Part shown: in pieces, positions 1-50,807 of the stretch | How positions within the stretch are numbered: the first letter of the stretch is position 1 | How the letters are laid out: each line of letters opens with the position of its first letter | Virus record (IMG/VR): IMGVR_UViG_3300033388_007794 | Location: 1 to 50,807 of that record | DNA: 50,807 nt | DNA from: a virus | Taxonomy: Duplodnaviria; Caudoviricetes | Strand: one strand, 5' to 3' | The notes under the pieces: model-generated | Databases searched by the model: none | Told to the model about the DNA's origin: nothing | Seen by the model: only the letters and a program-made list of their open reading frames with translations | Made by a program: the position numbers and the translations under genes

Positions 1-976
1 GCTTGAGCACGTCCGCCGCAAATTTACCCAGCTCGCTCCACAAATGCAGGTATTCTTTGGGATAAGGAGGATCGGTAAAAATGAGATTAACAGTTTCTGC
101 TTCAACCTTTAATTTGCGGAAGTCGCAATGATAAAGCTGAATGTTAGTATCTACACCAGCGTCCGTTTCTTCAATAGCAGACCTTTTCGCTTCCCTGGCG
201 ATTCTTTCTAACCGCTTTAATTCAACTCTTTTTGCCGGGATAGCCTTCCCTGCTATACCGACCGCCTTTATTACTCGTTCAATGTCCCTGGGCTTGTCTA
301 CCACAACATACGGTTTTGGCTCCGGTTTTTCAATCAGCATATCGTCTTCTTCGTCGTAGCTCTCTTCTAAATCAAATGCACTCTTGTCATAAGTAAATTC
401 CTCGTGACAGTTGCTACACTCTATCTTCTTTGGCCAACCCATATCGTCTAGCCACTTTTTGCTCCATTTTGCATGGCCGCAGTAAGGACATTCCAGTGCA
501 GGAATAGCTAAAAACCAGTTCACTTCAGCCTTCTTGTGTTTCCTGGCCGGGTACTGCTTGCCGTCAGTGCCGGTGATAGTCTCAGGTGCGGAAATTTCCG
601 CACCTCGGAACCAGTATCTTATAGTTCCTTCATCCACCCCCAGCACCTTCGCAATTCTCCGGTAACTCCAATTGTACGGCGGTAGGCGCAACTCCTTAGC
701 TTTCTGTTGCTTCCACTCCTTCGGTAAATGCCGCCGGTGAATGTTCAGCTTTAATACATGCTCGGCTTTTTCGTCCTCGCTTAATCCAATGCGGACAATG
801 CTGGGCCATTCTTTTATTCCTAATTCCTGACACGCCCTTACCCTATGGTGGCCATCCAAAATATTGCCATCTTCATCATACTCAACCGGCACCAACACAC
901 CACGCTCTGCTATATCTGCCTTCAGTGCTTCATATTCGTCCTGTGTCAGCGGAGGCAGTAATTGATACTTTTGCAC
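1..976 (-). CDS. ParB-like N-terminal domain + HTH + Zn-ribbon + amino (N6A/N4C) DNA methyltransferase fusion; runs off the left edge
   Basis: Not in ORF track. Manual translation from GTG at 976: MQKYQLLPPLTQDEYEALKADIAERGVLVPVEYDEDGNILDGHHRVRAC (ParB DGHHR), WSYRRIAKVLGVDEGTIRYW (HTH), CPYC...CSNC, then NLIFTDPPY (MTase motif IV). GGGAGAG RBS upstream. Confidence 0.85.
   Translation of the reverse strand, partial: MQKYQLLPPLTQDEYEALKADIAERGVLVPVEYDEDGNILDGHHRVRACQELGIKEWPSIVRIGLSEDEKAEHVLKLNIHRRHLPKEWKQQKAKELRLPPYNWSYRRIAKVLGVDEGTIRYWFRGAEISAPETITGTDGKQYPARKHKKAEVNWFLAIPALECPYCGHAKWSKKWLDDMGWPKKIECSNCHEEFTYDKSAFDLEESYDEEDDMLIEKPEPKPYVVVDKPRDIERVIKAVGIAGKAIPAKRVELKRLERIAREAKRSAIEETDAGVDTNIQLYHCDFRKLKVEAETVNLIFTDPPYPKEYLHLWSELGKFAADVLK
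584..605. repeat. Perfect 22-bp palindrome AGGTGCGGAAATTTCCGCACCT (parS-like)
   Basis: Read directly; lies just downstream of the HTH-coding segment of the ParB-MTase gene. The parS role is inferred. Confidence 0.6.
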
Positions 977-1020
977 TTTCCATCTCTCCCTAATATTTTT
1001 CCCCTCTCCCTTTGTAAATA

Positions 1021-1090
1021 AAAAACCGCCTGGCAGAAAGGCGGGAGAGTACACCTTTCCTTTCGCTCGCGCGCAGCTAGCCAGAGCGGT
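1021..1090 (-). promoter_or_regulatory. Structured leader/attenuator-like RNA upstream of the ParB-MTase gene
   Basis: Minus strand: outer stem ACCGC-T-CTGGC/GCCAG-GCGGT followed by a T-run; inner stem GAAAGGTG/CGCCTTTC. The CTCTCCC in its loop is complementary to the downstream GGGAGAG RBS. Confidence 0.5.
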
Positions 1091-1115
1091 ACATATTTAA
1101 TTGTCTAAACTTCAG

Positions 1116-2018
1116 CTACAATCTCCTCCGGGCAATTCCTTCACAGCAACGGCATGCAGGATGCAAAGGCGGCCCCACAATTCCACCTTCATAAGTCCCG
1201 TTTATCGGTGCTCGCTTGCCGTCCATCTCCTCACAACGTTCACAAGCCCGCTCATCAGGCGTATAAATCCATTCCCTCTCTACTTCGTTCGGATCAAGCA
1301 ATCCTTCCTCCACCGCCTGGGACCAGCATTCTCGCACTCCATAATTGCTGGCGGCCATGGTTTCAGTACGCGCAATCAGCTCCGCTCTTCTCCGCAGCAA
1401 CCGCTTCGCGTAATTGTCCGCCATCTCATTAACCTGTTTTAGCGGCCGCGTGCCGTCTTCGGCAAGCCTCCGCCAGTAATTATCGACGGCCCGCATTTGT
1501 CTTTCGGTCAACCCGATATAATTTCGGATTTTCCTCGCCTGTTCATATGGATGCCCGCCCTCCTCAAACGCCTGGCGGATTATCGCCCGGATGGCCTGAC
1601 GGCTTTCCTCGGTTATCTGCGTAATCAGCTCACCCGTGTGCTGGTTTATAAACTCAACCGCCCTGGGGTTGAGCAGGTCAAATCGAAGCTCCGCTTTCAG
1701 TTTTTCGCCCAGCCTCCGGGCGGTGGCTTTTCCCACTTCACCCACGATCTCCTGAAAAGCATCCTTTACGGTTATGAACCCTGCTCCGAATACGCCCCAA
1801 TCGATCATGTTCTCTACCGAAGCTAAGTCGCCATGCCGTAAAGCTTCCGCCATCCTCGCCACTACAACTTTCCCCTGTGTTGCGGCTACGGCAAGAAAGA
1901 AAGCTCTCTTGACTTTATCCAGCTTGCTGTCAGCTACGCGGTGGAGCAGTTTCCACTCCGGGTCTTTTGGGTTTACAGCTTTTAGGATGCGCTGCTTTGG
2001 TAGCCTTGAAATGAACAT
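1116..2018 (-). CDS. MuF / SPP1 gp7-like minor head protein
   Basis: RAELIARTET, EREWIYTPDERACERC and PPLHPACRC motifs; directly follows portal. Confidence 0.9.
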   Translation of the reverse strand: MFISRLPKQRILKAVNPKDPEWKLLHRVADSKLDKVKRAFFLAVAATQGKVVVARMAEALRHGDLASVENMIDWGVFGAGFITVKDAFQEIVGEVGKATARRLGEKLKAELRFDLLNPRAVEFINQHTGELITQITEESRQAIRAIIRQAFEEGGHPYEQARKIRNYIGLTERQMRAVDNYWRRLAEDGTRPLKQVNEMADNYAKRLLRRRAELIARTETMAASNYGVRECWSQAVEEGLLDPNEVEREWIYTPDERACERCEEMDGKRAPINGTYEGGIVGPPLHPACRCCEGIARRRL

Positions 2019-3292
2019 TATTCCTCATCCACTCCCCCGCTGGGCAGATTGGCTACTTCGAGCAGGTACTTCTCAAGCTCTTTGTTTGGGAACAAAGGCA
2101 TGCCTGCCCCGCTGAGCCGTTGTATAAATTCCCCAAGTTCGCTTAGTTCTACGCTCTCAATGTCCCCGTGGCGAAGCTCGGGGTAATTCTCGACCTTAAA
2201 GTCGTTAAGCTTGAACAGCCTTGACACCGCGTGGGTGTTAAACACATTCTCAATCTCGTCCAGGAAAGCACCAATAGCCACGGCAAACAGATTAGTTTTG
2301 GAACTTGCCAAAGCGTAGCTCCCCACTTTCTGCGTCCCCAGCATGATAAAATCCGCCAGTACGGTCTGGGCAATCCGAGTGTCGTACCTCTGGATAATAG
2401 CACCGGTGTCGAACTGCCGCCTGCCTCCCGTCGAAAGCAACTGAATGTCATACAGTCTATTCCCTTTCTCGTCATAAGCCAGTGGCATGACTATACCTTC
2501 CTGCTGGTCGCGACGTATTTTAGTTACTAGTTCTTTAAACTTCCGTTGCGCCGTTCTTTCCTCATCCGTCTGGGGGTTGGCTACATTAGGCGGCACCCAC
2601 ACGATGGGGAGCCCCGCTAAATCACGCTCAATTCCAATACCCTCAATAGCCTCGATATTCTTTTTGAAATAGTAACTTTTATATGCATTTCTAAGAATCG
2701 ACCTTCCTTCCGGCGAGCCTTTGGTCGCCTCTGTCCTGAAAAGCAGCGACTTTTCTATCGGAATTTCCCTGATTTTATAATCCGGCGGCGCGCTTTGCCG
2801 CATAGCTTGTATGCCGCCTTCCTCGTCGAATACCCACTCAACAAGCGTTTCCTGCGCCCGGATAGGGAGCTTGCGCCAGCCGATGCGACCGTCGGTGTAT
2901 TTACTTCGCTTCGCGGGGTTGCGGCTGTCTCCCATACGGCGCTTCAGGACTATTTCATGCCAGGACCACCCGAATACCAGCATAGACAGAACTTCGCTAA
3001 TTGTATCTTGCCAGGACATACTCATATCATAGAGACAGCTTTCCAAAAACGCTGCCGCTTCCCTGTCAGCGTTGCTCGTCCCGGCGGCTTCAACCCGCCA
3101 TGTAACCTGACGGCAGAGCATCTTGATAGCAAACAGAATAGCGCCAATTACCGGGTCGTTATCACGCATTTCTTTATAGACTCGGATGGCTTTAACGCCC
3201 TGGAGCTCGGGCAACCACTCCTCGGCTATGTAGCCGCCCCAGCGAGATAAGCCTGTGCTGCCCAATTCAAGGAAAATGTTTGTCTGCGCCAA
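2018..3292 (-). CDS. Portal protein (DUF935-like)
   Basis: Position after terL; EMRDNDPVIG, PEGRSILRNAY, EGIGIERDLAGLP and GSYALA motifs. Confidence 0.85.
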   Translation of the reverse strand: MAQTNIFLELGSTGLSRWGGYIAEEWLPELQGVKAIRVYKEMRDNDPVIGAILFAIKMLCRQVTWRVEAAGTSNADREAAAFLESCLYDMSMSWQDTISEVLSMLVFGWSWHEIVLKRRMGDSRNPAKRSKYTDGRIGWRKLPIRAQETLVEWVFDEEGGIQAMRQSAPPDYKIREIPIEKSLLFRTEATKGSPEGRSILRNAYKSYYFKKNIEAIEGIGIERDLAGLPIVWVPPNVANPQTDEERTAQRKFKELVTKIRRDQQEGIVMPLAYDEKGNRLYDIQLLSTGGRRQFDTGAIIQRYDTRIAQTVLADFIMLGTQKVGSYALASSKTNLFAVAIGAFLDEIENVFNTHAVSRLFKLNDFKVENYPELRHGDIESVELSELGEFIQRLSGAGMPLFPNKELEKYLLEVANLPSGGVDEE

Positions 3293-3295
3293 ACC

Positions 3296-4540
3296 TCATC
3301 GCCTCCAGCGGCTTTCGCCTTCGATACTAGTAGGAACAAGAATAGGTACTGCACGACTGAAATGAGTAAAAAGTGCATACCTGTTTCTATCTTGACTGTG
3401 ATCATTCTGTTTTAATGGTTTGTCTTCGCCTTTCAACTGTGCCTTTGGGTCCCACACATAAGAATTGAACTCAGCAATAGTATGCCTGCAGCTCGGGTCA
3501 ACAAAAAACCGCTCCTGGGTCAGCATAGACGCCACAAAGCGGATTCCATCTGTAACCTCATTATCCGCACCTTTTACCTGATAACCCCGTTTTCTGAGTT
3601 CAGCTATGAAACTGGTGGCCGAGGGGTCGACATATATCGCCTCCGGCCTAATATCACCAAGCCACTCTTTGAAGTCATCGGCATACTCAGCGTCCGTCTT
3701 TTGTCTTCCTGCCTCTTTGGAGTCATACCAGTACTCCCTTGTCAGGTAGACCACAGGTTTCGAGTCGTCATTCCAGCCGTAAAGCCCGAATGTGCATGGG
3801 TTGCTGGTGCCATAGTCTATCCCTACTATGAACCGTTTCAAACCTGCAGGAGCAAGTCTAACATGTTTGGATTCGTCCCACATGTCATAAACCGCACCTT
3901 CAGCCTGCACCCACAGACCTAAGATAAAGCGTTTATACCACAGGCCTACGTATTCTTTTTTAAGCTCTTCAACAAAATCTGGGTCGAGATTTAAATTGTC
4001 GTCAAGCTGGAAACGCCAGCGTTTTAAGTTTAGTTCGCTGGTGCGTTCAAGGTAATTTTTATTGAACCAGTGATAGGGCGAGTCCGGGTTTGTTGTCCCG
4101 ATAAACCGCGCCCCCGGCACTGAAAGCCGGGAAAGCAACATAGTAAAGAAACTCTCCGGCCACAGCGTTATTTCGTCGCCATAGGCTCCGACCAGCGTCA
4201 TGCCTCGGATTTTACCTTCGGCCCGCTCGTCACTGGCCCCAGCCAGGTATACCCGTCGGCCAAACAGCGTCGCTTCGCCAGCACCACGATTAAGCTTGAA
4301 GTGCTTACTCCCTATCACCTGCTCAAGCAGGTCAAGCACGTTGCGCTTCAAAGTCCGTTCCGTCTTACCCACCATGAGCAGTTCGCCTGGCGGGGCTTCG
4401 GCTACAAACGCAATCCACGCCACCAGGCTGGCGATTGTCTTGCCGGAACGGACGGAGCCATCGAGGATATTCAAACGTGCGGTGGTATTGACAACAACGT
4501 TAAGCTGCTTCCGCGAAAACTTCCCCCAGGCAAAACTCAT
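3296..4540 (-). CDS. terL: Terminase large subunit (PBSX-type)
   Basis: Walker A GSVRSGKT, Walker B YGDE, TTNPDSPYHW, nuclease GIDYG and DHSQDRNRY. Confidence 0.95.
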   Translation of the reverse strand: MSFAWGKFSRKQLNVVVNTTARLNILDGSVRSGKTIASLVAWIAFVAEAPPGELLMVGKTERTLKRNVLDLLEQVIGSKHFKLNRGAGEATLFGRRVYLAGASDERAEGKIRGMTLVGAYGDEITLWPESFFTMLLSRLSVPGARFIGTTNPDSPYHWFNKNYLERTSELNLKRWRFQLDDNLNLDPDFVEELKKEYVGLWYKRFILGLWVQAEGAVYDMWDESKHVRLAPAGLKRFIVGIDYGTSNPCTFGLYGWNDDSKPVVYLTREYWYDSKEAGRQKTDAEYADDFKEWLGDIRPEAIYVDPSATSFIAELRKRGYQVKGADNEVTDGIRFVASMLTQERFFVDPSCRHTIAEFNSYVWDPKAQLKGEDKPLKQNDHSQDRNRYALFTHFSRAVPILVPTSIEGESRWRR

Positions 4541-5046
4541 TCACCATCACCCAGGGCCTTCAAACTCTCCCTGATGGCGTCGGCAAGTTCCTTCAGGCTG
4601 CCGTCGTCCTTCTCGGTCTTCTCATCCAACCCCAGGGCCTTCCGCTGGCCTTCCTGCGCCATCTTCAAGACGCTGGCTGCTTTTTCTAACGCATATGGAT
4701 TGAGCCTACCCGTCTTCTCGCTAACAAAATGGCAGTGGTAATCTTCCACTGCCTCAAGGATTATCTGTAGAAATTTTCCCCAGGCTTCGAGGTGCCTGGT
4801 GTTCCAGTCGATTTCATGCTCGATTTGTCTTTCAAGGGCACTGTCAATGATTTTACTTCGCTTTTCCTTCTCTCTTACTTCTTTTTCCCTAAGCCACCCT
4901 TTTGTCCGCTTGAAAAAATAACTTGATTTATAGTTCAAGCCCTCACGCTCAGCAAATTCGCGAAGGCTCTTGTAGTCCCCAAGCAAAAACTTCTGTCGTA
5001 ACGCTTCCCAGTCGTATCGCCTCCGGGTCATCACCTCCCACCCCAT
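4537..5046 (-). CDS. terS: Putative terminase small subunit
   Basis: N-terminal HTH-like segment (DWEALRQKF...SLREFAEREGL), helical body, overlaps the terL start. Confidence 0.7.
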   Translation of the reverse strand: MGWEVMTRRRYDWEALRQKFLLGDYKSLREFAEREGLNYKSSYFFKRTKGWLREKEVREKEKRSKIIDSALERQIEHEIDWNTRHLEAWGKFLQIILEAVEDYHCHFVSEKTGRLNPYALEKAASVLKMAQEGQRKALGLDEKTEKDDGSLKELADAIRESLKALGDGE

Positions 5047-5057
5047 TCACCTTGCCT

Positions 5058-5237
5058 TCATTCCAAAGGTTCAACCGTCACCTTAAACGCCTGCCCCGCC
5101 AATAGTAACAACTTTATCGCCTGCACCACGTCTGTGCCGGGCACGTCAAGTTTAATTCTTGCGCCGTCGCCCTGACCATGGACGCTTACGGCACTCTGTA
5201 TCGGCGGTAGGCTGGCGGTGAAAGTGATTTTCTCCAT
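5058..5237 (-). CDS. Small hypothetical protein (59 aa)
   Basis: Manual translation MEKITFTASLPPIQSAV...FKVTVEPLE; AAAGGAG RBS; below the ORF-track cutoff. Confidence 0.6.
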   Translation of the reverse strand: MEKITFTASLPPIQSAVSVHGQGDGARIKLDVPGTDVVQAIKLLLLAGQAFKVTVEPLE

Positions 5238-5316
5238 ACGCGCAACTCCTTTTCAAAATACAAAAGCCGCCCTCTGCAGAACGGCTCCTGATAACATTAT
5301 GGATCAGAATATACCT

Positions 5317-5748
5317 TCAGGACTGCACGATTTCTGCATGGCTTATCAAACCCATCTCTAATGCGGCCATGACGACCAATTCCCTGCGGTATTTGAAATA
5401 AGTGCGCTCTTCAATGTACATCTCCATGCATATTTCTTGCCAGGGCTTGCACTTGCGGTATTTCAGCTCAAACAGCTTCCTGTGGTGTGGCTGCAGGCGC
5501 ACCAAGGCTCTATCTATAGCGGCAAGAGTTCTGGTCATCCTGGCGATGGCCGCATTTGTGACCAGCCTGACCGCTTTCCTTCCTGTGCTGTCGCTAACCC
5601 CGCAGCCTTCACTAGCGACAACATAGCCAGGGCTGGCTGAAGCTGAAATAATCTCCTGCCGCAGCTGCTCCAACTCAGAGCAGGTCAGGTCGTAGTTATA
5701 TAACTCGTGCTCAATATATCTAAAAATTGCCCTCGGGATTCTTGCCAA
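5317..5748 (-). CDS. ArpU/RinA-family late transcriptional activator
   Basis: FRYIEHELYNY, SDSTGRKA, FELKY...WQEICMEMYIEERTYFKYRREL; sits upstream of the packaging genes. Confidence 0.8.
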   Translation of the reverse strand: MARIPRAIFRYIEHELYNYDLTCSELEQLRQEIISASASPGYVVASEGCGVSDSTGRKAVRLVTNAAIARMTRTLAAIDRALVRLQPHHRKLFELKYRKCKPWQEICMEMYIEERTYFKYRRELVVMAALEMGLISHAEIVQS

Positions 5749-5751
5749 CCA

Positions 5752-5842
5752 TTGCCACCCCCACCGAAGTATGGTAAAATGAGCTTGGTAAACCTTTCTG
5801 GCAAAAAAACGTTGTTGCCTCCCACCCCGGTGGGGGATTTTT
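5752..5842 (+). ncRNA. Candidate small antisense transcription unit (promoter + ~55-nt RNA + terminator)
   Basis: TTGCCA(5752)-17 bp-TAAAAT(5775) with extended -10 TG, then hairpin CTCCCAC-CCCG-GTGGGGG and ATTTTTT. Antisense to the leader of the late activator. Confidence 0.45.
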
Positions 5843-6036
5843 TACCCCGCCGCCTCTTCAGACAACACTCCCGCCCGACCTGGCCTCGGCGGCTCTTCCA
5901 TCACCCGTTTCCACACGCTAAAGGGCAGGCTGAGCCGCGCCAGCTTTCTGTTCCAGCCGAACTGCTGTTCTATGGTTGCCAGCACCCAGGGCTGGCAAAA
6001 TTCTAAGTATTCGTAAATCCTAATCATCCCTACCAT
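5842..6036 (-). CDS. Hypothetical protein
   Basis: Co-oriented, tightly packed ORF. Confidence 0.55.
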   Translation of the reverse strand: MVGMIRIYEYLEFCQPWVLATIEQQFGWNRKLARLSLPFSVWKRVMEEPPRPGRAGVLSEEAAG

Positions 6037-6039
6037 CTC

Positions 6040-6243
6040 TCACACCACGCGTCTTTTTCTCAGTCTCGGTATAGGCCTCTTGAGTAACTCATACCCCTGT
6101 TGCTCGTCCCCACGCAGTTCGTACTCTTTTTCCGAAATCAGCCGGTGGCAGTAGACACACCGCCAGCGGCGGATTTGGTCCTCAAAGTAAACTTCAAAAA
6201 GTTTATGATCGCAATGCGGGCACAAAAGATTTTCCTGCTTCAC
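6040..6243 (-). CDS. Zn-ribbon protein
   Basis: CPHC...CVYC; GGAGG RBS. Confidence 0.65.
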   Translation of the reverse strand: MKQENLLCPHCDHKLFEVYFEDQIRRWRCVYCHRLISEKEYELRGDEQQGYELLKRPIPRLRKRRVV

Positions 6244-6428
6244 GCTATTGCCTCCCCTGGCGGTATCCCTACCGCAACGATCTTCCCCGGAAACCCGTCA
6301 TATCTCCATCTTCCTTTAGGGAACAGAACCACCACCCGCTCCCGAAACTTCTTTCTCTGTTCGCGCTCCTTTACTCGCCTTCTTCTCTCCTTCCGGGCCG
6401 CACAACCCGGGCGTTTGTGTTGGCACAT
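6240..6428 (-). CDS. Small basic hypothetical protein
   Basis: Overlaps both neighbours at stop/start codons. Confidence 0.5.
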   Translation of the reverse strand: MCQHKRPGCAARKERRRRVKEREQRKKFRERVVVLFPKGRWRYDGFPGKIVAVGIPPGEAIA

Positions 6429-6754
6429 TACACACCATCCCTTTCTCGGCTTCTTTCCTCGGAGAAGCCGTCAGGGTATCGTTTTTTAAGTTTCTCAATA
6501 TTTTTTCTAGCAACGCTGTCCAAGCTGATTTGCAGGGTTGTCGCAATGGCTGCTACATACCAGAGAATATCCCCGAGTTCCTCGGCAATCGAGTCTTTAT
6601 CTAATTTATGTCCGTGATAGAGATACTTTTTTAGCTTGTTCTGGCACTCGCCGGCCTCGCTTAACCCCAGTGCATAATCTGCTAGGTTATCCTCAAATGG
6701 ACGCTCTTTTTTTAATGTCCTTGCGGCCGCATATTGATACTCATGAAAATTCAT
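6428..6754 (-). CDS. mazG: MazG-like nucleotide pyrophosphohydrolase
   Basis: ALGLSEAGE...EELGDILWY...NIEKLKKRYPDGF. Confidence 0.88.
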   Translation of the reverse strand: MNFHEYQYAAARTLKKERPFEDNLADYALGLSEAGECQNKLKKYLYHGHKLDKDSIAEELGDILWYVAAIATTLQISLDSVARKNIEKLKKRYPDGFSEERSRERDGV

Positions 6755-6817
6755 AACGTTTCCTCCTTGCAGTAAGCCACAAAACTGGGCGACAACAGGG
6801 TAAGAATAGCGTGGAAT

Positions 6818-7204
6818 TTATGCCGTTTTGAAATTCTCTTGTCGTTTAAGAATCCACAACAACGCTTGGGCGGCGGCCTCTTCTCCGATTCCATCAAATC
6901 TTTCTCCTGATAAATGATTTGACCCGTAAATGCTGCAATAAGACTTCTTCTCGTTTGGAATTTTAATAAAGTTGTATGCATATCCCCTCTTTTCAATCTC
7001 CGCCAGTAGCTGGTCAAGGCGAGGAGCAAAAATATACCGGTCATAAATTTTGTGATATTTTACACGGGGAATGCACTCTCTCTTTCCAGTTTCCGTGTAG
7101 TACCAGTCCCCGTCCCGAGGCTCCCACTGGAGTCCTGCTTCTTTAAGTTTTTTTGCTGTCTCTAAGCTTAGTTGATTCGAGAGAAGATTATTCACTTTAT
7201 GCAC
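6818..7204 (-). CDS. Hypothetical phage protein
   Basis: LSLETAKKLKEAGLQWEP.DGDW...APRLDQLL..IEKRG, a common phage accessory type. Confidence 0.7.
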   Translation of the reverse strand: MHKVNNLLSNQLSLETAKKLKEAGLQWEPRDGDWYYTETGKRECIPRVKYHKIYDRYIFAPRLDQLLAEIEKRGYAYNFIKIPNEKKSYCSIYGSNHLSGERFDGIGEEAAAQALLWILKRQENFKTA

Positions 7205-7512
7205 CCTCCCAGTAAATTTGAATCCTCATATTTACGTTTAATCTCGAGAGCGATTTGCAATCTCAAAGATATACACCGTTCCTGCTCCTCCCGCAAATGC
7301 TGGAGATATTCAGCAATTTTCGTTGCGTACTTTCGAGTTATTTTTTTGCCGTCTATGTAAGCATAACTATGGGAAATAATGTCCCGCAGACCATTTTTGT
7401 ATTTTGAAATGAGGTTAGAAATTTCGTTTTCTTGTAGCAACACAAGTTTGTATTGCTCTTCAAGAGGTAAATGAGAAAAATCAAATGTGTTTTTGATTTT
7501 CCTAAGTTTCAT
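7192..7512 (-). CDS. Hypothetical protein
   Basis: AAGGAG RBS, operon packing. Confidence 0.65.
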   Translation of the reverse strand: MKLRKIKNTFDFSHLPLEEQYKLVLLQENEISNLISKYKNGLRDIISHSYAYIDGKKITRKYATKIAEYLQHLREEQERCISLRLQIALEIKRKYEDSNLLGGCIK

Positions 7513-7528
7513 ATTATCTTCTCCTTCG

Positions 7529-7840
7529 CTATAGCCACAATTCCGCCCCCTCTAGGGTTTCACGTAGTTTTTTGTTTTCCTCGAGCAATTCCTTAATTCG
7601 CTCTGCCGCCACTGCAGGTAGCCAGAGATCTCTTCTTTCTGTAAGTGCCACAAGTTCTCTCACTAAGAATTCGTCGTCGGAGTAGATTTTTTCTTTGTAT
7701 TTCATTAACGGGCACTTATCTTTAGAGCACTTATTTTTACAAACAGCTACATTTTCACAAGTCTGGCAACATTCATCTTCCTTATCGCAAAACACACATT
7801 CACAGTCTTCACAGGCAATCAGAATATCACGCATATTCAC
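7529..7840 (-). CDS. Cys-rich hypothetical protein
   Basis: Ten Cys in the first ~45 aa; GGAGG RBS. Confidence 0.65.
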   Translation of the reverse strand: MNMRDILIACEDCECVFCDKEDECCQTCENVAVCKNKCSKDKCPLMKYKEKIYSDDEFLVRELVALTERRDLWLPAVAAERIKELLEENKKLRETLEGAELWL

Positions 7841-8381
7841 TTAACCTCCTCACTTCATTTTTTTCTTCTTCAGGTTCCGCCAAGTCGAGATACATGTAAA
7901 CAGCACTCTCTAAACCGTCCAGTGCATATATGAAGTCTATTATCTGATCGCCTGGCACACGGAGCAGATCTTGCTCAAGAGACCCACGTTTGTAAATATC
8001 TACAACTCGTTTTGCCGCGTCAAATACACACTGCAACAACGCCGCCTGCTTTTCTAATTCCCGCACCCGCTCCCTAGCTGTTTGTTGTGCTTCTTCTGCA
8101 GGCTCATAAGTAGCCTCAAAAATATCAGGTTTGACAGGATACCGCTCACCTTTAATACCTGTCACAATATAGTCGTCTTCAGAAATTTCCATCCAGCCTT
8201 CCAGCGTCTTGATTGCAGGGCAGGCAATTCTAATGTCGCCTTTAATCTTTTCTAAATCCTCTTTCGCTACAAATAGGGCGTTTTCAGGAGAACTGCCAAC
8301 AAAAACCTTGTAGCCGTCTTCCACTCCCGGCTTATATCGCTCAGCTTCAACGACCACAGGTTTCTTACGGTATTTTGGCAT
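7827..8381 (-). CDS. Phage protein, KYRKKPV/PGDYG-like N-terminal domain + coiled coil
   Basis: KYRKKPVVVEA...TLEG...DYIVTGIKGERYPVKPDIFEATYE. Confidence 0.75.
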   Translation of the reverse strand: MPKYRKKPVVVEAERYKPGVEDGYKVFVGSSPENALFVAKEDLEKIKGDIRIACPAIKTLEGWMEISEDDYIVTGIKGERYPVKPDIFEATYEPAEEAQQTARERVRELEKQAALLQCVFDAAKRVVDIYKRGSLEQDLLRVPGDQIIDFIYALDGLESAVYMYLDLAEPEEEKNEVRRLSEYA

Positions 8382-8389
8382 CTAATTAC

Positions 8390-8728
8390 TCACCTCCTAT
8401 TCCAAGAGTTTTCCGCGCTATCTCGTCCTTCTCGCTGCTCGTATAGAGCTCTTGAAATTATTTCTACGCATTTTATACTTATTTCGCAAAAACAAAACTT
8501 TTCAGGAGTATTGACATAATAAGATGTTTGTTCTTCTATTTTCGCTCGTATAGCTCTTAATGCTTCTTCTAATTTATTGTTTTTCCTTTCCAACTCCCCC
8601 ACCTGCTGGAGCCAGTAAATCGCTATCTTATGGATATATCTAAATGTTTCTTTGAGCGGCCCGGTGTAATTCTCAACCGCAAGCTCTTTGAGGAAAAGAT
8701 AGTCTTTCTGCCAATCCCGCTCAGGCAT
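8390..8728 (-). CDS. Hypothetical protein
   Basis: RDWQKD N-terminus, coiled coil, GGAGG RBS. Confidence 0.65.
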   Translation of the reverse strand: MPERDWQKDYLFLKELAVENYTGPLKETFRYIHKIAIYWLQQVGELERKNNKLEEALRAIRAKIEEQTSYYVNTPEKFCFCEISIKCVEIISRALYEQREGRDSAENSWNRR

Positions 8729-9167
8729 CCGAACCAGCCTCCTCTTTCTTTTTCAGTTTAAATATAGTTTGTATTGGTGCACTGTAACCGTGTCTTACTT
8801 TCACCTCGCCGGGATTTATCCACATTTCTGTTTTCATCGGAAACCTGAGATCAGTAGCGTCTATTCCCGCTTTCTCTGCAGCTTCCGCAAGCTCCGAGCA
8901 GGGGTAATAATCCACTGCTATTGTCCTAAAAAACTCTCCGCATCGAGGATCACCTTCTCTCCAGTAGTGTTGGTATTTCTGGAGAAGCTCTCTAATCTTA
9001 ACAGTCAGATTCTTCTTGAATGACTCAATTTGGTCTTCTGCGAGCGGCTTCAGTTTACTGGTCAGCCAATTCGCAAATAAAGACTGCAGAGGTTCGCCAT
9101 TGTCGTGTTTAGGCTCTTGTATTACTTTCGCCCACCATTCAACAGCAGCATTGATTTCCTCTTTCAC
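8721..9167 (-). CDS. Hypothetical protein
   Basis: AAVEWWA...DYYPCSELAEAA...FPMKTEMWI; GGAGGTG RBS. Confidence 0.7.
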   Translation of the reverse strand: MKEEINAAVEWWAKVIQEPKHDNGEPLQSLFANWLTSKLKPLAEDQIESFKKNLTVKIRELLQKYQHYWREGDPRCGEFFRTIAVDYYPCSELAEAAEKAGIDATDLRFPMKTEMWINPGEVKVRHGYSAPIQTIFKLKKKEEAGSDA

Positions 9168-9421
9168 TTTTTACGCTCACCTCCTCTCTTCTGAGAACCG
9201 CTTGCAACCGTCGAGCAGCACAAGTAGTAAGGCACGGCCTGCGCGGCTATGGTTTCATTCGTGCCCCAAACATAATATCTTTCGGCGCAAGACTCATAAG
9301 AGTTTTTGACGACGTTCCATTTGTTACCCACGTATCGCTCGACAAGTATGTATATACCGCGGCCCATTTTAGTAAACCCCCCTACAAATTCTTCTTTATA
9401 TTTTTTTATATTCGTGGCCAT
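9164..9421 (-). CDS. Hypothetical protein
   Basis: Overlapping operon ORF. Confidence 0.5.
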   Translation of the reverse strand: MATNIKKYKEEFVGGFTKMGRGIYILVERYVGNKWNVVKNSYESCAERYYVWGTNETIAAQAVPYYLCCSTVASGSQKRGGERKK

Positions 9422-9633
9422 GTTCCCGCACCTTCAGTATAGTCTGCGCAATCAAGATAGTCCGTTTCGAAGAAATTCGAAGAAACCGGAACCAGATGAA
9501 TTTGTCTTTTGGTACAGTAGCCCTCTGAAAGTTTGCGCCCCTTTGCATGATTATAGATACAAAGTCCAAATGGACACTTAACTGCCGTTCCTGTAATTAT
9601 AATTTCTCCGTGTTTTTCCCTGTGTTCAGACAT
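9406..9633 (-). CDS. Cys-containing hypothetical protein
   Basis: CPFGLCIYN...C...C pattern; AAAGGAGG RBS. Confidence 0.65.
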   Translation of the reverse strand: MSEHREKHGEIIITGTAVKCPFGLCIYNHAKGRKLSEGYCTKRQIHLVPVSSNFFETDYLDCADYTEGAGTWPRI

Positions 9634-9638
9634 CCAAA

Positions 9639-9959
9639 TCAGCCTCCTTTCTTTCCAGCGCTTTTTCCGACCCGCTCCTCCGGTTTCTCCACAACAAGAG
9701 TGTACGTGTAGCTATCGGTGTCCTGGTTGTATCGGGTAATTATTGCGACGCCTTCTGGAGGCAGGTTGAGTTCGGCTTCTTCAAAGGTGATAGTAACGAC
9801 ACCCCCGGCCTTCTTGATGAGAACACAAATCTCTTTGAATCGCCTTTCTAATGTTTTAGCCATGAGGCTAAGCTCCCCGTGCAGGCGCTCGACTTCTCGT
9901 TTGAGGTATTTATTCTCGGCAAGCAGGTCAGCAGGCAGGCTCGTTCGGGTTGACGTCAT
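9639..9959 (-). CDS. Hypothetical protein
   Basis: Start re-called at ATG 9959 (MTSTRTS), behind an AAAGGAGG RBS. Confidence 0.65.
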   Translation of the reverse strand: MTSTRTSLPADLLAENKYLKREVERLHGELSLMAKTLERRFKEICVLIKKAGGVVTITFEEAELNLPPEGVAIITRYNQDTDSYTYTLVVEKPEERVGKSAGKKGG

Positions 9960-10224
9960 CGGGAGTACCTCCTTTCTTTCTAACACTTTTTCCAACCCGT
10001 TCCCCCAGCCTCTCCAGCCGTTCCGCCTGCTGCTCCAGAATGTCGGCACAGGCAAGCAGCTCCTGAAAAATCGGGTCTCCAACCAGCTCGTGATATTCGT
10101 CATATTTTCCATAAACGGTTTGGCGGAGCTGGTTGACGTTGTCCCGGACGTTGGACTCAATGACGCCAAGCAGAACCTGAAACGTGAAAATATTAATTTT
10201 GCTCTCGTTTTCGCTCATATTCAT
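9928..10224 (-). CDS. Hypothetical protein
   Basis: GGAGG RBS, overlaps neighbours. Confidence 0.6.
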   Translation of the reverse strand: MNMSENESKINIFTFQVLLGVIESNVRDNVNQLRQTVYGKYDEYHELVGDPIFQELLACADILEQQAERLERLGERVGKSVRKKGGTPDDVNPNEPAC

Positions 10225-10565
10225 TCCTCCACAAATTCATATTCGGGGTACTTCAGCAGAAACAGTTTCTTCCGGATGATGTAATCTCGGGTCCTGTATC
10301 CTTTCACGTCAATCACCTGAACCCGGCCATCTCGCCAACGAACCAGGAAGTCAGCCGTATATTTTATACCCCGCACTTTTTTCCCTCGATGTTCAAAATC
10401 AGAGACAAGCACGAACTCCGGCTGGAGTTGAATATCAACAACCTCACCAGCCCGCTGGAGGAGTTTTAGTTCTATGTATTTTCCTGCTTCCTTCCGGCTG
10501 TCAAAAACGATACCATTAACCTCGATCTTCCGGGCATTGTATTTGTTACGCTTATCGAGTTTCAT
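10221..10565 (-). CDS. DUF1064-family PD-(D/E)XK endonuclease (resolvase-like)
   Basis: NKYNARK...FDSRKEA...LQPEF...YTADF...IDVKG; start re-called at ATG 10565. Confidence 0.85.
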   Translation of the reverse strand: MKLDKRNKYNARKIEVNGIVFDSRKEAGKYIELKLLQRAGEVVDIQLQPEFVLVSDFEHRGKKVRGIKYTADFLVRWRDGRVQVIDVKGYRTRDYIIRKKLFLLKYPEYEFVEE

Positions 10566-10839
10566 TGCGCACGACCGCCGTCCGCTCAAGGCTCCTCATC
10601 ACCTCTGCGACTAGATTCTTGAACCACATCTCATATTGCCCGGTATGCTCGGCGTCTACCCGGGCGCACCGTTCCTGCACCCACGGCCTGGACTCAAGCC
10701 ACTTCCGTACGCGCTTTCGGCTCAAAACCGGCGGAATCTCGCCGCGGACTGCTGCCATGTGGTAGCCAAAAGCCACAAAAGGAGCAAGCTCCTTTGCGTT
10801 TCTGATTAAAAGCCTGTAATCTGTCTCCCCTGCCGTCAT
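10552..10839 (-). CDS. Hypothetical protein
   Basis: ATGA overlap with the primase-helicase stop. Confidence 0.6.
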   Translation of the reverse strand: MTAGETDYRLLIRNAKELAPFVAFGYHMAAVRGEIPPVLSRKRVRKWLESRPWVQERCARVDAEHTGQYEMWFKNLVAEVMRSLERTAVVRNETR

Positions 10840-12749
10840 CTTTCGGTTCCTCCGGTTCTTTGTGGTATCATCCGTAGGGTAGGTTTGTGAAATATAATTT
10901 CTGTGCGGATCTCAATTCCTCTGCGATTCTTCAAAAGAGCCAAAACTACTCTCTCACTTTCGCTTTCCATAGCTTCTTTTTTTTCAGGCCGCCACATCCC
11001 TATAAGAAAGTCGCATGCTTCCTCCACCGCGCCGGAGTCCCGCGCACTCTCAATTGTCACCGGCTCGGTGCCATCTCCGCCACCTGCGCGCGAAGTCTGA
11101 TGCAGGCTCAAAATTGCCACATTAAGTTTTTTTGCTAAGTGCTTTAGTCCTTTAGCGATTCTAGATGTAACCTCATACGGAGTTCCTACCCCGCTCTGCA
11201 TTCTGCCCATATAATCGATTACTAAAAGCCGTGGGCGTTCGCCTAATTGGACTTCTGCTTGTATAGTCAATTCTTCTAACTGCTCTAGGTCGAGACCATC
11301 GTCTTCCACAAACCAACAGTGATTGTAGATGTTGTATACCTGTTCTGCATAGTTCATAAAAATTTGATTATTTTTGTACTGTTGGTTGTCCAAATTTTCC
11401 ACAAATTTTCGAGCTTCCGCCTCCACTATGTTGCCCGTCAGACCAAGAGCCACCTGCACCATACGCTCATAAACTTGTGCCAGCGGCATTTCCATTGTGA
11501 AGAAGAGCACCGGTTTGACCCCTGTATCATGAAGCGTCCGCAGAATATTAATAACCAACGTCGTCTTGCCGACCGCGGACCTGGCAATTACTTGGCAAAC
11601 TTCTCCCGGAGCCAGGCCGCGCATCCTTTCGTCTATCGCCCCGAAGCCCAAGGTGATTCTGGCCCTCCGAAGAGTACGAATATAGTCCAGGTAGGCTTCA
11701 AAAGCATCTGTAATGCTTTTTATCCTCGTCTTTGGTTCCCGGTTCTTTTCCGCCCGATATTTGCAAGTACTGTTGCAAAATTCTTTTAGAATATCATCAT
11801 TACAACCAAAATCATACCCCCGCCCCCCGGCAGACTCCACAATGCGTTTTAGATCTTTAGGTTTGAGAGGCGGCGTGTTTTTTGTATTCCAGGCCTCCAA
11901 AATACTTAAAACAATATCTCCCGGAAGGGATTGTTTAAAAAAGTGCGATGCTAGTCGCAAGCCCGCATTATCCCGTTTACCTTCTCCTACGCCTTCGAGT
12001 AGCTTCGTAATACACGGCTTGACGGCATACGCATTCCATTTTCCTTTTACATCTGACAGTGATTGAGGTTTAGGTGGTTTTCTGGCTTTTTCTGATGCTT
12101 TTTTAAACAACTCCCGTAGCGAATCATTCTTCGAAACCTCAGTTACAAAAATAACCTCCCTGGGCGTTTTTGCCAGATCCAAGATCTTTACGGTCTCCAG
12201 GTTCAAGAGTTCTGCCGCGGTCAAAGGAATCTTATATAACCCTGTTTTGGAGTTAATTGTATTCGAAAGACGGAGCAAACGCTGCGAATCGTAAATCGAA
12301 AGGTCGATAGTAAAATCATCAAAGAGACCGGAAACCAGTTCTTTAAACACTGCGGGCAAATGCGGAGATGGCTCGTAACCCAACATTTCCGCAGGTATGA
12401 GTATATGGAACCCCTTCGCGCCGGAGAAAAATATCCGCAGTTCGTTTATCTCCACGTCGTACCTAACCGCAAGTTGATTCAGGGCGTCCCTTGCCGTCTC
12501 ATGAGCCTCAGCCAGGTCACGCGAGTCTATGTCGATTGGAATCCAATCAGCATAAACGTATCCCTGGTAACCGGCTACTGTACCGTGCTTGCTAAAATGT
12601 TCCCGCATAGCTTCTGGATACCGAAACACCGTCCGGTAGCAATCAACCGGTTTTTCTGGGAGTTTTATTTTTCGCACGTCCACCAGATTATTCCGTTTGG
12701 CTGCCCCGCCCACGGCAAGATCTACCCAACAGTAATTTTGGTATCTCAA
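10836..12749 (-). CDS. AEP-type primase + PriCT + DnaB-like (SF4) helicase fusion
   Basis: IDID and FSGAKGFH (AEP), EGKRDNA...WNTKNTPPL (PriCT), ARSAVGKTT, TMEM, VIDY, DSGAVEEACD, LKNRRG (helicase). Confidence 0.9.
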   Translation of the reverse strand: MRYQNYCWVDLAVGGAAKRNNLVDVRKIKLPEKPVDCYRTVFRYPEAMREHFSKHGTVAGYQGYVYADWIPIDIDSRDLAEAHETARDALNQLAVRYDVEINELRIFFSGAKGFHILIPAEMLGYEPSPHLPAVFKELVSGLFDDFTIDLSIYDSQRLLRLSNTINSKTGLYKIPLTAAELLNLETVKILDLAKTPREVIFVTEVSKNDSLRELFKKASEKARKPPKPQSLSDVKGKWNAYAVKPCITKLLEGVGEGKRDNAGLRLASHFFKQSLPGDIVLSILEAWNTKNTPPLKPKDLKRIVESAGGRGYDFGCNDDILKEFCNSTCKYRAEKNREPKTRIKSITDAFEAYLDYIRTLRRARITLGFGAIDERMRGLAPGEVCQVIARSAVGKTTLVINILRTLHDTGVKPVLFFTMEMPLAQVYERMVQVALGLTGNIVEAEARKFVENLDNQQYKNNQIFMNYAEQVYNIYNHCWFVEDDGLDLEQLEELTIQAEVQLGERPRLLVIDYMGRMQSGVGTPYEVTSRIAKGLKHLAKKLNVAILSLHQTSRAGGGDGTEPVTIESARDSGAVEEACDFLIGMWRPEKKEAMESESERVVLALLKNRRGIEIRTEIIFHKPTLRMIPQRTGGTER

Positions 12750-13669
12750 GGTGGCTTCTCCTCCAGGTTTTTGTTTTGTTGTGTCTCGGACGGTTCAAAA
12801 GGTATCCAGTCCAGCGGATCTGCCCGCGCTTTGTTTTTTAGCTTCCACTTGGGCAGATACCTCTCAATCGTTGCCCAGCTGTCCAACTGCTTCGACCAGT
12901 ACGGATCTCTTTGGGCATCAAGGAAGCAGGCGTGGAGTTCCTCGTGGGTGTAACCTCCTTTGGTGCGGAGTTTACGGATAATGGCGTACTGGCGCAGGTG
13001 CCAGTCGCGCTCGGTCGGTGGGATGCCTTGTGTCTGGCGATATTTTTTCATCTCGTCTACAAGCCATTTGTCTTTCTGTTTTGCTTCCTTGTCTTCTTTG
13101 GTGTCTTCTTCGGCCTCTTTATCACCCTCAAGCTGTTGGTCAAATTGTTGGTCGAACTGTTCGGTGGGTGTTTGCCCATCAAGAGATTTATCTCTTGATG
13201 GATCTAGATCTTTATTTACGGTTACGGTTATATGTTCGGGTATCTGTTTGCTTAACTGTTCGATAAACGGTTCGAGAAACAGTTTGCCTAACTGTTCAGC
13301 AAACTGTTTCAACTCTTGCAACAAAGGGCTTCTAGGTAATTCTATGACAACTTTCGCCGCGGCAATTGCTTGGTTTTTATTTTCAATCGGGTTGTGTTTG
13401 AGATAGTTTGGGATGAGCAGGAGACGCGTCTCTTCGTCATATTTGACGAACCCATCCTGTAACAGTTCGGCAAACGCTTTACCAAACCGTTGCGGTGACC
13501 AGCCCAAATCTTCGCAGGCATACAATTTAGGTAAAACGTAGCACCCGATCATGTTTGCGTGTGGTGAAGACAGGAGATATAAAGCCAGGAGTTTAGCGTC
13601 ATCCGATCGTTTTCTCATTTTCTCGTCTGTCCAGAACTTTGTTTTTATACGGCAATAGCGTCCTTCCAA
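12746..13669 (-). CDS. Replication initiator / replisome organiser
   Basis: KFWTDEK...AKLLALYLLSSPHANMIGCY wHTH-type N-terminus, repeat-rich linker, upstream of the helicase. Confidence 0.75.
   Translation of the reverse strand: MEGRYCRIKTKFWTDEKMRKRSDDAKLLALYLLSSPHANMIGCYVLPKLYACEDLGWSPQRFGKAFAELLQDGFVKYDEETRLLLIPNYLKHNPIENKNQAIAAAKVVIELPRSPLLQELKQFAEQLGKLFLEPFIEQLSKQIPEHITVTVNKDLDPSRDKSLDGQTPTEQFDQQFDQQLEGDKEAEEDTKEDKEAKQKDKWLVDEMKKYRQTQGIPPTERDWHLRQYAIIRKLRTKGGYTHEELHACFLDAQRDPYWSKQLDSWATIERYLPKWKLKNKARADPLDWIPFEPSETQQNKNLEEKPP
13131..13312. repeat. 12-bp-period degenerate repeats (iteron-like, putative origin)
   Basis: tgtttgcttaac tgttcgataaac ggttcgagaaac agtttgcctaac tgttcagcaaac (13245-13304) and tgttggtcaaat tgttggtcgaac tgttc (13134-13162). 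Confidence 0.55.
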
Positions 13670-14305
13670 TTAAAGCCCCTCCGCGTAAGTTCTTAAGTCA
13701 TATCGCGTTACTGCCCCGTTTCTGCCAAACATATTTGTGAAGAAGCTGCCCATCCTGATCAAAGTTGCTCCGTTTTTCATGAGAAGCCTTTCGTAGAGCG
13801 TAGTAAGGGCAAACCAACATCCGTAATGCGCTGCATCGCTCCACATTTTGTGTAGTTTGTCGTCGCTGTAGCATGCCAGTTCCGGCGGAGTCCACTTATA
13901 CAAGAAGCCTTCGCTCCAGCTTTCCGGCGTAACAACCAGAAAAATCGTCGGAGGAGGAACCTGTTTCCCGGCTATTTCGTACTTAGCGTTGGCTAAATTA
14001 CTGCTGTACCTGCCGACTTGTTCAACTGCCTCAACAAGCCAATTCATTTTTTTGGCGATCTTTGTTTCAATACCGAGAACAGGGAATAAATTATGGTGAA
14101 GCCAGCCCGGATTAGTCTGCACATAGAGATCTACCCAACCTTTTGCACCGCGAATATTGAATTCGTTTGGGTTTTCATGAAAATAAACTTTATGACTATA
14201 TGGTGGTTCTGAAAGGGTTTTAGCAATTTTCCTGCGAAAAATGATCTCATTTAGCGATTTCTGATTAACAATTTGTTTTAGCATCACTTCGTTTACGCTT
14301 ACCAT
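13670..14305 (-). CDS. Putative PD-(D/E)XK nuclease-fold protein
   Basis: E...VDLYV...GIETK...EQVGRY arrangement. Confidence 0.55.
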   Translation of the reverse strand: MVSVNEVMLKQIVNQKSLNEIIFRRKIAKTLSEPPYSHKVYFHENPNEFNIRGAKGWVDLYVQTNPGWLHHNLFPVLGIETKIAKKMNWLVEAVEQVGRYSSNLANAKYEIAGKQVPPPTIFLVVTPESWSEGFLYKWTPPELACYSDDKLHKMWSDAAHYGCWFALTTLYERLLMKNGATLIRMGSFFTNMFGRNGAVTRYDLRTYAEGL

Positions 14306-14323
14306 CCCTATCCCCCCCGATTT

Positions 14324-14488
14324 TTACTGCCCCCAGCTTCAACATTTCCGCCAGTTCTTCCGCTTGTTCCGGCATCATCCGCACCGTTTCCCCAAAACGA
14401 TACGGACGTTTGATTCCGAGCACAATTTTTCCCTCGACTTCTTGACCTCAATAGTTACGGTAGTACTGTCATGAATAGCCAGGTTCAT
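14324..14488 (-). pseudogene. Frameshifted small gene
   Basis: MNLAIHDSTTVTIEV continues in another frame as EVEGKIVLGIKRPYRFGETVRMMPEQAEELAEMLK. Confidence 0.45.
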
Positions 14489-14579
14489 AATCCCACCACC
14501 TTATCAAGTTCTTGTGGCCGGCCTCGTTTGCCTGTAAAAATTCCGCCCGGGCCCGGGGAAAGCCCGGGTGGGTGAGGAA

Positions 14580-15242
14580 TCACGCAATCATCCTTTTGAG
14601 TTTGTAAATCCCTAAGCATTTTTCAAAAATAAGCCAGTATATAATCATTTCTCGCATACTCCCCAAGCAGTGGTGTTCAAAACCTGAGCCATCCTTGTTT
14701 AATTGCAATAAGTGGATTAATTTGGGATATGAACCGAAGCGTTCTTTATAGAGTTCTGCGTATGCCACTACCTGGATTTTGTGTTCTGGATATACTGCAT
14801 TTGAACTTTTGAAGTCTACAAGGCTCAGTTTTCCGTCAATCACGGCAATTAAGTCTATCGTTCCGCCATAGCCGTATCTTTGGCTTACCAGGCTAATTTC
14901 CGTATGCAGGACATCCTGGACGTGGTTGCTTTCCCATTTCAGGTAGGCGTTGAAGCAGTTTCTGGCCTTCTCCAGATCTGCTGGCGCGTACTCGGAAACG
15001 TCCGGCTCTATGCCTTTAAGATGGGACTCTATAAGATAATGCGCCAAGGTTCCAATATCAGCGGCTTTGTCCCGCAGCTTATTAGGATCGTTGCCGGCCA
15101 GCGCTTCTCTCCTCGCCCAGGCTACCAGTGCGTTTTTATTCCAGCCGAGCGACTCGTTTATGATTGTAGTTACCGATGGAACGATGGTTCCGTTATGCAG
15201 TTTGTACTTTTGATGGGCTTTTGTTTTTGCCATTTTTTTCAT
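14580..15242 (-). CDS. PD-(D/E)XK exonuclease (YqaJ/Cas4-like phage recombination nuclease)
   Basis: PSVTTII, GTLAH, GGTIDLI, VDFKSS, QVVAY. Confidence 0.85.
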   Translation of the reverse strand: MKKMAKTKAHQKYKLHNGTIVPSVTTIINESLGWNKNALVAWARREALAGNDPNKLRDKAADIGTLAHYLIESHLKGIEPDVSEYAPADLEKARNCFNAYLKWESNHVQDVLHTEISLVSQRYGYGGTIDLIAVIDGKLSLVDFKSSNAVYPEHKIQVVAYAELYKERFGSYPKLIHLLQLNKDGSGFEHHCLGSMREMIIYWLIFEKCLGIYKLKRMIA

Positions 15243-15275
15243 CCTTTTTTTGATAAAATTACGGCCAGCCAGGGC

Positions 15276-16310
15276 TTACGCCCCGGCAGCCGTTTCTATT
15301 ACTTTCTCTTGTAAAACCACCAAGAACTCGTCAAGAGTCTGCTGACTGTCAATAACCTCGGTCAGTGATTTTACTTCCTTCCCAAACAGCTCGCTCGCGT
15401 AAGTATGGACCGCTGTCTGGTCCAGGCCGAGTTCTTTTACCTTGGTCCAGAAAGCCGTCCAGTTTATTTTTTCTTTCTCCTGCTTCTCCTGCTTTGGTTC
15501 GTCCTGCGTCTCCATTTTTTGGAACATACCGATTAATTCTGATGCTTGTTGTTTTGTCAGTTCTTTGGCTGATTCTACACCGTATCTTTCTTTAATTAGA
15601 GCGTGGACGTCTGCGCCTTTCTTCTTCGCTTCAGCGTAAATTTTCTTCAACTGTGCTTCGGTGCAGAAACTGCCGTTTGTAGAGAGCGCGGGCATATTGG
15701 CTTCTTCGTAATCCTCCAGGTCTTGCGTGAAAATATCACTCAAGCTCGCCACGGTTAGGGTTGCGTCCACCTGGGCACGTTTTTTTGCCATCTTCAATAC
15801 TGTATTTGCGAGTGTGTACGGGTCATCATTATCGATCTGGTACTCTACATACTTACCATATTTACCTTCCTTTTCACGCTTTGGCAAGCTGTCTTTGTTT
15901 ACCCCGTCGGGCAGTTTCTTTTCTGTTACCCAACGACGGGAATACCTGGCCTCTTTGGTATTCGCGTGCCCAACACCTTCGGTAATTTTCAAGTCATTTT
16001 TATAAAGAGTGCATTTGACTGTAAAAGCAAAGAAGCCGTTCTCGTAGTCCTGCACTTTCTCGATTACGTCATACTCGCTTGTTAAACCCAGCAACATAAG
16101 GATTTTTTCCGCTCCGGGTTTAAGCAGCGTAGGTTTATTTCCGGTTCCCGGTATGATACCGTAATCATGGTCTCTTTTGAGAGTTTTCTGCACTACCGCC
16201 TGAAACTGGTGTATCTTTTGCATTGTTGCGGAAACTTGTTGAGGGTTCACATTGTCGATTATGCTTAGACTTGTCGCTGTGCTAGTAACATCTCTCTGGC
16301 TGATTGCCAT
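15276..16310 (-). CDS. Probable single-strand annealing/recombination protein
   Basis: DYGIIPGT.KPTLLKPGAEK...NTVLKMAKKRA..DA...FTQDLED, plus TEAQLKKI/LTKQQASELI C-terminal domain; paired with the exonuclease. Confidence 0.6.
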   Translation of the reverse strand: MAISQRDVTSTATSLSIIDNVNPQQVSATMQKIHQFQAVVQKTLKRDHDYGIIPGTGNKPTLLKPGAEKILMLLGLTSEYDVIEKVQDYENGFFAFTVKCTLYKNDLKITEGVGHANTKEARYSRRWVTEKKLPDGVNKDSLPKREKEGKYGKYVEYQIDNDDPYTLANTVLKMAKKRAQVDATLTVASLSDIFTQDLEDYEEANMPALSTNGSFCTEAQLKKIYAEAKKKGADVHALIKERYGVESAKELTKQQASELIGMFQKMETQDEPKQEKQEKEKINWTAFWTKVKELGLDQTAVHTYASELFGKEVKSLTEVIDSQQTLDEFLVVLQEKVIETAAGA

Positions 16311-16407
16311 TAACTTTCACTCCTTTCTTTCACACCATTTCTGAGTTAAGCCACCCCACCGTTCATTTTTGAGTGAGGGGAACAATCGCGCACGGGGCAG
16401 CCAGTTG

Positions 16408-16619
16408 TTAGACATCAACATAGTCGACTATTTCGATTTCTATTTCATCAGGGCTTGATAAATCAGATGCGTCAAATACTCTTCTCTCTAGTGAATCAAG
16501 CAGTTTTTCTATTTGCGCAACTATATGATCAAGTGCTTGTGTAAGTGCCAGAACAGAACATTTATTTCATTGCAAGATGTCGCAGTTTTGGCTTTTCGCA
16601 ACGGACAGAGCTTCTTCAC
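16408..16619 (-). pseudogene. Frameshifted hypothetical gene
   Basis: MKKLCPLRKAKTATSCNE needs one extra A in an A-run to continue as NKCSVLALTQALDHIV...DYVDV. Confidence 0.5.
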
Positions 16620-16918
16620 TTTCCGTTCCTCCCTTCAGCCTTAGCAAGAGCTTGCTGTAACTGCTTCATAATTGCTTTGTGTATATTCGCCGGATAAATG
16701 ATGTTGCGATAATCCTGGAGAGCCACTTTGCAGACTTCGTACAGATCCGGTGCAGCGGCTATTAGTTTGGCGTTAGCTTCGCATACGGCTTGTGAGTAAT
16801 GGCCTGAAAGGCAATCAGCTACTACTCGCCCATTCCAAGTAGCTGTTTTGTCTGCTTTAATAATGAGAGTGCGACCAACTATTTCCCACGGTCCCTTCGT
16901 GAATCTCGGCTTATTTAT
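16616..16918 (-). CDS. FTxGPW...ANAxLIAAAPDL-type phage protein; ATA in place of the start codon
   Basis: Open 100-codon frame missed by the ORF track: NKPRFTKGPW...EANAKLIAAAPDLYEV...ALAKAEG. Confidence 0.7.
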   Translation of the reverse strand: MNKPRFTKGPWEIVGRTLIIKADKTATWNGRVVADCLSGHYSQAVCEANAKLIAAAPDLYEVCKVALQDYRNIIYPANIHKAIMKQLQQALAKAEGRNGK

Positions 16919-17410
16919 TTACGTTCACCCCCCGTTTCCGGAGCCAGTTCAGGATCTTATCACGCTTAATAACCCCGCCTTCCGGCGATAAGTTTGCGAT
17001 GAAGTCCCACTTGAAATCCTGATAGAGTCGCTCGGCAGTGTCTCTGTCGGTAAACAGTAATAGGGCGTTCAATGCCAAATCAGCAGGGCCGCTACCTCCA
17101 TATCCCCAGGCGAAACCATCAGGCGAATGACGTACAACTTGTTGAGGGGACATTGGTAAAGAGTTCTCCATTCCGGCGTTCGAAAATTAAATCTCCATTT
17201 ATTTGTTCAAAACATCTGACCCAACTTTATGTTTTCGTCTTTAAGAAGGGTCTCGGCCATATTGCGAGTGTTTTCCATTGCTTTCTGGAATCCCTTGCCG
17301 TGGTTCATCCCGCCGCAAATACACTTGCACTTGTGCCCGCGCCCGTTATAGCACCGGGCATCACAGCGACGGGTCCCGTTACTTGTGGTTTGACTGATTA
17401 ATGTAGCCAT
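16911..17410 (-). pseudogene. Zn-binding + DUF6166-like gene, apparently split by two 1-nt insertions
   Basis: HSPDGFAWGYGGSGPADLAL...YQDFK motif. Removing one T and one C from homopolymers joins MATL...CDARCY...CKCICGG...QMF, EQINGDLIFERRNGELFTNVP and QQVVRHSP. Confidence 0.55.
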
Positions 17411-17603
17411 CTGCTACGCCCTCCTCTTGTCCCGATTTGGTTTCTTCCCAGATAAGGTTGCTGTGATAGACCTTGTGAAGTCTGTCAGCAACCTCTCTGA
17501 TTTCCAATTCCAACTCTCCCGCGGTTGCTGCCTCTTCTACTATGCGATCGATTTCATCAACCGCTCCGATTATGGCGTCTTTGAGCCGGTTGATTTCATT
17601 CAT
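17379..17603 (-). CDS. Hypothetical protein
   Basis: Operon packing. Confidence 0.6.
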   Translation of the reverse strand: MNEINRLKDAIIGAVDEIDRIVEEAATAGELELEIREVADRLHKVYHSNLIWEETKSGQEEGVADGYINQSNHK

Positions 17604-17609
17604 GGTTTC

Positions 17610-17780
17610 TTACACCCCCCAGATCGCCCGGATCTGGTGCACCAGCCAGGCGATCATTAAGATCGTTAAGCCGGTGCCGACGATAATCGTCATCGTGTTC
17701 ATAAGCGTTTCGAATTTCTTCGCAGTTATGAACCCGGCCAGGGCATCTGCGAGCTTATCCCACTTATCCACAGGAATCAT
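17610..17780 (-). CDS. Small membrane protein
   Basis: Start re-called at ATG 17780; C-terminal hydrophobic segment. Confidence 0.55.
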   Translation of the reverse strand: MIPVDKWDKLADALAGFITAKKFETLMNTMTIIVGTGLTILMIAWLVHQIRAIWGV

Positions 17781-18018
17781 CCTTCCGTTTTTCCCATCTT
17801 CCAAAAATCTCACCGCACTTTCTACATCCCCAAGCAACCAGATCAGCTCTAACACCCTGAAGCATCACTTGAATTACGGCATTAGTAATGACATGCATTG
17901 CGTATCGGGCTCGAGGTGAGCCGGATTTGATGAAGGAACGGATGTTTGCGGCTACAACGGTCTTGACATCCCGATATTCTTGCAGATCATAAACTTGAAC
18001 TTGCGTTTGATTTAGCAT
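17764..18018 (-). CDS. Hypothetical protein
   Basis: Start re-called at ATG 18018, behind AAGGAG. Confidence 0.55.
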   Translation of the reverse strand: MLNQTQVQVYDLQEYRDVKTVVAANIRSFIKSGSPRARYAMHVITNAVIQVMLQGVRADLVAWGCRKCGEIFGRWEKRKDDSCG

Positions 18019-18047
18019 TTGTGATATACTCTCCTTGAAGGTTAACA

Positions 18048-18236
18048 TTAAGCTATTTCTCGTGGCCCTCCGCTCAGGATCTGCTGGCGGAGGTCTTTTA
18101 TTTGTGCCTTCTGGAGGCGCTTCTGTATCTGCTTTGCGCTGTTTTGCAAAGTCAGGCCTCGCATGGCACATTTTCTGAGTTCCGGCAGGGCGTAGGCCAG
18201 AAATCCTCTGACTTTTCCCTCGTACCTGATTCTCAT
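18048..18236 (-). CDS. Small basic hypothetical protein
   Basis: ATG 18236 behind AGGGA. Confidence 0.45.
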   Translation of the reverse strand: MRIRYEGKVRGFLAYALPELRKCAMRGLTLQNSAKQIQKRLQKAQIKDLRQQILSGGPREIA

Positions 18237-18289
18237 GCTGCTTTTCCCTGGTTCAAAAAAGTTCACAATATCTAACACTTGTTAGATTT

Positions 18290-18645
18290 TTGTGCAACCG
18301 GCCTCCCTATGACCAGGCTTTCGCTCCTTTCGGATTGGATTTACCTGCTCCTGGGAGCAGGCACGCGACAGGGAGGCCTCGGCCCGGGAGTCCCACCCGG
18401 TGCGCCCACGGAACGGCTATCCGTTCCCGTACCCCAAGCCATAACAGGTTGACTGGAGCAGAGGCGACGTGCTCGCCGCCGCAGACGCCGCTCTGTTAGA
18501 GCGCCTACCGGTTTGTCCGATACCGGCTAAACGGCCTCACCGATTATTCCGGGTCATCGGTATTCCTTCCTCAGGCACCGCTTCTGTCCCGTTCATCGGC
18601 TTCCCGCCTCGGGCTGCTCACTTAGAGCACTCACGGCATCTTAAC
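18290..18645 (-). ncRNA. Candidate large structured RNA (~350 nt)
   Basis: At least nine hairpins packed end to end, two GAAA tetraloops on the minus strand, no credible ORF. Confidence 0.6.
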
Positions 18646-18735
18646 TATTTTTGCATTCGTTATGCTTTGTTAATATTTGTTGGCTTGTTGGTAGCTGTTA
18701 TACCCTCCTTTCTGTTAGAAAATTAGGAAAAAAGA

Positions 18736-18915
18736 TCACTTTACAACTTTCAACTTCGCCCGCAGTTGCTCCGATTCTTGTTTCCAGCACTGCAAGCACT
18801 GTTTTTGTATTACTTCGTCAATCACGGCTCCGTAGCAGCACCAGCAAAGCGGAATGTTACGGAGATAGAGAACTTCACCGGGTCCCAGTTGCACGCGGCA
18901 GTTCGCGCACCTCAA
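18736..18915 (-). CDS. Zn-finger protein (59 aa)
   Basis: Manual: MRCANC...LCWCCY...CLQCW; AAAGGAGG RBS, TTG start. Confidence 0.65.
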   Translation of the reverse strand: MRCANCRVQLGPGEVLYLRNIPLCWCCYGAVIDEVIQKQCLQCWKQESEQLRAKLKVVK

Positions 18916-19057
18916 GATGTTCGCCTCCTTTCGGTTTTTGGTTAACTATTTCAAATAAAATCCTGGCCGCCCGGTCGAACTCATCTCCGGTTTCCCGGCC
19001 CGGAATTTCCAGGCGGGAGACGGGTTCGCCGTTGCGGGTGTGAGTGTATATCACCAT
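18875..19057 (-). CDS. Hypothetical early protein
   Basis: GGAGGTGG RBS. Confidence 0.6.
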   Translation of the reverse strand: MVIYTHTRNGEPVSRLEIPGRETGDEFDRAARILFEIVNQKPKGGEHLEVRELPRATGTR

Positions 19058-19174
19058 TGCTCCACCTCCACTTTTGTCGCTAAAAAACCGCTTTTTAAAA
19101 TCGGGTCTCCGGTCGGGAGAAGATAACCATCATTGACCCGGGGGCCTCAAAACAAAACACCGACAGCCGGAGAC

Positions 19175-19429
19175 CTAGTGGCCTTCGGTGCCGGTGGATT
19201 GTGTATTTGCACGCATTTTGCGAACATCTTTTCCAAAAAAAATTTTTTCAATCGGAACTCCAAAAAAATTTGCAATGCGTTTTGCTGTTTCGAGTGCCGG
19301 TGTGCGTAACCCTAGTTCATACATTGCTATTGTACTAGGCTTCAAATCAAGTGCTTTTGCTAATTGCCTTTGTGATAAACCTCGTTCGCTTCGTAATTCT
19401 TGTAATAGCTTACTTTTCATAACAATCAC
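19175..19429 (-). CDS. cro: Cro-like XRE HTH regulator
   Basis: LRSERGLSQRQLAKALDLKPSTIAMYELGLRTP; divergent from cI. Confidence 0.88.
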   Translation of the reverse strand: MIVMKSKLLQELRSERGLSQRQLAKALDLKPSTIAMYELGLRTPALETAKRIANFFGVPIEKIFFGKDVRKMRANTQSTGTEGH

Positions 19430-19441
19430 CTGACAATCACC

Positions 19442-19567
19442 TGCTCCCGTTTCGTGAACACTCTTTATCTACTATAATAATCACATATCGTAAGCATGTC
19501 AATAGTTTTTAAAAAAATTTTTCGCTTTATGTGAGCAGGTATTAAAACTGCTCACATTGAGTGATAA
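19442..19567. promoter_or_regulatory. Lysis/lysogeny switch: four 19-bp operators (consensus TGCTCAC-N5-GTGAGCA) and leftward promoter
   Basis: Sites at 19442-19460, 19478-19496, 19519-19537 and 19549-19567. Minus-strand TTGACA(19502-19497)-17-TATTAT(19479-19474). Confidence 0.75.
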
Positions 19568-19588
19568 TATTATTATAGGTGGGTAAAA

Positions 19589-20218
19589 ATGAAAACTTTT
19601 GCGCAAAGATTAAAACAACTGAGAGAAGAAAAAGAATTAAGCCAACGAGAATTAGCAAAACTGATTAATATTGCTCATAGCACACTTGGAATGTACGAAA
19701 TAGGTGAACGAGAACCTGATTTTAATACAGTTTCTCGTTTAGCTGCTTTCTTTAATACCTCTGTTGACTACCTCCTCGGTCGTACCGACGACCCCCGACC
19801 AATAGAAAAAATAGCCGAAGCCTGGCCTGTAGAGAAAATGGTGTCTGTTCCTGTTTATGGCGAAGTCAGGGCTGGCGATTTGATGTTTGCACAGGAGGAA
19901 ATTCTCGGTTATGAATTTTTGCCCGCAGAAGATGTGCAGGGGGGTGAATACTTCTTCCTGAAAGTCAAAGGAGACAGCATGATAAACGCCCGTATTTGCG
20001 AAGGAGACTTTGTATTAGTACGTAAACAGCCCGTCCTGGAAAACGGGAAAATCGGGGTAGTGCTGATAGGAGAGGAAGCTACAATAAAACGATTTTACAA
20101 GCAGGGGGATTTGGCGATTTTGAAGCCGGAAAATCCGGCCTATGAGCCCATCGTTGTGCCTTTGCGAGATGTGGTTATTATAGGAGAAATAGTGGAAGCC
20201 AAAATAAAGTTTAGTTAG
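19589..20218 (+). CDS. cI: CI/LexA-like repressor (HTH + S24 autopeptidase)
   Basis: XRE HTH, VRAG cleavage site, VKGDSM (Ser), ATIKR (Lys). Confidence 0.92.
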   Translation: MKTFAQRLKQLREEKELSQRELAKLINIAHSTLGMYEIGEREPDFNTVSRLAAFFNTSVDYLLGRTDDPRPIEKIAEAWPVEKMVSVPVYGEVRAGDLMFAQEEILGYEFLPAEDVQGGEYFFLKVKGDSMINARICEGDFVLVRKQPVLENGKIGVVLIGEEATIKRFYKQGDLAILKPENPAYEPIVVPLRDVVIIGEIVEAKIKFS

Positions 20219-20264
20219 TCGCTGAAGATGGTTTGTACTCATTTTATAAAAGGAGGAGAGACGG

Positions 20265-21158
20265 TTGAAATGCCCCAAGTGCGGTTTTGAAGATGAAGGA
20301 AAATTTTGTAGCGAATGCGGTTCTCCGCTGGATGAGATTGCTCCAACAAAGCCAATTTCGCAAAGTCCGCTTATCACTATCGAGTTTGGGAAATCAACCT
20401 CGAAAAATTATGACTTTGCCGTAATGGAAGCATCAAAATATCCCACCTATAGCGAATCTAAGGTCGGAAAAGAAATTTTACATAGGGTATCTCTCCAATT
20501 CGACCAGATTAAAGAAATAACATCTCTGCTGGATTTAGTTGGACAGTGGAAATCGACAAGAGTATATGTGGATGACCGTCCTGTCCTTTATGGAGACATT
20601 GCGCCGGTTATTTATTGTTATTCTGAGCGACAAAAGGCATTTAACCAGGAAGATTATTGCTTCGGGCGAGATGATCCACAAACTCATAATGACAATGATT
20701 TGGGGTGCAGGCATTGCGGTATATATCCATACGGTTATAGAGGATTGCAAGGCTTAGGTGAAATGCAATCCGATGGTACTTTTGCAATAGATAAAGATAA
20801 ATTGATTTACACGGTTGGGCGTAATCTCGAAAAGTTTATGATATGTCCGGCGCTTAATGCAAATAAAATAAAGCAAAAACTAGAAATTTTTCCTGCTCAA
20901 ATCAATCCAAAACGAAATAGACAGTGGGAGTATGTAACGGAGTATGCTGAGGATAAAGAAGTTGCAGTGGCCGTAAGAAAGAAACATCCCCAAACCGCCA
21001 AAGGGCACGTAGTAAAAGATTATAAGAGAGAAAGCACTTCAATCAACATAGAGCTTTCCGATGCCAAAAAAGACCAAGCAACAAAAACAGGTTGCCTGTT
21101 ACCGGTGTTGGTTTCTATAATAACTACTTTATTAGTTTTTTATTTTTTAATCAAATAG
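20265..21158 (+). CDS. Lysogeny-operon protein: N-terminal Zn ribbon, C-terminal membrane anchor
   Basis: CPKCG...FCSECG; C-terminal GCLLPVLVSIITTLLVFYFLI; lies between cI and integrase. Confidence 0.7.
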   Translation: MKCPKCGFEDEGKFCSECGSPLDEIAPTKPISQSPLITIEFGKSTSKNYDFAVMEASKYPTYSESKVGKEILHRVSLQFDQIKEITSLLDLVGQWKSTRVYVDDRPVLYGDIAPVIYCYSERQKAFNQEDYCFGRDDPQTHNDNDLGCRHCGIYPYGYRGLQGLGEMQSDGTFAIDKDKLIYTVGRNLEKFMICPALNANKIKQKLEIFPAQINPKRNRQWEYVTEYAEDKEVAVAVRKKHPQTAKGHVVKDYKRESTSINIELSDAKKDQATKTGCLLPVLVSIITTLLVFYFLIK

Positions 21159-21167
21159 AGGTGGCCT

Positions 21168-22904
21168 ATGCTCCGCGCCGCAATCTACGCCCGATTCTCT
21201 TCCGACAACCAGCGTGACGAATCCATCGACGCCCAGGTGCGTCTCTGTAAGGAGTACATTAAAACTAAAGGGTATGCCTTGGTGAAAATTTACGCCGATG
21301 AAGCCATCTCGGGCCGAACAGATCAGCGTCCCCAATTTCAACAGATGCTTGCCGATGCGAAGGCCGGGCTTTTTGATGTAATCGTTACGGACAAGGTGGA
21401 CAGGTTCGCCCGGGATAAATGTGATTCCGCCGTCCACAAGAGATATTTGCGGAAGAAATGCGGCGTCCGGGTGGAGTACGCCTCTCAGCGAATCGACGAG
21501 ACACCGGAAGGAATGATGCTGGAAAGCGTCCTGGAGAGCTTAGCTGAATATTACTCTATGAATTTGGCCCGCGAGACTATGAAGGGCCTCACCGAGAACG
21601 CTCTCCGGGGCTGGCACACCGGCGGAATCCCGCCGTTCGGATTGAAAGTCGTCTCTCGAATTGTCGAAGGGAAAGAAGTTAAAACTTACGATGTTAACGA
21701 GGAAGAGGCAGCCGTCGTGCGTCGCATCTTCGAGATATACGATGTCGGCGGGACCTACGGAGATATTTGGACGGCCACGAAGGAAGATGTGATCCGCTTG
21801 CGCGGCAGGCCGCTTTCCAAGAACTCCATCCACGACATCTTGAGAAACGAGAAATACACCGGAACCTTTGTTTTCAAGAAAGGAACTAAAAAAGAACACA
21901 GGCATACACGGGCTGACGTGATTCGAGTTTCAAACGCTTTTCCGGCAATAATTTCCCGGGACCTGTGGGAAAGGGTGCAGGCCAGAATGGACAAGAGAAG
22001 GCAAAGCAACGCCGAGTGCGCCCGCGGCAGGGCAAAGGAAGTGTACCTGCTCTCCGGCCTGATTTACTGCGGCAGGTGCGGGTCCGCATTTGTCGGAAAC
22101 CCCGCCCGGGGGAAGACGAAGAAGAGATACGCTTATTACAAGTGCGGCCTGCGGGACAGATCGAAAGAATGCCGCGCAAAGACGATAAGAAAGGAAACGG
22201 TCGAGCAGTTTGTTATTGAAGATTTAAGGCGGGAAATCTTTAGCCCTGCGGCTAAGGCCAGGCTTCGGGAACGGTTTGCCGCCTACTTGGAAGAAAGGCC
22301 GAAGTCCATTGAAAAGCGAATTGCCCAAATCAAGTGGGAACTCGCAGGTGTGAACAGAGTAATAAACAATCTCGTAAATGCCATTGAGCAGGGGAAAGGC
22401 AGCGCCATCCTCATCGAACGCTTGCAAATGCAGGAGGAGCGCAGAAATATCTTGCAGGCGGAACTGCTCAACCTCGAAAGCAAGAAAGATAATCCGGTCG
22501 AGATTGACCTGGTTGATACGCTCCTCGAAAAAGCAGAAAGGGAACTTGAAAAGGTAGAGGACCCTAAGAAGCTACGTCAGCTAATCCAGCTTTTCGTCGA
22601 GCGGGTAACCGTTTATGATGATAGGGTAGAAGTCGAACTGAAAATAAAACTCCCCACCGGAGACGGTCCCGGCGGGGGTTTGGTTGCGACTGGTAGCCCC
22701 AACCTGCACTGGGTCGTAACCAAAACCGCACACGAGCGGTTAAACAAAAAGCCCCTTCCGGGGGCATTTTTTATTTGCTCTCCAGGAGCTTCCTCGCTTC
22801 CTCCGCGGGGATTGCCCACTCCAGTTGCGAGTTCATCTCCCGGGCAACCTTCTCCGCTTTTAGCTTCCCTTCCGCGCACATCTGGCGGATGCGTTGTCCG
22901 GTGA
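21168..22904 (+). CDS. int: Large serine integrase
   Basis: AIYARFSS (catalytic Ser), DEAISG, DRFAR, recombinase domain, LSGLIYCGRCG Zn ribbon, coiled coil. The C-terminal extension runs through a terminator. Confidence 0.93.
   Translation: MLRAAIYARFSSDNQRDESIDAQVRLCKEYIKTKGYALVKIYADEAISGRTDQRPQFQQMLADAKAGLFDVIVTDKVDRFARDKCDSAVHKRYLRKKCGVRVEYASQRIDETPEGMMLESVLESLAEYYSMNLARETMKGLTENALRGWHTGGIPPFGLKVVSRIVEGKEVKTYDVNEEEAAVVRRIFEIYDVGGTYGDIWTATKEDVIRLRGRPLSKNSIHDILRNEKYTGTFVFKKGTKKEHRHTRADVIRVSNAFPAIISRDLWERVQARMDKRRQSNAECARGRAKEVYLLSGLIYCGRCGSAFVGNPARGKTKKRYAYYKCGLRDRSKECRAKTIRKETVEQFVIEDLRREIFSPAAKARLRERFAAYLEERPKSIEKRIAQIKWELAGVNRVINNLVNAIEQGKGSAILIERLQMQEERRNILQAELLNLESKKDNPVEIDLVDTLLEKAERELEKVEDPKKLRQLIQLFVERVTVYDDRVEVELKIKLPTGDGPGGGLVATGSPNLHWVVTKTAHERLNKKPLPGAFFICSPGASSLPPRGLPTPVASSSPGQPSPLLASLPRTSGGCVVR
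22679..22724. other. Putative attP
   Basis: Inverted arms TTTGGTTGCGAC / GTCGTAACCAAA (11 of 12 match) around a 22-bp centre; 46 bp overall, inside the 3' part of int. Confidence 0.6.
22746..22772. terminator. Bidirectional intrinsic terminator
   Basis: AAAAA-GCCCC-TTCC-GGGGC-ATTTTTTT between convergent genes. Confidence 0.75.
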
Positions 22905-23310
22905 CATCCGCCAGGACGGAGAGCTCCTCGGCATGCACAGAGACTCCCATCTCGATTTTCGCCCGTACCCGGCACATGCGGACCATGATGCCGAGAGGGG
23001 TGTCCCACCAGGCCGCCGGGATGTCGTAGCTTGTAGCGGCCACCGGCGCCCAGAGGAGCTCGCAAAGCTCCAGGATAATCTCCTCCATCTCCTCCGGCTG
23101 CGGCCCCGTTCCCCGCGCGTAATCCCAGCACTGCTTCAACTCGGCTGCGAAGGGAAAAGGAAATTTGTCGGAACCGACGGTTACAGGCGTGGGCTGGAGC
23201 TTGAATCCGGACTGAATGCAGTCCAGGCGCATTGCCCAGAAGCGGACCTGGGAGAGCAGAATTTCCATCTCCCGGTGGAATAGTTCGTCGCTCATGTCGC
23301 GGATTTTCAA
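22771..23310 (-). CDS. Protein with C-terminal excisionase/MerR-like HTH
   Basis: AEELSVLADVTGQRIRQMCAEGKLKAEK...WAIPAEEA; AAGGAGG RBS. Confidence 0.7.
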   Translation of the reverse strand: MKIRDMSDELFHREMEILLSQVRFWAMRLDCIQSGFKLQPTPVTVGSDKFPFPFAAELKQCWDYARGTGPQPEEMEEIILELCELLWAPVAATSYDIPAAWWDTPLGIMVRMCRVRAKIEMGVSVHAEELSVLADVTGQRIRQMCAEGKLKAEKVAREMNSQLEWAIPAEEARKLLESK

Positions 23311-23412
23311 TTTTGAAAACCTCCTTAGTTTATGCCTGCGGTTCTAGACAACGCCTCCGGATTTTCTTTGGCTCCGGGTGGGCCGGGTATTTTTTTAAAA
23401 AGGGCAGGGCGG

Positions 23413-23766
23413 TTAGCCCTTAACCCACTCTAACCGCCCGCGGCGACTCACAAAATGGGGATCACCCTCGGGGCGGTGGCCGATGACTTTATAACGGCCA
23501 TCGGCAAAAGTAACCGTACCTGCACCATCGTAGCTGGGGGTATATCCCCAGCTCGGGGTTTCATAACTAACGTCTCGTATACCCCCGATTTCTAATGCAA
23601 CGCGAAGCCGTTCGCCATGTGTTGCTTTAGCAAAAGATTTCTTCAGGATTTCGGTAGCGGGAAGCAGGAAATTCCTGCATTTCCCGCAGGCGGTGAGAGT
23701 GTTCACACCCCCACCGTAAAGCTCATTCTTGTGCCCACAGTGTGGACATATAGAGGTTTTCGCCAT
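23413..23766 (-). CDS. Zn-ribbon hypothetical protein
   Basis: CPHCG...CGKC; AAGGAGG RBS. Confidence 0.7.
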   Translation of the reverse strand: MAKTSICPHCGHKNELYGGGVNTLTACGKCRNFLLPATEILKKSFAKATHGERLRVALEIGGIRDVSYETPSWGYTPSYDGAGTVTFADGRYKVIGHRPEGDPHFVSRRGRLEWVKG

Positions 23767-23805
23767 CTTTTTCCAACCTCCTTAAAATTTTTTTATTTCC
23801 GCCAA

Positions 23806-23846
23806 TCTCCCTTGCGGGGTTGCCGGGATTACGGCTCCCGGCGGGC
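23806..23846 (-). repeat. Intergenic two-hairpin repeat, copy 1
   Basis: GCCCGCCGGGAGCCGTAATCCCGGCAACCCCGCAAGGGAGA. Confidence 0.8.
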
Positions 23847-23854
23847 TGGGATTC

Positions 23855-24085
23855 TCAAAGTGCGGCACGAGTTCCATCAGCGAAGCGCACATGTGCTTCG
23901 TCGATGATGAGTTTATGTAATGGTTTGCGGTGGCGACGAATGAAAACATTGAAATATGGGCTGTTGGGATCTGTCGTTTCGAGGTTCTTTTTATATTCTT
24001 CCGCCTCCTTTAAGGAGGTGAAAGTTTGAATTATTTGGAATCCTGCGCCTTGGTGTCCAGACGCGGCGATAATAGTGTAATACAT
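23855..24085 (-). CDS. Hypothetical protein
   Basis: Start re-called at ATG 24085 (MYYTII), behind AAGGAGGTG. Confidence 0.7.
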   Translation of the reverse strand: MYYTIIAASGHQGAGFQIIQTFTSLKEAEEYKKNLETTDPNSPYFNVFIRRHRKPLHKLIIDEAHVRFADGTRAAL

Positions 24086-24112
24086 CTTAATTTTCACCTC
24101 CTTTTTCTCTTT

Positions 24113-24154
24113 TCTCCCCTTGCGGGGTGCCGGGGATTGCGGCTCCCGGCGGGC
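24113..24154 (-). repeat. Intergenic two-hairpin repeat, copy 2
   Basis: GCCCGCCGGGAGCCGCAATCCCCGGCACCCCGCAAGGGGAGA. Confidence 0.8.
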
Positions 24155-24182
24155 CGAAGTTTTAAATTTCAACTGTTACGAT

Positions 24183-24368
24183 TCAACTATCCCCGTTTGC
24201 GTCTTGAGCGCGAGCGAGGACATCGAGTGAATGGTTTTCGGTGCGCTCATGTTGGTGATGAGTGATAATATCAACAAGTTTTAAATCTGGATGTTGGCGT
24301 GCAAAAGCACGTTGCACCCGCTCGACAAATAGTTTATTGATAGAGCTAACGACGTTGGAATTTAACAT
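24183..24368 (-). CDS. Hypothetical protein, first gene of the small-gene operon
   Basis: AAGGAGGAG RBS, directly downstream of a promoter. Confidence 0.6.
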   Translation of the reverse strand: MLNSNVVSSINKLFVERVQRAFARQHPDLKLVDIITHHQHERTENHSLDVLARAQDANGDS

Positions 24369-24428
24369 TTTTTTCTCCTCCTTTTCGCGCCCCTTTTTTG
24401 AGGCCGGCGCGGTTTTTTTCTTTTCTTT

Positions 24429-24457
24429 ATTGTATTAGGTATTTCTACACATGTCAA
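24429..24457 (-). promoter_or_regulatory. Sigma-A promoter of the small-gene operon
   Basis: TTGACA-17 bp-TACAAT. Confidence 0.8.
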
Positions 24458-24510
24458 GCAAATTCCTGCAAGAAAATTAAAGATGAGAAAAAAGTCCTAT
24501 TTTTGCGCGC

Positions 24511-24553
24511 AAAATAAAAACCCCGGAGGCTGTTGACCTCAGCAACCTCCGGG
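24511..24553 (-). terminator. Intrinsic terminator of the type IV-B operon
   Basis: CCCGGAGG...CCTCCGGG followed by GTTTTTATTTT. Confidence 0.8.
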
Positions 24554-24575
24554 ATTCTTTTCAAAATAGCACTAT

Positions 24576-25274
24576 CTAAAATTTATCTGTGAAAACATGC
24601 CGGAACCGCCACATCAGCACGCCGTCCAGATTGCTTGCTCCCAGTTTATCGAATTCTGGGTCGAAGAAGGTTGTCAGCCTCGTTTTATCCCACCCCACCA
24701 CAGGGGCGTAGAGATCATAGACACTGGCATAAGGGAGATTGTTGCTAAAGATATGCGCCCATACGTCCTTCCAGGACCAGTCCGCTATGGGCCAGCACTC
24801 AAGGATCACGCCAATGCTCTGCTCTCTATTTATGCGTCTCCTGCGCTTCAAAGACTCCTCTCGCCGCAGGCCGACAAAGGCCAGGTCATAACCTTCTTCT
24901 TTCAACTTGGGCACTAGTTTGCCGAGATATTCCCTGCCCAGGACGTTTACCGCCCTGCGCCCAAGCCGTTTATACTCGGGGCTGGTCTCCACACGGATAT
25001 TCTTTGCGCCGATTTTTTTGGCATTATTTATAAATTCAGCTTCCAGCCAGCGCGGGATGTAGTAGGGGCCATAATCCCAGTGAAGAACCAGCACATTCGG
25101 CTTCTGTTCCATCACCAGGTGCAGAACGCAGGTAGAGTCTTTTCCGCCAGAAAAGGCTACGTAAGGTTTCTTATTTCTCTGCAACGCCTTCCTGATTATA
25201 TCCCGTGACTCCTCGACTTTTTTCTTGTGCTCATCCATTTCTGCCCATTTGCGAAGGACTTCTTTCCAACCCAT
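24576..25274 (-). CDS. cysH: CysH/PAPS-reductase-family protein (type IV-B associated)
   Basis: PP-loop AFSGGKDS, GLRREESLKRR, PIADWSWKDVW. Confidence 0.88.
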   Translation of the reverse strand: MGWKEVLRKWAEMDEHKKKVEESRDIIRKALQRNKKPYVAFSGGKDSTCVLHLVMEQKPNVLVLHWDYGPYYIPRWLEAEFINNAKKIGAKNIRVETSPEYKRLGRRAVNVLGREYLGKLVPKLKEEGYDLAFVGLRREESLKRRRRINREQSIGVILECWPIADWSWKDVWAHIFSNNLPYASVYDLYAPVVGWDKTRLTTFFDPEFDKLGASNLDGVLMWRFRHVFTDKF

Positions 25275-25385
25275 TTTTAGATCGTCCTCCCCCGAGCTTT
25301 AATCCAGTATTGGCTCCAGTTTTCTCCTGGGAATCGGTTTTGTGTAGCATTTCATATCTTTCCGGTACGGCGCGTACTGCGAACA

Positions 25386-26129
25386 CTAACACTTGAGCTT
25401 ACACCTCGCCCCCGGAGGCACGCATAGGGCGACATTGCGTGGCTCCCAATATGGCCCTTTGTATGCAATGTAAGTGGCGTCGTCATATTCTTCGCACATC
25501 GACACGGGGATCGGCCTCATAGCAATGCCGTTAGCTACTAGAGACCAATCCTCTTCCATCTCCTCAAAAACTATGTTCTTAATCGCGCCGAAGCCAATTC
25601 TATTGTCGTTCCCCAAGCTCACGAGATAACTCCTAATAAGGCGTTCTATCAGCTTCATGTCGCCATTCACGTAGAAGATAATTTCTTTCGCGGGAATATA
25701 GACTTCCTTCATGGCATATGCGCGGAAGTGGCCAGATCCAATCCTGATCTTCTTCTGCCTCAAGTTCCCCGCCCAACGTTCCTCAAAGCGTTTGTAGATC
25801 TGGGTCAGATGTATACTGTGCGGCGAGAATAAGCTCACACTGCAGTGGTATATCTCGCCCGTCTTTTTGATTGGCAACAGTCTTCTATTACCTACTTGCT
25901 CAAGGTATGGAGTCAGATTCAGCTTTTTCGGTAGCACAAAAAAATCTTGTCCAAAGGTGTCCATCATGATCAGGTGCCCCAGCAGGCCATCGAAGTTAAT
26001 CCAGGGAGTAGTAACACATACTGGAGTGCGTAACTTAAATGTGATCTTGAAAGGAATAAATCTATTCCACCGCAAGGGCGGAGCAAGGCTCGCTACGTGC
26101 TGGAAATACTTGATTTCATCCATCATCAT
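25386..26129 (-). CDS. csf3: Type IV CRISPR Cas5-like RAMP
   Basis: LRTPV...FDGLL, SGHFRAY, G-rich loop LGNDNRIGFG, RPIP, PYW. Confidence 0.8.
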   Translation of the reverse strand: MMMDEIKYFQHVASLAPPLRWNRFIPFKITFKLRTPVCVTTPWINFDGLLGHLIMMDTFGQDFFVLPKKLNLTPYLEQVGNRRLLPIKKTGEIYHCSVSLFSPHSIHLTQIYKRFEERWAGNLRQKKIRIGSGHFRAYAMKEVYIPAKEIIFYVNGDMKLIERLIRSYLVSLGNDNRIGFGAIKNIVFEEMEEDWSLVANGIAMRPIPVSMCEEYDDATYIAYKGPYWEPRNVALCVPPGARCKLKC

Positions 26130-26962
26130 AGCGTATTTTCCAGCTCCTGCAATAAAACTTTAATGTCGTCCTTCTTCTCCTTCACAAATTCCAGATACAG
26201 GCTGGTGTCGGGTCTGTTTTTGTAGTTCAGCATAACCTTTCCGTCCCCGCTTGAACTTCTGCCACCTACATATGGCATCATCTCGAATAGGTCGAGCACT
26301 CTGCCGAAGCAGCTCTTCTGCAGCTCGTCCGGGAGCTGTAATACAAACCGATGATAGAATTTCGTCCCGGGCACAAAACATTCGTAGTCAACTTTCATCT
26401 GCACCGCCTGCTCGCCTTCTTCCCTTTCCGCCCGTAGATCATCTCTGCGCGTGATGAAGCTCTGGTCGGTGAACACACGTATCGGCTGGGAAGCGCGCTG
26501 GTCGTTTTGGTATTCTGAAGGCAGATAATCTTTATATTCCGCACATATGGGCATCATGTGCTCAACGATGAGAATCCCCTGAATCATCTGGTTCCCTATG
26601 GCACAGCCGAATATGGCGGCGGGGATGATGAGGTTCCTCACTCTTTTCCTGAGTGCCAGGTCTATAACGCCTGTGGCCTCTTCCGTGCTCTCCAGGACGC
26701 CGCCGGAAAACAACGAGTGGTACACCTTTGCGTTGGTGAGTTCATAACCCACTAGGTCCAAAAAATCCTTCATCGCCAGCCTGCGGAGTTTGCCGCGGAT
26801 GCCGTTGCCGGATAGGTAAGGAATCGGGACCTCACCTACGCCGTCCACATATATCGTAATGGTCCGTAATACCGGCGTGGACCCGGTTTTCTCGTCACCA
26901 CCGTGAAAAATCGGCGTCAGCGCTATTACAGTACCCTCAATTTCGAAAAACTTTTTATCCAT
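26126..26962 (-). CDS. csf2: Type IV CRISPR Cas7-like backbone
   Basis: ALTPIFHG, PYLSGNGIRGKLRR, LFSGG, IFG, VGGRSSSGDG. Confidence 0.88.
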   Translation of the reverse strand: MDKKFFEIEGTVIALTPIFHGGDEKTGSTPVLRTITIYVDGVGEVPIPYLSGNGIRGKLRRLAMKDFLDLVGYELTNAKVYHSLFSGGVLESTEEATGVIDLALRKRVRNLIIPAAIFGCAIGNQMIQGILIVEHMMPICAEYKDYLPSEYQNDQRASQPIRVFTDQSFITRRDDLRAEREEGEQAVQMKVDYECFVPGTKFYHRFVLQLPDELQKSCFGRVLDLFEMMPYVGGRSSSGDGKVMLNYKNRPDTSLYLEFVKEKKDDIKVLLQELENTL

Positions 26963-27374
26963 CCGTCAATACCTCCTCTAAGTTTGAAGGAGCCAACTCA
27001 GAATTATCCTGCTGGCGCTTAGCGGCACGTTTTCTCTCGTCTCTTATCTCCTTTGCCCGCATGATCGCCAACATGGACATAGGGATGTGCTCAGTATACA
27101 GCTTGTTCAGCACTTCTCTCTCGTGCGGGCGCAACTCCTGGATCAACTCCAGCGCTTCCGCAGGCAGAGATTGAAGCCCGAAGTAGTTTGCTAGCTTACT
27201 CACAGCTTCGTATAGCGTAGCTCTACGACTGGCAGCCCTCACGCGATGGTTGAAGATGTCGTGAGGGTTCTTGCTGGTCCGCATCTTGCTCCAGTCGACT
27301 GCGTTGTAGATTATGGCCAGTAGTTTGACGATCTGCTTTTCCCTCTGTTCGCTATCTGCGTGTGACATCAACAA
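26955..27374 (-). CDS. cas11: Type IV-B small subunit (Cas11-like)
   Basis: 139-aa helical protein between csf1 and csf2, the IV-B gene order. Confidence 0.65.
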   Translation of the reverse strand: MLMSHADSEQREKQIVKLLAIIYNAVDWSKMRTSKNPHDIFNHRVRAASRRATLYEAVSKLANYFGLQSLPAEALELIQELRPHEREVLNKLYTEHIPMSMLAIMRAKEIRDERKRAAKRQQDNSELAPSNLEEVLTDG

Positions 27375-27984
27375 TCACCTCCCACAGGGGATCCCCCTTG
27401 TATTTTGCCAGTTCCCGCAAAAAGTCCTGGTGCCCCTGCTGGAACGCCTTCTGCCAGGTCTTAGGTTTGAATTCCCCGGCAAGCAGTTCCGTTTTTCTGA
27501 TGCCGAGTTCCAATGCTCTAGCCACTTTGCTTGTGTATGCTTCCGCCTTATCGCGCTTAAACAGTATGGGCACATCGTACTTTTCGTGGGAGAAGAAGTA
27601 GCGGTTGGGATTGCAGGCTATGCGGTTCAGGCAGGTGAGCCAGGTCTGGCGCTGGCCTTGCTTGGCGATATGGATAAAGAACGGTGGCTCAGGTGGGTCA
27701 AATAAGACATCTGAGGCTTCGTCGTTTTTGAACGTTCGGAAGCCAGCAGGTGAGGCTATCCACGACCGTTTGCGGAAGGTCTGGTCGGAGAACAGAAAAG
27801 CGCACTCAGGGCACATGCAGTTGCCTGCGTACAGGTAGCTCCAGCCGGTGAAGTTGCCGGAGACGCATTTCTTAACCGGAAGCCCGCGCTCTGTTTCCCG
27901 GCAACATACAACGCATACTCCGGCTGTTTCCCCTTCGACCACACTCTTCTTTGTAGCAGTCAATAAAAGCTCGCCCAGATTCAA
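27352..27984 (-). CDS. csf1: Type IV CRISPR large subunit (Cas8-like)
   Basis: CVVC...SGNFTGW...CPEC Zn finger and PPEPPF motif; first gene of the operon. Confidence 0.78.
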   Translation of the reverse strand: MNLGELLLTATKKSVVEGETAGVCVVCCRETERGLPVKKCVSGNFTGWSYLYAGNCMCPECAFLFSDQTFRKRSWIASPAGFRTFKNDEASDVLFDPPEPPFFIHIAKQGQRQTWLTCLNRIACNPNRYFFSHEKYDVPILFKRDKAEAYTSKVARALELGIRKTELLAGEFKPKTWQKAFQQGHQDFLRELAKYKGDPLWEVIVDVTRR

Positions 27985-28039
27985 GTTTCCATCCCTCTTA
28001 AAACCCTCTTAAAAAAAGTTTTCCTATTTCTTATAGATA

Positions 28040-28068
28040 ATTATAACTCTCTCAGGTTCAATAGTCAA
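28040..28068 (-). promoter_or_regulatory. Sigma-A promoter of the type IV-B operon
   Basis: TTGACT-17 bp-TATAAT. Confidence 0.8.
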
Positions 28069-28090
28069 GCCTCAAAAAAACAATACAAAT

Positions 28091-28118
28091 AAAAAAGCCC
28101 TGCTCAAAAGAGCAGGGC
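28091..28118 (-). terminator. Intrinsic terminator ending the late/lysis operon
   Basis: GCCCTGCTC-TTTT-GAGCAGGGC-TTTTTT. Confidence 0.85.
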
Positions 28119-28180
28119 CTCATAACGCCCGCCGTTCGCAACGGCAGCCTAAGTCTACCGGAATGGCGAGGGCATGATAA

Positions 28181-28369
28181 CTATTTTTCCTTTTTCCCAA
28201 ACGTTTGTGGCATCTTCTTGCCGATAAAGAAGGTCAAAATTGCAAAGAACCATGACTTCATGTCTGCATCTAATTGCATGTCCATGAAATACGCTACGAT
28301 GATTGCCCCCAGAATAATCAACCCAAAACCTACCGCCACAATGTCCACAAAATCGGCGTCCTTTAACAT
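28181..28369 (-). CDS. Putative holin
   Basis: Two hydrophobic segments, basic C-terminus, end of the lysis cassette. Confidence 0.6.
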   Translation of the reverse strand: MLKDADFVDIVAVGFGLIILGAIIVAYFMDMQLDADMKSWFFAILTFFIGKKMPQTFGKKEK

Positions 28370-28482
28370 TCACTTTCACCCACCTTTCTTTTGCGTTTTA
28401 AGCCACGAAAATCACCGGCCTAATACAAAACCATTACCCCACAAAGAACTCCCTCTTAAAATCGAATCTAGCAATTCTGGGG

Positions 28483-29574
28483 CTAATTCGGCCTAATCAG
28501 CCTGGCTTGCCTGCCTTCCCATTTGACCAGGTAGCCCATATTTCCGCCGACGAAGCGGACAGGGACGAGCATTCGACTCTTTTCGGAAATTCTGGCAGGT
28601 TCGTCCATCAAGATTTCCCTGCCATCAACGTCTGCAAGGACGCTGTCAGGGCGCAGGATAATCTCCTTTGCCTGCCTCGGAACTACGGCGTCTGTAGAAG
28701 TCCATGATTCAAAAAAATACCAGCAGACGTCTCCGCCACCGGTCGGGTCGAAATGCGTCAACACGAACTCGTAAGGCAAGTAGGCGTAGCCTCCCTGCCC
28801 CCACTGCGTTCCCCAGGAATTCCGCAGAATGAACGCGTGCTTACTGTCGTCATAGCCGACCAGGGCGACGGCGTGCCCTCCAAGAATGCGTCCCCGGGGA
28901 ATCGGGATGACATAATCCGGAGTTTTAACGTCGAAGAAGTTTTCGCAGACAAGCAAAGCTCCGACGATGGGGCCTTCCCGACTGATTGCTTCTTTCATCA
29001 ATTGGACGGCCCTTTGTCGCTGCTCTGGTGTATCTGTCGGATCTGCCAGCTTTGCGTAGGAAGCTATCACGTAATCTTCGGCGGCCTCGTGGTGAAAAGA
29101 CCTCACTTCGGGAACCTTCGGAGCGGATAGACTCAGCAGTTCTGAATAAGGCAAGCAATCCTCCGAACACACGCCATAATCTTTGAGAACCTTGTACGCG
29201 ACTCTCAAATACGTCCCTTCGCGGTCGGGTATTCCATCTTTCTTTTTGCACATGGCGTAGAGGTAAGCCGCGGACAGCCCGTTTGCCGGGAAGTCTCCTT
29301 GCGAGATTTCCTCGAAGGCTTTGTCCGACCAGGCAACAGCGCACGCCGCGCACGAGCCTCTACTACCCTGGTTGAAGACAGGCGGCAGGTTCGGCCTGTA
29401 ATCAACCTTGTCTGGTAGTGGCGTTTCGGGAGCGCGCGCCTGCAAAACGCGCTCGTACAGGAAGTCCCGCTTGTCCGGCGGGCTGGGCTGACAGGGCAAC
29501 AAAAAATCCCCGTACTGTTGCGGGGATTCTTCTACCGTTTTTCGCAAATTAAGATAATTTTCAAGCTCAATCAA
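28483..29574 (-). CDS. Papain-family (C1) cysteine peptidase with C-terminal copper-amine-oxidase-N-like domain
   Basis: NQGSRGSCAACA, GGHAVALVGY, RNSWG; C-terminal SRMLVPVRFVGGNMGYLVKW. Confidence 0.85.
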   Translation of the reverse strand: MIELENYLNLRKTVEESPQQYGDFLLPCQPSPPDKRDFLYERVLQARAPETPLPDKVDYRPNLPPVFNQGSRGSCAACAVAWSDKAFEEISQGDFPANGLSAAYLYAMCKKKDGIPDREGTYLRVAYKVLKDYGVCSEDCLPYSELLSLSAPKVPEVRSFHHEAAEDYVIASYAKLADPTDTPEQRQRAVQLMKEAISREGPIVGALLVCENFFDVKTPDYVIPIPRGRILGGHAVALVGYDDSKHAFILRNSWGTQWGQGGYAYLPYEFVLTHFDPTGGGDVCWYFFESWTSTDAVVPRQAKEIILRPDSVLADVDGREILMDEPARISEKSRMLVPVRFVGGNMGYLVKWEGRQARLIRPN

Positions 29575-30364
29575 TTCTTCTCTTCCCCTCCACTCTATCT
29601 AGTACCCGGTTGATTACCGTTGCAAACTCGCCCCACTGCACAAGCACGCTCGGCTGCCGGGGCGTGTTGATAATGCCGCGCTGGAGCAGGCGGTCGATTT
29701 CCTCTTGAGGATTCCACACGCGCTTCCGCTCCAGGTTCAAAAACACGGCAATGCCTTCGGCAACCTTGCCTGTGAACTCGTCCACAAACGCCCCGTCCCG
29801 CAGTAAAGCAACATCCCTTGCGCTATTCACGAAGCCGCACTCAAGCAAAACGGCAGGCGCAAGAGTGTTGGCAAGCACATAATACCTTGCGAATTTGTGG
29901 CCTCTGTCTTTGAATTGCACTTCGACCTCCTCGTCCCGCAGGTTCTCCACACCGTCAATTACGACTTCCTCAGCCTCGCTTAACGCTGGTGTGATGTGGT
30001 GGTACGCCATCAGGAAAGGCGTAATTGCCTTGTGGATTTCCTGCTGCAATACCCTTGCGCGGTTGGCGTTAGGAAGGACGAAACTCTCAAAGCCGTTTGC
30101 GCCGGCGGGACCGTCATTGATGTGGAAGCTCACGAAGCAGTCGGCACCAGCGCGGTTGGCGATGGAGCATCTGTCGGCCAGGGTAACATAGGAGTCGCTG
30201 ATTCGCGTCATTACAACAGAAACACCCTGATAGTTCCGCACCAGGGCGTCCTGAGTTTTCAGGGCCAGCTTCAAGGCGTATTTTTTCTCGACGATAAAGC
30301 CACACGCGCCTGGGTCGCGGCCCCCGTGTCCGGCGTCTATCGCGACGCAAGAGTTAACGGCCAT
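29567..30364 (-). CDS. Endolysin, N-acetylmuramoyl-L-alanine amidase (Amidase_3)
   Basis: IDAGHGGRDPGA, EK, SFHIN, PAVLLECGFV. Confidence 0.92.
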   Translation of the reverse strand: MAVNSCVAIDAGHGGRDPGACGFIVEKKYALKLALKTQDALVRNYQGVSVVMTRISDSYVTLADRCSIANRAGADCFVSFHINDGPAGANGFESFVLPNANRARVLQQEIHKAITPFLMAYHHITPALSEAEEVVIDGVENLRDEEVEVQFKDRGHKFARYYVLANTLAPAVLLECGFVNSARDVALLRDGAFVDEFTGKVAEGIAVFLNLERKRVWNPQEEIDRLLQRGIINTPRQPSVLVQWGEFATVINRVLDRVEGKRRID

Positions 30365-30378
30365 TTAAACCACTTCCT

Positions 30379-30594
30379 TCACTTAAATAGCTGCCCGCCT
30401 AGCAACCCTAAAAGGCAGGTGAGAGCCGCAAACAAAAAGCTCGCCCAGTTGGGCAAGCGGTTTGCGATTCTATCCAGTTTCTTGTATAGTTCTTTGAACT
30501 CCTCCCGATTTTCCTCCACGTGGCCGTTGAAGTCTTTCCTGAGACGGCAGATCTGCTCGCCGTGCTTGGCGAGTTCGATTTCGGTTGTGGACAA
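30379..30594 (-). CDS. XhlA-like/holin-like membrane protein
   Basis: Coiled coil plus C-terminal TM segment, directly upstream of the amidase. Confidence 0.6.
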   Translation of the reverse strand: MSTTEIELAKHGEQICRLRKDFNGHVEENREEFKELYKKLDRIANRLPNWASFLFAALTCLLGLLGGQLFK

Positions 30595-30706
30595 TGGCTC
30601 CCACCTCCCAGAAAATTAAAACCGCCGGAAAGGCGGACGTTGCATAATTTACTGGACAAAAATTCCATGGTAAAATGGTTAAAACTTATTAAGAGGAGGT
30701 CTCTTT

Positions 30707-31384
30707 ATGAAGCGTTTCTCTGTTGGCCTACTTTCTGGCTTGATGATCGGCCTGCTACTGGCTACCACCACCTTTGCTTTTGCTTCCCAACCCATAAAGC
30801 TTGTCGTCAACGGCAAGGAGATAGTCTGTGACTCGCTAGCATTCATTAAAGACGGTCGGACGTTCGTTCCAATACGATTTGTGGCTGAGGCACTGGGAGC
30901 AAAGGTGGAGTGGGATGGCGCAACAAATAGTGTAGTTATTACTACAGCTGAAAAAATAAGTTCTCCACTAGGAGGGAGTCCTATGACTTATTCTATTGGT
31001 GAGAGTATACAATTAGATGAGATTAAAGTTGTCGTGCATAACGTAGACTATCTTACCTATCCATCTGGCGAGAAAAGACATTGGGTGATGACCAGAGATG
31101 ACTACCGGATGTGCCTCTTAGATCTGGAATACACGAATATTACAGACGAAGCCATATACCTTTATAGATACTTACCTTTTCCGCTTGACGAGTCGGGAAA
31201 AGTCATCGTCGCTCCGCGTAATGTAGTTAGGGGCTTCGCTCCCGAAGAAAATTTTGATGCTATACCTCGTATCCTGGCTCCAGGAGAAAGCACAAGGTTT
31301 AAATTCGACATCGGTATACCCATCGATAGGGTGCCGTTAAAGGCCATCAGAATAGACAAAGCGGTAATTTCGCTTCTTCAATAG
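30707..31384 (+). CDS. Secreted copper-amine-oxidase-N (stalk) domain protein; moron
   Basis: Signal peptide, GRTFVPIRFVAEALGAKVEWD; opposite strand to the late operon; candidate TTTACT-17-TAAAAT promoter upstream. Confidence 0.85.
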   Translation: MKRFSVGLLSGLMIGLLLATTTFAFASQPIKLVVNGKEIVCDSLAFIKDGRTFVPIRFVAEALGAKVEWDGATNSVVITTAEKISSPLGGSPMTYSIGESIQLDEIKVVVHNVDYLTYPSGEKRHWVMTRDDYRMCLLDLEYTNITDEAIYLYRYLPFPLDESGKVIVAPRNVVRGFAPEENFDAIPRILAPGESTRFKFDIGIPIDRVPLKAIRIDKAVISLLQ

Positions 31385-33198
31385 TCCCCACCGCCCCTGC
31401 TTTGGACGAAAAGTTGAATAACCACATTTGCAACGATGCGCCCGAGATTATCGGGCGTTATCGTTATTTCATGCCAGGTGCCCCGGGTTATCTTGCCTTC
31501 TCCGTCTTTAGCAAGATAGGGGACAATATCGATGTCAGTTTCGCTCAGGCTAAGCCCCGGCACCTCATTTCCGTCAACTTTAACTGTTACTGCCGTCGGG
31601 GAGGGACCAAGATAAATGCCATAGTCGATTTCATGGGTATGGTCAGGCAACTGTATCTGGTGTACGTGTGTGCCACTACTATCTGCGGTATATATATCGA
31701 GATTATACGCACCACTCCAGTCTTCATTAATGCCTATTGTTCCCCAAGTTTCATTGCCTGGAGTCGGGTCGATCAACGCTCTAAATGTTGTCAACCAAGA
31801 GGTTTGATATAAGTGATCGTGAGGTGGATCACCGGCTGTACCCGTATAATCCGTGTAATTTGCGCTATCTCCTTCGAGTTCAAAAACCCTGTGACGGTGG
31901 TCGCCGCCGCCCTCTGTAGTTTCCAGAGATGCTCCTCCTGCCTTTGTTGCTTTAGAGTAAGCTCTAAACTGCCCTGTTTCGTAACTGAGTAGCACCTTAT
32001 TTATCCGCACCGTTTCTTCCGGAATATAAAACCTTATCACCGCCGGATTATCTGGGTCGCAGTTGTCCGCGAAATCGTGGCTGTCTAGATTAGTAGCGCC
32101 CTGGGCGTATACTTCATTTATGCGGGTCCTGTCAGCTAACTCCGCAATACTGCTGGCAATATCCTCTGGCTGGTTGGCGATTTCAAGCCGTATGTCTCCA
32201 GGAGCACCGGTCACGTCAGACTTGGAGATGCCCACTACTCGACTGGTGAAATCAATGCCTAGTTCTTCATCTATCACCCCCACCTGAGCTCCAAGTTGAA
32301 ACTTATCAATCAGATCCCTGGTTAACTGGTACAAATCAGCAGCTTCAACCGAATAAGTTACCCTGGGTATCTTCAATTTCTCCAGCATAGCCCTGGCTGT
32401 CTCATACAAGGTCTCCGCATGCTCATACCTGCGGTCTACCCACACCCGGGAGATAATTCCATACTGTGCCTGCGTATCAGTGTCAATGTAAGGCTGGCCG
32501 GTGGGGTTGACTTCCTCGATTGTAAGTTGGTTGACCCCTTCGCCGTAGCCCAGAGCATAGAGTCTGGTGCAGAGATGGGTCGGGTCTTCTTCCTTGGTTA
32601 CGCCACGGAGGTTTTTCCTGTAGCGGATTTGCGGTCCAGGTTCGTTGCTGGCGGCCAGGAGGTTCAAAGTCCAGGGGTAACTGGTTGTGTCCCACGTCCA
32701 CATATAGTCTTCAACGAATGGCTTCGGCACGGCAAACAAGGCCGCCAGTAAGTTCTCATTCTCGAACTTGTACATAAATTGCTTGCTGAATTCCACCGTG
32801 CCGAGTTGCCAACGGGTCGTGGTCTGGGCGTTCAGAATGTACTGGAGGATGCCGGCGGTGTAAATTCCGGTGCCGCCAATTTGGTGATACCGAAAGAGCA
32901 CGTCATCAAGTAAGGTAGCCAAGACGTGCTCAAGCTGATATGTTATCGTTTTGCCGTCCTCGCTTCGCATCGTCTTGATCGGGATGATGCGGAAGAGGTC
33001 AACCCGCTCGTTACCGTCAAAGATTTCAACAAAACGCAAAGGTTGGCATTCGGTATTTTTCGGGTCGTCTGCTGGCAAAGAGAAACGGGCCGTCCAAAGT
33101 TCGTTGAGATGCTTTTCGTAACCAATATTGAAAGCGTTTTCAAGGTATGCAACCTTATTCATATTCAGGTCATATACAACTACATACACGCCTCTCAT
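31378..33198 (-). CDS. Tail tip / Tal-like minor structural protein (prophage tail endopeptidase family)
   Basis: IRYRKNL, TRLYALGYGEG, GATN..SHDFADNCD; start re-called at ATG 33198. Confidence 0.82.
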   Translation of the reverse strand: MRGVYVVVYDLNMNKVAYLENAFNIGYEKHLNELWTARFSLPADDPKNTECQPLRFVEIFDGNERVDLFRIIPIKTMRSEDGKTITYQLEHVLATLLDDVLFRYHQIGGTGIYTAGILQYILNAQTTTRWQLGTVEFSKQFMYKFENENLLAALFAVPKPFVEDYMWTWDTTSYPWTLNLLAASNEPGPQIRYRKNLRGVTKEEDPTHLCTRLYALGYGEGVNQLTIEEVNPTGQPYIDTDTQAQYGIISRVWVDRRYEHAETLYETARAMLEKLKIPRVTYSVEAADLYQLTRDLIDKFQLGAQVGVIDEELGIDFTSRVVGISKSDVTGAPGDIRLEIANQPEDIASSIAELADRTRINEVYAQGATNLDSHDFADNCDPDNPAVIRFYIPEETVRINKVLLSYETGQFRAYSKATKAGGASLETTEGGGDHRHRVFELEGDSANYTDYTGTAGDPPHDHLYQTSWLTTFRALIDPTPGNETWGTIGINEDWSGAYNLDIYTADSSGTHVHQIQLPDHTHEIDYGIYLGPSPTAVTVKVDGNEVPGLSLSETDIDIVPYLAKDGEGKITRGTWHEITITPDNLGRIVANVVIQLFVQSRGGGDY

Positions 33199-33526
33199 TA
33201 CAACCACCGGTCCTTAAACATAAATCTCACCCAAACGTCTCGAGAGGTCTCTGTATTCTCTAAATAATAGTGTTCTCACCAGAGAGAAGAGCGAAAAAGC
33301 CTCCTTCGATGAAATGTAGTACATTTTGACCATTTGTTTTGCGGTCATTTTCTCAATATCAATTACAATCTCGTCTCCAGGGAAGAGGTTGCTCTGATAT
33401 TGCACAAGCAAGGGCGGTCTCCGGTTCACCACGTCGCGCTCCTCGGCTTCCCGGACGTTACCGCGCTTCTACTGACCGCCCTTTTGTCTTAACAGGATTT
33501 GTAAAAGTTCATCTCTGCTTAGACAT
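33198..33526 (-). pseudogene. Degraded distal-tail (Dit C-terminal-like) gene
   Basis: AAGGAGG RBS and ATG followed by an early stop. Fragments across frames: LFPGDEIVIDIEKMTAK / NGQNVLHFIEGGFFALLSGENTII / TETSRDVWVRFMFKDRWL. Confidence 0.7.
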
Positions 33527-33575
33527 TATTTTGCCTCCTTCTTTGTTGCGCGTAAAAGTTCTACTATGCATTACA

Positions 33576-35048
33576 TTAAGTTTGGGTTCCTACTACAACT
33601 CCATCAGTGTCACTTGTAGGTGCTCCATCTTTAATTCTGAGATTCCCTGCACTATCTACCCATATATGATAATTACCTAACATTAAGTGGCCTGTGTTCC
33701 ATGTTCCGTCACGTAACTTTAAATTATAATCATATATATGCAATTCTCTGTCTGTATGGCCAGCAATTAGTTGTACAGCTTTAGTTCCATCTGATGACTG
33801 AAACCATAATCTTCCCGCTCCGTCAATAAAAACTTTTGGATAAGACTCACCTAGTAACTGAAATTTTACAGTATCATCTGAAGCGGCTAACCAATATGTT
33901 TTCTTTTTTATATACTGGTTTTCCGAATTAGTGTGTGGGTCATTTATTATCAAATCATACAGGTTCAACCCATTTGTTTCTACAAGTTTGGGAGAACTAC
34001 TACCATGCCTGCCGGTAATGTAGCCTTGGGGGCTTCCGCTAACAATATTAACATCTGCTACAGCTCCATATCCTGTAAAATGACCAATAATATTAACTAG
34101 TGATGAAGCATTAATCTTTATACCTTCATCTGCTCCATTCGGTATATCAACAGTAATTCCAAGTAAATTAATAATTCGTCCTGCATTTATTTCCACTCCA
34201 ATTGGACAGGCTTCAAAAAAGTTGTTGTTTCCATTTACACTCCATGTTGGAGCGTTTATTTGTATCCCTACATCACAATGTTGAATTACGCTATTTTGAA
34301 TTCTGATATTGTTTTGGATAACATCTCCACTATTCCCGCTTCCGATTTTAAGCCCTATTCCATTGCCTGCATTTTGGCAATAATTTATATCAACATCATC
34401 AATTAGAATATCGTTTGCTCCTTGAAGTAAAGCAATTCCTGTCGGAACATTTTTAACAGAAACATGTCTTAAAGTGTTGCTCCAACATCTGACAGTAAAT
34501 TCGATACCAGTATCTGTGAAATTATTGACAACAACATTTTCAATTAAATTCCCACCGCTCCAGCTACCAGAATTACCTGCAATTTGAATACCTTTTGCTC
34601 CTTCTCCTTTACCATCTATAGCCAGACCTCTCAATGCGCATCCTTTTGCTGAGAAAGCATTTCCATCACCGTACTTTATAGCATAATCTGCTCCTGTATA
34701 AATAATATAACTGCTTGCTTTGTTTAGAGATGTGTCTGTTGAAGTTGTATTTACGGATGAGGCCCCTAGAAGTTGGACATTATTTTTAAGTTCAAGTGGA
34801 GAAGTAATTTTATATGTTCCTGGAGGAAAGTAGACTATTCCTCCACCGCTCTCTCCGGCAGCATCAATTGCTGCCTGTATTGCTGTCGTGTCATCTGTTT
34901 CTCCGTCGCCCTTAGCTCCGAAACCTTTAACGTTGTAAACAGGTTGCAGCACATATTTTACATAATCGTCCAAATGCGCGTATAACTCGCTAAAGTTATC
35001 GTTCAGCGGCTGACTTTCAATATAGGGACCAATTATCTGCTGAGCCAT
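33576..35048 (-). CDS. Tailspike/depolymerase, pectin-lyase beta-helix
   Basis: NVKGFGAKGDGETDDTTAIQAAID...VYFPPGTY; Asn/Ile-rich repeats; AT-rich DNA. Confidence 0.85.
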   Translation of the reverse strand: MAQQIIGPYIESQPLNDNFSELYAHLDDYVKYVLQPVYNVKGFGAKGDGETDDTTAIQAAIDAAGESGGGIVYFPPGTYKITSPLELKNNVQLLGASSVNTTSTDTSLNKASSYIIYTGADYAIKYGDGNAFSAKGCALRGLAIDGKGEGAKGIQIAGNSGSWSGGNLIENVVVNNFTDTGIEFTVRCWSNTLRHVSVKNVPTGIALLQGANDILIDDVDINYCQNAGNGIGLKIGSGNSGDVIQNNIRIQNSVIQHCDVGIQINAPTWSVNGNNNFFEACPIGVEINAGRIINLLGITVDIPNGADEGIKINASSLVNIIGHFTGYGAVADVNIVSGSPQGYITGRHGSSSPKLVETNGLNLYDLIINDPHTNSENQYIKKKTYWLAASDDTVKFQLLGESYPKVFIDGAGRLWFQSSDGTKAVQLIAGHTDRELHIYDYNLKLRDGTWNTGHLMLGNYHIWVDSAGNLRIKDGAPTSDTDGVVVGTQT

Positions 35049-35066
35049 TTTTACACTTCCTCCTCT

Positions 35067-35894
35067 CTACAAGAATAAGTGATCATAATCAATCTGAACT
35101 ACTGCATTTGGAGTGATATCGCTTTCAAACACCAGACCGTTACCCCCAACTGCTAGCTTCCAGAAGTCTCCCGATACCTTGGATATTGCATTGACTCTGT
35201 TTAGTTTTACGGTATACTTTTCCATTTCAACTTCAAGCACGTCTTCAGCGCTCAACGTTCCCGTCCAGATCAGAGCTTCACCCGTAGTTTCGTTCTTAAT
35301 AGTCGGATTGACACAAGCTCCGGTTATTGTAATTATTGGTCCGACCTTGACATGACCGTAATTCATTTGACTCATAACTTGACGCTTCACAAACCAGTTG
35401 AAGCTAGTGGGGTCTGGGTATATGAGTCCTGTATCGTATTGGAGACCCGTATCATACTGCAAGGCTTCGTCATAAGTCCCTATATCAGCACGAGCAAACG
35501 GATCATAGGCTATAAGAGGCAAGGTGAAAATCCCGACCCTGGCAATTCGTTCGATAGGCAGAGAACCAGCGTACCGCACCATATATGTTTTATCAGGTTC
35601 TAGATCAAACACCAATTCAAGATTCCTGGGTTGACCGTTATCATCGATTAGGTGGCCTGCAAGTTCCCGGACTTTTGCCTGCAAGTCAGATGCACTCACG
35701 GCGTTCACAACCACACATTCGAGACTGAATATCCTAGCACCCATATCGGCGCCAAAGTCGTATGCGCCGTGCCTGCCGGGAATCGTAACCGTTTTATCAC
35801 GGGTCTCAGGCAAAATCGGAAGTTGCGATTCTCGCCGCATTAAAAGTCCCAGCTCTTCTGCCGTCTTGCCGCCAAGCGTAAATCCATTGCTCAT
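35067..35894 (-). CDS. Distal tail protein (Dit)
   Basis: TIPGRHGAYDFG, LVFDLEPDKTY, AYDPFA; follows the tape measure gene. Confidence 0.85.
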   Translation of the reverse strand: MSNGFTLGGKTAEELGLLMRRESQLPILPETRDKTVTIPGRHGAYDFGADMGARIFSLECVVVNAVSASDLQAKVRELAGHLIDDNGQPRNLELVFDLEPDKTYMVRYAGSLPIERIARVGIFTLPLIAYDPFARADIGTYDEALQYDTGLQYDTGLIYPDPTSFNWFVKRQVMSQMNYGHVKVGPIITITGACVNPTIKNETTGEALIWTGTLSAEDVLEVEMEKYTVKLNRVNAISKVSGDFWKLAVGGNGLVFESDITPNAVVQIDYDHLFL

Positions 35895-38072
35895 TTACCC
35901 GATCACCCCCTGAGCCCTGGAGCGGGATTGAAGCAGTCCGAAAAGCTCTCGTGCAATTAGCTTAATGTCTTGATCAGAACGGACATACATATTTTCGATT
36001 TGAATTGTAAATCCGCCAGTCGTTGCAAGCTCGTGGTTTGGTATTACCTGGCTGCCTCTCGGCAAATTAACAAGCTCCGGGCCTTTCTCCCCGACGACTG
36101 CCCAGCCACCAGGGGCAAAATTAGTCCCTTGCGCGTACCAGTCCACTGACAATTTTGGCACCGGAAAAGTAATCCCCGCTATGGTTTTTTCGATAGTCCT
36201 AAAGTCGAAGTGTGGCGTAGGGATATGGATATTGCGGAAAGGCCTGGTGATGGCGTCGGCAATCCGGCTAAAAATGCTTGAAGCAGCTGACTTTAAACTT
36301 TCCCATTTGCTAGTTAGGTTTGATTTTATCTTTGCCCATTTAGTACTAAGCGCTGTTGAAATACCACCAGTTATGCCGGTTATTGTTGCTTTTATTCTTT
36401 CCCACTTTTCAGAAGCCCAGGCTTTGATAGTGTCCCAGGCTCTGCCGAGGGAGTCTTTGATTCCATTCCAGACAGCCTCGGTCTTTGATTTAATGCTGTC
36501 CCAATTAATGCTGAGTTTCTTTGCTAACAACACTGCCCAACCTGCGGGGCCGACAGCGATTAATAGGATTTCATCGCCCCACTCTTTAAAAAAGCCCTTA
36601 ATGCCGTTCCAAACATCGGATGCCGTGTCCTTTATGTCGGTCCAAATCTCAGAGAGTTTCTTTTTGATCCCATCCCAAATATCCTGAGCTTTTTTCTTGA
36701 TGTTGTCCCATATTTTCACCAGTTTAACTTTTATCTTGTCCCAGTTTTTGTATAATAAGATACCAGCAGTAACCACACCGGCAATCGCTACTATAACAAG
36801 GCCAATTGGGCTACAAATAGCTGTGAAAACTGTTCCCAGTTTAGGAATCAGCGCGATGGCAGCCCCTATTCCTTTAAGAAACGGACCAAAAACCATCATT
36901 AGTGGTCCTAACGCGGCAGCAAATCCTATTATGCCCAAAATAACCTTTTGTGTTATCGGGCTTAAATTTGCAAATCCTTCCGCCAACCTCGAAACAAAAC
37001 CGATAACAGCTTCTATTTGCGGCTGCGCTTTCTTAAATGTATCAAGCAAAACTTTTCCTAATGGTTCAAGTGCAACTTCCGCCTGGTTTTTTAGCTGTTG
37101 CATACTTTCGCCAAACGTCATAGTCTCTCTCGCTGCCGCTACTATGGTTTCAGGGCTGGCCTGTAAAGTTTTCAAAAGTTCATCCAGGTCAAACCTGCCC
37201 TCGCGTATGGCTGCTGCCATGTCGGGCCCAGCGCGGGCACCGAATATTTCTACCGCTAAAGCATTAGCTTCTGCAGCAGACCCCATATTTTTTATTTCCT
37301 CGATGGCTCGGCGCATCGCTTTTGGCGGCTCTTCTCCGGCTTTGGCGAAGTTGACAAGCCCTATCCTCAAACTACCCAGGACAAGTTCAGCGTTAACACC
37401 TTCTTTTTCCCATTTGCCCAGCATTGCAGCGGCAGTCTCAAAGTCAAACCCCATCTGCCGCAAAGGTGCGCCATACTGAACAATTGTACGTCCTAATTGA
37501 TCCACGCCAATTCCTGTTTGCTGGCTGACTTTCCAAAGATAGTCAAGTGTCTGGCCTGTCTTTGCGGCTTCAATTCCCCAGTCGCCAAAAATTCTCGTAG
37601 TTTGTGCAACTAACTGGCTGGCATCCGTACCAGCTACACGTGCAAGGTCAAGCGTTTGCTTGGTTAGATTTTGCAATGCCTGACCGGTTAAGCCGGTCCG
37701 GGTATTCAGGTCAGCCAGGGTGCTACTAACAACATCCGCCCCCTGGGGCACCTGTTTGAATACTGCCTGAAAATCTTTATTCAGCGCAGCTAACGCGTCT
37801 CCCGTTGTCCCTGTTCCCGCCCGGATTGTCTTCATAGCCTTGTCCATATCATTGGCAGCAGTAAATACAGCGGCACCTACGGCAGCAATAGGAGCAGTTA
37901 CGCGCAGGCCCATAGTTTTACCTATATCGGTCATTTTTTGCCCGGCGGTTTTAAACTTTTTACTTGTTGCCTCTAACCTATTGGCAACCTCATTCATCTT
38001 TTTATTAAATTCTTCGGTTGTTGCACCAATTTTTACAAAAATACTGCCGATTTCGGGCATCTGTACCATCAC
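35895..38072 (-). CDS. Tape measure protein
   Basis: TP901-type core (VTAPI, EIFGARAG), Trp-periodic repeats, YAQGT...VGEKGPE C-terminus. Confidence 0.92.
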   Translation of the reverse strand: MMVQMPEIGSIFVKIGATTEEFNKKMNEVANRLEATSKKFKTAGQKMTDIGKTMGLRVTAPIAAVGAAVFTAANDMDKAMKTIRAGTGTTGDALAALNKDFQAVFKQVPQGADVVSSTLADLNTRTGLTGQALQNLTKQTLDLARVAGTDASQLVAQTTRIFGDWGIEAAKTGQTLDYLWKVSQQTGIGVDQLGRTIVQYGAPLRQMGFDFETAAAMLGKWEKEGVNAELVLGSLRIGLVNFAKAGEEPPKAMRRAIEEIKNMGSAAEANALAVEIFGARAGPDMAAAIREGRFDLDELLKTLQASPETIVAAARETMTFGESMQQLKNQAEVALEPLGKVLLDTFKKAQPQIEAVIGFVSRLAEGFANLSPITQKVILGIIGFAAALGPLMMVFGPFLKGIGAAIALIPKLGTVFTAICSPIGLVIVAIAGVVTAGILLYKNWDKIKVKLVKIWDNIKKKAQDIWDGIKKKLSEIWTDIKDTASDVWNGIKGFFKEWGDEILLIAVGPAGWAVLLAKKLSINWDSIKSKTEAVWNGIKDSLGRAWDTIKAWASEKWERIKATITGITGGISTALSTKWAKIKSNLTSKWESLKSAASSIFSRIADAITRPFRNIHIPTPHFDFRTIEKTIAGITFPVPKLSVDWYAQGTNFAPGGWAVVGEKGPELVNLPRGSQVIPNHELATTGGFTIQIENMYVRSDQDIKLIARELFGLLQSRSRAQGVIG

Positions 38073-38147
38073 CTTGCTGGAAAAGAAGGAATTTTTTTCT
38101 CAACTGGCGAATTCTAACCATAAAATTATAGGAGGTGTTTAAAAATA

Positions 38148-38468
38148 ATGGACTTATTGGCCTTAAAAAAAGATTTAGCTGCCGAAGAGCTTACTATGGT
38201 CAACATGGAATTAGAGCGCCGCAAAAAATCTCCCGTTGTAATGTGGCTTCTTTGGTTTTTCACAGGAGGCCTGGGCGGACACCGCTACTATCTAGGTGAT
38301 ATTGGTCGTGGCATTGCAATGACTCTCACCCTCGGAGGGCTCGGTATTTGGGCACTCATTGACGCCTTTTTCATTAGTAAGCGCCTTGAGCAGAAAAATA
38401 GCGAGCTGGAAGTTGATATTATCAATCAGGTGAAAGCACAAAGAAAAACGTACTCCGTTTCAAACTAA
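38148..38468 (+). CDS. TM2-domain membrane protein; moron
   Basis: KKSPVVMWLLWFFTGGLGGHRYYLG...TLGGLGIWALID; opposite strand inside the tail operon. Confidence 0.85.
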   Translation: MDLLALKKDLAAEELTMVNMELERRKKSPVVMWLLWFFTGGLGGHRYYLGDIGRGIAMTLTLGGLGIWALIDAFFISKRLEQKNSELEVDIINQVKAQRKTYSVSN

Positions 38469-38496
38469 ACACATTCCCGCAATAATAGGCTTTTTA

Positions 38497-38709
38497 CTAT
38501 TTTTTTCGCATCTTCGAGGCAGCCTTCTTCCGGGCTGCCTCTATTTCCTTCGCCTCGGCCCAGTAAAAAGCCATCCATTCCTGAAATTCCCGGACTGTCA
38601 AGCGCTCTCCCAGCTCCTTTACCGTCATGCCTAAATCCCGGGCAAGACGAAAAGTGAAGACCTTTTCCGCCTGCTCAGGATACTCCTTTGGGGCTTTCAT
38701 TCCCAGCAC
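38497..38709 (-). CDS. Tail assembly chaperone extension (gpT-like), probably reached by frameshift
   Basis: FRLARDLGMTVKEL...EFQEWMAFY; overlaps the upstream chaperone in the +1 frame. Confidence 0.7.
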   Translation of the reverse strand: MLGMKAPKEYPEQAEKVFTFRLARDLGMTVKELGERLTVREFQEWMAFYWAEAKEIEAARKKAASKMRKK

Positions 38710-39052
38710 GAAAGGACTTCTGCATCTCTTTTTGTGCTATCTCGCTCAGGCCGTTAATTTCTAATATCGCGAACAGAATTTTATCCACCGCTGCGGCAGA
38801 CTTCTCCCAAAGCTGCTGTGCCTGCTCTACCGTGATTTTGGGTTCTTCCAGGCATTCGGCCAGCATCAAAACCTGTAGCTTGTCGCTGTCAACCTGGCCG
38901 TTGACGGTTGCTTGTTTGCTCAGCCGTTCACGGGCGGCCTTTGTTAGCTCTTTGATTTTTACCTTGCCTTTCCATTCCGGGACATCCACCTCGCAGACAT
39001 CCAGGTCGGGGGCGGCAAGGATTTCGTCAAAAGTTAGGATTTTATTTGACAT
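38675..39052 (-). CDS. Tail assembly chaperone (gpG-like)
   Basis: EVDVPEWKGKVKIKELT motif; between tail tube and tape measure genes. Confidence 0.8.
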   Translation of the reverse strand: MSNKILTFDEILAAPDLDVCEVDVPEWKGKVKIKELTKAARERLSKQATVNGQVDSDKLQVLMLAECLEEPKITVEQAQQLWEKSAAAVDKILFAILEINGLSEIAQKEMQKSFRAGNESPKGVS

Positions 39053-39055
39053 TAT

Positions 39056-39298
39056 TTATAACCTCCATTTTGATTTTCTGAGCATTGCAGAGTTCCTGCC
39101 ATACAAACCCCAGGGGCCTTTACCTATTCTATAATACAAGGTATTCAACCCATACTTAACGCACTTCTGGTATGCGCTATTAGTGTCAATTAACCCCAGC
39201 TTTGCAGCAAATACCATGCACCTTGTATATAACCAGAACAAAATCTTATTTTTCTGCTCAACAGAAACTTTCAAGTGAATGTTAGCAGTTTTACCCAC
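39056..39298 (-). CDS. Hypothetical protein
   Basis: Short ORF with GGGGGA RBS, inserted in the tail operon. Confidence 0.5.
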   Translation of the reverse strand: MGKTANIHLKVSVEQKNKILFWLYTRCMVFAAKLGLIDTNSAYQKCVKYGLNTLYYRIGKGPWGLYGRNSAMLRKSKWRL

Positions 39299-39318
39299 TA
39301 GTGTGTATTCCCCCTATT

Positions 39319-39732
39319 TTACGCATAGGTTCCACGGGTAATATCCCCAGTCACCTGGAATTCACAACTAAAACTTCCTACGTCGTCAACCGGCGTTTCA
39401 GCTTCATAACTTGTGCAGATGCAGTTCCCAGTGTACTTCACTTTGCCGGAGGTACTTCCTTGAGGCCCATATTCAAAGGCCACTTCCAACCCTAGAATAC
39501 CGTTCAAGTGTTCGTCTACAGTGGGATCAAAAACACCGTCAATGCTGATTGTAGCATCTTTCAGTCCAGCAATATAACTTTTTGCTGTTGCGCCTAGTGT
39601 CGTGGTTTCGTGCGTTTCAGCCTCTTCTGGGAAGGAAACACTCTTAACATAGGTTGAAATATCAGTAGGTGTGCTGGTCGCTCCCGAAGTACCAAACTTG
39701 ATTACTGCTGTAGAGCCATGAGAAAATGACAT
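39319..39732 (-). CDS. Major tail (tube) protein
   Basis: ETHETTTLG...GLKDATISIDG...YGPQG...YTG...FQVTG; AAGGAGG RBS. Confidence 0.82.
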   Translation of the reverse strand: MSFSHGSTAVIKFGTSGATSTPTDISTYVKSVSFPEEAETHETTTLGATAKSYIAGLKDATISIDGVFDPTVDEHLNGILGLEVAFEYGPQGSTSGKVKYTGNCICTSYEAETPVDDVGSFSCEFQVTGDITRGTYA

Positions 39733-39820
39733 TTTTCGTTCCTCCTTAGATTTTTGGGCAACAAAAAAACACCTCTTCGGTGTCTGTCGCCAATCTGACT
39801 TGTTAACTTATAGCTAGAGG

Positions 39821-40549
39821 CTATTTCCTTCCAAACGCAACGCTGAACGTCGCGCTAGTAGTATCTGCACCTAATGTCCAAACTGCCCTAACATACCTCT
39901 TTATCGTTCCTGTTGCAGTAATTCTTTGTGCTGTATTCGCTGATGTTACCTGCGTGAAGGTGCATACTGCACTCCAGGCATCGGTTGCTCCGTCATCGTC
40001 TGAATGTTGAATTGTTATATCTAGGGTCGGGCTTGTGCCAGCCAATCCAGTTACTTGCAGGTATGCTACTCCACCGTTGGCCGTGCTTACCCCGTTGTCA
40101 ATGCTCGTGCTGTTGCCACTCGTGGCTTCTTCGCCAAGCGGGTGAAATGTTAACACTCTTTCCAACCCCGTTTTGCTTTGCGCTTCGGCAGAAATTGCAG
40201 CTACATCATCAACAGGTGTTTCTACTTCGTAGCTCGTTTCTATTGCGTCAAATCCATAACCCGCGTCTTCTACTGCCACTTCCCCCTGCGGGAAGTAAGT
40301 CCAGATGCTGGCGTCCTGTCCAAGCGCTGCCTGCATGATTTCATCTATTCCGCTTGTATCACCGTCAAAAACACCGTCCGCGCTCAGGGTTGCATCCTTT
40401 AGCCCTGCTATATAGGATTTTGCAGTAGCCGTAAATGTCGTTACATCATGCGTTTCCGCCTCGCCTGATATGGAAAAGTTTTTCAGGTATGCGCTCAGGT
40501 CGTAGCCGTTCACGTATACCCGCGCATTGCTGCCATGTTTGAAGGACAA
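39821..40549 (-). CDS. Second tail-tube paralogue with an extra C-terminal beta domain
   Basis: Shares ATAKSYIAGLKDAT and ETPVDDV with 39319..39732. Confidence 0.75.
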   Translation of the reverse strand: MSFKHGSNARVYVNGYDLSAYLKNFSISGEAETHDVTTFTATAKSYIAGLKDATLSADGVFDGDTSGIDEIMQAALGQDASIWTYFPQGEVAVEDAGYGFDAIETSYEVETPVDDVAAISAEAQSKTGLERVLTFHPLGEEATSGNSTSIDNGVSTANGGVAYLQVTGLAGTSPTLDITIQHSDDDGATDAWSAVCTFTQVTSANTAQRITATGTIKRYVRAVWTLGADTTSATFSVAFGRK

Positions 40550-40564
40550 ATCGCTTCACCTCCT

Positions 40565-40954
40565 TTAAGTCTGGTAAATCAGGGTAAAGTTCAGGCTCCA
40601 CTCGTGATTGTTGTTTTCGTCCAGCCCCAGGAAAACAGGTGCCGACTGGTCGGCCACAACATCCAGGTAGCCGGAAATGTTTGCAGACTCTAGAGTATCG
40701 TATACGGCTTCCGCTTTAGCAAGCCCAGCCTCGTAACTGCTCCATCGGACCCTGACCTGTACGCTAGGACGTTTGAGTTCCGTCGAAGTCTGGAGCACTC
40801 TTTGGGGGGGATAGCCGCCAGTGCCGAGGACAAAAATTGAATTTATAGGAACATATTGGGAGGACGGCCGGACGGGGCCTGTAAAAATATTTGTGCCTAC
40901 CGTCCCTATGCCTTGGCTTTCTAAGTAGTTAGCTATGTCCGAAGCAGGATTCAT
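40565..40954 (-). CDS. Tail terminator / minor capsid family protein
   Basis: DIANYLESQGIG...PSVQVRVR...LGLDENNNHEWSLNF. Confidence 0.75.
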   Translation of the reverse strand: MNPASDIANYLESQGIGTVGTNIFTGPVRPSSQYVPINSIFVLGTGGYPPQRVLQTSTELKRPSVQVRVRWSSYEAGLAKAEAVYDTLESANISGYLDVVADQSAPVFLGLDENNNHEWSLNFTLIYQT

Positions 40955-40972
40955 CTCGCCATCCCCTCTTAC

Positions 40973-41365
40973 TTACTCAATGACATTCTTCAGCCGCCTG
41001 GCCAATCGCATGGGCAATTTTGGTGCAGCTGCTTTAACAGGGTCTTCAAGATATTTGGCTTTACCTACTTTATGGCGTAGTTCCGTCCGTTCATGCACAT
41101 AAACGGCATATGGTGCAGCAGGTCCGCCATAGCCCATTTCTACCCAAACCTGACGCCCTTCTGCTTTGGGCTGCTCAACGTGCCCAGTCCCTCGTAGTGT
41201 CCCAGTATCTACCGGGCATTGCTCCTTGCTCTCTGTCATGATCAGCTCCGCCTCAGCATAGAGGGCTTTACCCGCCTCGGATAAGGCCCGCTTGCCCAGC
41301 TTCTCCAGGGCACGCTGTAGTTCTTTTGTGCCCTTCACTTCAACTGTTATCCTCATCGACACCAC
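40973..41365 (-). CDS. HK97 gp10-like tail completion protein
   Basis: CPVDTGTLRGTG, YAVYVHE, KAKYLEDP. Confidence 0.82.
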   Translation of the reverse strand: MVSMRITVEVKGTKELQRALEKLGKRALSEAGKALYAEAELIMTESKEQCPVDTGTLRGTGHVEQPKAEGRQVWVEMGYGGPAAPYAVYVHERTELRHKVGKAKYLEDPVKAAAPKLPMRLARRLKNVIE

Positions 41366-41409
41366 TAACTTTCTATAACTGAGAATCGTATTTCGTCAAA
41401 AGCCACCCG

Positions 41410-41538
41410 TTAGCTTAATATTTCTATCGTCATTGTCGTTTCAGTTTCTTCAACTACCTGCCAGCAAATGGCATCAGTATCTGGCCGAATATTGCCTTCT
41501 GCGTCGATAATCTTATTCACAGTTATTATCGTGCTCAC
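41410..41538 (-). CDS. Small hypothetical protein (42 aa)
   Basis: Manual: MSTIITVNKIIDAEGNIRPD...; GTGA overlap with the upstream gene. Confidence 0.45.
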   Translation of the reverse strand: MSTIITVNKIIDAEGNIRPDTDAICWQVVEETETTMTIEILS

Positions 41539-42131
41539 AATCTCACCGCCCTGAAATTCTTCCAAACTCCCGCCCTACCATGAACGCCGATATAACTATT
41601 GGAATAGGTAGTATCGGTAATTGAAAATTTCTTTGCACCATCAAGATAAACTATAATGCTCCCATTGTTATTATTACGGTATATTCCAACCTTCCTCGGC
41701 CCTGTTGTAATTGAAACATCTTGAGCCAATGTAGTTACTCCTTCGTCCGACGAATTAATTCGTTGCAAAATGAATCCTTGTTCATTGTGTAATCCCACCT
41801 GATAAGCAACCCTTGAATCAGTCACACCTGCCCAACCAAAAAGAACTCCAGCAAATTCGTTAGTAATATCTGCTACGTCATAAGGCTTATCAATAATTGC
41901 CTCTACATAAAATGCATTGCCAAAATTATAGTTAATCTTAGCAATATACCTAGTGCTATTTTGAGGACGCTCAAGACGTCCTGGGTTAGCTATCGTTATA
42001 CCGGATACGACGTCTGCCCATTCGCTGGGCAAAATACCTGCCCTGTCAAACGTAAAGTGATCTTCAAATCTGTTCCCCTTCCACTTTGGCAGGGAAAACG
42101 GTATCTTTGCAGGTTGAATCAACGGCCACAT
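41535..42131 (-). CDS. Beta-sandwich (lectin/ConA-like) virion-associated protein
   Basis: AGVLFG...YQVGL...IVYLDGAKKFSITDTTYSNSYIGV pattern. Confidence 0.55.
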   Translation of the reverse strand: MWPLIQPAKIPFSLPKWKGNRFEDHFTFDRAGILPSEWADVVSGITIANPGRLERPQNSTRYIAKINYNFGNAFYVEAIIDKPYDVADITNEFAGVLFGWAGVTDSRVAYQVGLHNEQGFILQRINSSDEGVTTLAQDVSITTGPRKVGIYRNNNNGSIIVYLDGAKKFSITDTTYSNSYIGVHGRAGVWKNFRAVRL

Positions 42132-42137
42132 TTTTAA

Positions 42138-42590
42138 TCACTTCCTCACGTTACCGTAAGCACTGACCGAATCAAGGGCATTAGAACCATCGTTGTTTGT
42201 TACTGTTATTTTTAAGCCTTTTAAACCCCCAACATCAAGAACAAATGATTTCTGTTTTGTGCCCCCAGCATTTGACGCAATACTTCCGACTGCAAATTCT
42301 TCATCGTCATAATTTGTTCCATCATGGGAGCCGTAAAACTTAATAGTTACACCTCCACTATGAGTTGCACTATAGTCAACGTCTACCGTAATACTAACCA
42401 TGCCGCCAGGCGGCATTGTAGATAAATCCAGCGCTACGCAGTCACCTATAGCCGTAGTTGCCCCTGCCCCAAGAGCTACAGCATCAAGCATGGTTGTTGT
42501 CGTTATACTGCCCGTTAGTTGAACACTGCCGGGGTTGCTCGCAACAAATAGCTCCTTGCCGTTCGTGCTCTTAATAGTTACCGTGCTCAT
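42138..42590 (-). CDS. Beta-rich structural protein
   Basis: Ser/Thr/Gly-rich, GSHDGTNYD motif; in the neck region. Confidence 0.6.
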   Translation of the reverse strand: MSTVTIKSTNGKELFVASNPGSVQLTGSITTTTMLDAVALGAGATTAIGDCVALDLSTMPPGGMVSITVDVDYSATHSGGVTIKFYGSHDGTNYDDEEFAVGSIASNAGGTKQKSFVLDVGGLKGLKITVTNNDGSNALDSVSAYGNVRK

Positions 42591-42910
42591 CAGGTATTCA
42601 CCACCTTATGATGTATGCTCCCGGTTTCATCCGGCAACGCCTCCACTGACAGAATTACCGGCTGACTTCCATCCGGCAGGGTAATCCTGTCCTGAATACC
42701 AATCTCCACCGAACCGTCCAGGTACACCTGAGCAGTGCTGACGACCTCTTGCCCTGCCCTGTCCCGTACCAGCTTCGTCTTGCGCTGCACAAAAGCGGAA
42801 TACTGAACAGCAGTTCCATATTGCGGCTCGCCGTAAGCATTGACGCCGGTAAATGGCTCCAGTGTAATCGTTTGGTTAAACCACTCTAAGAAATCTTGTT
42901 CCAGCGCCAT
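42590..42910 (-). CDS. Head-closure / head-tail joining protein
   Basis: NAYGEP...VRDRAGQEVVSTAQVY...DRITLPDG. Confidence 0.72.
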   Translation of the reverse strand: MALEQDFLEWFNQTITLEPFTGVNAYGEPQYGTAVQYSAFVQRKTKLVRDRAGQEVVSTAQVYLDGSVEIGIQDRITLPDGSQPVILSVEALPDETGSIHHKVVNT

Positions 42911-43296
42911 CAGCCATCATCCTCACTAGCTATAACAGAATCGTTTTCCATCATGCCAAGTTCAAACCGCGCGTCTTCTTCCGGCTCCTGCCATGTCGGA
43001 TAGGTTAACGCAGTAGTGGCACGCTTCTCCAGGTCGGCGGCTAGAGACATATAAGCCTGCGCTTTTTGGCTCAGGCTTACCCGGAGGTCGCCAGCAGCTT
43101 TATCCGCCTGGCGGGAAAATTTAGCCGCCACTGCTTTGGCAGCATGAGCGGCGGCTAAAAGGACGTTTGACATTTCTGTTAGCAAGAAGCTTATCTCTTC
43201 GTCTTGAAGAAGCTGGTCGGTTTGGTCGGTATCGCCGATATAAAAGCGCACCTTATCTTTATCAGTCGCCAGGCTCGTGTTGTAGCTCCAAGTCAT
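42910..43296 (-). CDS. Head-tail adaptor
   Basis: Start re-called at ATG 43296: TWSY...DKVRFYIGDTD...LQDEEI. Confidence 0.75.
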   Translation of the reverse strand: MTWSYNTSLATDKDKVRFYIGDTDQTDQLLQDEEISFLLTEMSNVLLAAAHAAKAVAAKFSRQADKAAGDLRVSLSQKAQAYMSLAADLEKRATTALTYPTWQEPEEDARFELGMMENDSVIASEDDG

Positions 43297-43438
43297 TGTT
43301 TTCACCATCCTCAAGCACGGACAGCCAGTACTCGCAGTCCTGGATCGCCCCGTTATAAGCATTGAGGTTGGCGATAAGCTGTTCGCGCTCGGCTTTCAGC
43401 TTCGCCAACCTCTCCAGAATCTTCTCACGTGTAACCAT
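43262..43438 (-). CDS. Small coiled-coil protein (58 aa)
   Basis: Manual: MVTREKILERLAKLKAEREQLIANLNAYNGAIQDCEYWL; follows the fibre-like gene. Confidence 0.6.
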   Translation of the reverse strand: MVTREKILERLAKLKAEREQLIANLNAYNGAIQDCEYWLSVLEDGENNDLELQHEPGD

Positions 43439-43450
43439 TCAATTCACTAC

Positions 43451-43831
43451 CTAAGAACTGGTGATGGTTTCCCATGCGGAGCCAGTCCAGACCTTCAGCT
43501 TGTGGGCAGTGCTGTCGTAATAGACATCGCCCTCCGCAGGAGTTCCGGGAGCAGAGCCGGGAGTGAAATTTGCAAAAGTCCCAATGTCGATGCTGGCCGT
43601 AAACGTTGCCGCACCCGTTACCGAGAGAGTGCCACCTATAACTGTGTTACCTGAAGCCGACGCTACAGTTAGCTTATTGGTAGCAACTGAAAAATCACCC
43701 GTGCAATTCAGCTTACCGGTGACATTTATCAGCCCATCGGTGTCGTTATCTATCGTCTCGCCGTTGTTCATCGTAATTTTTCCGGTAGTGATAGCACCGA
43801 CCAAAGCCCTTCCTCTAGTTAGACGATTCAC
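43451..43831 (-). CDS. Fibre-like head/neck decoration protein
   Basis: GNTVIGGTLSVTGA repeats and APGTPAEGDVYYDST.KLKVWTGSAW. Confidence 0.6.
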   Translation of the reverse strand: MNRLTRGRALVGAITTGKITMNNGETIDNDTDGLINVTGKLNCTGDFSVATNKLTVASASGNTVIGGTLSVTGAATFTASIDIGTFANFTPGSAPGTPAEGDVYYDSTAHKLKVWTGSAWETITSS

Positions 43832-43841
43832 TGCTCATCCC

Positions 43842-44174
43842 TCACTTTCCTTTTGCCTTGTCAAGATTGAGCGGAGCAAGTTCATCCATTAACCGCTCTT
43901 CTCGCTCTGTCTGCCTATCTTCTTCCTCCGGTGTCAGGGCCTTCCCGGAATGGCGTTTATCCCCATGATGGGTACGCTCAGCGAGGCCGATAAACTCGGC
44001 CCCGCATTCAGCGCATTTATAAGTTTCAGCTTTCTTCTCAACCGGGGCAAAGTAGCCCAGGCGTATTAACTTTTCATCATTTTTCGCGCCAACAAGTTCT
44101 ACAATTTGTCCCCGGTCAAGTTCCTGTCCAGCATAGCCGAAAGGACGTCTGGCCCAATAGTATTTTTTCGGCAT
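43842..44174 (-). CDS. Hypothetical head-region protein with Zn-finger-like segment
   Basis: CAECGAEF...H..K.H; overlaps the capsid stop. Confidence 0.65.
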   Translation of the reverse strand: MPKKYYWARRPFGYAGQELDRGQIVELVGAKNDEKLIRLGYFAPVEKKAETYKCAECGAEFIGLAERTHHGDKRHSGKALTPEEEDRQTEREERLMDELAPLNLDKAKGK

Positions 44175-45130
44175 TATGCGACAGCCCCCGACATAAAGAG
44201 TCCGGCGTTGGCACCGGTCTTCTTCTGGTCAAAATAAGTGTTCGCCTCTATGATGTCCACTTCACGTTCCTCATCGCGCATCCGCTTGATGTACTGAAGC
44301 GCGTTTGCTACTACCTGCCAAACAAAGGTATATCCGGCAGCAGGGGTAAGCAGAGACGGCCTGTCGGGTACATAGATCATCAGGGCGTTCTTCCCCCAGA
44401 TCCGGCTGTACGATACCGAAGCCTCAGCAGTTCCTTCAGGAGATGCAGTATAAATCGCACGACCAATCAGCACTTTTTCAAATTCCGCCAGGGCTTTGAA
44501 CAGGTCAAGAGTAAGTTGCCCCTTTTGGGTGTACTTAATTGTGTCAATTAAATCCGGGTGCCACTTCAGTTTTAACCAAACTTGCTTACCTAGTACCAAC
44601 ACATTAGGCTCGCGCCCGATTAAGGCTTCAACTGCATCTTTATAGTCGGCCAAATCGACTAGCGGGCTGGAATTGGCATAGTCGCTCCAGACAGTAAAAT
44701 CAACACCTCCGGTCTTGTCCGTACCCCAAACACCGGTCGTGAAAAAGTCGGTAGCGAAAGCAACCTCCCGGCGCATCTGAAGCTTATCCGTCACCCATTC
44801 GGTCGCGTCCCGGTCGAGGTTGAACGGCGCGTCTGCATTCTTCCTAGTTTCATCGTCGATCTCTTTCCTGATCGAGTACCGGTCGCAGAAGTACTTCGCA
44901 GTCGTTGTTACCTTCCATCCGCCGCCGGCAGACTTGGTGCCAGGCGCACGCAGCTTGGCCTCATCCCTGAACCAGTGAGACTGGTCGTACTGCGGGATGA
45001 TGTCCGACTGTTTCTGCACAGGTACAATCGGGAAAATCTGGTCAGCAATATATTCGGGGTTCTTATAGCCAATAGAAATGTTTGTGAGAAGTTGATCAAT
45101 ATGGAGACTCGAAGCCACAGGGTTAGCCAT
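44174..45130 (-). CDS. Major capsid protein
   Basis: HIDQLLTNISIGYKN..YIADQIFPIVPV; 318 aa; follows scaffold and decoration genes. Confidence 0.88.
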   Translation of the reverse strand: MANPVASSLHIDQLLTNISIGYKNPEYIADQIFPIVPVQKQSDIIPQYDQSHWFRDEAKLRAPGTKSAGGGWKVTTTAKYFCDRYSIRKEIDDETRKNADAPFNLDRDATEWVTDKLQMRREVAFATDFFTTGVWGTDKTGGVDFTVWSDYANSSPLVDLADYKDAVEALIGREPNVLVLGKQVWLKLKWHPDLIDTIKYTQKGQLTLDLFKALAEFEKVLIGRAIYTASPEGTAEASVSYSRIWGKNALMIYVPDRPSLLTPAAGYTFVWQVVANALQYIKRMRDEEREVDIIEANTYFDQKKTGANAGLFMSGAVA

Positions 45131-45160
45131 TATCAGTCACTCCTTTTCCAATTTACCAAA

Positions 45161-45553
45161 TTAAGTTGTGCTCAGCGTGAACGGCCCAGTCAACAGGACG
45201 CGAATAACCGTCCCATCGGCAGACGAAGCATCAAGCGCAATGCCGGCAATAAAATCCTTGTCAGTTGCCTTCTTTACGGCCTTGCCGCTTGCGTCTGTGC
45301 CTACGTAGTCTCCGACAGCAATGTTGGTACCGGAGCCGTCAGACACGACCTTACTGATACCTAGAACTCGAACCTGTGCCGCATGGCCTGCTGTAGGTTT
45401 ATTCTGCAATACACCGATCGGCTTGTCTGCTGCGTTATCGCAGACATCCACCTGGTCGGCGGCACTCAGCTCAACAAAGTAATACTGCTTTGAACTCAGG
45501 TCGTTCTCAGCCTTTGCGCTGATGTCGAATACAGCCATTTCGGTTGCCATCAA
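45161..45553 (-). CDS. Capsid decoration/cement protein (DUF2190-like)
   Basis: IGVLQNKP...GDYVGTDASGKAV...GIAL. Confidence 0.78.
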   Translation of the reverse strand: MMATEMAVFDISAKAENDLSSKQYYFVELSAADQVDVCDNAADKPIGVLQNKPTAGHAAQVRVLGISKVVSDGSGTNIAVGDYVGTDASGKAVKKATDKDFIAGIALDASSADGTVIRVLLTGPFTLSTT

Positions 45554-45564
45554 TATCTACCTCC

Positions 45565-46443
45565 TTAAATCTTGACCGCAGTCTCTTTGCGGTACTGCTC
45601 ATAGAGCTTAGGGTTCTCGGCCAGCACTTTTGCCAGTGCGTCCATCCTGCTCAAGTTGGCGTCTTTCTGCACCAGCCCCGCTGCCATGGCCTCGACCTTG
45701 GCAACAGCGGAGTCGCCAGCAGGCATGCCGCCTCGACCAATTTCGGCGTAGAGTGCGCCTTTCTCAATGGCTTCATTAGCCGCCTTCAGTACACCTTCGA
45801 GCTTGGTGTACTCTTCCGGCGCTTTTTCAGCCAGGCCCTTGAGCACCAATCCGAATTCTTCCGGCTTGGTTGGTAAATTAGCAAACTCGTCAGCGGCTTT
45901 CTGAATAAACTCCTTGCGAAGCTGCTTGTCGCGCTCTTCCTTGAGTACTTTTTCAAGCTCTTCAGCTTTCTTGACGGCTTCCTGCTGTTCTTTCCAGAGT
46001 GCCTCTACCGCAGGACGAACTTCTTCTGGAATGCCGGAAAAGTCATAGCTTCCGTCTTCCTTTTTGGTCGGTGCCGGATAGCCATATTTCTTCTTCTTGT
46101 CCTCTTCTTCATCTTTTTTGCCCTTAGCCTTCTCAGCCGGTTCGGGGTAGCCGTAGCCGGCAAGACCGGCTAAGGTTTTCATGATGTCTTTCGGGAGCTC
46201 GTCCTTGTATGCCGACAAAATTTTGAGTGCTCCTTTTACGGCTCCTTTTGCTTTGTCGGACAGCTTGGCTGCTTTCAAAACCTCTTCGACCTTCTGCTCG
46301 TCTTCAAGTTCAGTTTCCAAAACAGCCTTGAGAATTTCTTCCATAGGTGGATCATCCTCCTTAAAAATTAGGAACTTTTTACGATTTGCCCCGCGTGGGA
46401 CGAGGCTCACTTCCACAACATCTAAATCTTTCAGCCTATTCAC
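45565..46443 (-). CDS. Scaffold protein with N-terminal protease-fold strand
   Basis: LKDLDVVEVSLVPRGAN N-terminus, K/E-rich coiled coil, NPKLYEQY tail. Confidence 0.8.
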   Translation of the reverse strand: MNRLKDLDVVEVSLVPRGANRKKFLIFKEDDPPMEEILKAVLETELEDEQKVEEVLKAAKLSDKAKGAVKGALKILSAYKDELPKDIMKTLAGLAGYGYPEPAEKAKGKKDEEEDKKKKYGYPAPTKKEDGSYDFSGIPEEVRPAVEALWKEQQEAVKKAEELEKVLKEERDKQLRKEFIQKAADEFANLPTKPEEFGLVLKGLAEKAPEEYTKLEGVLKAANEAIEKGALYAEIGRGGMPAGDSAVAKVEAMAAGLVQKDANLSRMDALAKVLAENPKLYEQYRKETAVKI

Positions 46444-46446
46444 ACC

Positions 46447-49400
46447 TTACACCACCTCCTCACGAATCCCGAAACCCCCGACACTAAAGCCCGTTATAAC
46501 ACCCTCTTTAACTTGTCTCCATAAATTGTCATCGCTAATATGAACGCTCATTATCCATGACCCCTTCTTGACCTTATGGCCGTTGATTTCTAAGTCCTGT
46601 GGAGCAGTATACGATTCAACAACTTCAGCTTTAGCTTTCTTGCTATGCCGATAACCAATCACACGGGATTTGAGCATAAAACGATAGGCCGCATCTTCTA
46701 TGCTCTGGGCTGATATAACATCGCCCTGAGAATCCACCGTGTCTGGTTCCAGAACTACTCCCGTTACTATTTGCTTTTCGTCCGCTTTAAGTATCGCGGC
46801 GTGGTATTCTTTAGCAACTTTGGCTTTTGCCACATCGATTTTTTGTACGGGCTTCCCTGGTTCATCAGCCCACAACAACCACTTTTGCCCCTTTTGCTTC
46901 AGCTCGCTTATAACATCAGCGAGGTCGTGGGTTTTTGTGTACGGTTCTTGCGATTTTGGCCGGTTCACAAGCCACACCCTGCGCCCCTGTTCCATCGGGG
47001 CATATTGGATAAGCAACCGTCCTTTCAGATGCTTGCCGTCTAAGAAAAGCTCGCGGCCATGCTCTCTAGCGAATGAGAACTTATATTCGCCACCGTCAAG
47101 CTTAAAAAATTTACTATACGTCTGGCTTGTAGAACCTGGCCCACCTGGCTCGGAGATATAGGGCTCTTTATCTGTAATAGTGATCCACTCAACTGGCTGG
47201 AATAACTTAAACTGGCCCTGTAAGCTGTCATCGGGCGGCAGTTCAAGCAAGCGGCTTCCATATTTTGTCTTGCGGATGTCTTCGGTATCTCCTTCAAAAA
47301 CCGAAAAGCCCCAAGCTGTTTCATCGTCTATCTGAAAGCGTAAATCACCGTGGACGCTATGATTAGTCTTCAATAGCTCCTCATGGCTAAGCTTGGTTTC
47401 TTCTTCTGTCAGCCCACGCCAGTGCATCTGATATACCCACCTGCCGCGCCCGGACTTGGGGTACATGTTATGCCACTCTTCTTCATATAGCTTTGCTGCT
47501 ACTTCAGCTCTGGTATCGCCTTCTTCGCCTAAACGGTCAGCTTTCTTCACTTGCTTTAATGCCTGCTTGATCTGCTTTACCTTCCTTGCTACTTCTCCAC
47601 TGTCCCCAAACCGCCTCACCGCTACCGGATGCGGCAAAACAAAATCCGCCCGGTCTCCCAGGACGGATTTGGCGGTCTGGCCGAGCGCCACTACAATTTG
47701 CGGGTTGGCTTTATCAAGTTCCTGATACAACCAGTCGCGCCACTCTTCTATTTCCTGCTCGTTCGGCTCTCTCACTCTTCCTCTGTCGTCCGTTAACAGG
47801 ACTGGCACAACGTTAGTCAAGAAAACGTCTTTTCTGGTTAAGCCCAATGGTTTCAGGTAAAGCTCGTTCAACGTTTCTCCACAAGGCCCGACAAACGGCT
47901 CTCCCCTTGCCGCTTCAATCGGGCCGGGGGAGGCACCAATAAAAGCTATCTTTGCATTCTTCGACCCGGTGCCGGGGACTATCTCCCGCGCGGCCTTTTG
48001 CAATACTTGCCCCCGTTTGGCAATGTCAATAGCTTGCGCAGCGGTGTATGGTTCTTTGCGTGTTTTGTCTACATCAATAGGACGCGCACCGAGCCAAGCC
48101 AGAACTTTCTTTTCTTCATCAGGGAGAAGTTCAAGTACTTCGCAGGTTATAACATCCCCGACCTGAGCCTTAACGGTGCTGGTGGAGAAAGTTTTACCTA
48201 AATCAATATATTCCTTGTCGCCAAGCTTTCGGGTATTACGCCACTCCATGCCCACGCTCGGTAGGAGGCCACCATAATAATTTACCGTGCCAGGCGTCTT
48301 AGTTTGCTGAACCTGCAATACTTTTACCTTTAATTCAATGACCTTTTTGACTTTGCTCCACTCGTCAGTAGCCCCGTCCAGTTCATACTTCCCGCTAGCC
48401 GTCTTTGCCACAAGCCCTTCCGAGCGATCCTGATTGAATGCCCACCGAGCAGCAACTTTAAGCTCCTGCAAATTATTGCACCATTTGACCTGGGTGATAG
48501 CAAAATTCTCCTTGCCCTTCAAGTACTTATCATAGAACTGCTCCAGCTTCTTCCTGCGTTCTTTAAACGGTTTTTCGTGCAGGTCTTCATCCCAGTATGG
48601 CAGGTCGAAAACTGTCAGTATCGGCGTTTCATTTTGTTTGATGTCCGGCTTGTCGGCATTGAAAGTCATCAGGTCAGGACGCGCCACCCGCTTACCGCCA
48701 CGGAGCATCCCCAAATCGCAGTCCAGGATGAAATCGGCATCTATTTTCTCTAACGCGGCTTTAAGGCCGGCGAACTTGTGCAGTTGGTCCTTACCGTACT
48801 GCCCTTCAAACCAAAAGCGAACGCCTTTACCTTTCTTACCCTCTGCTATTCCTCGAAAGCCATTGAGCTTACCTTCCACATCAAAAAGCGTTTTGTCTTT
48901 ACCCCACTTTTCCCACAACTCATCAACCGTATATAGCTCCGTATATAATGCCACCTGCGGCTTCGGAGGAATAAACTTCTGGAATGGCTCAAGTCCCTCC
49001 TTAGTTACGTCCTCCGGCTTGCGGAACACGCCACGCACATATACCAGATCACCGTTCTCGATCTCCTTCAACTTTTCGACCTCGAACTTCGGCCTACCCT
49101 CTAACAAGTCATCCTGGGTCCAGAAGACAAAGCTAGACTTATTCCAAAAGCTCTTGTGATCGGGATGGTTAAACGCACCCTCGCCTTTCGTGCTCGGTAC
49201 CTCAAACACGAACCTGCCGCCGGGCTTCAGCACGCGCCAGATTTCGGCCATGATTTTTTCTTTGTCCGACAGGTGCTCCAAAACGTGGTTTGCACGTATC
49301 TCATCTGCGCTGTCATCCGGGTAGGGTATACCTTGCTCAAGATCATGAAGCATGTCCACCTGCGGACCCGGCTCTTTGTCGATCCCCGTATAGCCTTCAG

Positions 49401-50157
49401 GTTTAGAATCGCCACAGCCGAGGTCGAGCTTAAGCGAATCCCCTTTTACTACCTGCCGCTTCGGTTCCTCACGCCGAAGAACTAACGAATAGCAGGGCAT
49501 GAAATCTGCATGGCTCCCCTGGGGTGAATCAATAAAATGTAGAATACCTTTCTTCTCTGGGTCCAGCACTTTCCGCACAGGCAACCAGACATTGTCAGCT
49601 TGGATGAGGAAGTTTTCTCCAGATTCGTCCCTGTTGGCCCTGAAAAGCACGTCTATATCGTTCGGGTTCTCTTTGCCAACAGCCGCAGATCCTACTACCG
49701 ACACGAAGTTGGGAACCACAACCACTTCCTCTGGCAGTTCTGCCAGCTTCGCCTCCAGGCTCTGCGCCTTCTTCACATCGCGCAGTTTCTTGGCCTCCTG
49801 CACAAGTTCGCTATTCTCGTCATAATCGAAGCCTCGCCGTTCAAATTCGTCGAGTACCCAAATGGTCGCATTTACAATATCCTCCACCGATTCCTTGCGC
49901 TTCTTAGCTGCGCTATACCATTGATGCAGCCTGAGCCATGCCATGCGAACCTCATCATCCGAAGCGCCCTTCAACTTATCAGGCCGCATCTCGGTCAGAG
50001 CCATCTTCTCCAGGAAAGACGGCTCCTCCGGCTCGCGCCAGCGGGCTTTGCCCCCAGCAGAGGGCATAGCAGCTTTATGCAAATCACGCATTAGCCAGTC
50101 GGGTAAGTATTGTTTTGCTTTTTCAAGAAGGGTTTCGAGATATTCTTTGCTTGGCAT
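46447..50157 (-). CDS. Head polyprotein: NTase + SAM-MTase + ATP-dependent ligase + UDG-like + LigD phosphoesterase + XkdF-type prohead protease
   Basis: GS..DID (aa 156-169); DLGCG/HVLEH (245-295); KLNGFR, FDL, EGLVAK, WSKVK (430-604); IGASPG/PFVG/TNVV/HP (740-844); QMH...HGDLR (910-940); GVVLEPD.VDSQGD...GYRH...GSW...GFSVGG (1133-1228). Confidence 0.88.
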   Translation of the reverse strand: MPSKEYLETLLEKAKQYLPDWLMRDLHKAAMPSAGGKARWREPEEPSFLEKMALTEMRPDKLKGASDDEVRMAWLRLHQWYSAAKKRKESVEDIVNATIWVLDEFERRGFDYDENSELVQEAKKLRDVKKAQSLEAKLAELPEEVVVVPNFVSVVGSAAVGKENPNDIDVLFRANRDESGENFLIQADNVWLPVRKVLDPEKKGILHFIDSPQGSHADFMPCYSLVLRREEPKRQVVKGDSLKLDLGCGDSKPEGYTGIDKEPGPQVDMLHDLEQGIPYPDDSADEIRANHVLEHLSDKEKIMAEIWRVLKPGGRFVFEVPSTKGEGAFNHPDHKSFWNKSSFVFWTQDDLLEGRPKFEVEKLKEIENGDLVYVRGVFRKPEDVTKEGLEPFQKFIPPKPQVALYTELYTVDELWEKWGKDKTLFDVEGKLNGFRGIAEGKKGKGVRFWFEGQYGKDQLHKFAGLKAALEKIDADFILDCDLGMLRGGKRVARPDLMTFNADKPDIKQNETPILTVFDLPYWDEDLHEKPFKERRKKLEQFYDKYLKGKENFAITQVKWCNNLQELKVAARWAFNQDRSEGLVAKTASGKYELDGATDEWSKVKKVIELKVKVLQVQQTKTPGTVNYYGGLLPSVGMEWRNTRKLGDKEYIDLGKTFSTSTVKAQVGDVITCEVLELLPDEEKKVLAWLGARPIDVDKTRKEPYTAAQAIDIAKRGQVLQKAAREIVPGTGSKNAKIAFIGASPGPIEAARGEPFVGPCGETLNELYLKPLGLTRKDVFLTNVVPVLLTDDRGRVREPNEQEIEEWRDWLYQELDKANPQIVVALGQTAKSVLGDRADFVLPHPVAVRRFGDSGEVARKVKQIKQALKQVKKADRLGEEGDTRAEVAAKLYEEEWHNMYPKSGRGRWVYQMHWRGLTEEETKLSHEELLKTNHSVHGDLRFQIDDETAWGFSVFEGDTEDIRKTKYGSRLLELPPDDSLQGQFKLFQPVEWITITDKEPYISEPGGPGSTSQTYSKFFKLDGGEYKFSFAREHGRELFLDGKHLKGRLLIQYAPMEQGRRVWLVNRPKSQEPYTKTHDLADVISELKQKGQKWLLWADEPGKPVQKIDVAKAKVAKEYHAAILKADEKQIVTGVVLEPDTVDSQGDVISAQSIEDAAYRFMLKSRVIGYRHSKKAKAEVVESYTAPQDLEINGHKVKKGSWIMSVHISDDNLWRQVKEGVITGFSVGGFGIREEVV

Positions 50158-50172
50158 TTGTGATCCCCCAGT

Positions 50173-50709
50173 TTAAAAAAATCCCTGTGCGGGGCTGTAA
50201 GTTACTGCCGTCTTTTTTGACTGCCATTTCAAAGACGGTAGTGTACCAAATCTAAGCAGGTGTAAAAGATCATTTTTGCCACACACTTTGCCGTTAATTT
50301 TGATCCACTCGCTATCATCTGGCATTGTACGGGAAAATACAACTAAATAATGACCGCGATACTCTATTTTTCTTTTCCCGCGCATCGTTTGAACTGGTAC
50401 TCCATTTTTCGCTCCAGTTTCCAACAGTTGCTGTATGATCCGATGTGTATCAGATTGGTTCGCTGTAATACTTTTGCCAAATTGCTTCTCTTCTAATGTG
50501 ATTAGCCAACCTTCGCGGTAATTGAACCAGATATAGTCAAGGTTTTGACAATCAAAAAACCTGCTACTTAACTCTTCTGGACATTGTGCACTTCTTAACC
50601 AGTCGCTAAAGGGAGTAGAGCCGGTAGCAGGGCTACCACAAACCTGGCATATTACTGGATACTGGCCACAGGCCGGACATCTCGCATAATAAAAACGTTG
50701 CTTAGTCAT
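50173..50709 (-). CDS. Zn-ribbon + PD-(D/E)XK-like protein
   Basis: CPAC...CQVC, then NLDYIW...LEEK; ATGA-coupled to the MTase stop. Confidence 0.6.
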   Translation of the reverse strand: MTKQRFYYARCPACGQYPVICQVCGSPATGSTPFSDWLRSAQCPEELSSRFFDCQNLDYIWFNYREGWLITLEEKQFGKSITANQSDTHRIIQQLLETGAKNGVPVQTMRGKRKIEYRGHYLVVFSRTMPDDSEWIKINGKVCGKNDLLHLLRFGTLPSLKWQSKKTAVTYSPAQGFF

Positions 50710-50807
50710 ATGGCATCAGCCAGCCTTCGCTTTGCCATAGCAACAGCATTTGCGTCAATATCGCATCCAATAAAACGTCGTCCTAATTTCTTGGCCGCCA
50801 ATGCCGT
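50706..50807 (-). CDS. C-terminus of a beta-class DNA methyltransferase (continuation of 1..976)
   Basis: Manual translation TALAAKKLGRRFIGCDIDANAVAMAKRRLADAI*. Confidence 0.8.
   Translation of the reverse strand, partial: TALAAKKLGRRFIGCDIDANAVAMAKRRLADAI

What the first reader, a model, noticed from the sequence alone, without database searches (positions are those of the whole stretch)
18290..18645. ~350-nt hairpin-dense non-coding region in the early lytic operon: candidate novel structured RNA
Seen: stems at 18300-18308/18370-18378 (enclosing 18344-18361 and two GAAA-tetraloop hairpins on the minus strand), 18384-18400, 18410-18427, 18463-18477, 18489-18503, 18508-18526, 18539-18561, 18603-18613 and 18615-18629. 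It is GC-rich, has no credible ORF in an otherwise tightly packed genome, and I do not recognise a family. Inference: a put-like antitermination RNA, a protein sponge, a ribozyme, or an RNA partner for the array-less type IV-B complex.
Basis: partly seen in the sequence, partly recalled or inferred. Interest (0 to 1): 0.7.

Follow-up and report, generated by a model that had tools for sequence, protein, structure and literature searches.

The report
Gene-less mini-transposon carrying guide-RNA scaffold
The hairpin-rich stretch is a real folded-RNA region, but it belongs to a stripped-down jumping gene (a protein-less IS607-type transposon that keeps the guide-RNA scaffold of its Cas12-like TnpB protein) that landed between two early phage genes, so it is a new example of a known kind of element, not a new phage RNA.

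Summary
Window 18290-18645 is GC-rich and has no conserved ORF. It folds well only on the minus (early-operon sense) strand and matches no Rfam family.

It is not phage-specific. The first DNA search of Bacillota genomes gave matches in 42 of 401. In seven full copies the same RNA region fills the last ~330 nt of a ~2.74-kb IS607-family element: MerR/resolvase serine recombinase TnpA, a 575-aa TnpB-related protein with a Cas12f-like predicted fold, then this RNA, ending ...UUUUUUGAACCAGG.

The window holds both ends of that element: left end 18703-18641 and RNA plus right end 18623-18247. It holds neither gene. It is therefore a ~460-bp protein-less mini-IS607, inserted just after the AGGAGG ribosome-binding site of the 62-aa early gene.

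The best reading is a TnpB guide-RNA (omega RNA) scaffold carried as a selfish passenger. That step is inferred, not shown.

The type IV-B partner idea fails: the RNA is in 0 of 29 csf loci and 0 of 10 whole csf-bearing virus records. The other proposed phage functions have no support. Known kind, new member, moderate interest.

The parts
18247..18709 (-). Whole protein-less mini-IS607 element with its AGGAGG junction. Whether the AGGAGG/GG belongs to the target or to the element cannot be told from conservation alone.
   Evidence: Both ends are homologous to full-length elements. Similarity to the bacterial copies stops at GAACCAGG.
18704..18709 (-). AGGAGG at the left junction. Presumed original Shine-Dalgarno of the 62-aa gene and TAM-like motif.
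   Evidence: (A)GGAGG stands at the left junction of 7 of 7 full copies and of the window. The review PMC13565253 (passages) gives AGGAG or GAGGG as the TAM of most IS607 TnpBs and says insertion is at or after GG.
18641..18703 (-). Left end (LE) of the transposon. In full copies it is followed by the tnpA start.
   Evidence: nhmmer with a profile of 7 left ends hits 18708-18655, E 4.9e-7. blastn gives 76-84% identity. The pairwise alignment runs to about 18641.
18644..18673 (-). Promoter-like site TTAACA-18-AATAGT inside the LE. It is the counterpart of the TTGACA-bearing tnpA promoter region of full copies.
   Evidence: Consensus scan, 9 of 12 positions; LE alignment. Function not tested.
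18546..18602 (-). Remnant of the 3' coding end of tnpB, now non-coding. This is the 5' part of the presumed guide-RNA scaffold. About 120 nt present in full copies are missing between 18546 and 18542.
   Evidence: blastn 83-84% identity over about 30 nt; local alignment.
18247..18542 (-). Conserved structured RNA core, the presumed omega-RNA scaffold, running to the right end.
   Evidence: nhmmer E 1.9e-83 for 18623-18244. Up to 88-89% identity over the last 155-166 nt and 89-90% over the ~105-115 nt aligned. Covariation.
18491..18501 (-). Hairpin with the conserved loop in CUCUAACAGAG.
   Evidence: Two of its pairs change on both sides in 11 of 29 sequences each.
18384..18400 (-). Helix CCGGG/CCCGG.
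   Evidence: 91.7% of cells paired; 4 of 5 pairs show changes on both sides.
18300..18378 (-). 3' domain. The outer stem GGCCUCCCU/AGGGAGGCC encloses hairpin 18342-18363 and two GAAA hairpins at 18317-18334.
   Evidence: Pair probability 0.98-0.99 in the window for the outer stem and the 18342-18363 hairpin, 0.82-0.85 for the two GAAA hairpins. Outer stem 90-98% paired with compensatory U-A to C-G changes. Model R2, built from it, finds 49 of 50 bacterial loci.
18255..18294 (-). AU-rich hairpin (18264-18294) followed by U6 (18255-18260). It looks like a terminator; it may instead be the last scaffold stem.
   Evidence: Pair probability 0.95-0.98. In the 29-sequence alignment 4 pairs change on both sides, in up to 13 of 29 sequences. 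The U-run is nearly invariant. The terminator scan did not call it.
18247..18254 (-). Right end GAACCAGG, with the terminal GG typical of IS607.
   Evidence: Nearly invariant in the 49-sequence alignment. This is the boundary of similarity. [quoted passage not shown]
18227..18246 (-). Flank that would be read as the guide if the RNA works like an omega RNA. It covers the start codon (18234-18236) of the 62-aa gene 18048-18236.
   Evidence: Inference from position only (sequence read; ORF).

Best explanation
The flagged region is the RNA-coding right part of a ~460-bp gene-less derivative of an IS607-family insertion sequence.

**The full element.** In thermophilic Bacillota it is ~2.74 kb. It carries a serine-recombinase TnpA, a ~565-575-aa TnpB-related (Cas12f-like) protein, and a ~330-nt structured non-coding region that runs from the tnpB stop to the right end (...UUUUUUGAACCAGG).

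**The phage copy.** It keeps the ~60-nt left end with its promoter-like site, a ~55-nt remnant of the tnpB 3' end, and the whole conserved RNA core and right end. It has lost both genes. It sits in sense orientation in the early operon, directly after the AGGAGG ribosome-binding site of a 62-aa gene.

**Most likely mechanism (inferred).**
1. The RNA is the guide-RNA (omega/reRNA) scaffold of the TnpB-like protein.
2. It is transcribed from the early promoter or from the left-end promoter.
3. It would carry the adjoining phage flank as its guide.
4. With a TnpB-like protein supplied in trans by full copies in the host, it would target the uninterrupted AGGAGG-plus-flank site. That favours retention of the insert.

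For the phage it is most likely a selfish passenger. Side effects are possible: a weaker ribosome-binding site and a terminator-like hairpin upstream of the downstream early genes.
For: **Shown**

1. *Homologues in bacteria.* 42 of 401 sampled Bacillota genomes match the RNA at E<=0.01, often with 2 or more copies per genome.
2. *Full copies.* Seven full copies in 4 genomes define a ~2.74-kb element, 74-98% identical to one another.
   - ORF1 is MerR HTH plus Resolvase.
   - ORF2 hits TIGR01766 at 46 bits (cut-off 32) and guided_TnpB at E 6e-17.
   - NCBI names its relatives 'TnpB-related'.
   - Its AlphaFold model (pLDDT 70.9) matches Cas12f, Cas12k, Cas12m and CasX: 36 Foldseek hits at E<=0.001, best 9e-8.
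3. *Both ends are in the window.* The window matches the left end (E 4.9e-7) and the RNA plus right end (E 1.9e-83). It encodes neither protein: best tblastn E 0.48.
4. *Linkage to tnpB.* All 20 genomes with a near-full-length copy at 60% identity or more are RNA-positive. In the copies I compared, the RNA lies directly 3' of the gene, on the same strand, and ends at the element boundary.
5. *Structure.*
   - 49 sequences: 82.6% of cells paired, against 37.7-56.3% when partners are slid. 93 cells changed on both sides, against 27-59 slid and 43.6 +/- 7.2 shuffled (0 of 500 shuffles reach the observed value).
   - 29 sequences, including a pseudoknot helix: 88.5% paired against 33.6-52.9% slid; 84 such cells against 14-42 slid.
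   - Many conserved G-U pairs fit only this strand.
6. *Ends.* The element ends in GG, and (A)GGAGG stands at the left junction in 8 of 8 copies. This fits the IS607 rule and the TAM AGGAG/GAGGG given in PMC13565253 (passages).
7. *Not coding.* Single-base indels are scattered through the alignment.

**Known from papers (passages read)**
- TnpB guide RNAs run from the tnpB 3' end to the right end and add the flank as guide (PMC13565253).
- Gene-less PATE-like elements often encode omega RNAs that are used in trans (10.1101/2023.03.14.532601).
Against: - **No expression or binding data.** No sequencing run was listed.
- **Hairpin plus U6 before the presumed guide.** A conserved hairpin and U6 lie 8 nt before the right end. 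If they terminate transcription efficiently, no guide would be made.
- **The partner protein is atypical.** It has an invariant His where I recall the third RuvC Asp of TnpB, and it has no zinc finger (the motif is recalled, not tested). It has no sequence-level hit to any solved TnpB or Cas12. The Foldseek TM-scores are low, 0.2-0.37.
- **The phage copy may be impaired.** It lacks ~120 nt that full copies have at the tnpB 3' end.
- **No sign of mobility as a mini-element.** It is a single copy. No second LE-plus-RE mini copy was seen among the 55 bacterial loci. No empty-site relative of the phage could be found.
- **Host unknown.** Whether its host carries the full element is therefore unknown.
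Confidence: 0.8

Rival explanations
1. The conserved RNA is not a guide RNA. It is a structured 3' UTR or right-end module of the transposon with another role: mRNA stabiliser or terminator for tnpB, a regulator of transposition, or a DNA-level recombination site. The phage copy is simply a deletion remnant.
For: - A conserved hairpin plus U6 lies just before the right end.
- The TnpB-like protein has His at the presumed third RuvC position and no zinc finger.
- There are no RAGATH-18 or other known omega-RNA matches in Rfam.
- Copies holding only the 3' domain exist without an adjacent tnpB, for example L153 upstream of a flavorubredoxin gene.
Against: - Covariation extends over ~300 nt and includes a long-range (pseudoknot) helix. 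That is more than a terminator or a recombinase site needs.
- G-U pairs show an RNA-level constraint.
- Position, strand and the end exactly at the transposon boundary are those of TnpB guide RNAs (PMC13565253 passages).
- The partner has a Cas12f-like fold.
Confidence: 0.1
2. The phage has put the captured RNA to its own use as a cis-acting leader in the early operon, for instance put-like antitermination or control of the terminator-like hairpin.
For: - Sense orientation, ~550-1250 nt downstream of the PR-like promoter at 19502-19474.
- A terminator-like hairpin with U6 directly upstream of the next early gene.
- The copy is well preserved: 88-89% identity to bacterial copies over the last 155-166 nt.
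Against: - The same hairpin, U6 and GAACCAGG are part of the transposon wherever it sits, so they were not shaped by the phage.
- No homologue was found in the 7 loci that share the neighbouring phrog_10048-like early gene, nor in the CI relatives.
- The stringent motif has 0 hits in IMG/VR viral contigs, although it finds the window and 34 bacterial loci.
Confidence: 0.05
3. The RNA is the missing RNA partner of the array-less type IV-B (Csf) complex encoded at 24576-27984.
For: Both lie in one phage genome. The type IV-B cassette is real: Csf1, Cas11, Csf2 and Csf3 by PADLOC at E 1e-42 to 2e-80, plus a CysH-like gene. No CRISPR array is present.
Against: - The RNA was not found in any of 29 viral loci carrying the same cassette, at up to 83% Csf2 identity.
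- It was not found in 0 of 10 whole csf-bearing virus records, 3 of them 100% complete, with model R2. R2 does find 49 of 50 bacterial copies.
- The RNA is instead linked to a TnpB-like gene in 20 of 20 genomes.
Confidence: 0.02

Closest known systems
IS607-family insertion sequences with TnpB and its guide RNA (omega RNA/reRNA), e.g. the RAGATH-18-derived reRNA systems such as ISFba1 (PMC11061315, passages read)
   Same: - Serine-recombinase TnpA with a MerR-type HTH, plus a tnpB-family gene and a structured RNA from the tnpB 3' end to the right end.
- The element ends in GG.
- A G-rich AGGAG-like motif stands at the left junction.
- The RNA is conserved with covariation.
   Different: - The RNA is not RAGATH-18: no Rfam hit.
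- The RNA is much longer: ~330 nt after the stop codon, against a 73-nt RAGATH-18 core with ~50- and ~60-nt flanks.
- The protein is ~565-575 aa against an average of 390 aa. It lacks the zinc finger and has His at the presumed third catalytic position.
- The window copy has no genes at all.
PATE-like minimal IS200/IS605 elements that encode omega RNAs used in trans (Geobacillus stearothermophilus; 10.1101/2023.03.14.532601, passages read)
   Same: No protein-coding gene; both transposon ends kept; carries the guide-RNA region; would depend on TnpA and TnpB encoded elsewhere.
   Different: - Those belong to the IS605 family (Y1 transposase, hairpin ends). This one derives from an IS607-family (serine recombinase) element.
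- This is a single copy, in a phage genome, not a multi-copy genomic family.
Miniature IS607 elements with guide-RNA scaffolds noted earlier in this scan, mostly in archaea (e1-5022669, e1-2616929, e1-4809060, e1-5449610)
   Same: Same architecture: promoter-bearing left end plus guide-RNA scaffold and right end, with no genes.
   Different: Other genomes and unrelated sequences. These are unchecked AI notes. The present case is bacterial, in a temperate phage, and has a larger RNA.
HK022 put-type antiterminator RNAs
   Same: Structured RNA in a phage early operon, read in the sense direction.
   Different: - As I recall, put RNAs are about 70 nt with two stems and are phage-specific.
- This RNA is ~300 nt or more, is shared with bacterial transposons, and is absent from related phages.

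Membership tests
IS607-family insertion sequence (as a gene-less derivative) | Full-length relatives encode a serine-recombinase TnpA (MerR-type HTH plus resolvase domain) | tested here: met
   L156 ORF1, 228 aa: Resolvase E 1.3e-23, MerR E 3.8e-14. The window itself has no such gene (tblastn).
IS607-family insertion sequence (as a gene-less derivative) | Full-length relatives encode a TnpB-family protein | tested here: met
   TIGR01766 at 46 bits, over the cut-off of 32; guided_TnpB at 62 bits, below its cut-off of 100. Cas12f-like predicted fold. No hit in my Pfam copy and no PDB sequence hit.
IS607-family insertion sequence (as a gene-less derivative) | Element terminates in GG and sits at or after a GG; no terminal inverted repeats or target duplication | tested here: met
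   The right end is ...CCAGG and the left junction (A)GGAGG in 7 of 7 full copies and in the window. The rule is taken from PMC13565253 passages. Inverted repeats and target duplications were not examined systematically.
IS607-family insertion sequence (as a gene-less derivative) | The window region is homologous to both ends of the full element | tested here: met
   Left end 18708-18655, E 4.9e-7. RNA plus right end 18623-18244, E 1.9e-83.
TnpB guide RNA (omega RNA / reRNA) | Encoded on the tnpB strand, from the 3' end of tnpB to the transposon right end | tested here: met
   Shown in the 7 full copies and by the coordinates of the copies compared.
TnpB guide RNA (omega RNA / reRNA) | Conserved secondary structure supported by covariation | tested here: met
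   82.6% and 88.5% of cells paired; 93 and 84 cells changed on both sides; 0 of 500 shuffles reach the observed value; slid controls are far lower.
TnpB guide RNA (omega RNA / reRNA) | Sequence conservation stops at the right end, and the variable flank serves as guide | tested here: inconclusive
   Conservation stops exactly after GAACCAGG. Use of the flank as guide was not testable, and a hairpin plus U6 precedes the end.
TnpB guide RNA (omega RNA / reRNA) | Binds the TnpB protein and directs TAM-dependent DNA targeting | not testable with these tools
   Needs co-purification, RIP-seq and an interference assay.
RAGATH-18 (Rfam) reRNA of IS607 TnpB | Match to the Rfam covariance model | tested here: not met
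   No Rfam match at gathering score in the window or in 8 bacterial loci. None at E<=10 in 17900-19300.
MITE/PATE-like non-autonomous element | Both ends present, no coding capacity | tested here: met
MITE/PATE-like non-autonomous element | Multiple dispersed copies of the same miniature form | tested here: not met
   One copy in the window. No other locus among 55 bacterial loci has a left end within ~450 nt of the RNA. 0 hits of the motif in IMG/VR.
RNA partner of type IV-B Csf complex (hypothetical) | Co-occurrence with csf cassettes | tested here: not met
   0 of 29 loci and 0 of 10 whole records. Positive control for the model.
Phage early-operon antiterminator/leader RNA | Conserved at the same position in related phages | tested here: not met
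   No homologue in the loci that share the CI gene and the phrog_10048-like gene.

The most novel reading that the evidence does not exclude
The phage-borne, gene-less guide-RNA module is not inert. Transcribed early in infection, it would load the host's own TnpB-like protein with a guide that matches the uninterrupted AGGAGG-plus-flank site. That would cut or block co-infecting or resident relatives that lack the insert, making it a guide-RNA-only gene drive or competition weapon in a phage population. Alternatively it would soak up the host protein. The RNA would then also define an uncatalogued, unusually large omega-RNA class for a thermophilic, zinc-finger-less D-E-H TnpB lineage.
Probability: 0.1. 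Interest if true: 0.75.

Novelty: new member of a known kind. Interest (0 to 1): 0.38.

Why it matters
**It removes a false lead.** A GC-rich, hairpin-dense, ORF-free block in a phage early operon looks like a new regulatory RNA. Here it is a transposon's guide-RNA scaffold.

**Three modest points of value remain.**

1. This RNA family is absent from Rfam, yet the first DNA search matched 42 of 401 sampled Bacillota genomes. It travels with a ~570-aa TnpB-related protein of thermophiles (Moorella, Desulfofundulus, Carboxydothermus and others, as the sources name the proteins). That protein has a Cas12f-like predicted fold, no zinc finger and a D-E-H motif. It is a possible thermostable RNA-guided system worth a bench test.
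2. Gene-less derivatives of IS607-family elements that carry only the guide-RNA region are little documented in bacteria. My motif scan found none in other viral contigs.
3. The left junction of all 8 copies is (A)GGAGG. In 7 of 10 copies read, an ATG follows the right end within 3-15 nt. This suggests the family habitually lands between a ribosome-binding site and its start codon, which would affect expression of the downstream gene.

Tried and rejected
**Searches for relatives that found nothing**
- Rfam: nothing at gathering score. At E<=10 only a sub-threshold Proteo-phage-1 hit outside the region.
- blastn against 50,697 phage records: no match.
- Relatives through neighbouring proteins:
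  - phrog_10048-like gene: 4 viral loci.
  - 84-aa gene: none.
  - CI: 9 viral loci and 80 metagenome loci.
  - Csf2: 29 viral loci.
  - nhmmer and blastn found no RNA homologue in these 127 loci, 890 kb. Single-sequence models R1 and R2 found none in 99 of them.
- The 62-aa gene in genome contigs gave only 3 weak, probably spurious loci.

**Exact-pattern scans chosen blind**
- An 18-mer in viral contigs gave 2 chance hits inside a coding gene.
- A 25-base degenerate pattern in metagenomes gave 0 hits.

**Other dead ends**
- Sequencing runs: none was listed and no RNA holder was listed.
- GC-island hunt in related loci:
  - The L011 island is a repetitive coding region.
  - The L004 island is a different, tRNA-like element next to a hammerhead.

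**Ideas considered and dropped**
- CRISPR-like repeats or an RNA anti-CRISPR: there are no repeats.
- An intron splitting a gene: the flanking ORFs are complete.
- A TCTAACA operator cluster: 9 matches against 5.2 expected in the whole window, not significant. Two of the local copies turn out to be conserved transposon features.
- The 12-nt direct repeat at 18255-18266 and 18728-18739 as a target duplication: about 0.5 expected by chance by my own estimate, and IS607 makes none.
- The single-sequence MFE helix 18635-18641/18483-18489: the family alignment instead supports pairing of 18483-18488 with a partner near 18403-18408 (my reading).

Full report
**Setting**

The window is a whole, 99%-complete IMG/VR virus record of 50,807 nt. 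It is a temperate siphovirus-like phage.
- A LexA-type CI repressor lies at 19589-20218 (+). It faces a Cro-like HTH gene at 19175-19429 (-), with a TTGACA-17-TATTAT promoter-like site at 19502-19474 (-).
- A large serine integrase lies at 21168-22904.
- Early and replication genes run on the minus strand down to about 5 kb. Packaging, lysis, tail and capsid genes fill the rest.
- A type IV-B cassette (csf1, cas11, csf2, csf3 and a CysH-like gene) lies at 24576-27984 without any array.

The flagged stretch lies between a 59-aa gene (18736-18915) and a 62-aa gene (18048-18236) of the early operon.

**Observation**

- GC reaches 0.62-0.66, against 0.43-0.53 around it.
- The minus strand folds at -164.5 kcal/mol, z = -3.21, with 0 of 100 shuffles as stable. 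The plus strand has z = -0.70.
- Rfam gives no match at gathering score in the window. In 17900-19300 at E<=10 there is only a sub-threshold hit elsewhere.
- There are no CRISPR-like repeats.

**A long blank, then homologues**

The phage-oriented searches gave nothing.
- GenBank phages: no match.
- 127 loci fetched through the neighbouring early gene, CI and Csf2 from viral and metagenome collections: no match.
- Two single-sequence covariance models: no match in 99 of those loci.
- tblastx showed that related phages share CI and the phrog_10048-like gene but not the 16.4-19.1 kb segment.

A DNA search of 401 genomes sampled from one Bacillota phylum changed the picture. 42 of 401 genomes match at E<=0.01 (25 at E<=1e-10), often at two or more places per genome. 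Two blocks were conserved at up to 89-93% identity. Similarity runs through the terminal hairpin and stops at GAACCAGG.

**What the homologues are**

In the bacterial genomes the conserved RNA region directly follows a long ORF. Seven copies from four genomes align over ~2.74 kb at 74-98% identity. That defines a mobile element with sharp ends.
- ORF1 (228 aa) is a MerR-HTH plus resolvase serine recombinase. This is the hallmark of IS607-family TnpA.
- ORF2 (575 aa) has these properties:
  - It passes the TIGR01766 'TnpB-related' domain cut-off and hits the guided_TnpB model below its cut-off.
  - Of 252 relatives at E<=1e-5, those that carry a source name are mostly called TnpB-related, IS605 OrfB or transposase. 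They come from Moorella/Neomoorella, Desulfofundulus, Desulforamulus, Aceticella, Carboxydothermus, Ammonifex and others.
  - My Pfam copy and sequence or profile searches of the PDB give nothing.
  - An AlphaFold model (pLDDT 70.9, pTM 0.47) matches Cas12f, Cas12k, Cas12m and CasX chains: 36 Foldseek hits at E<=0.001, best 9e-8. TM-scores are low, 0.2-0.37.
  - In 25 aligned relatives D328, E417 and H484 are invariant and there is no zinc finger. That H484 stands where canonical TnpB has its third Asp is my recollection of the motif, not a test.
- After the stop codon come ~330 nt of conserved non-coding sequence, ending ...UUUUUUGAACCAGG.

**The window copy**

- The window matches the left end at 18708-18655 (nhmmer E 4.9e-7; 76-84% by blastn). 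The alignment runs on to about 18641.
- It matches the RNA plus right end at 18623-18244 (E 1.9e-83).
- A ~55-nt remnant of the tnpB 3' coding end lies at 18602-18546. About 120 nt of that end are missing.
- tblastn finds no TnpA or TnpB in the window (best E 0.48).

The flagged RNA is therefore part of a ~460-bp gene-less derivative of this IS607-family element, in sense orientation in the early operon.

The left junction reads AGGAGG, as in all 7 full copies ((A)GGAGG), and the element ends in GG. A 2026 review (PMC13565253, passages) states three things:
- IS607 elements mostly end in GG.
- They integrate at or after GG.
- Most IS607 TnpBs have the TAM AGGAG or GAGGG.

Removing the element from the window leaves AGGAGG followed, 10 nt later, by the ATG of the 62-aa gene. 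That is a normal ribosome-binding arrangement and argues for a clean insertion.

In 7 of the 10 copies whose right flank I read, an ATG follows within 3-15 nt. This count has no statistical control.

**Is it a structured RNA?**

Yes.
- On 49 aligned 3' regions, the helices taken from the window fold keep 82.6% of cells paired, against 37.7-56.3% when partners are slid. 93 cells changed on both sides, against 27-59 slid and 43.6 +/- 7.2 in shuffles (0 of 500 reach the observed value).
- On 29 longer sequences, a family structure of 64 pairs, including one crossing (pseudoknot) helix, keeps 88.5% paired against 33.6-52.9% slid. 84 cells changed on both sides, against 14-42 slid.
- The best-supported helices are the CUAACAG-loop hairpin, the CCGGG/CCCGG helix, the outer stem and inner hairpin of the 3' domain, and the terminal AU-rich hairpin.
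- The two GAAA hairpins are less well supported: 50-82% paired.
- Conserved G-U pairs and scattered single-base indels point to an RNA on the tnpB strand and argue against coding.

Caveats:
- The alignments are MAFFT alignments.
- The window-derived structure favours itself over the slid versions.
- Related sequences inflate the shuffle statistics.

**Is it the guide RNA?**

This step is inferred. Points in favour:
- The position (tnpB 3' end to right end), the strand, and the end at the transposon boundary.
- Strict linkage. All 20 genomes with a near-full-length copy of the protein are RNA-positive. In the copies I compared, the RNA directly abuts the gene.
- A Cas12f-like partner and a TAM-like left junction.

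The papers I read passages of describe exactly this arrangement for TnpB (PMC13565253; PMC11061315). They also describe gene-less PATE-like elements that encode omega RNAs used in trans (10.1101/2023.03.14.532601).

Points against:
- The conserved hairpin plus U6 lies 8 nt before the end and could stop transcription before any guide.
- The protein has atypical catalytic and zinc-finger features.
- There are no expression data (no run was listed).
- The phage copy lacks ~120 nt.

CCUGGU at 18312-18317 is complementary to ACCAGG at 18247-18252. Both are nearly invariant, so a guide-proximal pseudoknot is possible but untestable by covariation.

**Rivals**

- Type IV-B partner. R2, the model of the 3' domain, finds 49 of 50 bacterial loci. 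It finds none of the 29 csf loci and none of 10 whole csf-bearing virus records, three of them complete.
- Phage-specific leader or antiterminator. A stringent three-block motif hits the window and 34 bacterial loci but no other IMG/VR contig. The hairpin and U6 belong to the transposon everywhere.
- A non-guide role of the RNA in the transposon stays open at about 0.1.

**Novelty**

My four literature searches listed no paper on this RNA or on this TnpB clade in these thermophiles. The library is limited and supplements were not read.

The kind is known. This scan has itself already noted several miniature IS607 elements with guide-RNA scaffolds, mostly in archaea (unchecked notes that I saw only after reaching my reading).

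New here are the RNA family (absent from Rfam), its size, its atypical partner protein, and its presence as a gene-less copy inside a temperate phage.

**Verdict**

It is a new member of a known kind, of moderate interest.

Noticed in passing
window 24576-27984 (-): An array-less type IV-B cassette (csf1, cas11, csf2, csf3) with a CysH-like PAPS-reductase gene sits between the integrase module and the lysis genes. The same five-gene block recurs at 64-72% DNA identity (Csf2 up to 83% protein identity) in many of the 29 viral contigs fetched with Csf2. These contigs range in GC from 0.30 to 0.57.
   Followed up: partly
window 19107-19168 (+): Sub-threshold match to Rfam Proteo-phage-1 (26.2 bits, gathering score 42, E 0.032). 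It lies between the Cro-like gene and the next early ORF, on the strand opposite to the early operon.
   Followed up: no
L004 4453-4520 and 4690-4950: A related phage (same CI and phrog_10048-like genes) carries two things at the equivalent early-operon position. One is a type II hammerhead ribozyme (38.4 bits, gathering score 37). About 170 nt further on is a ~260-nt ORF-free GC-rich stretch whose 3' part looks tRNA-like (T-arm and acceptor-like pairing, by eye) but is not called by Rfam.
   Followed up: no
window 8721-9167 (-): A 148-aa early protein matches the Pfam BTG family (PF07742, E 2.3e-17, 63 bits). As I recall, BTG is known mainly as a eukaryotic antiproliferative domain.
   Followed up: no
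window 46447-50157 (-): A 1236-aa protein combines methyltransferase, ATP-dependent DNA ligase, uracil-DNA-glycosylase-superfamily and XkdF-type prohead protease domains in a single ORF.
   Followed up: no
window 22771-23310 (-): A second GC-rich island (0.65) is a 179-aa ORF with no family hit, just beyond the integrase gene. It looks like a recently acquired gene, not an RNA.
   Followed up: partly
L153 1080-1646 (also L165, L167, L168, L170, L174, L177, L185): Some bacterial copies hold only the 3' domain and right end of the RNA. They are preceded by unrelated ORF-free GC-rich sequence and have no TnpB-like gene next to them. L153 sits 10 nt upstream of a flavorubredoxin gene. About 11 RNA-positive genomes with strong RNA hits had no TnpB-like hit at E<=1e-20.
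   Followed up: partly
L156 2584-4308 (TnpB-like protein; alignment A7): The ~570-aa TnpB-related lineage has invariant D328, E417 and H484. It has no zinc finger and carries a ~90-aa helical C-terminal extension whose coding DNA overlaps the 5' part of the RNA. It may be a D-E-H nuclease, or only a binding protein.
   Followed up: partly
window 18271-18286, 18494-18500, 18713-18719: UCUAACA occurs three times in 450 nt: in the terminal hairpin, in the conserved CUAACAG loop and in the phage flank just left of the insertion. The first two are conserved transposon features. The similarity of the left flank to the right end (also GTGAnCTTTTTT at 18728-18739 and 18255-18266) is unexplained. It could be chance or target-site mimicry.
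   Followed up: partly

Follow-up and report, generated by a model that had tools for sequence, protein, structure and literature searches.

The DNA analysed here, a viral stretch of 50,807 nt (IMGVR_UViG_3300033388_007794, hereafter the window), is the genome of a temperate siphovirus-like phage of 51 kb, 99% complete as the initial annotation had supposed, and it encodes a complete type IV-B CRISPR-Cas effector module (Csf1, Cas11, Csf2/Cas7 and Csf3/Cas5) accompanied by a CysH-like partner, CasCysH, an identification that we consider secure. The cassette spans 24516-28121 on the minus strand, on which all its features given below also lie, occupies 3.5 kb of the 50.8-kb genome and comprises a terminator, a sigma-70-like promoter, csf1, cas11, csf2, csf3, cysH-like and a terminator, in that order. 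HMM typing, proposed earlier as a check, supports IV-B with E values of 1e-42 to 2e-80, and the gene set and order first read from the sequence are borne out by PADLOC for the four Csf/Cas11 genes and by Pfam PAPS_reduct for the fifth. The small Cas8-like large subunit Csf1 (27352..27984, 210 aa, with a TTG start and an AGAGGGA Shine-Dalgarno) matches PADLOC Csf1_0_IV over residues 13-209 (1.1e-44); its zinc-ribbon cysteines C24, C27, C58 and C61 are invariant in 30 sequences, and a profile search found no HD domain match in this protein, which is a small large-subunit and not a Cas10-HD protein. The type IV small subunit Cas11 (26955..27374, 139 aa as listed) aligns by residues 3-115 with positions 1-113 of the 114 in PADLOC Cas11_0_IV (5.4e-42); because the alignment begins at residue 3, the ATG at 27368 is the likelier start. 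Sequence comparison of Cas11 with PDB chains gave no significant match. The Cas7 backbone RAMP Csf2 (26126..26962, 278 aa) matches PADLOC typeIV_Cas7 at 1.9e-80, and a profile built from 18 relatives recovers among solved chains the type IV-C Cas7c (11fs, 1.9e-22) and the type IV-B Csf2 (7jhy, 3.9e-16). The Cas5 RAMP Csf3 (25386..26129, 247 aa) matches PADLOC Csf3_0_IV at 2e-59, and its AF2 model (pLDDT 85.5) finds as best Foldseek matches the Csf3 chains of type IV-A effectors (8rc2, 7xg1 and 8rc3; E 3.5e-9 to 1.1e-8, TM 0.56-0.68). The NCBIfam equivalogs for Csf1, Csf2 and Csf3 match at 1e-7 to 6e-16, all under their curated cut-offs, with cas8u_csf1 at 1.2e-7 and cas7_csf2 at 53 bits against a cut-off of 130 bits. 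The fifth gene, cysH-like (24576..25274), encodes CasCysH, a PAPS-reductase-fold PP-loop ATP pyrophosphatase of 232 aa.

All five ORFs are intact, as had been claimed, since their lengths equal those of more than 40 relatives. In comparisons of the window with its three nearest relatives pN is 0.10-0.24 and pS, which is saturated, 0.80-1.0 for each gene, and by this measure all five are under purifying selection. Profile searches of the window ORFs found no Cas6, helicase, effector nuclease or adaptation genes at the cassette, and PADLOC detected no further cas genes on 60 additional ORFs apart from a weak Cas4-like match (8e-8) at 14580-15242, which is a recombination exonuclease. The sole helicase of the window is the phage primase-helicase 13 kb from the cassette, with no DinG or RecD. 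Together with the array and Rfam searches, these results uphold the initial annotation in that array, cas6, nuclease and adaptation genes are missing, and add the helicase to that set. At the DNA level, blastn of the cassette returned no match among 50,697 phage records.

We recovered 46 related loci with the same gene order (29 viral, 17 genomic); 24 of the 29 viral loci retain it in full, the other five being truncated by contig ends. A cysH gene is found in 40 of the 46; in five the sequence stops short of its position, and in one (L036) none was detected. The nearest cassettes come from thermophilic anaerobic Bacillota, and the distribution extends over many phyla with differing CRISPR types. 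Where Csf2 keeps about 55% identity among relatives, Csf1 and Csf3 keep 33-45%. The cassette thus belongs to a compact, mainly phage-borne clade, which may already be present in the IV-B locus tables of PMC7038947. This clade lies mostly on phage-like DNA, and its whole genetic context is readable.

The cassette of the window lies between the lysis genes and the integrase as a separate predicted promoter-to-terminator unit. Upstream, an intrinsic terminator closing the lysis region (28094..28121; 12-pair stem with 7 GC, T-run; dG -23.3 kcal/mol, z -4.0, 0/200 shuffles as good) closely follows an ORF of 62 aa with two hydrophobic segments (28369..28181). Inside the 196-nt gap between this ORF and csf1 we find a candidate cassette promoter, TTGACT-17 nt-TATAAT (28040..28068), known solely from its match to the sigma-70 consensus (11 of 12 positions). 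As promoter-like sites in the region total 8 against 6.7 +/- 2.8 in shuffles, with no excess, only the position and quality of this site count. Downstream, the cassette terminator (24516..24559) is predicted as a hairpin of 17 pairs with a T-run that extends to about 24508 (dG -29.2 kcal/mol, z -4.9, 0/200 shuffles). Sequence signals therefore agree with the earlier description of a unit with its own predicted promoter and terminators on both sides, placed after the lysis genes, and to that extent the label of phage moron fits the window; however, it is unusual for the cassette as such, which is operon-embedded in 24 of 38 loci, csf1 there abutting an upstream same-strand gene. Eleven relatives have sufficient flanking sequence to show the neighbourhood: in 10 of them replication, recombination or nuclease genes surround the cassette, and in 5 of these 10 it immediately precedes the terminase. 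Judged from gene layout, the cassette of most relatives appears to lie inside an early replication module without a promoter of its own, the moron-like arrangement of the window being a minority state. This early-module position argues for a function needed during lytic growth and narrows the hypotheses. Across the relatives, the cassette has no conserved neighbour that would encode a target or a signal receptor. L031 and L015 carry an IbrA-like PAPS-reductase and ParB pair beside it, L024 and L047 methyltransferases.

CasCysH matches Pfam PAPS_reduct (5.9e-18, 65.9 bits; cut-off 22.5), and its AF2 model (pLDDT 91.5) has as best fold match CysH (6vpu, E 2.4e-7, TM 0.57), with weak HMM matches to BrxP and DndC. 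The SGGKDS PP-loop is invariant in 33 aligned sequences, which contain neither an invariant cysteine nor a C-terminal cysteine motif, the window protein ending in RFRHVFTDKF. CasCysH shares fold and PP-loop with CysH, DndC, BrxP, IbrA, CysD, LarE and TtuA, but unlike them it is without conserved catalytic, C-terminal or Fe-S cysteines. Hence, it has the CysH fold yet, for want of an invariant cysteine, does not belong functionally with the PAPS/APS reductases. A PP-loop without conserved cysteine agrees with the ATP alpha-hydrolase/AMPylation chemistry argued for CasCysH in PMC8175902, and non-reductase PP-loop chemistry is probable. The protein is always stand-alone, of about 230 aa, with no fusion, to a Csf subunit or otherwise, among the longer proteins; the best 150 relatives out of 1.84 billion representatives range from 88 to 339 aa. 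With respect to partners, CasCysH distances over 30 loci follow those of Csf3 best (r 0.81, partial 0.35), and csf3 and cysH overlap or lie at most 5 nt apart in 25 of 27 relatives, a coupling broken by the 111-nt spacer (25275..25385) peculiar to this window. Complex prediction scored the Csf3-CasCysH pair at 0.57 against 0.18 for the best of three controls; the three runs gave 0.57, 0.00 and 0.57, with at least 3% of contacts in agreement and a partner pLDDT of at least 74. At the mark used for such predictions, 58 of 80 solved complexes pass, as against 2 of 110 mismatched pairs; at 0.60 or under, the passes comprise only 7 of the 80 solved complexes but both of those mismatches, so that the modelled contact of Csf3 with CasCysH is weakly indicated.

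Searches for a guide RNA found no tRNA, Rfam family, tandem or CRISPR-like array in the window, no CRISPR array or mini-array in the 29 viral loci, no conserved non-coding sequence up- or downstream of the cassette across relatives, and no CRISPR-DR or other Rfam match even at E<=5; the csf3-cysH spacer has no structure (z +1.18). A 38-nt direct repeat at 23809 and 24117 was considered as a mini-array and rejected, its copies being 308 nt apart, each ahead of the ribosome-binding site of a small ORF, and absent from all relatives. A search of the window and the 46 loci with eight host repeats, allowing up to 7 mismatches, recovered a solitary repeat unit in one of the 47 sequences (L047). In the Caldicoprobacter algeriensis genome a solitary repeat was discarded as a candidate: the 298 core matches, counted in full and with positions taken from the first 100, fit the array at 26322-46266 by number and spacing. 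As no guide lies beside the cassette in the window or its relatives, the RNA of the complex is expected to have another origin within the cell; the initial annotation proposed host crRNAs or a phage RNA as its source and CysH chemistry that the complex may guide.

Among widespread CRISPR-Cas subtypes, type IV-B alone has no known function, and both the 2026 type IV-C paper (PMC13676074) and the 2025 classification (PMC12669027) call it unresolved. By homology with the solved IV-B complex, it is likely that the Csf proteins assemble into an RNP, in which Csf2 and Cas11 would polymerise along an RNA some 55-60 nt long that is capped by Csf3 and Csf1. CasCysH, which would split ATP at the alpha-beta bond in a chemistry of the adenylyl-transfer type and not act as a sulfonucleotide reductase, would probably dock at the Csf3 end. 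Our preferred, though tentative, reading is counter-defence, with the cassette providing a nuclease-free Cascade look-alike that would take up host crRNA-type RNAs, occupy their targets, or both. Host type I interference against the phage or prophage would thereby be blunted, and CasCysH would modify either the RNA taken up or a bound partner. Early anti-defence genes sit at early-module positions such as those occupied by the cassettes of most relatives, and we therefore count this position in favour of counter-defence. Against it, the Mycobacterium complex, once purified, proved not to have taken up the type I-E crRNAs expressed alongside it (PMC7937560 and PMC8175902), and Pinilla-Redondo et al. 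thought a multi-subunit anti-CRISPR unlikely (PMC7038947). The more specific proposal that phage-borne IV-B modules are such a multi-subunit anti-CRISPR, a nuclease-free Cascade mimic that would sequester host type I crRNAs or cover their targets while CasCysH chemically inactivates the captured material, is unlikely on present evidence; an anti-CRISPR role for IV-B has been discussed in print. If true, phages and prophages could persist in hosts with an intact I-B system and perfect, PAM-flanked spacers against them.

We compared host CRISPR systems with their resident elements in five cassette-bearing genomes, all five of which encode Cas1 and four Cas6. The isolate C. algeriensis TH7C1 has a full I-B operon (8/8 genes), and among its 296 spacers is one identical over 37 of 37 positions to the IV-B-bearing prophage in that same genome. 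A complete Kapaibacterium MAG likewise has a full I-B operon, and 15 of its 526 spacers match its own IV-B-bearing element, 11 perfectly, 3 with one mismatch and 1 with four; 8 of the matches fall within the cassette and 7 within adjacent primase/helicase genes, and 11 of the 15 have TTA as their 5' flank. This element also carries a solitary unit with 25 of 30 positions identical to the host repeat. In the remaining three genomes, whose arrays are partly sampled, the self-match is absent (0/43, 0/14 and 0/176 spacers), and none of the 1,115 spacers from the five genomes matches the window. For C. algeriensis, non-self matches are flanked by TCA in 10 cases, TTA in 3 and CCA in 2 (n=15), and since TTA is in the minority a weak PAM could explain tolerance there; an interpretation of TTA at the self-target of C. 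algeriensis as a PAM escape was withdrawn, as TTA is the main flank in Kapaibacterium. Intact I-B systems together with perfect, PAM-flanked self-spacers in two of five cassette-bearing genomes hint at an anti-CRISPR role without proving it. C. algeriensis TH7C1, a cultured isolate in which the cassette coexists with a complete type I-B system and with a spacer perfectly matching the prophage, makes this idea experimentally accessible. Weighing against it, the lead is one of association: the Kapaibacterium genome is a MAG, in which array and element may stem from different cells, and self-targeted elements may carry ordinary small anti-CRISPR proteins.

The arrays of these hosts bear also on guide hijack between mobile elements, in which the Csf complex would use a host crRNA or another guide to bind matching DNA or RNA of rival phages and plasmids and silence or mark them without cutting, CasCysH serving as effector. 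Such arrays exist to be borrowed from (Cas1 in 5/5), type IV-A represses without a nuclease by means of DinG, and type IV is tied to inter-plasmid conflict (PMC12669027 and PMC7038947). In the window, expression from the predicted promoter in a lysogen would yield superinfection exclusion, and an autonomous promoter-terminator unit beside the integrase is the usual site of exclusion genes expressed in lysogens. However, prophage exclusion fits poorly with the relatives, most of which are promoterless and in lytic early operons (24/38 embedded); moreover, the host effector already uses the same guides, no helicase partner is present at the cassette, and the solved complex took heterogeneous RNA and not the crRNAs offered (PMC7937560), all of which leave this explanation doubtful.

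The RNA of the solved Mycobacterium complex, non-CRISPR and heterogeneous yet of uniform length (PMC7937560), favours a different possibility that we judge comparably improbable, namely an RNA-scaffolded modification or signalling device for phage development. The filament would form on transcripts of phage or host irrespective of sequence, and CasCysH would adenylylate nucleic acid or make a nucleotide signal adjusting replication, late transcription or resistance to restriction-type defence. The cysteine-less PP-loop points to AMPylation-type chemistry, AMPylation or a second messenger is a proposal cited in PMC13676074, nucleotide-chemistry genes often neighbour the cassette (as in the four loci named above), and the spread across many phyla with different CRISPR types is also in its favour. 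In contrast, the rapid evolution of Csf1 and Csf3, which form a Cas5/Cas8-like cap, suggests a specific ligand and not the coating of any RNA, and no target or receptor gene is kept nearby. Finally, a decaying or selfish cargo of no present use to the phage, which might be read from the lack of array, nuclease and known phenotype and from the broken csf3-cysH coupling, is hardly credible given five intact ORFs with low pN in every gene, a kept order in 24/29 viral loci, the invariant PP-loop and Csf1 zinc-ribbon cysteines, and the 3.5 kb of a 50.8-kb genome that it occupies.

The kind of system is itself known: plasmids and predicted prophages carrying IV-B together with CysH have been published, and the description of IV-B loci as borne by mobile elements, CysH-linked and usually array-less agrees with PMC7038947, PMC8175902 and bioRxiv 10.1101/270033. 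New are the phage-clade context, the early-module layout, the lack of a conserved RNA gene, the cysteine-less and unfused CasCysH, its weakly indicated contact with Csf3, and the self-targeting lead. Type IV-A, with Csf1-3, Csf5/Cas6, CasDinG and an array, resembles the window in nuclease-free RNP logic and in Csf3, whose fold is closest to IV-A chains, whereas the window has Cas11 and CysH in place of DinG, Cas6 and array. The type IV-C effector (Cas7c/Cas11c, 11fs; PMC13676074) provides the closest solved Cas7 by profile (1.9e-22) and also has Cas11, but the window differs in its 210-aa Csf1 zinc-ribbon large subunit and CysH-like gene. The IV-B system of Mycobacterium sp. JS623 (7JHY; PMC7937560) is likewise array-less, Cas6-less and mobile, with csf1, cas11, csf2, csf3 and an adjacent cysH-like gene; unlike the 51-kb temperate phage studied here its carrier is a megaplasmid, and its Csf2 is distant from that of the window, the type IV-C Cas7 being the closer solved relative. 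'Fuxiviridae' archaeal viruses (PMC10848311) differ in their archaeal host, that of the window being bacterial, and in a two-repeat mini-array and Cas4, the window having no such repeat and only the weak Cas4-like match. In these viruses, too, the IV-B module is virus-borne and csf3 has a neighbouring gene of the CasCysH clade, and a host spacer is directed against a cassette gene, as in relatives of the window cassette.

The window cassette comprises five consecutive minus-strand ORFs (28121-24516) in which neighbours overlap by 4 to 23 nt, the sole break being a 111-nt gap before the last, cysH-like ORF. The initial annotation had named it type IV-B and proposed Cas HMM typing as a check; PADLOC accordingly typed as type IV csf1 (27984..27352, minus strand, 210 aa; Csf1_0_IV, 1.1e-44), cas11 (27374..26955, minus strand, 139 aa; Cas11_0_IV, 5.4e-42), csf2, encoding Cas7 (26962..26126, minus strand, 278 aa; typeIV_Cas7, 1.9e-80), and csf3, encoding Cas5 (26129..25386, minus strand, 247 aa; Csf3_0_IV, 2e-59). 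The cysH-like ORF (25274..24576, minus strand, 232 aa) exceeds the cut-off of Pfam PAPS_reduct (5.9e-18) and also gives weaker BrxP, DndC and QueC-type matches. NCBIfam equivalogs for Csf1, Csf2 and Csf3 match at 1e-7 to 6e-16, all below the curated cut-offs, and the window proteins therefore lie far from the seed members of these models. The RAMP folds on which the earlier claim had been made to depend are supported: a profile built from 18 Csf2 relatives matches solved type IV Cas7 proteins (11fs Cas7c, 1.9e-22; 7jhy Csf2, 3.9e-16), and the AlphaFold model of Csf3 (pLDDT 85.5) finds type IV-A effector complex chains first (E 3.5e-9 to 1.1e-8) and type III Csm4-type chains next. Four cysteines of Csf1 are invariant across 30 sequences. 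Thus, the cassette is a real and correctly named type IV-B effector module.

It is not new in kind. Two earlier studies (bioRxiv 10.1101/270033; PMC7038947) place IV-B loci with CysH on plasmids and predicted prophages, in agreement with the initial view of IV-B as MGE-borne and CysH-linked, and published locus tables may already contain the present clade. A virus-borne IV-B locus has also been described (PMC10848311), but it carries a mini-array, whereas no array was found with the window cassette. Searches with Csf2 recovered 29 viral loci from IMG/VR, at 49-86% identity, and a further 17 loci from genomes of species representatives. All five genes are present with unchanged order at 24 of the 29 viral loci, the remaining 5 being interrupted by contig ends; cysH was detected in 40 of all 46, with five ending before its position and one, L036, having none detected. 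Named Bacillota carriers are Caldicoprobacter algeriensis TH7C1 and a Thermoanaerobacter MAG, and others belong to Chloroflexota, Ignavibacteriota/Kapaibacteria, Calditrichota, Actinomycetota, Pseudomonadota and an Aenigmatarchaeota MAG. The Csf2 tree pairs the window with the related locus L002 (support 99/96) within a group containing the Caldicoprobacter and Thermoanaerobacter copies. All cassette genes are under purifying selection, as judged from pN of 0.10-0.24 and saturated pS in every gene when the window is compared with L002, L004 and the C. algeriensis locus L031.

The boundaries previously proposed for the cassette are all present as sequence signals on the minus strand: a terminator ending the lysis region (28121..28094; 12-pair stem, dG -23.3, z -4.0), a putative promoter TTGACT-17-TATAAT (28068..28040; 11/12 consensus match) and a hairpin with a T-run 3' of cysH (24559..24516; 17 pairs, dG -29.2, z -4.9). 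As promoter-like sites in the region total no more than in shuffles, only the place and quality of this putative promoter count. The csf1 start codon is TTG, with a good Shine-Dalgarno sequence upstream. The window flanks are common to none of the relatives; the cassette thus moves from phage to phage. The description of a moron-like unit would fit the window itself, where the cassette is insulated and follows the lysis genes, with the integrase on its other side, but not for most relatives. The csf1 start lies no more than 40 nt from a same-strand upstream ORF at 24 of 38 loci, and 10, the window included, have a spacer of at least 100 nt or a divergent neighbour there. Replication, recombination or nuclease genes (DnaB, DnaD, RusA, NinG, exonucleases, primase) flank the cassette in 10 of the 11 relatives with enough flank, terminase lies within 4.5 kb downstream in 5 of those 10, and an endolysin is near the cassette only in L018 among the 11. 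The cassette is therefore usually housed where the early lytic module ends, and the insulated post-lysis position is a minority arrangement among relatives.

Several further genes lie close to the cassettes. In the window a second small unit of three unknown ORFs follows, driven by a putative promoter (24457..24429, 11/12); in it a 38-nt direct repeat (23809-23846 and 24117-24154, 89% identity), found in none of the relatives, folds in each copy into a double hairpin right before a small-ORF ribosome-binding site. An IbrA-like PAPS-reductase (phrog_2302, about 375 aa) and a ParB-like gene follow the cassette at L031:13093-14753 and L015:11110-12776, placing two PAPS-reductase-fold genes within 2 kb, and a similar gene, read from the sequences, directly follows cysH in L005, L006, L011, L013, L022 and L030. 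In the Kapaibacterium MAG locus L047, a 243-aa ORF (8839-9570) between csf1 and cas11 has a putative DPPW methyltransferase-type motif in its translation.

Tolerated self-targeting in the presence of an intact effector is a classical pointer to anti-CRISPR function in the targeted element. C. algeriensis TH7C1, an isolate and natural lysogen of a IV-B-bearing prophage, has a complete I-B operon (8/8 genes) and an array of 298 repeats, and one spacer among 296 matches the resident prophage 37/37 where a methyltransferase gene begins (L031:3188-3224), with the 5' flank TTA. Another spacer matches csf1 with 5 mismatches, and 15 others match related viral contigs with the 5' flanks TCA (10), CCA (2) and TTA (3). 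The complete Kapaibacterium MAG likewise has 8/8 I-B genes, and 15 of the 526 spacers of its main array match the resident element (L047:9128-17729), 11 perfectly, 3 at one mismatch and 1 at four; 8 targets lie in the cassette and 7 in the neighbouring genes for primase and helicase, 11 of the 15 are flanked by TTA, and the spacers are scattered from the sixth to far down the array. Spacers matching their own cassette contig numbered 0/43, 0/14 and 0/176 in the partly sampled arrays of the other three host genomes, and the 1,115 spacers of the host genomes examined include no match to the window. The available portions of the literature on IV-B, anti-CRISPR and Csf yielded no published link of IV-B to self-targeting spacers. 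Self-targeting beside an intact I-B system is thus a lead toward anti-CRISPR function, with the responsible gene unspecified and one of the cases a MAG; that the cassette itself has a counter-defence role is a possibility we hold tentatively. Across the window and the 46 loci, L047 alone has a solitary host-repeat-like unit (18345-18374, plus strand), 25/30 identical to the host type I-B repeat, 6 kb downstream of the cassette and inside a long inverted repeat.

Cas1 is present in 5/5 and Cas6 in 4/5 host genomes examined, the host crRNA handle in C. algeriensis TH7C1 being ATTGAAAC, and no CRISPR array was found in the window or the 29 viral loci, nor any DNA beside the cassette conserved across relatives. 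The published IV-B structure formed on heterogeneous RNA of ~55-60 nt, and offered type I-E crRNAs were not loaded. In the cysH-like protein, CasCysH, the PP-loop SGGKDS and 13 other positions are invariant across 33 sequences; these share no conserved cysteine and lack the C-terminal cysteine motif found in true reductases. This combination agrees with the view published in PMC8175902 that CasCysH has kept nucleotide binding and ATP alpha-hydrolase chemistry and not sulfonucleotide reduction. The best fold matches to the CasCysH model (pLDDT 91.5) are PAPS reductases (6vpu, E 2.4e-7, TM 0.57), followed by APS reductase, the PAPS domain of FAD synthase, TtuA, LarE and CysD. When 1.84 billion representatives were searched with a profile, 113 reached E<=1e-30; lengths of the best 150 run from 88 to 339 aa, and among longer proteins none was found fused to a Csf subunit. 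Guide hijack for competition appears rather unlikely, and so does RNA-scaffolded modification or signalling; what weight counter-defence and these two alternatives leave lies with functions not yet imagined.

Three lines, none strong, point to Csf3 as the partner of CasCysH in the complex: 1) csf3 and cysH are translationally coupled, overlapping or at most 5 nt apart in 25 of 27 relatives, with 111 nt in the window. 2) The CasCysH distance matrix correlates best with that of Csf3 (r 0.81, partial 0.35, 30 loci, the pairs not being independent). 3) The predicted Csf3-CasCysH complex scored 0.57, with 0.18 for the best of 3 controls, which would lend weak support; the runs gave 0.57, 0.00 and 0.57, with at least 3% of contacts agreeing and partner pLDDT of at least 74. 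Of 80 solved complexes used in calibration, 58 reached the mark, as did 2 of 110 mismatches; at scores of 0.60 or less only 7 of the 80 did so, together with both passing mismatches.

The carrier was correctly described as near-complete, the 50,807-bp whole virus record having a completeness estimate of 99%. PHROGs identified a siphovirus-type structural set (terminase, portal, major head protein, tape measure, tail proteins), an amidase endolysin, a large serine integrase, a CI-like repressor, a primase-helicase, a DnaD-like loader and a RusA-type resolvase. The absence of an array was upheld: the window has no CRISPR-like repeats, tRNAs or tandem repeats and, even at E<=5, no Rfam families; PADLOC found no adaptation or other cas gene among 60 further ORFs, except for a weak Cas4-like match falling on the recombination exonuclease. 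The integrase ORF (21168-22904, plus strand) runs about 85 codons beyond the PHROG-aligned end (residue 493) as a low-complexity tail overlapping the opposite-strand ORF 22771-23310 (minus) by 134 nt; either its predicted stop or its predicted neighbour may be wrong. Beside the endolysin in the lysis region, a papain-family C1 peptidase is fused to a Cu_amine_oxidN1 domain (28483-29574, minus strand), which recurs in a second protein of the window (30707-31384, plus strand). Amid the head genes, a single 1236-aa ORF (46447-50157, minus strand) combines Pfam SAM-methyltransferase, ATP-dependent DNA ligase, UDG-superfamily and C-terminal XkdF-type serine protease domains, an unusual multi-enzyme protein that is possibly packaged in the capsid. 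A 148-aa early-region protein (8721-9167, minus strand) matches the BTG family PF07742 above its cut-off (2.3e-17), a domain chiefly known from eukaryotic anti-proliferative proteins.

Follow-up and report, generated by a model that had tools for sequence, protein, structure and literature searches.

Why would a phage make its head-assembly protease at the end of a chain of nucleic-acid enzymes, and where would those enzymes act? The question is raised by one gene in the window, by which we mean the whole 50,807-nucleotide stretch analysed, a viral record (IMGVR_UViG_3300033388_007794) corresponding to a near-complete 50.8-kb temperate siphovirus. The gene lies within the head module, and its protein has a mass of 138 kDa. 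As the initial annotation proposed, a single ORF free of stops encodes all of the domains, and homologues of 1217-1330 aa span its full length.

A head protease fused to DNA-end enzymes

The gene fuses a series of enzymes of DNA-end repair and modification to a phage head-assembly protease; the domains are listed here from the N terminus after the complete ORF.

46447..50157 (-), whole polyprotein ORF, 1236 aa plus stop
49753..50157 (-), N-terminal all-helical domain, aa 1-135; AF2, kept in 105/116 homologues
49453..49752 (-), probable minimal pol-beta-type nucleotidyltransferase (NTase), aa 136-235; invariant motif, weak profile matches, Atlas lead
49003..49452 (-), class I SAM methyltransferase (MTase), Methyltransf_11 type, aa 236-385; Pfam, phrog_6636
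48328..49002 (-), ATP-dependent ligase adenylation domain, aa 386-610, motif I K430; Pfam, PDB profile
48013..48327 (-), conserved post-ligase segment, aa 611-715; kept in 100/116 homologues, OB fold assumed from position only
47548..48012 (-), divergent UDG-superfamily domain, aa 716-870; Pfam UDG, NCBIfam, alignment to 1ui0
46933..47547 (-), LigD-type 3'-phosphoesterase (PE) fold, aa 871-1075; custom profile, AF2 model, Foldseek
46798..46932 (-), linker between PE and protease, aa 1076-1120; kept in 89/116 homologues, W1096 invariant
46450..46797 (-), XkdF-type prohead serine protease domain, aa 1121-1236; Pfam, phrog_3017, B83 gp09

The initial annotation had read six domains here. Its observations were largely confirmed and its interpretation in part: profile and fold searches bear out the protease, ligase, PE, MTase and UDG-superfamily domains, the NTase is probable, and an OB-like domain behind the ligase found no support. 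The protease matches Pfam Peptidase_S78_2 (E 5e-29; 101 bits, cut-off 24; aa 1123-1232) and phrog_3017 (E 2e-38), with S1225, D1142 and D1146 invariant and H1171 present in at least 90% of sequences. Catalytic-type residues are also invariant among homologues in the ligase, PE and NTase-like domains. The ligase matches DNA_ligase_A_M (PF01068; E 1.3e-14, aa 423-604), its family profile finds the archaeal ligase 3gde in the PDB (E 6e-22), and its strongest matches are DNA ligases; K430, G433 and R435 are invariant in 20/20 sequences, as are E580 and G581 among the aligned homologues. No search backed an OB-like domain at aa 611-715 and no PDB sequence matched there, leaving a conserved segment only. 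The PE gave no match in the Pfam search, where the LigD_N model misses it, yet all five PDB matches of a custom profile built from 45 sequences were LigD-PE structures, and so were all seven Foldseek matches (E<=0.001) of its AF2 model (pLDDT 91.6). Its residues H912, H936, D938 and R940 are invariant.

The MTase matches Methyltransf_11 with E 5e-11 at aa 264-326, the match being confined to the profile's C-terminal half (E 1.8e-12 when the segment is searched alone), and it also matches phrog_6636; Pfam and NCBIfam searches recognised no DNA-MTase family. In the NTase, the motif G156-S157-x9-D167-x-D169 is invariant in 28/28 sequences, DUF6932 is matched by the segment in 9/28 members (best E 2e-4) and NTP_transf_2 in 3/28 (best E 0.03), and 16 of the 30 named Atlas matches for the region are NTP_transf_2/Polbeta. 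The AF2 model is poor in this part (pLDDT 40-60), however, and neither PDB sequence search nor fold search returned a counterpart, so the fold is unconfirmed and the pol-beta identity of aa ~140-235 is, judging from sequence, probable. The N-terminal helical domain is modelled with pLDDT of about 80-91 across aa 1-30 and 60-130; fold, family and Atlas searches gave no informative match, and we regard it as a candidate packaging or anchoring module.

The UDG-like domain was originally likened to family 4, and its membership of the UDG superfamily stands (Pfam UDG E 3e-21, aa 728-851; family-4 UDGs of the PDB at E 1e-15). A canonical family-4 enzyme was considered and rejected, since the NCBIfam family-4 model scores 80.9 against a cut-off of 125.3 and motif 1 reads GASPG where alignment to Tth UDGa (1ui0) has GE(A/G)PG, so that the family-4 glutamate is missing. 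Motif 2 is HPVAVRR, and the domain has a single cysteine. Changing this glutamate in Tth UDGa to Ala, Asp, Asn or Gln substantially lowered activity in each case, with k2/Km down about 900-fold for E41Q (PMC5387724).

When the record was searched with Pfam in all six frames, neither Ku nor AP endonuclease nor a P-loop polynucleotide kinase was found, in agreement with the earlier observation that the first two could not be recognised; no AEP polymerase was recognised either. Because Ku, AP endonuclease and kinase are all missing, the set is complete for neither base-excision repair (BER), NHEJ nor RNA repair. The incomplete pathway, the missing UDG glutamate and the unproven NTase count against the specific BER and NHEJ reading of the initial annotation.

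Head-module setting and family

The other genes of the head module are as follows.

1116..4540 (-), upstream part of the head module; terminase, portal and MuF genes
3296-4540 (-), large terminase
2018-3292 (-), portal
1116-2018 (-), MuF-like head morphogenesis protein
45565..46443 (-), scaffold-like protein, 292 aa; own Shine-Dalgarno site, GTG start, N-terminal motif EVSLVPRGANRKKF
45161..45553 (-), cement/decoration-type phage protein, 130 aa; Pfam Phage_cement_2 E 8e-10
44174..45130 (-), major capsid protein (MCP), 318 aa; phrog_1005 E 9e-92

The order in the window is TerL-portal-MuF-(ParB/MTase, orf178)-fusion-scaffold-cement-MCP, which, like the viral loci, confirms placement in the protease slot of the head operon. 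Synteny across the family runs portal-MuF-fusion-scaffold-cement-capsid. When 80 viral loci, many of them cut by contig ends, were searched with the window proteins (tblastn), scaffold was present in 58/80, MCP in 49/80, MuF in 44/80 and portal in 39/80, and dozens of loci have the fusion in this position, between portal/MuF and scaffold/capsid. The architecture comprises 680 clusters at E<=1e-30 and the 80 viral loci, and no cultured phage covers >15% of the fusion protein; it is a large, widespread family of uncultured phages.

The protease is produced only as part of the fusion. Ahead of the protease domain we found no in-frame start codon preceded by a Shine-Dalgarno site, nor is there a second head protease among the genes recognised in the record, and the cargo is therefore made covalently joined to an enzyme that works in the procapsid. 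In canonical XkdF proteins the motif EVSLVPRGANRKKF of the adjacent scaffold precedes the protease, at aa 6-32 in the protein of Bacillus phage B83. Across 30 aligned sequences its V12, F24 and K28 are invariant, and E11, S13, L14, V15, A19 and N20 are kept in at least 90%.

Cargo is modular across the family, with sister proteins carrying other domains at the same positions. The survey of cargo fused to this protease family that the initial annotation had suggested turned up the anti-CBASS protein Acb1 in sister L057 (79.6 bits, cut-off 27), whose neighbours are portal/MuF and scaffold/MCP, and in sisters P0039, P0102 and P0103; an ADP-ribosyltransferase in L078 (E 1.6e-40); and D12 Dam methylase, GNAT, metallo-beta-lactamase and 2H phosphoesterase domains. 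Head modules also hold relatives that have no detectable protease domain, so the protease cannot be the sole route to packaging.

Where the cargo may act

The reading we prefer, and to which we give an even chance of being right, is that the fusion is a 'polyvalent' head protein whose XkdF protease takes the N-terminal nucleic-acid enzymes into the procapsid for delivery with the DNA. The protease domain would first dock on the scaffold encoded by the neighbouring ORF, whose conserved N-terminal motif covalently adjoins the protease in canonical XkdF proteins. Once activated inside the procapsid, the protease would trim the scaffold and probably cut the polyprotein at inter-domain linkers, and at least some cargo would remain in the filled head and accompany the DNA into the next host. 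A LigD-like set for healing and sealing ends, made up of PE 3'-phosphoesterase, probable terminal nucleotidyltransferase and ATP-dependent ligase, the last possibly arriving pre-adenylated on K430, would act there on the incoming genome ahead of phage gene expression, closing nicks or breaks or joining genome ends, while the UDG-like and MTase domains would recognise or modify bases. Other family variants may deliver Acb1, Dam methylase or ADP-ribosyltransferase for counter-defence by the same route. Circumstantial support for virion delivery comes from the covalent tie of the cargo to the protease, from the steady position of the gene in head modules and from these sister effectors, which are sensible only early in a new infection.

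Retention of cargo is not a given, since an HK97-type protease degrades itself and the pieces exit the head, and a capsid with about 51 kb of DNA offers scant room for many 138-kDa copies. Head proteases and scaffolds usually exit before or during packaging, which would suit late 'DNA grooming', whereby the enzymes are freed at the procapsid or elsewhere in the cell that makes the particles, clear uracil, blocked 3' ends and nicks from replicated DNA before it is packaged, and leave nothing functional in the virion. The gene lies in the late structural operon, so its enzymes would be present at packaging, and DNA ends or lesions are the targets of ligase, PE and UDG-like domain alike. We nevertheless consider this unlikely: the Acb1, Dam and ADP-ribosyltransferase cargo of sister proteins is counter-defence or host-modifying and needed early rather than late, a covalent tie to a shell-internal enzyme is an odd means of supplying cytoplasmic enzymes, and the phage has a separate replication module that could house such genes.

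Improbable to a greater degree is a delivered RNA-end repair kit, in which host anticodon nucleases or HEPN RNases would leave 2',3'-cyclic or 3'-phosphate ends for the PE to heal, the MTase would cap the junction as Hen1 does, the NTase would rebuild 3' ends and the ligase would seal. LigD PE does act on 3'-ribonucleotide ends (PMC3300020), the MTase resembles small-molecule/RNA enzymes and falls outside the DNA-MTase families, and in some relatives there are 2H/LigT phosphoesterases, a P-loop kinase (Zeta/AAA_33) and weak RNA_ligase matches overlapping the ligase domain. The ligase of the window, however, matches DNA ligases best, a 5'-kinase is absent from the protein and from the whole record, no Hen1 model is among the best 25 of 33 NCBIfam matches (E<=0.1), and the uracil-DNA-type domain and Dam methylase variants indicate DNA.

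Least credible of all is maintenance of the packaged genome inside the extracellular particle, for instance single-turnover nick sealing by a pre-adenylated ligase, for although the head-operon position and protease fusion would suit it, and neither a pre-adenylated ligase (external ATP) nor UDG-type enzymes (a cofactor) would need supply, dense DNA packing should limit enzyme scanning, the MTase would lack SAM and the NTase NTPs, and Acb1 and ADP-ribosyltransferase variants would find no substrate in a capsid.

Comparison with known systems

Like bacterial LigD (PE + LIG + POL), the fusion brings an ATP-dependent ligase together on a single chain with a domain for adding nucleotides and a 3'-phosphoesterase of the LigD fold, and the phage PE keeps the LigD PE metal-ligand motif H..HxDxR. 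Unlike LigD, it has no AEP-type POL, which the minimal pol-beta-like NTase may replace, and no Ku partner in the phage genome; its ligase scores 49 bits against the LigD cut-off of 228, Pfam LigD_N misses its PE, and its gene is part of a phage head operon and includes a protease. The mycobacteriophages Corndog and Omega are said, in work by Pitcher and colleagues from 2006, to circularise their own incoming genomes by end-joining, reportedly encoding Ku and borrowing the host LigD. The phage described here instead brings its own ligase and PE and lacks Ku; its use of them at genome ends is a proposal.

Among protease/scaffold proteins, the closest comparison is gp09 (398 aa) of Bacillus phage vB_BtS_B83, whose protease domain is 44% identical and which occupies the same slot, behind portal and MuF and ahead of the capsid protein. 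This canonical XkdF protein carries N-terminal motif, protease and scaffold tail on one chain with no cargo, whereas in the window the protease is the last domain of a 1236-aa cargo protein, and the motif and scaffold are encoded together by the following ORF. P1 DarB, T4 Alt and internal proteins, and N4 vRNAP are head-loaded proteins co-injected with DNA for protection or takeover (PMC5512222), as is predicted for the fusion. Those proteins are known in virions by experiment; none of them is fused to a head protease or is a ligase/PE/UDG set. DarB-like and other large proteins have been detected in the virions of a Thermus phage (bioRxiv 10.64898/2026.04.20.719267).

The architecture, which the initial annotation did not know as a characterised system, has a published general class, the 'polyvalent proteins' of phages and conjugative elements defined computationally by Iyer, Burroughs, Anand, de Souza and Aravind in 2017 (PMC5512222). 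The specific cassette of ATP-dependent DNA ligase, LigD-PE and UDG on an XkdF protease is not described in the main text of that paper, where 'XkdF' and 'glycosylase' do not occur and 'ligase' refers to RNA ligases only, although its full architecture lists might include it; the NTases described there are from firmicute conjugative elements and fused to ArdC-N. In other respects the fusion fits the class: many unrelated enzymatic domains share one polypeptide, the modules likewise include methylase, pol-beta NTase, GNAT, ART and 2H domains, the gene lies beside portal, terminase and MuF with packaging and injection predicted, and the prohead-type ('assemblin-like') peptidase is C-terminal, as it always is in the polyvalent proteins described there that carry one (PMC5512222).

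Gene order and the protease domain

The record is an entire IMG/VR virus of 50,807 bases, with a CheckV completeness of 99% and the class linear, and the polyprotein ORF (46447..50157, minus strand) is open over 1236 codons. PHROG and Pfam scans of 57 window ORFs were used for gene annotation, giving the following order around the record ends.

2-1054, minus strand: ParB_N-domain ORF, running off the left record end
1116-2018: MuF-like head morphogenesis protein (PHROG/Pfam)
2018-3292: portal (PHROG/Pfam)
3296-4540: large terminase (PHROG/Pfam)
44174-45130: major capsid protein, after the cement-type protein
45161-45553: cement-type protein, after the scaffold-like protein
45565-46443, minus strand: scaffold-like protein of 292 aa, next after the polyprotein
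50173-50709, minus strand: 178-aa ORF with CxxC pairs near its N-terminus, immediately upstream of the polyprotein
50712-50807, minus strand: last 32 codons of an N6_N4 DNA methylase (C-terminus), at the right record end

Past the capsid gene lie genes for connectors, tail tube, tape measure, Dit and endolysin, and other regions hold a serine integrase, a CI-like repressor and replication genes; the record is that of a temperate siphovirus. Bacillus phage vB_BtS_B83 has, after its portal and MuF genes, two small ORFs, then a gene for an XkdF-like protease of 398 aa and then the capsid gene. Across the ends of our record, the polyprotein gene fills the slot of the canonical XkdF protease/scaffold gene, and the order portal/MuF, polyprotein, scaffold/capsid confirms its initial placement in the protease slot of the head operon. 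The ParB_N ORF and the N6_N4 methylase end have the appearance of two parts of a single ParB-methylase gene that lies between MuF and the polyprotein. Their frames do not join exactly across the record ends, which means either that the record lacks a few bases or that it is permuted. The 178-aa ORF has no family match in PHROGs or Pfam and a counterpart in none of 80 related loci.

Three further observations concern other parts of the record. Adjoining the endolysin gene is a 363-aa protein with Peptidase_C1 (papain-family) and Cu_amine_oxidN1 domains (window 28483-29574, minus strand), which may be an additional lysis or cell-wall enzyme. Between the lysis and lysogeny modules, the accessory region encodes a PAPS-reductase/PP-loop-type protein (window 24576-25274, minus strand; PF01507, E 6e-18). 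Finally, neighbouring ORFs at window 39319-39732 and 39821-40549 (both minus strand) match the major tail proteins phrog_10528 and phrog_9522, and would encode either paralogues of the tube protein or its short and long forms.

The C-terminal domain was initially called an XkdF-like protease, and three lines of evidence agree with this: residues 1123-1232 match Pfam Peptidase_S78_2 (E 5e-29, 101.2 bits against a cut-off of 24) and phrog_3017 (E 2e-38), and the domain is 44% identical to B83 gp09. In an alignment of 31 sequences, S1225, D1142 and D1146 never vary and at least 90% have H1171; we infer that these are the catalytic Ser, His and acidic residues. No in-frame start with a Shine-Dalgarno sequence, from which a free protease could be made, was found before the protease domain, and the ORF annotation of the record holds no second head protease. 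The sole maturation protease is therefore made with the cargo attached.

The polyprotein's 3′ end reads GAGGAGGTGGTG TAA GGT GTG (window 46380-46460, minus strand), with the scaffold's GTG start three bases past the TAA and in the same frame. Read-through of this in-frame TAA would fuse the two products; against this, the scaffold has its own GTG start and a GAGGAGG Shine-Dalgarno sequence inside the polyprotein's last codons, and the two ORFs of a related locus (L001) do not share a frame. The scaffold's N-terminal motif, LKDLDVVEVSLVPRGANRKKFLIFK, is conserved across 30 aligned scaffold N-termini. In the canonical single-chain XkdF protein this motif (EVSLV..GAN..F) sits just upstream of the protease, so the arrangement here points to a domain rearrangement and not to a simple split.

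The alignment of polyprotein homologues also has near-invariant lysines at two inter-domain boundaries. K238 lies in '..VVK|G' (residues 235-240), where a small residue comes after (I/V)VK, and K721 in 'VLQK|A' (residues 718-722), where V(L/I)QK precedes a variable linker. Both boundaries are possible protease cleavage sites; we know of no data on XkdF cleavage specificity.

Domains of the cargo

Pfam gave no family at E<=10, LigD_N included, on the segment of the phosphoesterase (PE) domain, and a six-frame search of the record also gave no LigD_N match. A profile of 45 PE segments, when compared to PDB, returned five matches at E<=10, all of them LigD-type phosphoesterases (5dmp, 8.6e-4; 3p43, 1.5e-3; 3p4h, 7.5e-3; 3n9b and 2lj6, near 0.8), with the HxDxR strand and the C-terminal strands matched. 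The AF2 model of residues 871-1075 (pLDDT 91.6, pTM 0.89) gave the same answer in Foldseek, where just seven matches reach E<=0.001, each of them a LigD-PE entry (E 1e-6 to 2e-4, probability 1.00), before a sharp fall to unrelated barrels. The modeled segment thus has the eight-strand beta-barrel PE fold. All 45 sequences have H912, H936, D938 and R940; H936-G-D938-L-R940 aligns to the HxDxR of three PE structures, and H912 is on the preceding strand. The initial call of a LigD-type 3′-phosphoesterase is upheld by profile, model, fold search and these four residues, though Pfam LigD_N is blind to it. A conserved K984-L-x-Q987-P988-x-x-W991 lies on a strand beyond the reach of residue-level alignments to PE structures; presumably it may replace the PE residues His84/Tyr88, with Gln where His is expected. 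In the Pseudomonas PE, His42, His48 and Asp50 are the manganese ligands (PMC3300020); H912, H936, D938 and R940 correspond to these and to its Arg52, with H912 equated to His42 by position only.

Relatives connect this divergent PE to the canonical form. One homologue, P0097, matches Pfam LigD_N at E 1.5e-5 inside the homologous region. Another, an 814-aa protein (L068:3525-5966, plus strand), combines a metallo-beta-lactamase, a family-type PE (aa 261-450) and a canonical LigD_N domain (aa 509-612, 57 bits) that begins 60 residues past the first PE and is also touched by the family PE profile. Its two PE domains are tandem paralogues in one protein. In BFVD, a single viral protein, a nameless entry, shares the PE fold at E<=0.001.

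The ATP-dependent ligase with K430 is also well founded. The adenylation domain (aa 423-604) matches Pfam PF01068 (E 1.3e-14, 54.8 bits against 26.2), and a 20-sequence family profile finds the archaeal ligase 3gde in PDB at E 6e-22. Motif I of ATP-dependent DNA ligases is KxDGxR. Here it reads K430-L-N-G-F-R435, with N in place of a D that is kept in distant members; K430, G433, R435, E580 and G581 are invariant (20 of 20 sequences for K, G and R). The OB-like domain that was initially placed after the ligase drew no support from searches: residues 611-715 are conserved, and a profile of the segment gave only chance-level matches in PDB (best E 0.05, a thioredoxin reductase), with no detectable similarity to solved OB domains.

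The uracil-DNA glycosylase (UDG) domain, initially described as family-4-like, keeps its superfamily and loses its family. Residues 728-851 belong to the UDG superfamily (Pfam E 3e-21, 76.4 bits against 24.3), and the family-4 models are missed (TIGR00758, 80.9 bits against a cut-off of 125.3; NF040953, 83.7 against 250). Family-4 enzymes bind a 4Fe-4S cluster with four cysteines. Residues 716-870 hold one non-conserved cysteine only, and the Cys after NIVK in Thermus UDGa (1ui0) is aligned to V. In the same alignment the Phe and the uracil-contacting Asn are retained, while motif 1 reads GASPG, also the family consensus, opposite the GEGPG of 1ui0; family-4 motif A is GE(A/G)PG (PMC10359453). 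For Tth UDGa, changing the motif-1 glutamate to Ala, Asp, Asn or Gln substantially lowered activity in each case, E41Q reduced k2/Km about 900-fold, and the motif-2 histidine is described as the key catalytic residue (PMC5387724). The polyprotein has H843-P844-V-A-V-R-R where motif B is HPS(S/A)(L/V)(L/V)R, and at least 90% of sequences keep its H and P; the PDB alignments end before this motif. From these residues the domain is not a canonical family-4 enzyme, and uracil recognition by it is plausible.

Two modules precede the ligase. The pol-beta nucleotidyltransferase (NTase) signature is hG[GS]-x9-13-Dh[DE]h, and VVG156S157-x9-D167-I-D169-V is invariant in 28 of 28 sequences. Matches of the segment stay below threshold (DUF6932 in 9 of 28 members, best E 2e-4; NTP_transf_2 in 3 of 28, best E 0.03), with an Atlas language-model lead scoring 0.91-0.93. 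The AF2 model of residues 1-235 predicts a confident helical domain for the N-terminal 135 residues and is poor for the NTase part (pLDDT 40-60), which found no match in PDB by sequence or by fold (none in Foldseek at E<=0.001). A word-based search gave no stand-alone relatives of the NTase segment (57-184 aa). A pol-beta-type nucleotidyltransferase at residues 136-235 is probable, the initial assignment agreeing with signature and sub-threshold matches and not with any fold or PDB match. The helical N-terminal domain drew only generic helical matches in the wide VIA search (Z<=6.3) and none in Atlas for residues 1-135, and Foldseek of the whole 1-235 model against PDB gave nothing at E<=0.001. 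The class I SAM methyltransferase (MTase) stands, since Methyltransf_11 scores above its gathering threshold (E 5e-11, 43.4 bits against 21.2) over profile positions 48-95 of 95 only, which is the C-terminal half; LDLGCG was read from the sequence at residues 243-248. None of the DNA methyltransferase families (D12, N6_N4, N6_Mtase, C5) matches the polyprotein among the Pfam and NCBIfam matches listed.

Family size and exchange of modules

A word-indexed search gave 116 homologues at E<=0.001, whose architectures we called with custom domain HMMs. The exact order of the window's protein (N-terminal domain, NTase, MTase, ligase, post-ligase segment, UDG, PE, linker, protease) recurs in 30 of the 116; 29 lack the MTase, 15 lack the UDG, eight are N-terminal domain, UDG and protease, and the remainder are fragments or other permutations. 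Exhaustive phmmer of residues 37-1236 against 1.84 billion cluster representatives returned 680 proteins at E<=1e-30, the best 150 of which have E<=2.2e-90 and lengths of 257-2038 aa. In IMG/VR, 93 loci were confirmed and 80 kept; these were retrieved by PE-motif patterns, so that PE presence is by construction. By tblastn with the window's proteins, a scaffold homologue follows the gene in 58 of the 80, with capsid in 49, MuF in 44 and portal in 39, and contig ends cut many of these loci.

Of 50,697 phage records searched, 282 have a match to a portion of the polyprotein and none covers 80% of it (best 15%). Proteins annotated 'DNA methyltransferase/prohead protease' in Lactococcus phage 28201 (gp33, 349 aa) and Rhizobium phage RHph_Y1_11 (212 aa) are too short for cargo, and in Synechococcus phage S-CRM01 a 417-aa protein matches through its MTase domain only. 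A search of 185,579 species, each represented by a single genome, yielded only five loci. Every one lies in a MAG; three are from Chloroflexota (Dehalococcoidales, Dehalococcoides and unclassified), one is from Bacillota and one is from a Leptospira bin.

We consider modularity the most telling finding, as relatives insert or swap modules at the same junctions. The Acb1 anti-CBASS phosphodiesterase occurs in three homologues (P0039, P0102, P0103). At a related locus (L057:6001-10026, plus strand), a 1342-aa member has Acb1 at aa 362-502 (79.6 bits), after the NTase-like module and before the MTase, ends in an XkdF domain and is flanked by MuF/portal and scaffold/cement/capsid, the same head-operon slot. 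Five homologues have a D12 Dam methylase as an extra module (P0002, P0016, P0071, P0105, P0113), and others carry GNAT, metallo-beta-lactamase, 2H/LigT phosphoesterase or Zeta/AAA_33 kinase modules. An 1804-aa relative (L078:4472-9883, plus strand) joins Methyltransf_11 and ligase to an ADP-ribosyltransferase (PF03496, E 1.6e-40, in two stretches), with the PE domain in the following ORF. In four loci (L073, L077, L062, L059) no protease domain was detected, yet the gene lies directly after terminase and portal.

Proposed route of the cargo and comparison with known systems

The initial annotation proposed that repair enzymes are packaged with the protease, cut apart and ejected with the DNA. 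We infer a route in which binding between the scaffold motif and the protease domain has been kept and would recruit the polyprotein into the procapsid, where it would be cut at the inter-domain linkers; the cargo would then stay in the filled head and be ejected. P1 Dar, T4 Alt and N4 vRNAP (PMC5512222) are the models for the proposed retention and ejection. Ejection is further argued from the Acb1, Dam and ADP-ribosyltransferase modules, which in a late structural gene would be useful only if carried to the next cell. Late DNA grooming in the producer cell is kept as a rival to ejection, as is in-capsid maintenance. A third rival, RNA-end repair, is also kept; no P-loop polynucleotide kinase was found in the record, so that repair of 5′-OH ends would be incomplete.

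The predicted cargo role is end-healing and sealing of the incoming genome, plus base recognition and modification modules, and we commit only to this. It is stated no further because no AEP polymerase, Ku, AP endonuclease or P-loop polynucleotide kinase was found. Searches of the record found neither Ku nor an AP endonuclease of either family, as initially noted, and no AEP or primase-polymerase match to the polyprotein is among the Pfam and NCBIfam matches listed; a complete set for base-excision repair or NHEJ is accordingly absent. Base-excision repair would depend on host enzymes for the AP endonuclease step. The fullest reading takes the prohead protease as a general cargo loader, with a virion-borne, Ku-independent kit (PE, terminal nucleotidyltransferase, pre-adenylated ligase, uracil-recognizing module and methyltransferase) that repairs or circularizes the injected genome before phage expression, other lineages swapping in Acb1, Dam or ADP-ribosyltransferase. 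We regard this as speculative and, taken whole, rather unlikely.

If the cargo-loader reading is true, this would be the first virion-borne phage DNA repair system and a natural, programmable capsid-targeting platform. With delivery, end-repair chemistry (ligase, 3′-phosphoesterase) and known enzymes of counter-defence (Acb1, Dam, ADP-ribosyltransferase) would reach the cell already made as protein and would act before transcription, when restriction, nickases and signalling defences strike. The XkdF protease/scaffold pair would then be a modular loading device, relevant to early infection and to enzyme-carrying capsids. A family of 680 clusters at E<=1e-30 with no cultured member is also a part of the biology of uncultured Bacillota and Chloroflexota phages that has yet to be explored.

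Two known systems invite comparison. Like LigD, the polyprotein unites a PE, a ligase and a nucleotide-adding domain, for end healing, nucleotide addition and sealing (PMC3300020). It differs in that it has no AEP polymerase, its record has no Ku and its ligase scores far below the LigD models; the polyprotein is not a LigD. Literature searches, with most subscription journals outside their reach, found no paper joining the LigD phosphoesterase with bacteriophage virions, and a search on XkdF fusions with capsid or with ligase, methyltransferase or glycosylase, XkdF being an optional term, found XkdF only in a jumbo-phage review among the matches listed. Within the same journal coverage, we did not find in print the repair cassette on an XkdF protease, the size of the family or its absence from cultured phages. 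The closer likeness is to the polyvalent proteins (PMC5512222), which have the same modular pattern, are predicted to be packaged in the head and injected and, in those that have a prohead-type peptidase, always place it C-terminally. As in that class, 2-15 diverse domains are found in one phage polypeptide encoded with portal/terminase packaging genes. The main text of that paper, which our comparison covers and from which the full architecture tables are separate, does not mention XkdF, glycosylases or DNA ligases. The initial statement that this architecture is not a characterized system thus holds for the repair cassette on the XkdF protease and not for the general class: the idea is in print already, and the component domains come from known families.

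What the first reader, a model, noticed from the sequence alone, without database searches (positions are those of the whole stretch)
46780..50090. Same hydrophobic-x-K-(A/G/E) motif at every domain boundary: predicted self-processing code
Seen: LHK-A (aa 28), VKK-A (130), VVK-G (238), VTK-E (386), LQK-A (721), VKK-A (872), VAK-E (1116) and ILK-A (1124) fall at the linkers. The motif recurs through the scaffold (IFK-E, ILK-A, VLK-A, VKK-A, IQK-A, IEK-G) and near the MuF N-terminus (ILK-A). Known: HK97-family proteases cleave after Lys and degrade scaffold. Inference: these are maturation sites releasing individual enzymes inside the head. The motif is short and also occurs by chance.
Basis: partly seen in the sequence, partly recalled or inferred. 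Interest (0 to 1): 0.7.

Follow-up and report, generated by a model that had tools for sequence, protein, structure and literature searches.

The report
Lysine cut-site code in phage polyprotein
A phage head gene encodes one long chain of DNA-repair and DNA-modifying enzymes ending in the head-maturation protease, and a short valine/isoleucine/leucine-x-lysine signature marks nearly every seam between the enzymes, most likely showing where the protease cuts them apart.

Summary
ORF 46447-50157 (-) encodes a 1236-aa chain: N1a, N1b, NTase-like, SAM methyltransferase, ATP DNA ligase, family-4 UDG-like, LigD-type 3'-phosphoesterase and an XkdF prohead serine protease. It lies just upstream of scaffold, cement and major capsid genes.

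All eight listed tetrapeptides are at the stated residues. Seven lie at module boundaries. K28 does not: it is in a helix and is unconserved. A ninth seam, LEK51|M, was missed.

The real signature is [V/I/L]-x-K followed mostly by A, S or Q. G and E at P1' are not enriched.

- Across 113 homologues with shuffled architectures, 385 of 524 junctions carry it, against 22% of random windows.
- 29 of 47 non-redundant junctions whose upstream module is unrelated to the query's carry it (p=8e-9).
- Only K is enriched at P1. Modules are gained or lost exactly at K|.
- AlphaFold confidence dips coincide with K386, K721, K872 and K1116.
- The scaffold's only invariant residue is K28 of FLIFK|E, and MuF N-termini carry Φ-x-K-A.

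Best reading (0.6): these are cleavage sites of the C-terminal protease, releasing the enzymes in the procapsid. No cleavage was shown. This is a new variant of the known "polyvalent protein" theme.

The parts
46447..50157 (-). Polyprotein ORF, 1236 aa (P0001), ATG start, TAA stop
50005..50157 (-). Module N1a (aa 1-51): two helices and a disordered tail. Optional: many homologues start right after it. Ends LEK51|M.
49768..50004 (-). Module N1b (aa 52-130): helical, no known family. Ends VKK130|A.
49444..49767 (-). Module NT (aa 131-238): nucleotidyltransferase-like only by a recalled GS...DxD pattern. No Pfam hit and poorly modelled (pLDDT 29-55). Ends VVK238|G.
49000..49443 (-). Module MT (aa 239-386): class I SAM methyltransferase (Methyltransf_11). 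Ends VTK386|E.
47995..48999 (-). Module LIG (aa 387-721): ATP-dependent DNA ligase, adenylation and OB domains. Ends LQK721|A.
47542..47994 (-). Module UDG (aa 722-872): family-4 / UdgX-like uracil-DNA glycosylase fold. Ends VKK872|A.
46810..47541 (-). Module PE (aa 873-1116): LigD-type 3'-phosphoesterase fold. Ends VAK1116|E.
46450..46809 (-). Module PRO (aa 1117-1236): XkdF / Peptidase_S78_2 prohead serine protease. S1225 (GFSVGG) and D1142 are invariant; H1171 and D1146 are conserved in at least 90% of 51 sequences (H1171 invariant in the 30-row A1). ILK1124|A lies in its first strand.
50002..50013 (-).
49765..49776 (-). Junction site VKK130|A (K in 20 of 50 aligned homologues)
49441..49452 (-). 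Junction site VVK238|G (K in 57 of 65; invariant in A1)
48997..49008 (-). Junction site VTK386|E (K in 45 of 57; pLDDT dip 384-386)
47992..48003 (-). Junction site LQK721|A (K in 38 of 90; many others carry a V-x-K a few residues later; dip 722-724)
47539..47550 (-). Junction site VKK872|A (K in 54 of 63; at the end of helix 855-877; dip 875-881)
46807..46818 (-). Junction site VAK1116|E (K in 30 of 49; coil between PE and protease)
46783..46794 (-). ILK1124|A (K in 83 of 85): first strand of the protease fold. Either a possible self-trimming site or simply structural.
50071..50082 (-).
45565..46443 (-). Scaffold-like protein, 292 aa, own SD and GTG start. Motif-rich: [LIVMF]xK[AGE] 11 against 3.6 +/- 1.7 expected.
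46357..46368 (-). Scaffold IFK28|E, the end of the conserved N-terminal EVSLVxRGANxKKxFxIxK element. It is the only invariant column of 50 scaffolds.
46324..46335 (-). Scaffold ILK39|A (Φ-x-K in 43 of 51 scaffolds)
1977..1988 (-). MuF (ORF 1116-2018) ILK13|A near its N-terminus. The same Φ-x-K-A is seen in 18 of 25 distinct MuF N-termini from related loci.
44174..45130 (-). Major capsid protein (phrog_1005), context only. No motif enrichment and no N-terminal extension.

Best explanation
The gene encodes a phage 'polyvalent' polyprotein. It strings together up to seven enzyme or accessory modules: N1a, N1b, an NTase-like region, a SAM methyltransferase, an ATP DNA ligase, a UDG-like domain and a LigD-type 3'-phosphoesterase. 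Its C-terminal end is the phage's own XkdF-type prohead serine protease.

Each seam carries [V/I/L]-x-K followed mostly by A, S or Q. I read this as the protease's recognition site, with cleavage after the Lys.

Proposed course of events:
1. The polyprotein is made late, together with the head proteins.
2. It enters the procapsid with the scaffold, possibly by docking of the scaffold's conserved N-terminal element on the protease domain.
3. The protease becomes active there and cuts the scaffold (at FLIFK28| and further sites), the MuF N-terminus and its own seams.
4. Free folded enzymes remain in the head and travel with the DNA.

Shown by computation: the ORF, its domains, the motif positions, their positional enrichment, the cassette boundaries at K|, the linker positions in the model, the conserved catalytic residues and the synteny. 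Inferred: the cleavage itself, the enzyme responsible, the place (procapsid) and delivery to the next host.
For: (1) Architecture. Pfam finds methyltransferase, ligase, UDG and XkdF (101 bits against a cut-off of 24). For residues 873-1116, the top 7 Foldseek hits are all LigD phosphoesterases (E 3.6e-6 to 6.6e-4, TMt 0.52-0.79).

(2) Protease intact. S1225 and D1142 are invariant, and H1171 and D1146 are at least 90% conserved, in 51 sequences.

(3) Family-wide junction signal, from 524 junctions in 113 homologues.
- Φ-x-K lies within -6..+3 of the predicted module start in 303 of 392 query-like junctions and 82 of 132 novel ones. The figure for random 10-residue windows is 22.4%.
- After collapsing redundancy, 56 of 91 novel junctions carry it (p=1e-15).
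- Where the upstream module is a stretch of 60 or more residues matching none of the query-derived module HMMs, 29 of 47 carry it (p=8e-9).
- Shuffling residues within the junction windows gives 127.5 +/- 8.8, 31.7 +/- 4.7 and 13.5 +/- 3.1. The observed counts are 303, 82 and 34.

(4) Specificity. Of the 20 residues tried at P1, only K is enriched (3.3x); the next is Q at 1.4x. At P3, V is 2.6x, I 2.0x and L 1.7x. In the strict novel subset K scores 34 of 59 and the next residue, E, 10 of 59.

(5) Cassette behaviour. Where a module is absent, the neighbours are joined exactly at K|. Examples are ...IVK|ALEPGDRFPPQK (NT straight to ligase) and ...VLQK|SSFEEGETR (ligase straight to PE). About 30 homologues start at the residue after K51.

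(6) Independent boundaries. The four short pLDDT dips between confidently folded domains fall at K386, K721, K872 and K1116.

(7) The same motif in other head-internal proteins. Scaffold K28 is invariant (51 of 51; the only invariant column of A3). Scaffold K39 has the motif in 43 of 51. MuF N-termini carry Φ-x-K-A in 18 of 25 (my count from the print, no chance control).

(8) Context. The order polyprotein, scaffold, MCP recurs: of the 68 related viral loci, 54 hold both a protease and a scaffold match and were examined at the boundary, and most of these also hold the MCP.

(9) Literature. S78 proteases HK97 gp4 and T5 pb11 are stated to cut after Lys (PMC13517437, passages). Iyer et al. [quoted passage not shown]

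(10) Weak support for docking. For the protease domain with scaffold residues 1-60, complex prediction scored 0.43 and the best of 3 controls 0.00. The tool's mark was reached by 116 of 157 solved complexes and 2 of 215 mismatches. A score of 0.60 or under was seen in only 18 of those 157 and in both mismatches that passed. The runs agree in at least 75% of contacts, and the partner's pLDDT was 46-49.

(11) Junctions of homologues with a protease carry the motif more often (274 of 366) than those of protease-less homologues with a long C-terminal tail (8 of 17). Fisher p=0.02; the sample is small and confounded by divergence.
Against: No cleavage product was observed; everything is sequence and model inference.

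- The count of Φ-x-K in the protein as a whole is at chance (32 against 32.5). About 24 further copies sit inside domains and would have to be protected by folding.
- 23% of query-like junctions and 38% of novel ones lack the motif in the window.
- The module HMM starts were set at the query's K sites, so the 392 query-like junctions are partly circular and share descent. Only the novel junctions and the AlphaFold boundaries are independent.
- K1124 is a strand of the protease fold, and K872 lies in a predicted helix.
- The NTase-like region is poorly modelled, so the boundaries at 130 and 238 rest on the alignments.
- The specificity of XkdF-type (S78_2) proteases is not in the searched library. 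The after-Lys rule comes from a secondary statement about S78 relatives.
- The protease here has no fused scaffold tail, and its docking to the scaffold has only weak support.
- Packaging and ejection of roughly 15-37 kDa folded enzymes are untested.
Confidence: 0.6

Rival explanations
1. The motif does mark protease cleavage sites, but processing happens in the cytoplasm, in cis or in trans, before or without encapsidation. On this reading the polyprotein is only a way of co-expressing late enzymes that work in the infected cell, and the enzymes are not head cargo.
For: The polyprotein ends directly after the protease domain, with no scaffold-like targeting tail. Docking on the scaffold N-terminus has only weak support (0.43 against a best control of 0.00). 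Nothing in the sequence shows packaging.
Against: The gene sits inside the head-morphogenesis block, between MuF and the scaffold, in all related loci examined. The same motif is conserved in the scaffold and in MuF, which are head-internal proteins. Some homologues carry the scaffold fused behind the protease: P0057, P0058 and P0071 extend roughly 140-270 aa beyond PRO. From my own knowledge, not from any call, prohead proteases are generally held inactive until assembly.
Confidence: 0.17
2. The [V/I/L]-x-K signature is a real seam feature but is not proteolytic. It could be a structural cap, such as the last turn or strand before a linker. It could be a site of lysine modification or cross-linking. 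Or it could be a linker inherited together with the cassettes when modules are exchanged. On this reading the protein works as one multi-enzyme chain.
For: K1124 is structural, being the first strand of the protease, and K872 ends a helix. All homologues belong to one family, so some seams are shared by descent. Many polyvalent proteins are thought to act uncut (PMC5512222, passages).
Against: The motif appears after modules that are unrelated to one another and in different secondary-structure settings: coil at 386, after a strand at 721, at a helix end at 872. Its position slides by a few residues between homologues, as expected for a linear motif. Only K is enriched at P1, with a small residue at P1'. 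A conserved active protease is fused to the same chain. The scaffold and MuF share the motif.
Confidence: 0.15
3. The seams are cut by a host protease with trypsin-like or other Lys specificity, not by the phage protease.
For: Host proteases process head proteins in some phages. Staphylococcal phage 80-alpha is mentioned in PMC8569155 (passages).
Against: The homologues come from very diverse metagenomic sources, yet they keep both the motif and the fused protease. Protease-less homologues carry the motif less often (8 of 17 against 274 of 366).
Confidence: 0.04
4. Chance: a short motif in a Lys-, Val- and Ala-rich protein.
For: The total Φ-x-K count is at expectation. In the single sequence the [AGE] version reaches only P=0.016.
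Against: Positional enrichment across homologues survives composition-matched shuffles, with no shuffle of 2000 reaching the observed count. It also survives redundancy collapse (p=1e-15 and 8e-9) and agrees with boundaries taken from the structure model (p=2e-4 to 4e-4).
Confidence: 0.02

Closest known systems
Polyvalent proteins of phages and conjugative elements with a C-terminal assemblin-like (prohead) peptidase (Iyer, Burroughs, Anand, de Souza, Aravind 2017, PMC5512222)
   Same: Many enzymatic domains sit in one phage polypeptide, with the prohead-type peptidase at the very C-terminus. That paper predicts processing at virion assembly and delivery with the DNA (passages read).
   Different: The passages I read name no cleavage motif and no ATP-DNA-ligase, LigD-PE or UDG combination. 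A search for 'ligase' found only RNA-ligase remarks, and the one occurrence of 'uracil' is in the reference list (uracil phosphoribosyltransferase). I did not read the paper's full architecture lists or its FTP supplement. What is added here is a defined seam motif and the finding that modules are exchanged as cassettes bounded by it.
HK97 gp4 and T5 pb11 capsid maturation proteases (MEROPS S78)
   Same: These are serine prohead proteases of the same clan. They are stated to cut substrates after lysine and to remove scaffold domains (PMC13517437, passages).
   Different: They process the capsid protein's delta domain and themselves, not a chain of enzymes. The domain here belongs to the sister Pfam family XkdF / S78_2. 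I found no published specificity for that family. The primary papers were not available.
T4 gp21 and giant-phage gp245 (SPN3US) processing of internal and ejection proteins
   Same: A prohead protease recognises a short motif with a fixed P1 and trims many head-internal proteins that are later ejected (SPN3US: PMC10052503, passages). The T4 motif L/I-x-E, with a hydrophobic P3 and a charged P1, is recalled from memory and not from a call.
   Different: In those phages the substrates are separate gene products that lose N-terminal propeptides, and P1 is Glu. Here one chain would be cut into several enzymes, and P1 is Lys.
Viral polyproteins (retroviral Gag-Pol, picornavirus P1-P3); comparison from general knowledge
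   Same: Enzymes and the protease are made as one chain, with a short cleavage code at each seam and processing coupled to particle assembly.
   Different: Such an arrangement is unusual for tailed dsDNA phages. The module set is highly variable between relatives, and there is no evolutionary relationship.
Bacterial LigD (NHEJ ligase with PE and polymerase domains)
   Same: An ATP-dependent ligase domain and a LigD-type 3'-phosphoesterase fold lie in one polypeptide.
   Different: No AEP polymerase domain was detected. The ligase scores far below the NCBIfam LigD cut-offs (45-49 bits against 228-373). The extra UDG, methyltransferase and protease modules are foreign to LigD.

Membership tests
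XkdF / Peptidase_S78_2 prohead serine protease (PF14550) | Sequence match to the family model above its curated cut-off | tested here: met
   101.2 bits against a cut-off of 24, residues 1123-1232 on profile positions 6-124 of 126. phrog_3017 head maturation protease, E=1.7e-38.
XkdF / Peptidase_S78_2 prohead serine protease (PF14550) | Conserved catalytic Ser and His | tested here: met
   S1225 (GFSVGG) is invariant and H1171 at least 90% conserved in 51 sequences; D1142 is invariant. Their assignment as catalytic residues is by analogy recalled from HK97-type proteases and was not tested.
XkdF / Peptidase_S78_2 prohead serine protease (PF14550) | Gene located in the head module next to the scaffold and major capsid protein | tested here: met
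   The scaffold follows 3 nt downstream, then cement and MCP. The order polyprotein, scaffold, MCP recurs in the related loci: 54 of 68 hold both a protease and a scaffold match.
XkdF / Peptidase_S78_2 prohead serine protease (PF14550) | Proteolytic activity and its specificity | not testable with these tools
   Needs biochemistry. No published specificity found.
Polyvalent proteins (Iyer et al. 2017) | Two to fifteen unrelated domains in one polypeptide of a phage or plasmid | tested here: met
   Seven to eight modules. The window is a temperate siphophage genome.
Polyvalent proteins (Iyer et al. 2017) | Assemblin-like peptidase, when present, at the C-terminus | tested here: met
   The protease occupies residues 1117-1236 of 1236. 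It is the last known module in the homologues that have it.
Polyvalent proteins (Iyer et al. 2017) | Packaged in the virion and delivered with the DNA | not testable with these tools
   Only gene position and weak docking support (score 0.43, best control 0.00).
Protease-processed viral polyprotein | Conserved short motif at domain seams | tested here: met
   385 of 524 junctions against a 22% background, with K-specific P1. 29 of 47 independent novel seams.
Protease-processed viral polyprotein | Demonstrated cleavage products | not testable with these tools
   No proteomic data available.
LigD (NHEJ ligase) | Ligase plus PE plus AEP polymerase domains, scoring above the equivalog cut-off | tested here: not met
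   Ligase and PE folds are present, but no AEP domain was found. TIGR02776 scores 45 bits against a cut-off of 373.
Family-4 uracil-DNA glycosylase | Match above the family cut-off | tested here: inconclusive
   Pfam UDG superfamily is met (76 bits against 24). The NCBIfam subfamily models are below cut-off: TIGR00758 81 against 125, UdgX 91 against 190. Catalytic motifs were not examined.

The most novel reading that the evidence does not exclude
Tailed phages of this group assemble a self-dismantling enzyme kit. A late-made polyprotein carries interchangeable enzyme cassettes, each bounded by a [V/I/L]-x-K cut site read by the prohead protease at its end. It is drawn into the procapsid and cut into free ligase, 3'-phosphoesterase, UDG-like, methyltransferase and other enzymes, which are then injected with the genome to repair or protect it on arrival. 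The cut-site code is what lets evolution swap cassettes freely. That would make it a phage counterpart of retroviral Gag-Pol processing, and a predictable rule for finding virion-delivered enzymes in metagenomes.
Probability: 0.35. Interest if true: 0.8.

Novelty: new variant of a known kind. Interest (0 to 1): 0.65.

Why it matters
If the seams are cut as proposed, three things follow.

- A simple sequence rule, [V/I/L]-x-K|[A/S/Q] at a linker upstream of an XkdF protease, would predict the mature head-internal proteins of a large, mostly uncultured phage group. It would also give the first specificity for the XkdF protease family.
- Polyvalent proteins would be shown to evolve by exchanging cassettes delimited by protease sites.
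- A DNA end-repair and base-modification kit (ligase, LigD-type phosphoesterase, UDG-like, methyltransferase) would be identified as probable virion cargo. That bears on how incoming phage DNA survives host nucleases.

The prediction is directly testable with one expression construct and mass spectrometry.

Tried and rejected
- **Read-through or split gene.** The scaffold ORF is in frame with the polyprotein, separated only by TAA and one codon. I tested whether this reflects read-through or a split gene. The frame relation in 54 related loci is 26 at +1, 18 at +2 and 10 in frame. The scaffold also has its own GAGGAGG Shine-Dalgarno sequence and GTG start. I therefore rejected read-through; the in-frame arrangement is chance.
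- **Whole-protein enrichment.** Φ-x-K is not enriched in the polyprotein, MCP, portal, terminase, MuF or cement protein.
- **Foldseek on the full 1200-residue model.** It returned only DNA ligases. The PE domain needed a separate model.
- **Sequence-only PDB profile search of PE plus protease.** Only marginal hits (best E=0.0035).
- **Pfam at E up to 1.** Nothing usable for N1/NT, PE, the scaffold or the 178-aa upstream protein.
- **Literature.** Searches for XkdF specificity, a general prohead-protease/lysine search and a search for this domain combination found nothing relevant. Duda 2013 and Zivanovic 2014 are not held.
- **Cultured phages.** tblastn found no cultured phage with this architecture: 0 of 282 records cover 80% or more of the query.
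- **Tool failures.** An 88-sequence alignment failed internally and was repeated with 30 sequences.
- **Protease-less homologues as a natural control.** The trend is in the expected direction, but only 17 junctions are available, too few to lean on.

Full report
**What is there**

The finding lies in one ORF, 46447-50157 on the minus strand. It has an ATG start and a TAA stop and encodes 1236 aa (P0001).

The window looks like a whole temperate siphophage genome. On the minus strand it carries:
- terminase (3296-4540), Mu-type portal (2018-3292) and MuF (1116-2018);
- tail genes, an endolysin, a serine integrase and an S24/HTH repressor.

The minus-strand order continues past MuF into an ORF that runs off the window start. 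At the other end of the window come a 178-aa zinc-ribbon protein, the polyprotein, a 292-aa scaffold-like protein, a cement protein and the major capsid protein.

**Domains**

- Pfam finds a class I methyltransferase (264-326), an ATP-dependent DNA ligase (423-604), a UDG-superfamily domain (728-851) and the XkdF prohead serine protease (1123-1232; 101 bits against a cut-off of 24).
- Residues 873-1116 have no Pfam hit. An AlphaFold2 model of 873-1236 (mean pLDDT 87.6) gives LigD 3'-phosphoesterase structures as its seven best Foldseek matches (E 3.6e-6 to 6.6e-4, TMt 0.52-0.79).
- The full-length model matches ATP DNA ligases.
- Residues 1-130 are helical with no known family.
- Residues 131-238 are poorly modelled. 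They look like a minimal nucleotidyltransferase only by a recalled GS...DxD pattern.
- The protease keeps an invariant Ser1225 (GFSVGG) and Asp1142, and a His1171 conserved in at least 90% of 51 sequences.

**The observation**

The six scaffold examples and ILKA at MuF residue 13 are also real.

In the single sequence the statistics are modest:
- [LIVMF]-x-K-[AGE] occurs 14 times against 7.7 +/- 2.6 in shuffles (P=0.016).
- Plain [LIVMF]-x-K is exactly at expectation (32 against 32.5).

The question is therefore one of position, not of count.

**Independent boundaries**

An AlphaFold2 model of residues 1-1200, built from a 30-row alignment, has mean pLDDT 78. It shows short confidence dips between well-folded domains at 384-386, 722-724, 875-881 and 1116-1129. 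It shows longer low-confidence stretches at 35-50, 130-163 and 202-240.

Eight of the 14 motif copies lie within three residues of a low-confidence segment, against 15.7% expected (p=4e-4). Lysines in general do not (21 of 123).

K386, K721, K872 and K1116 each sit at or just before one of the four short dips. K28 does not: it lies in helix 20-33.

**Family-wide test**

A search of the large protein collection returned 116 homologues. Their architectures are strikingly variable:
- modules are added, including D12 methyltransferase, metallo-beta-lactamase fold, 2H phosphoesterase, GNAT and P-loop kinase;
- modules are dropped, or even reordered (UDG before the methyltransferase in P0036);
- the XkdF domain stays last.

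I aligned 100 of them and built HMMs of the seven query modules. I then located the modules in 113 proteins, which gave 524 junctions.

- A Φ-x-K (Φ = L, I, V, M or F) lies within -6..+3 of the predicted module start in 303 of 392 junctions of the query's type and in 82 of 132 junctions of a new type. Random 10-residue windows of the same proteins score 22.4%.
- The module starts were set at the query's K sites, and the proteins are related, so the first figure is partly circular. The second is not, because there the upstream sequence is a different module.
- After collapsing similar upstream 20-mers, 56 of 91 new-type junctions carry the motif (p=1e-15).
- Among junctions whose upstream neighbour is a stretch of at least 60 residues matching none of the query-derived module HMMs, 29 of 47 do (p=8e-9).
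- Shuffling residues inside each junction window gives 127.5 +/- 8.8, 31.7 +/- 4.7 and 13.5 +/- 3.1, against observed counts of 303, 82 and 34. No shuffle of 2000 reached the observed value.
- Of the 20 amino acids tried at P1, only K is enriched (3.3x). The next is Q (1.4x) and all others are at or below 1.0. At P3, V, I and L are enriched 2.6x, 2.0x and 1.7x.
- In 275 non-redundant sites P1' is A (3.2x), S (2.4x) or Q (2.9x). G and E are at background.

**Cassette behaviour**

Where a module is missing, its neighbours are joined exactly at the lysine.
- The NTase-like module's ...[IV]VK is followed directly by the ligase start (ALEPGDRFPPQK) in proteins without the methyltransferase.
- The ligase's ...VLQK is followed directly by the phosphoesterase start (EEGxTR) in proteins without the UDG.
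- Added modules end in the same way, for example ...KPARVAK|AEALRVDLGC...VEHVLK|GVSPGSRF and ...IKELLK|DEDSEGETR.
- About 30 homologues begin at the residue after K51 of the query. Almost all longer ones keep Φ-E-K there.

By contrast, K28 is K in only 6 of 61 aligned sequences.

At K721 the motif slides. Many homologues read VLKVEVGK|E instead of VLQK|A. This behaviour fits a linear motif rather than a fixed structural position.

K1124 (83 of 85) belongs to the first beta-strand of the protease and to the Pfam model. Its conservation may be structural, although it could also be a self-trimming site.

**Other head proteins**

- In 51 distinct scaffolds from related loci, the N-terminal element EVSLVxRGANxKKxFxIxK ends in a Φ-x-K in every case. 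K28 is the only invariant column of the 50-row scaffold alignment. EILK39|A has the motif in 43 of 51.
- The scaffold of the window is enriched in the motif: 17 against 10.7 (p=0.02), and with [AGE] 11 against 3.6 (p=3e-4).
- MuF N-termini from related loci carry Φ-x-K-A within roughly the first 25 residues in 18 of 25 distinct sequences. This includes relatives of about 30% identity. The count is mine from the print, and no chance control was run.
- MCP, portal and terminase show nothing.

**How it most likely works**

The C-terminal protease recognises [V/I/L]-x-K in exposed linkers and cuts after Lys. This separates the modules, trims MuF and degrades the scaffold.

Several observations point to the procapsid as the place:
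- the gene lies in the head module in all related loci examined;
- some homologues have the scaffold fused behind the protease;
- the motif is shared with head-internal proteins.

Stand-alone XkdF proteases such as that of Lactococcus phage 56701 carry three parts in one chain (that protein is annotated there as a DNA methyltransferase): the scaffold's N-terminal element, the protease and a scaffold-like tail. Here the protease has moved to the polyprotein and the other two parts form the scaffold gene.

A complex prediction of the protease domain with scaffold residues 1-60 gave weak support. The score was 0.43 and the best of three controls 0.00. The tool's mark was reached by 116 of 157 solved complexes and 2 of 215 mismatches, but a score of 0.60 or under was seen in only 18 of those 157 and in both mismatches that passed. 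The runs agree in at least 75% of contacts, and the partner's pLDDT was 46-49.

Cleavage, its timing, packaging and ejection are all inferred.

**What is known**

- Iyer et al. 2017 (PMC5512222; passages read) described polyvalent proteins. [quoted passage not shown]
- PMC13517437 (passages) states that the S78 proteases HK97 gp4 and T5 pb11 cut after lysine.
- The phi12 capsid protein and Ccm are cut after R and K respectively (PMC8569155, passages).
- SPN3US gp245 trims many head proteins at a defined motif (PMC10052503, passages).

I found no paper giving the specificity of XkdF-type proteases, a seam motif for polyvalent proteins, or this domain combination. The supplements and FTP lists of Iyer et al. 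were not examined and may list similar architectures.

**Verdict**

I rate it a new variant of a known kind.

Noticed in passing
window 46357-46443 (-), scaffold aa 1-29; also L069:3363-4412: The scaffold starts with a conserved element, EVSLVxRGANxKKxFxIxK. The same element opens the XkdF protease-scaffold fusion of Lactococcus phage 56701, which is annotated there as 'DNA methyltransferase'. In this phage group the protease seems to have been moved out of an ancestral [element]-[XkdF]-[scaffold] gene onto the polyprotein.
   Followed up: partly
window 46441-46452 (-): The polyprotein and scaffold ORFs are in the same frame, separated only by TAA and one codon. In 54 related loci the frame relation varies (26 / 18 / 10), so this looks like chance rather than programmed read-through.
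   Followed up: yes
homologues P0012, P0015, P0017, P0019, P0020, P0024, P0026, P0028 and loci L030-L064: A second clade of polyproteins has an insertion in the protease domain and a short extra C-terminal tail, ...MPKVTFVDLV..., before the stop. The scaffold in these loci still starts with the EVSLV element.
   Followed up: no
window 8721-9167 (-): A 148-aa ORF matches Pfam BTG (PF07742) at E=2.3e-17 over nearly the whole profile. To my knowledge this family is known from animal anti-proliferative proteins, so its presence in a phage early region is unexpected.
   Followed up: no
window 2-1054 (-) and 50706-50807 (-): An ORF with weak ParB-N, HTH, Lar-like zinc-ribbon and methyltransferase signals runs off the window start. 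A 33-aa ORF fragment with no start in view enters at the window end. If the genome is circular, the two could be consecutive parts of one region, with a ParB-methyltransferase-like gene lying between MuF and the polyprotein. I did not check reading-frame continuity across the ends.
   Followed up: no
window 50173-50709 (-): A 178-aa protein with an N-terminal CxxC...CxxC zinc ribbon lies directly upstream of the polyprotein. It has no family in Pfam, PHROGs or NCBIfam.
   Followed up: no
window 28483-29574 (-) and 30707-31384 (+): A papain-family cysteine protease is fused to a Cu_amine_oxidN1 domain, next to an Amidase_3 endolysin. A second Cu_amine_oxidN1 protein lies on the other strand. 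This suggests a Bacillota (Clostridia-type) host.
   Followed up: no
P0001 aa 728-760 (window about 47878-47976): The UDG-like module reads GASPG where, from memory, family-4 UDGs have GEAPG. Its best NCBIfam hit is the UdgX family of uracil-DNA binding proteins, below cut-off. It may bind rather than excise uracil.
   Followed up: no
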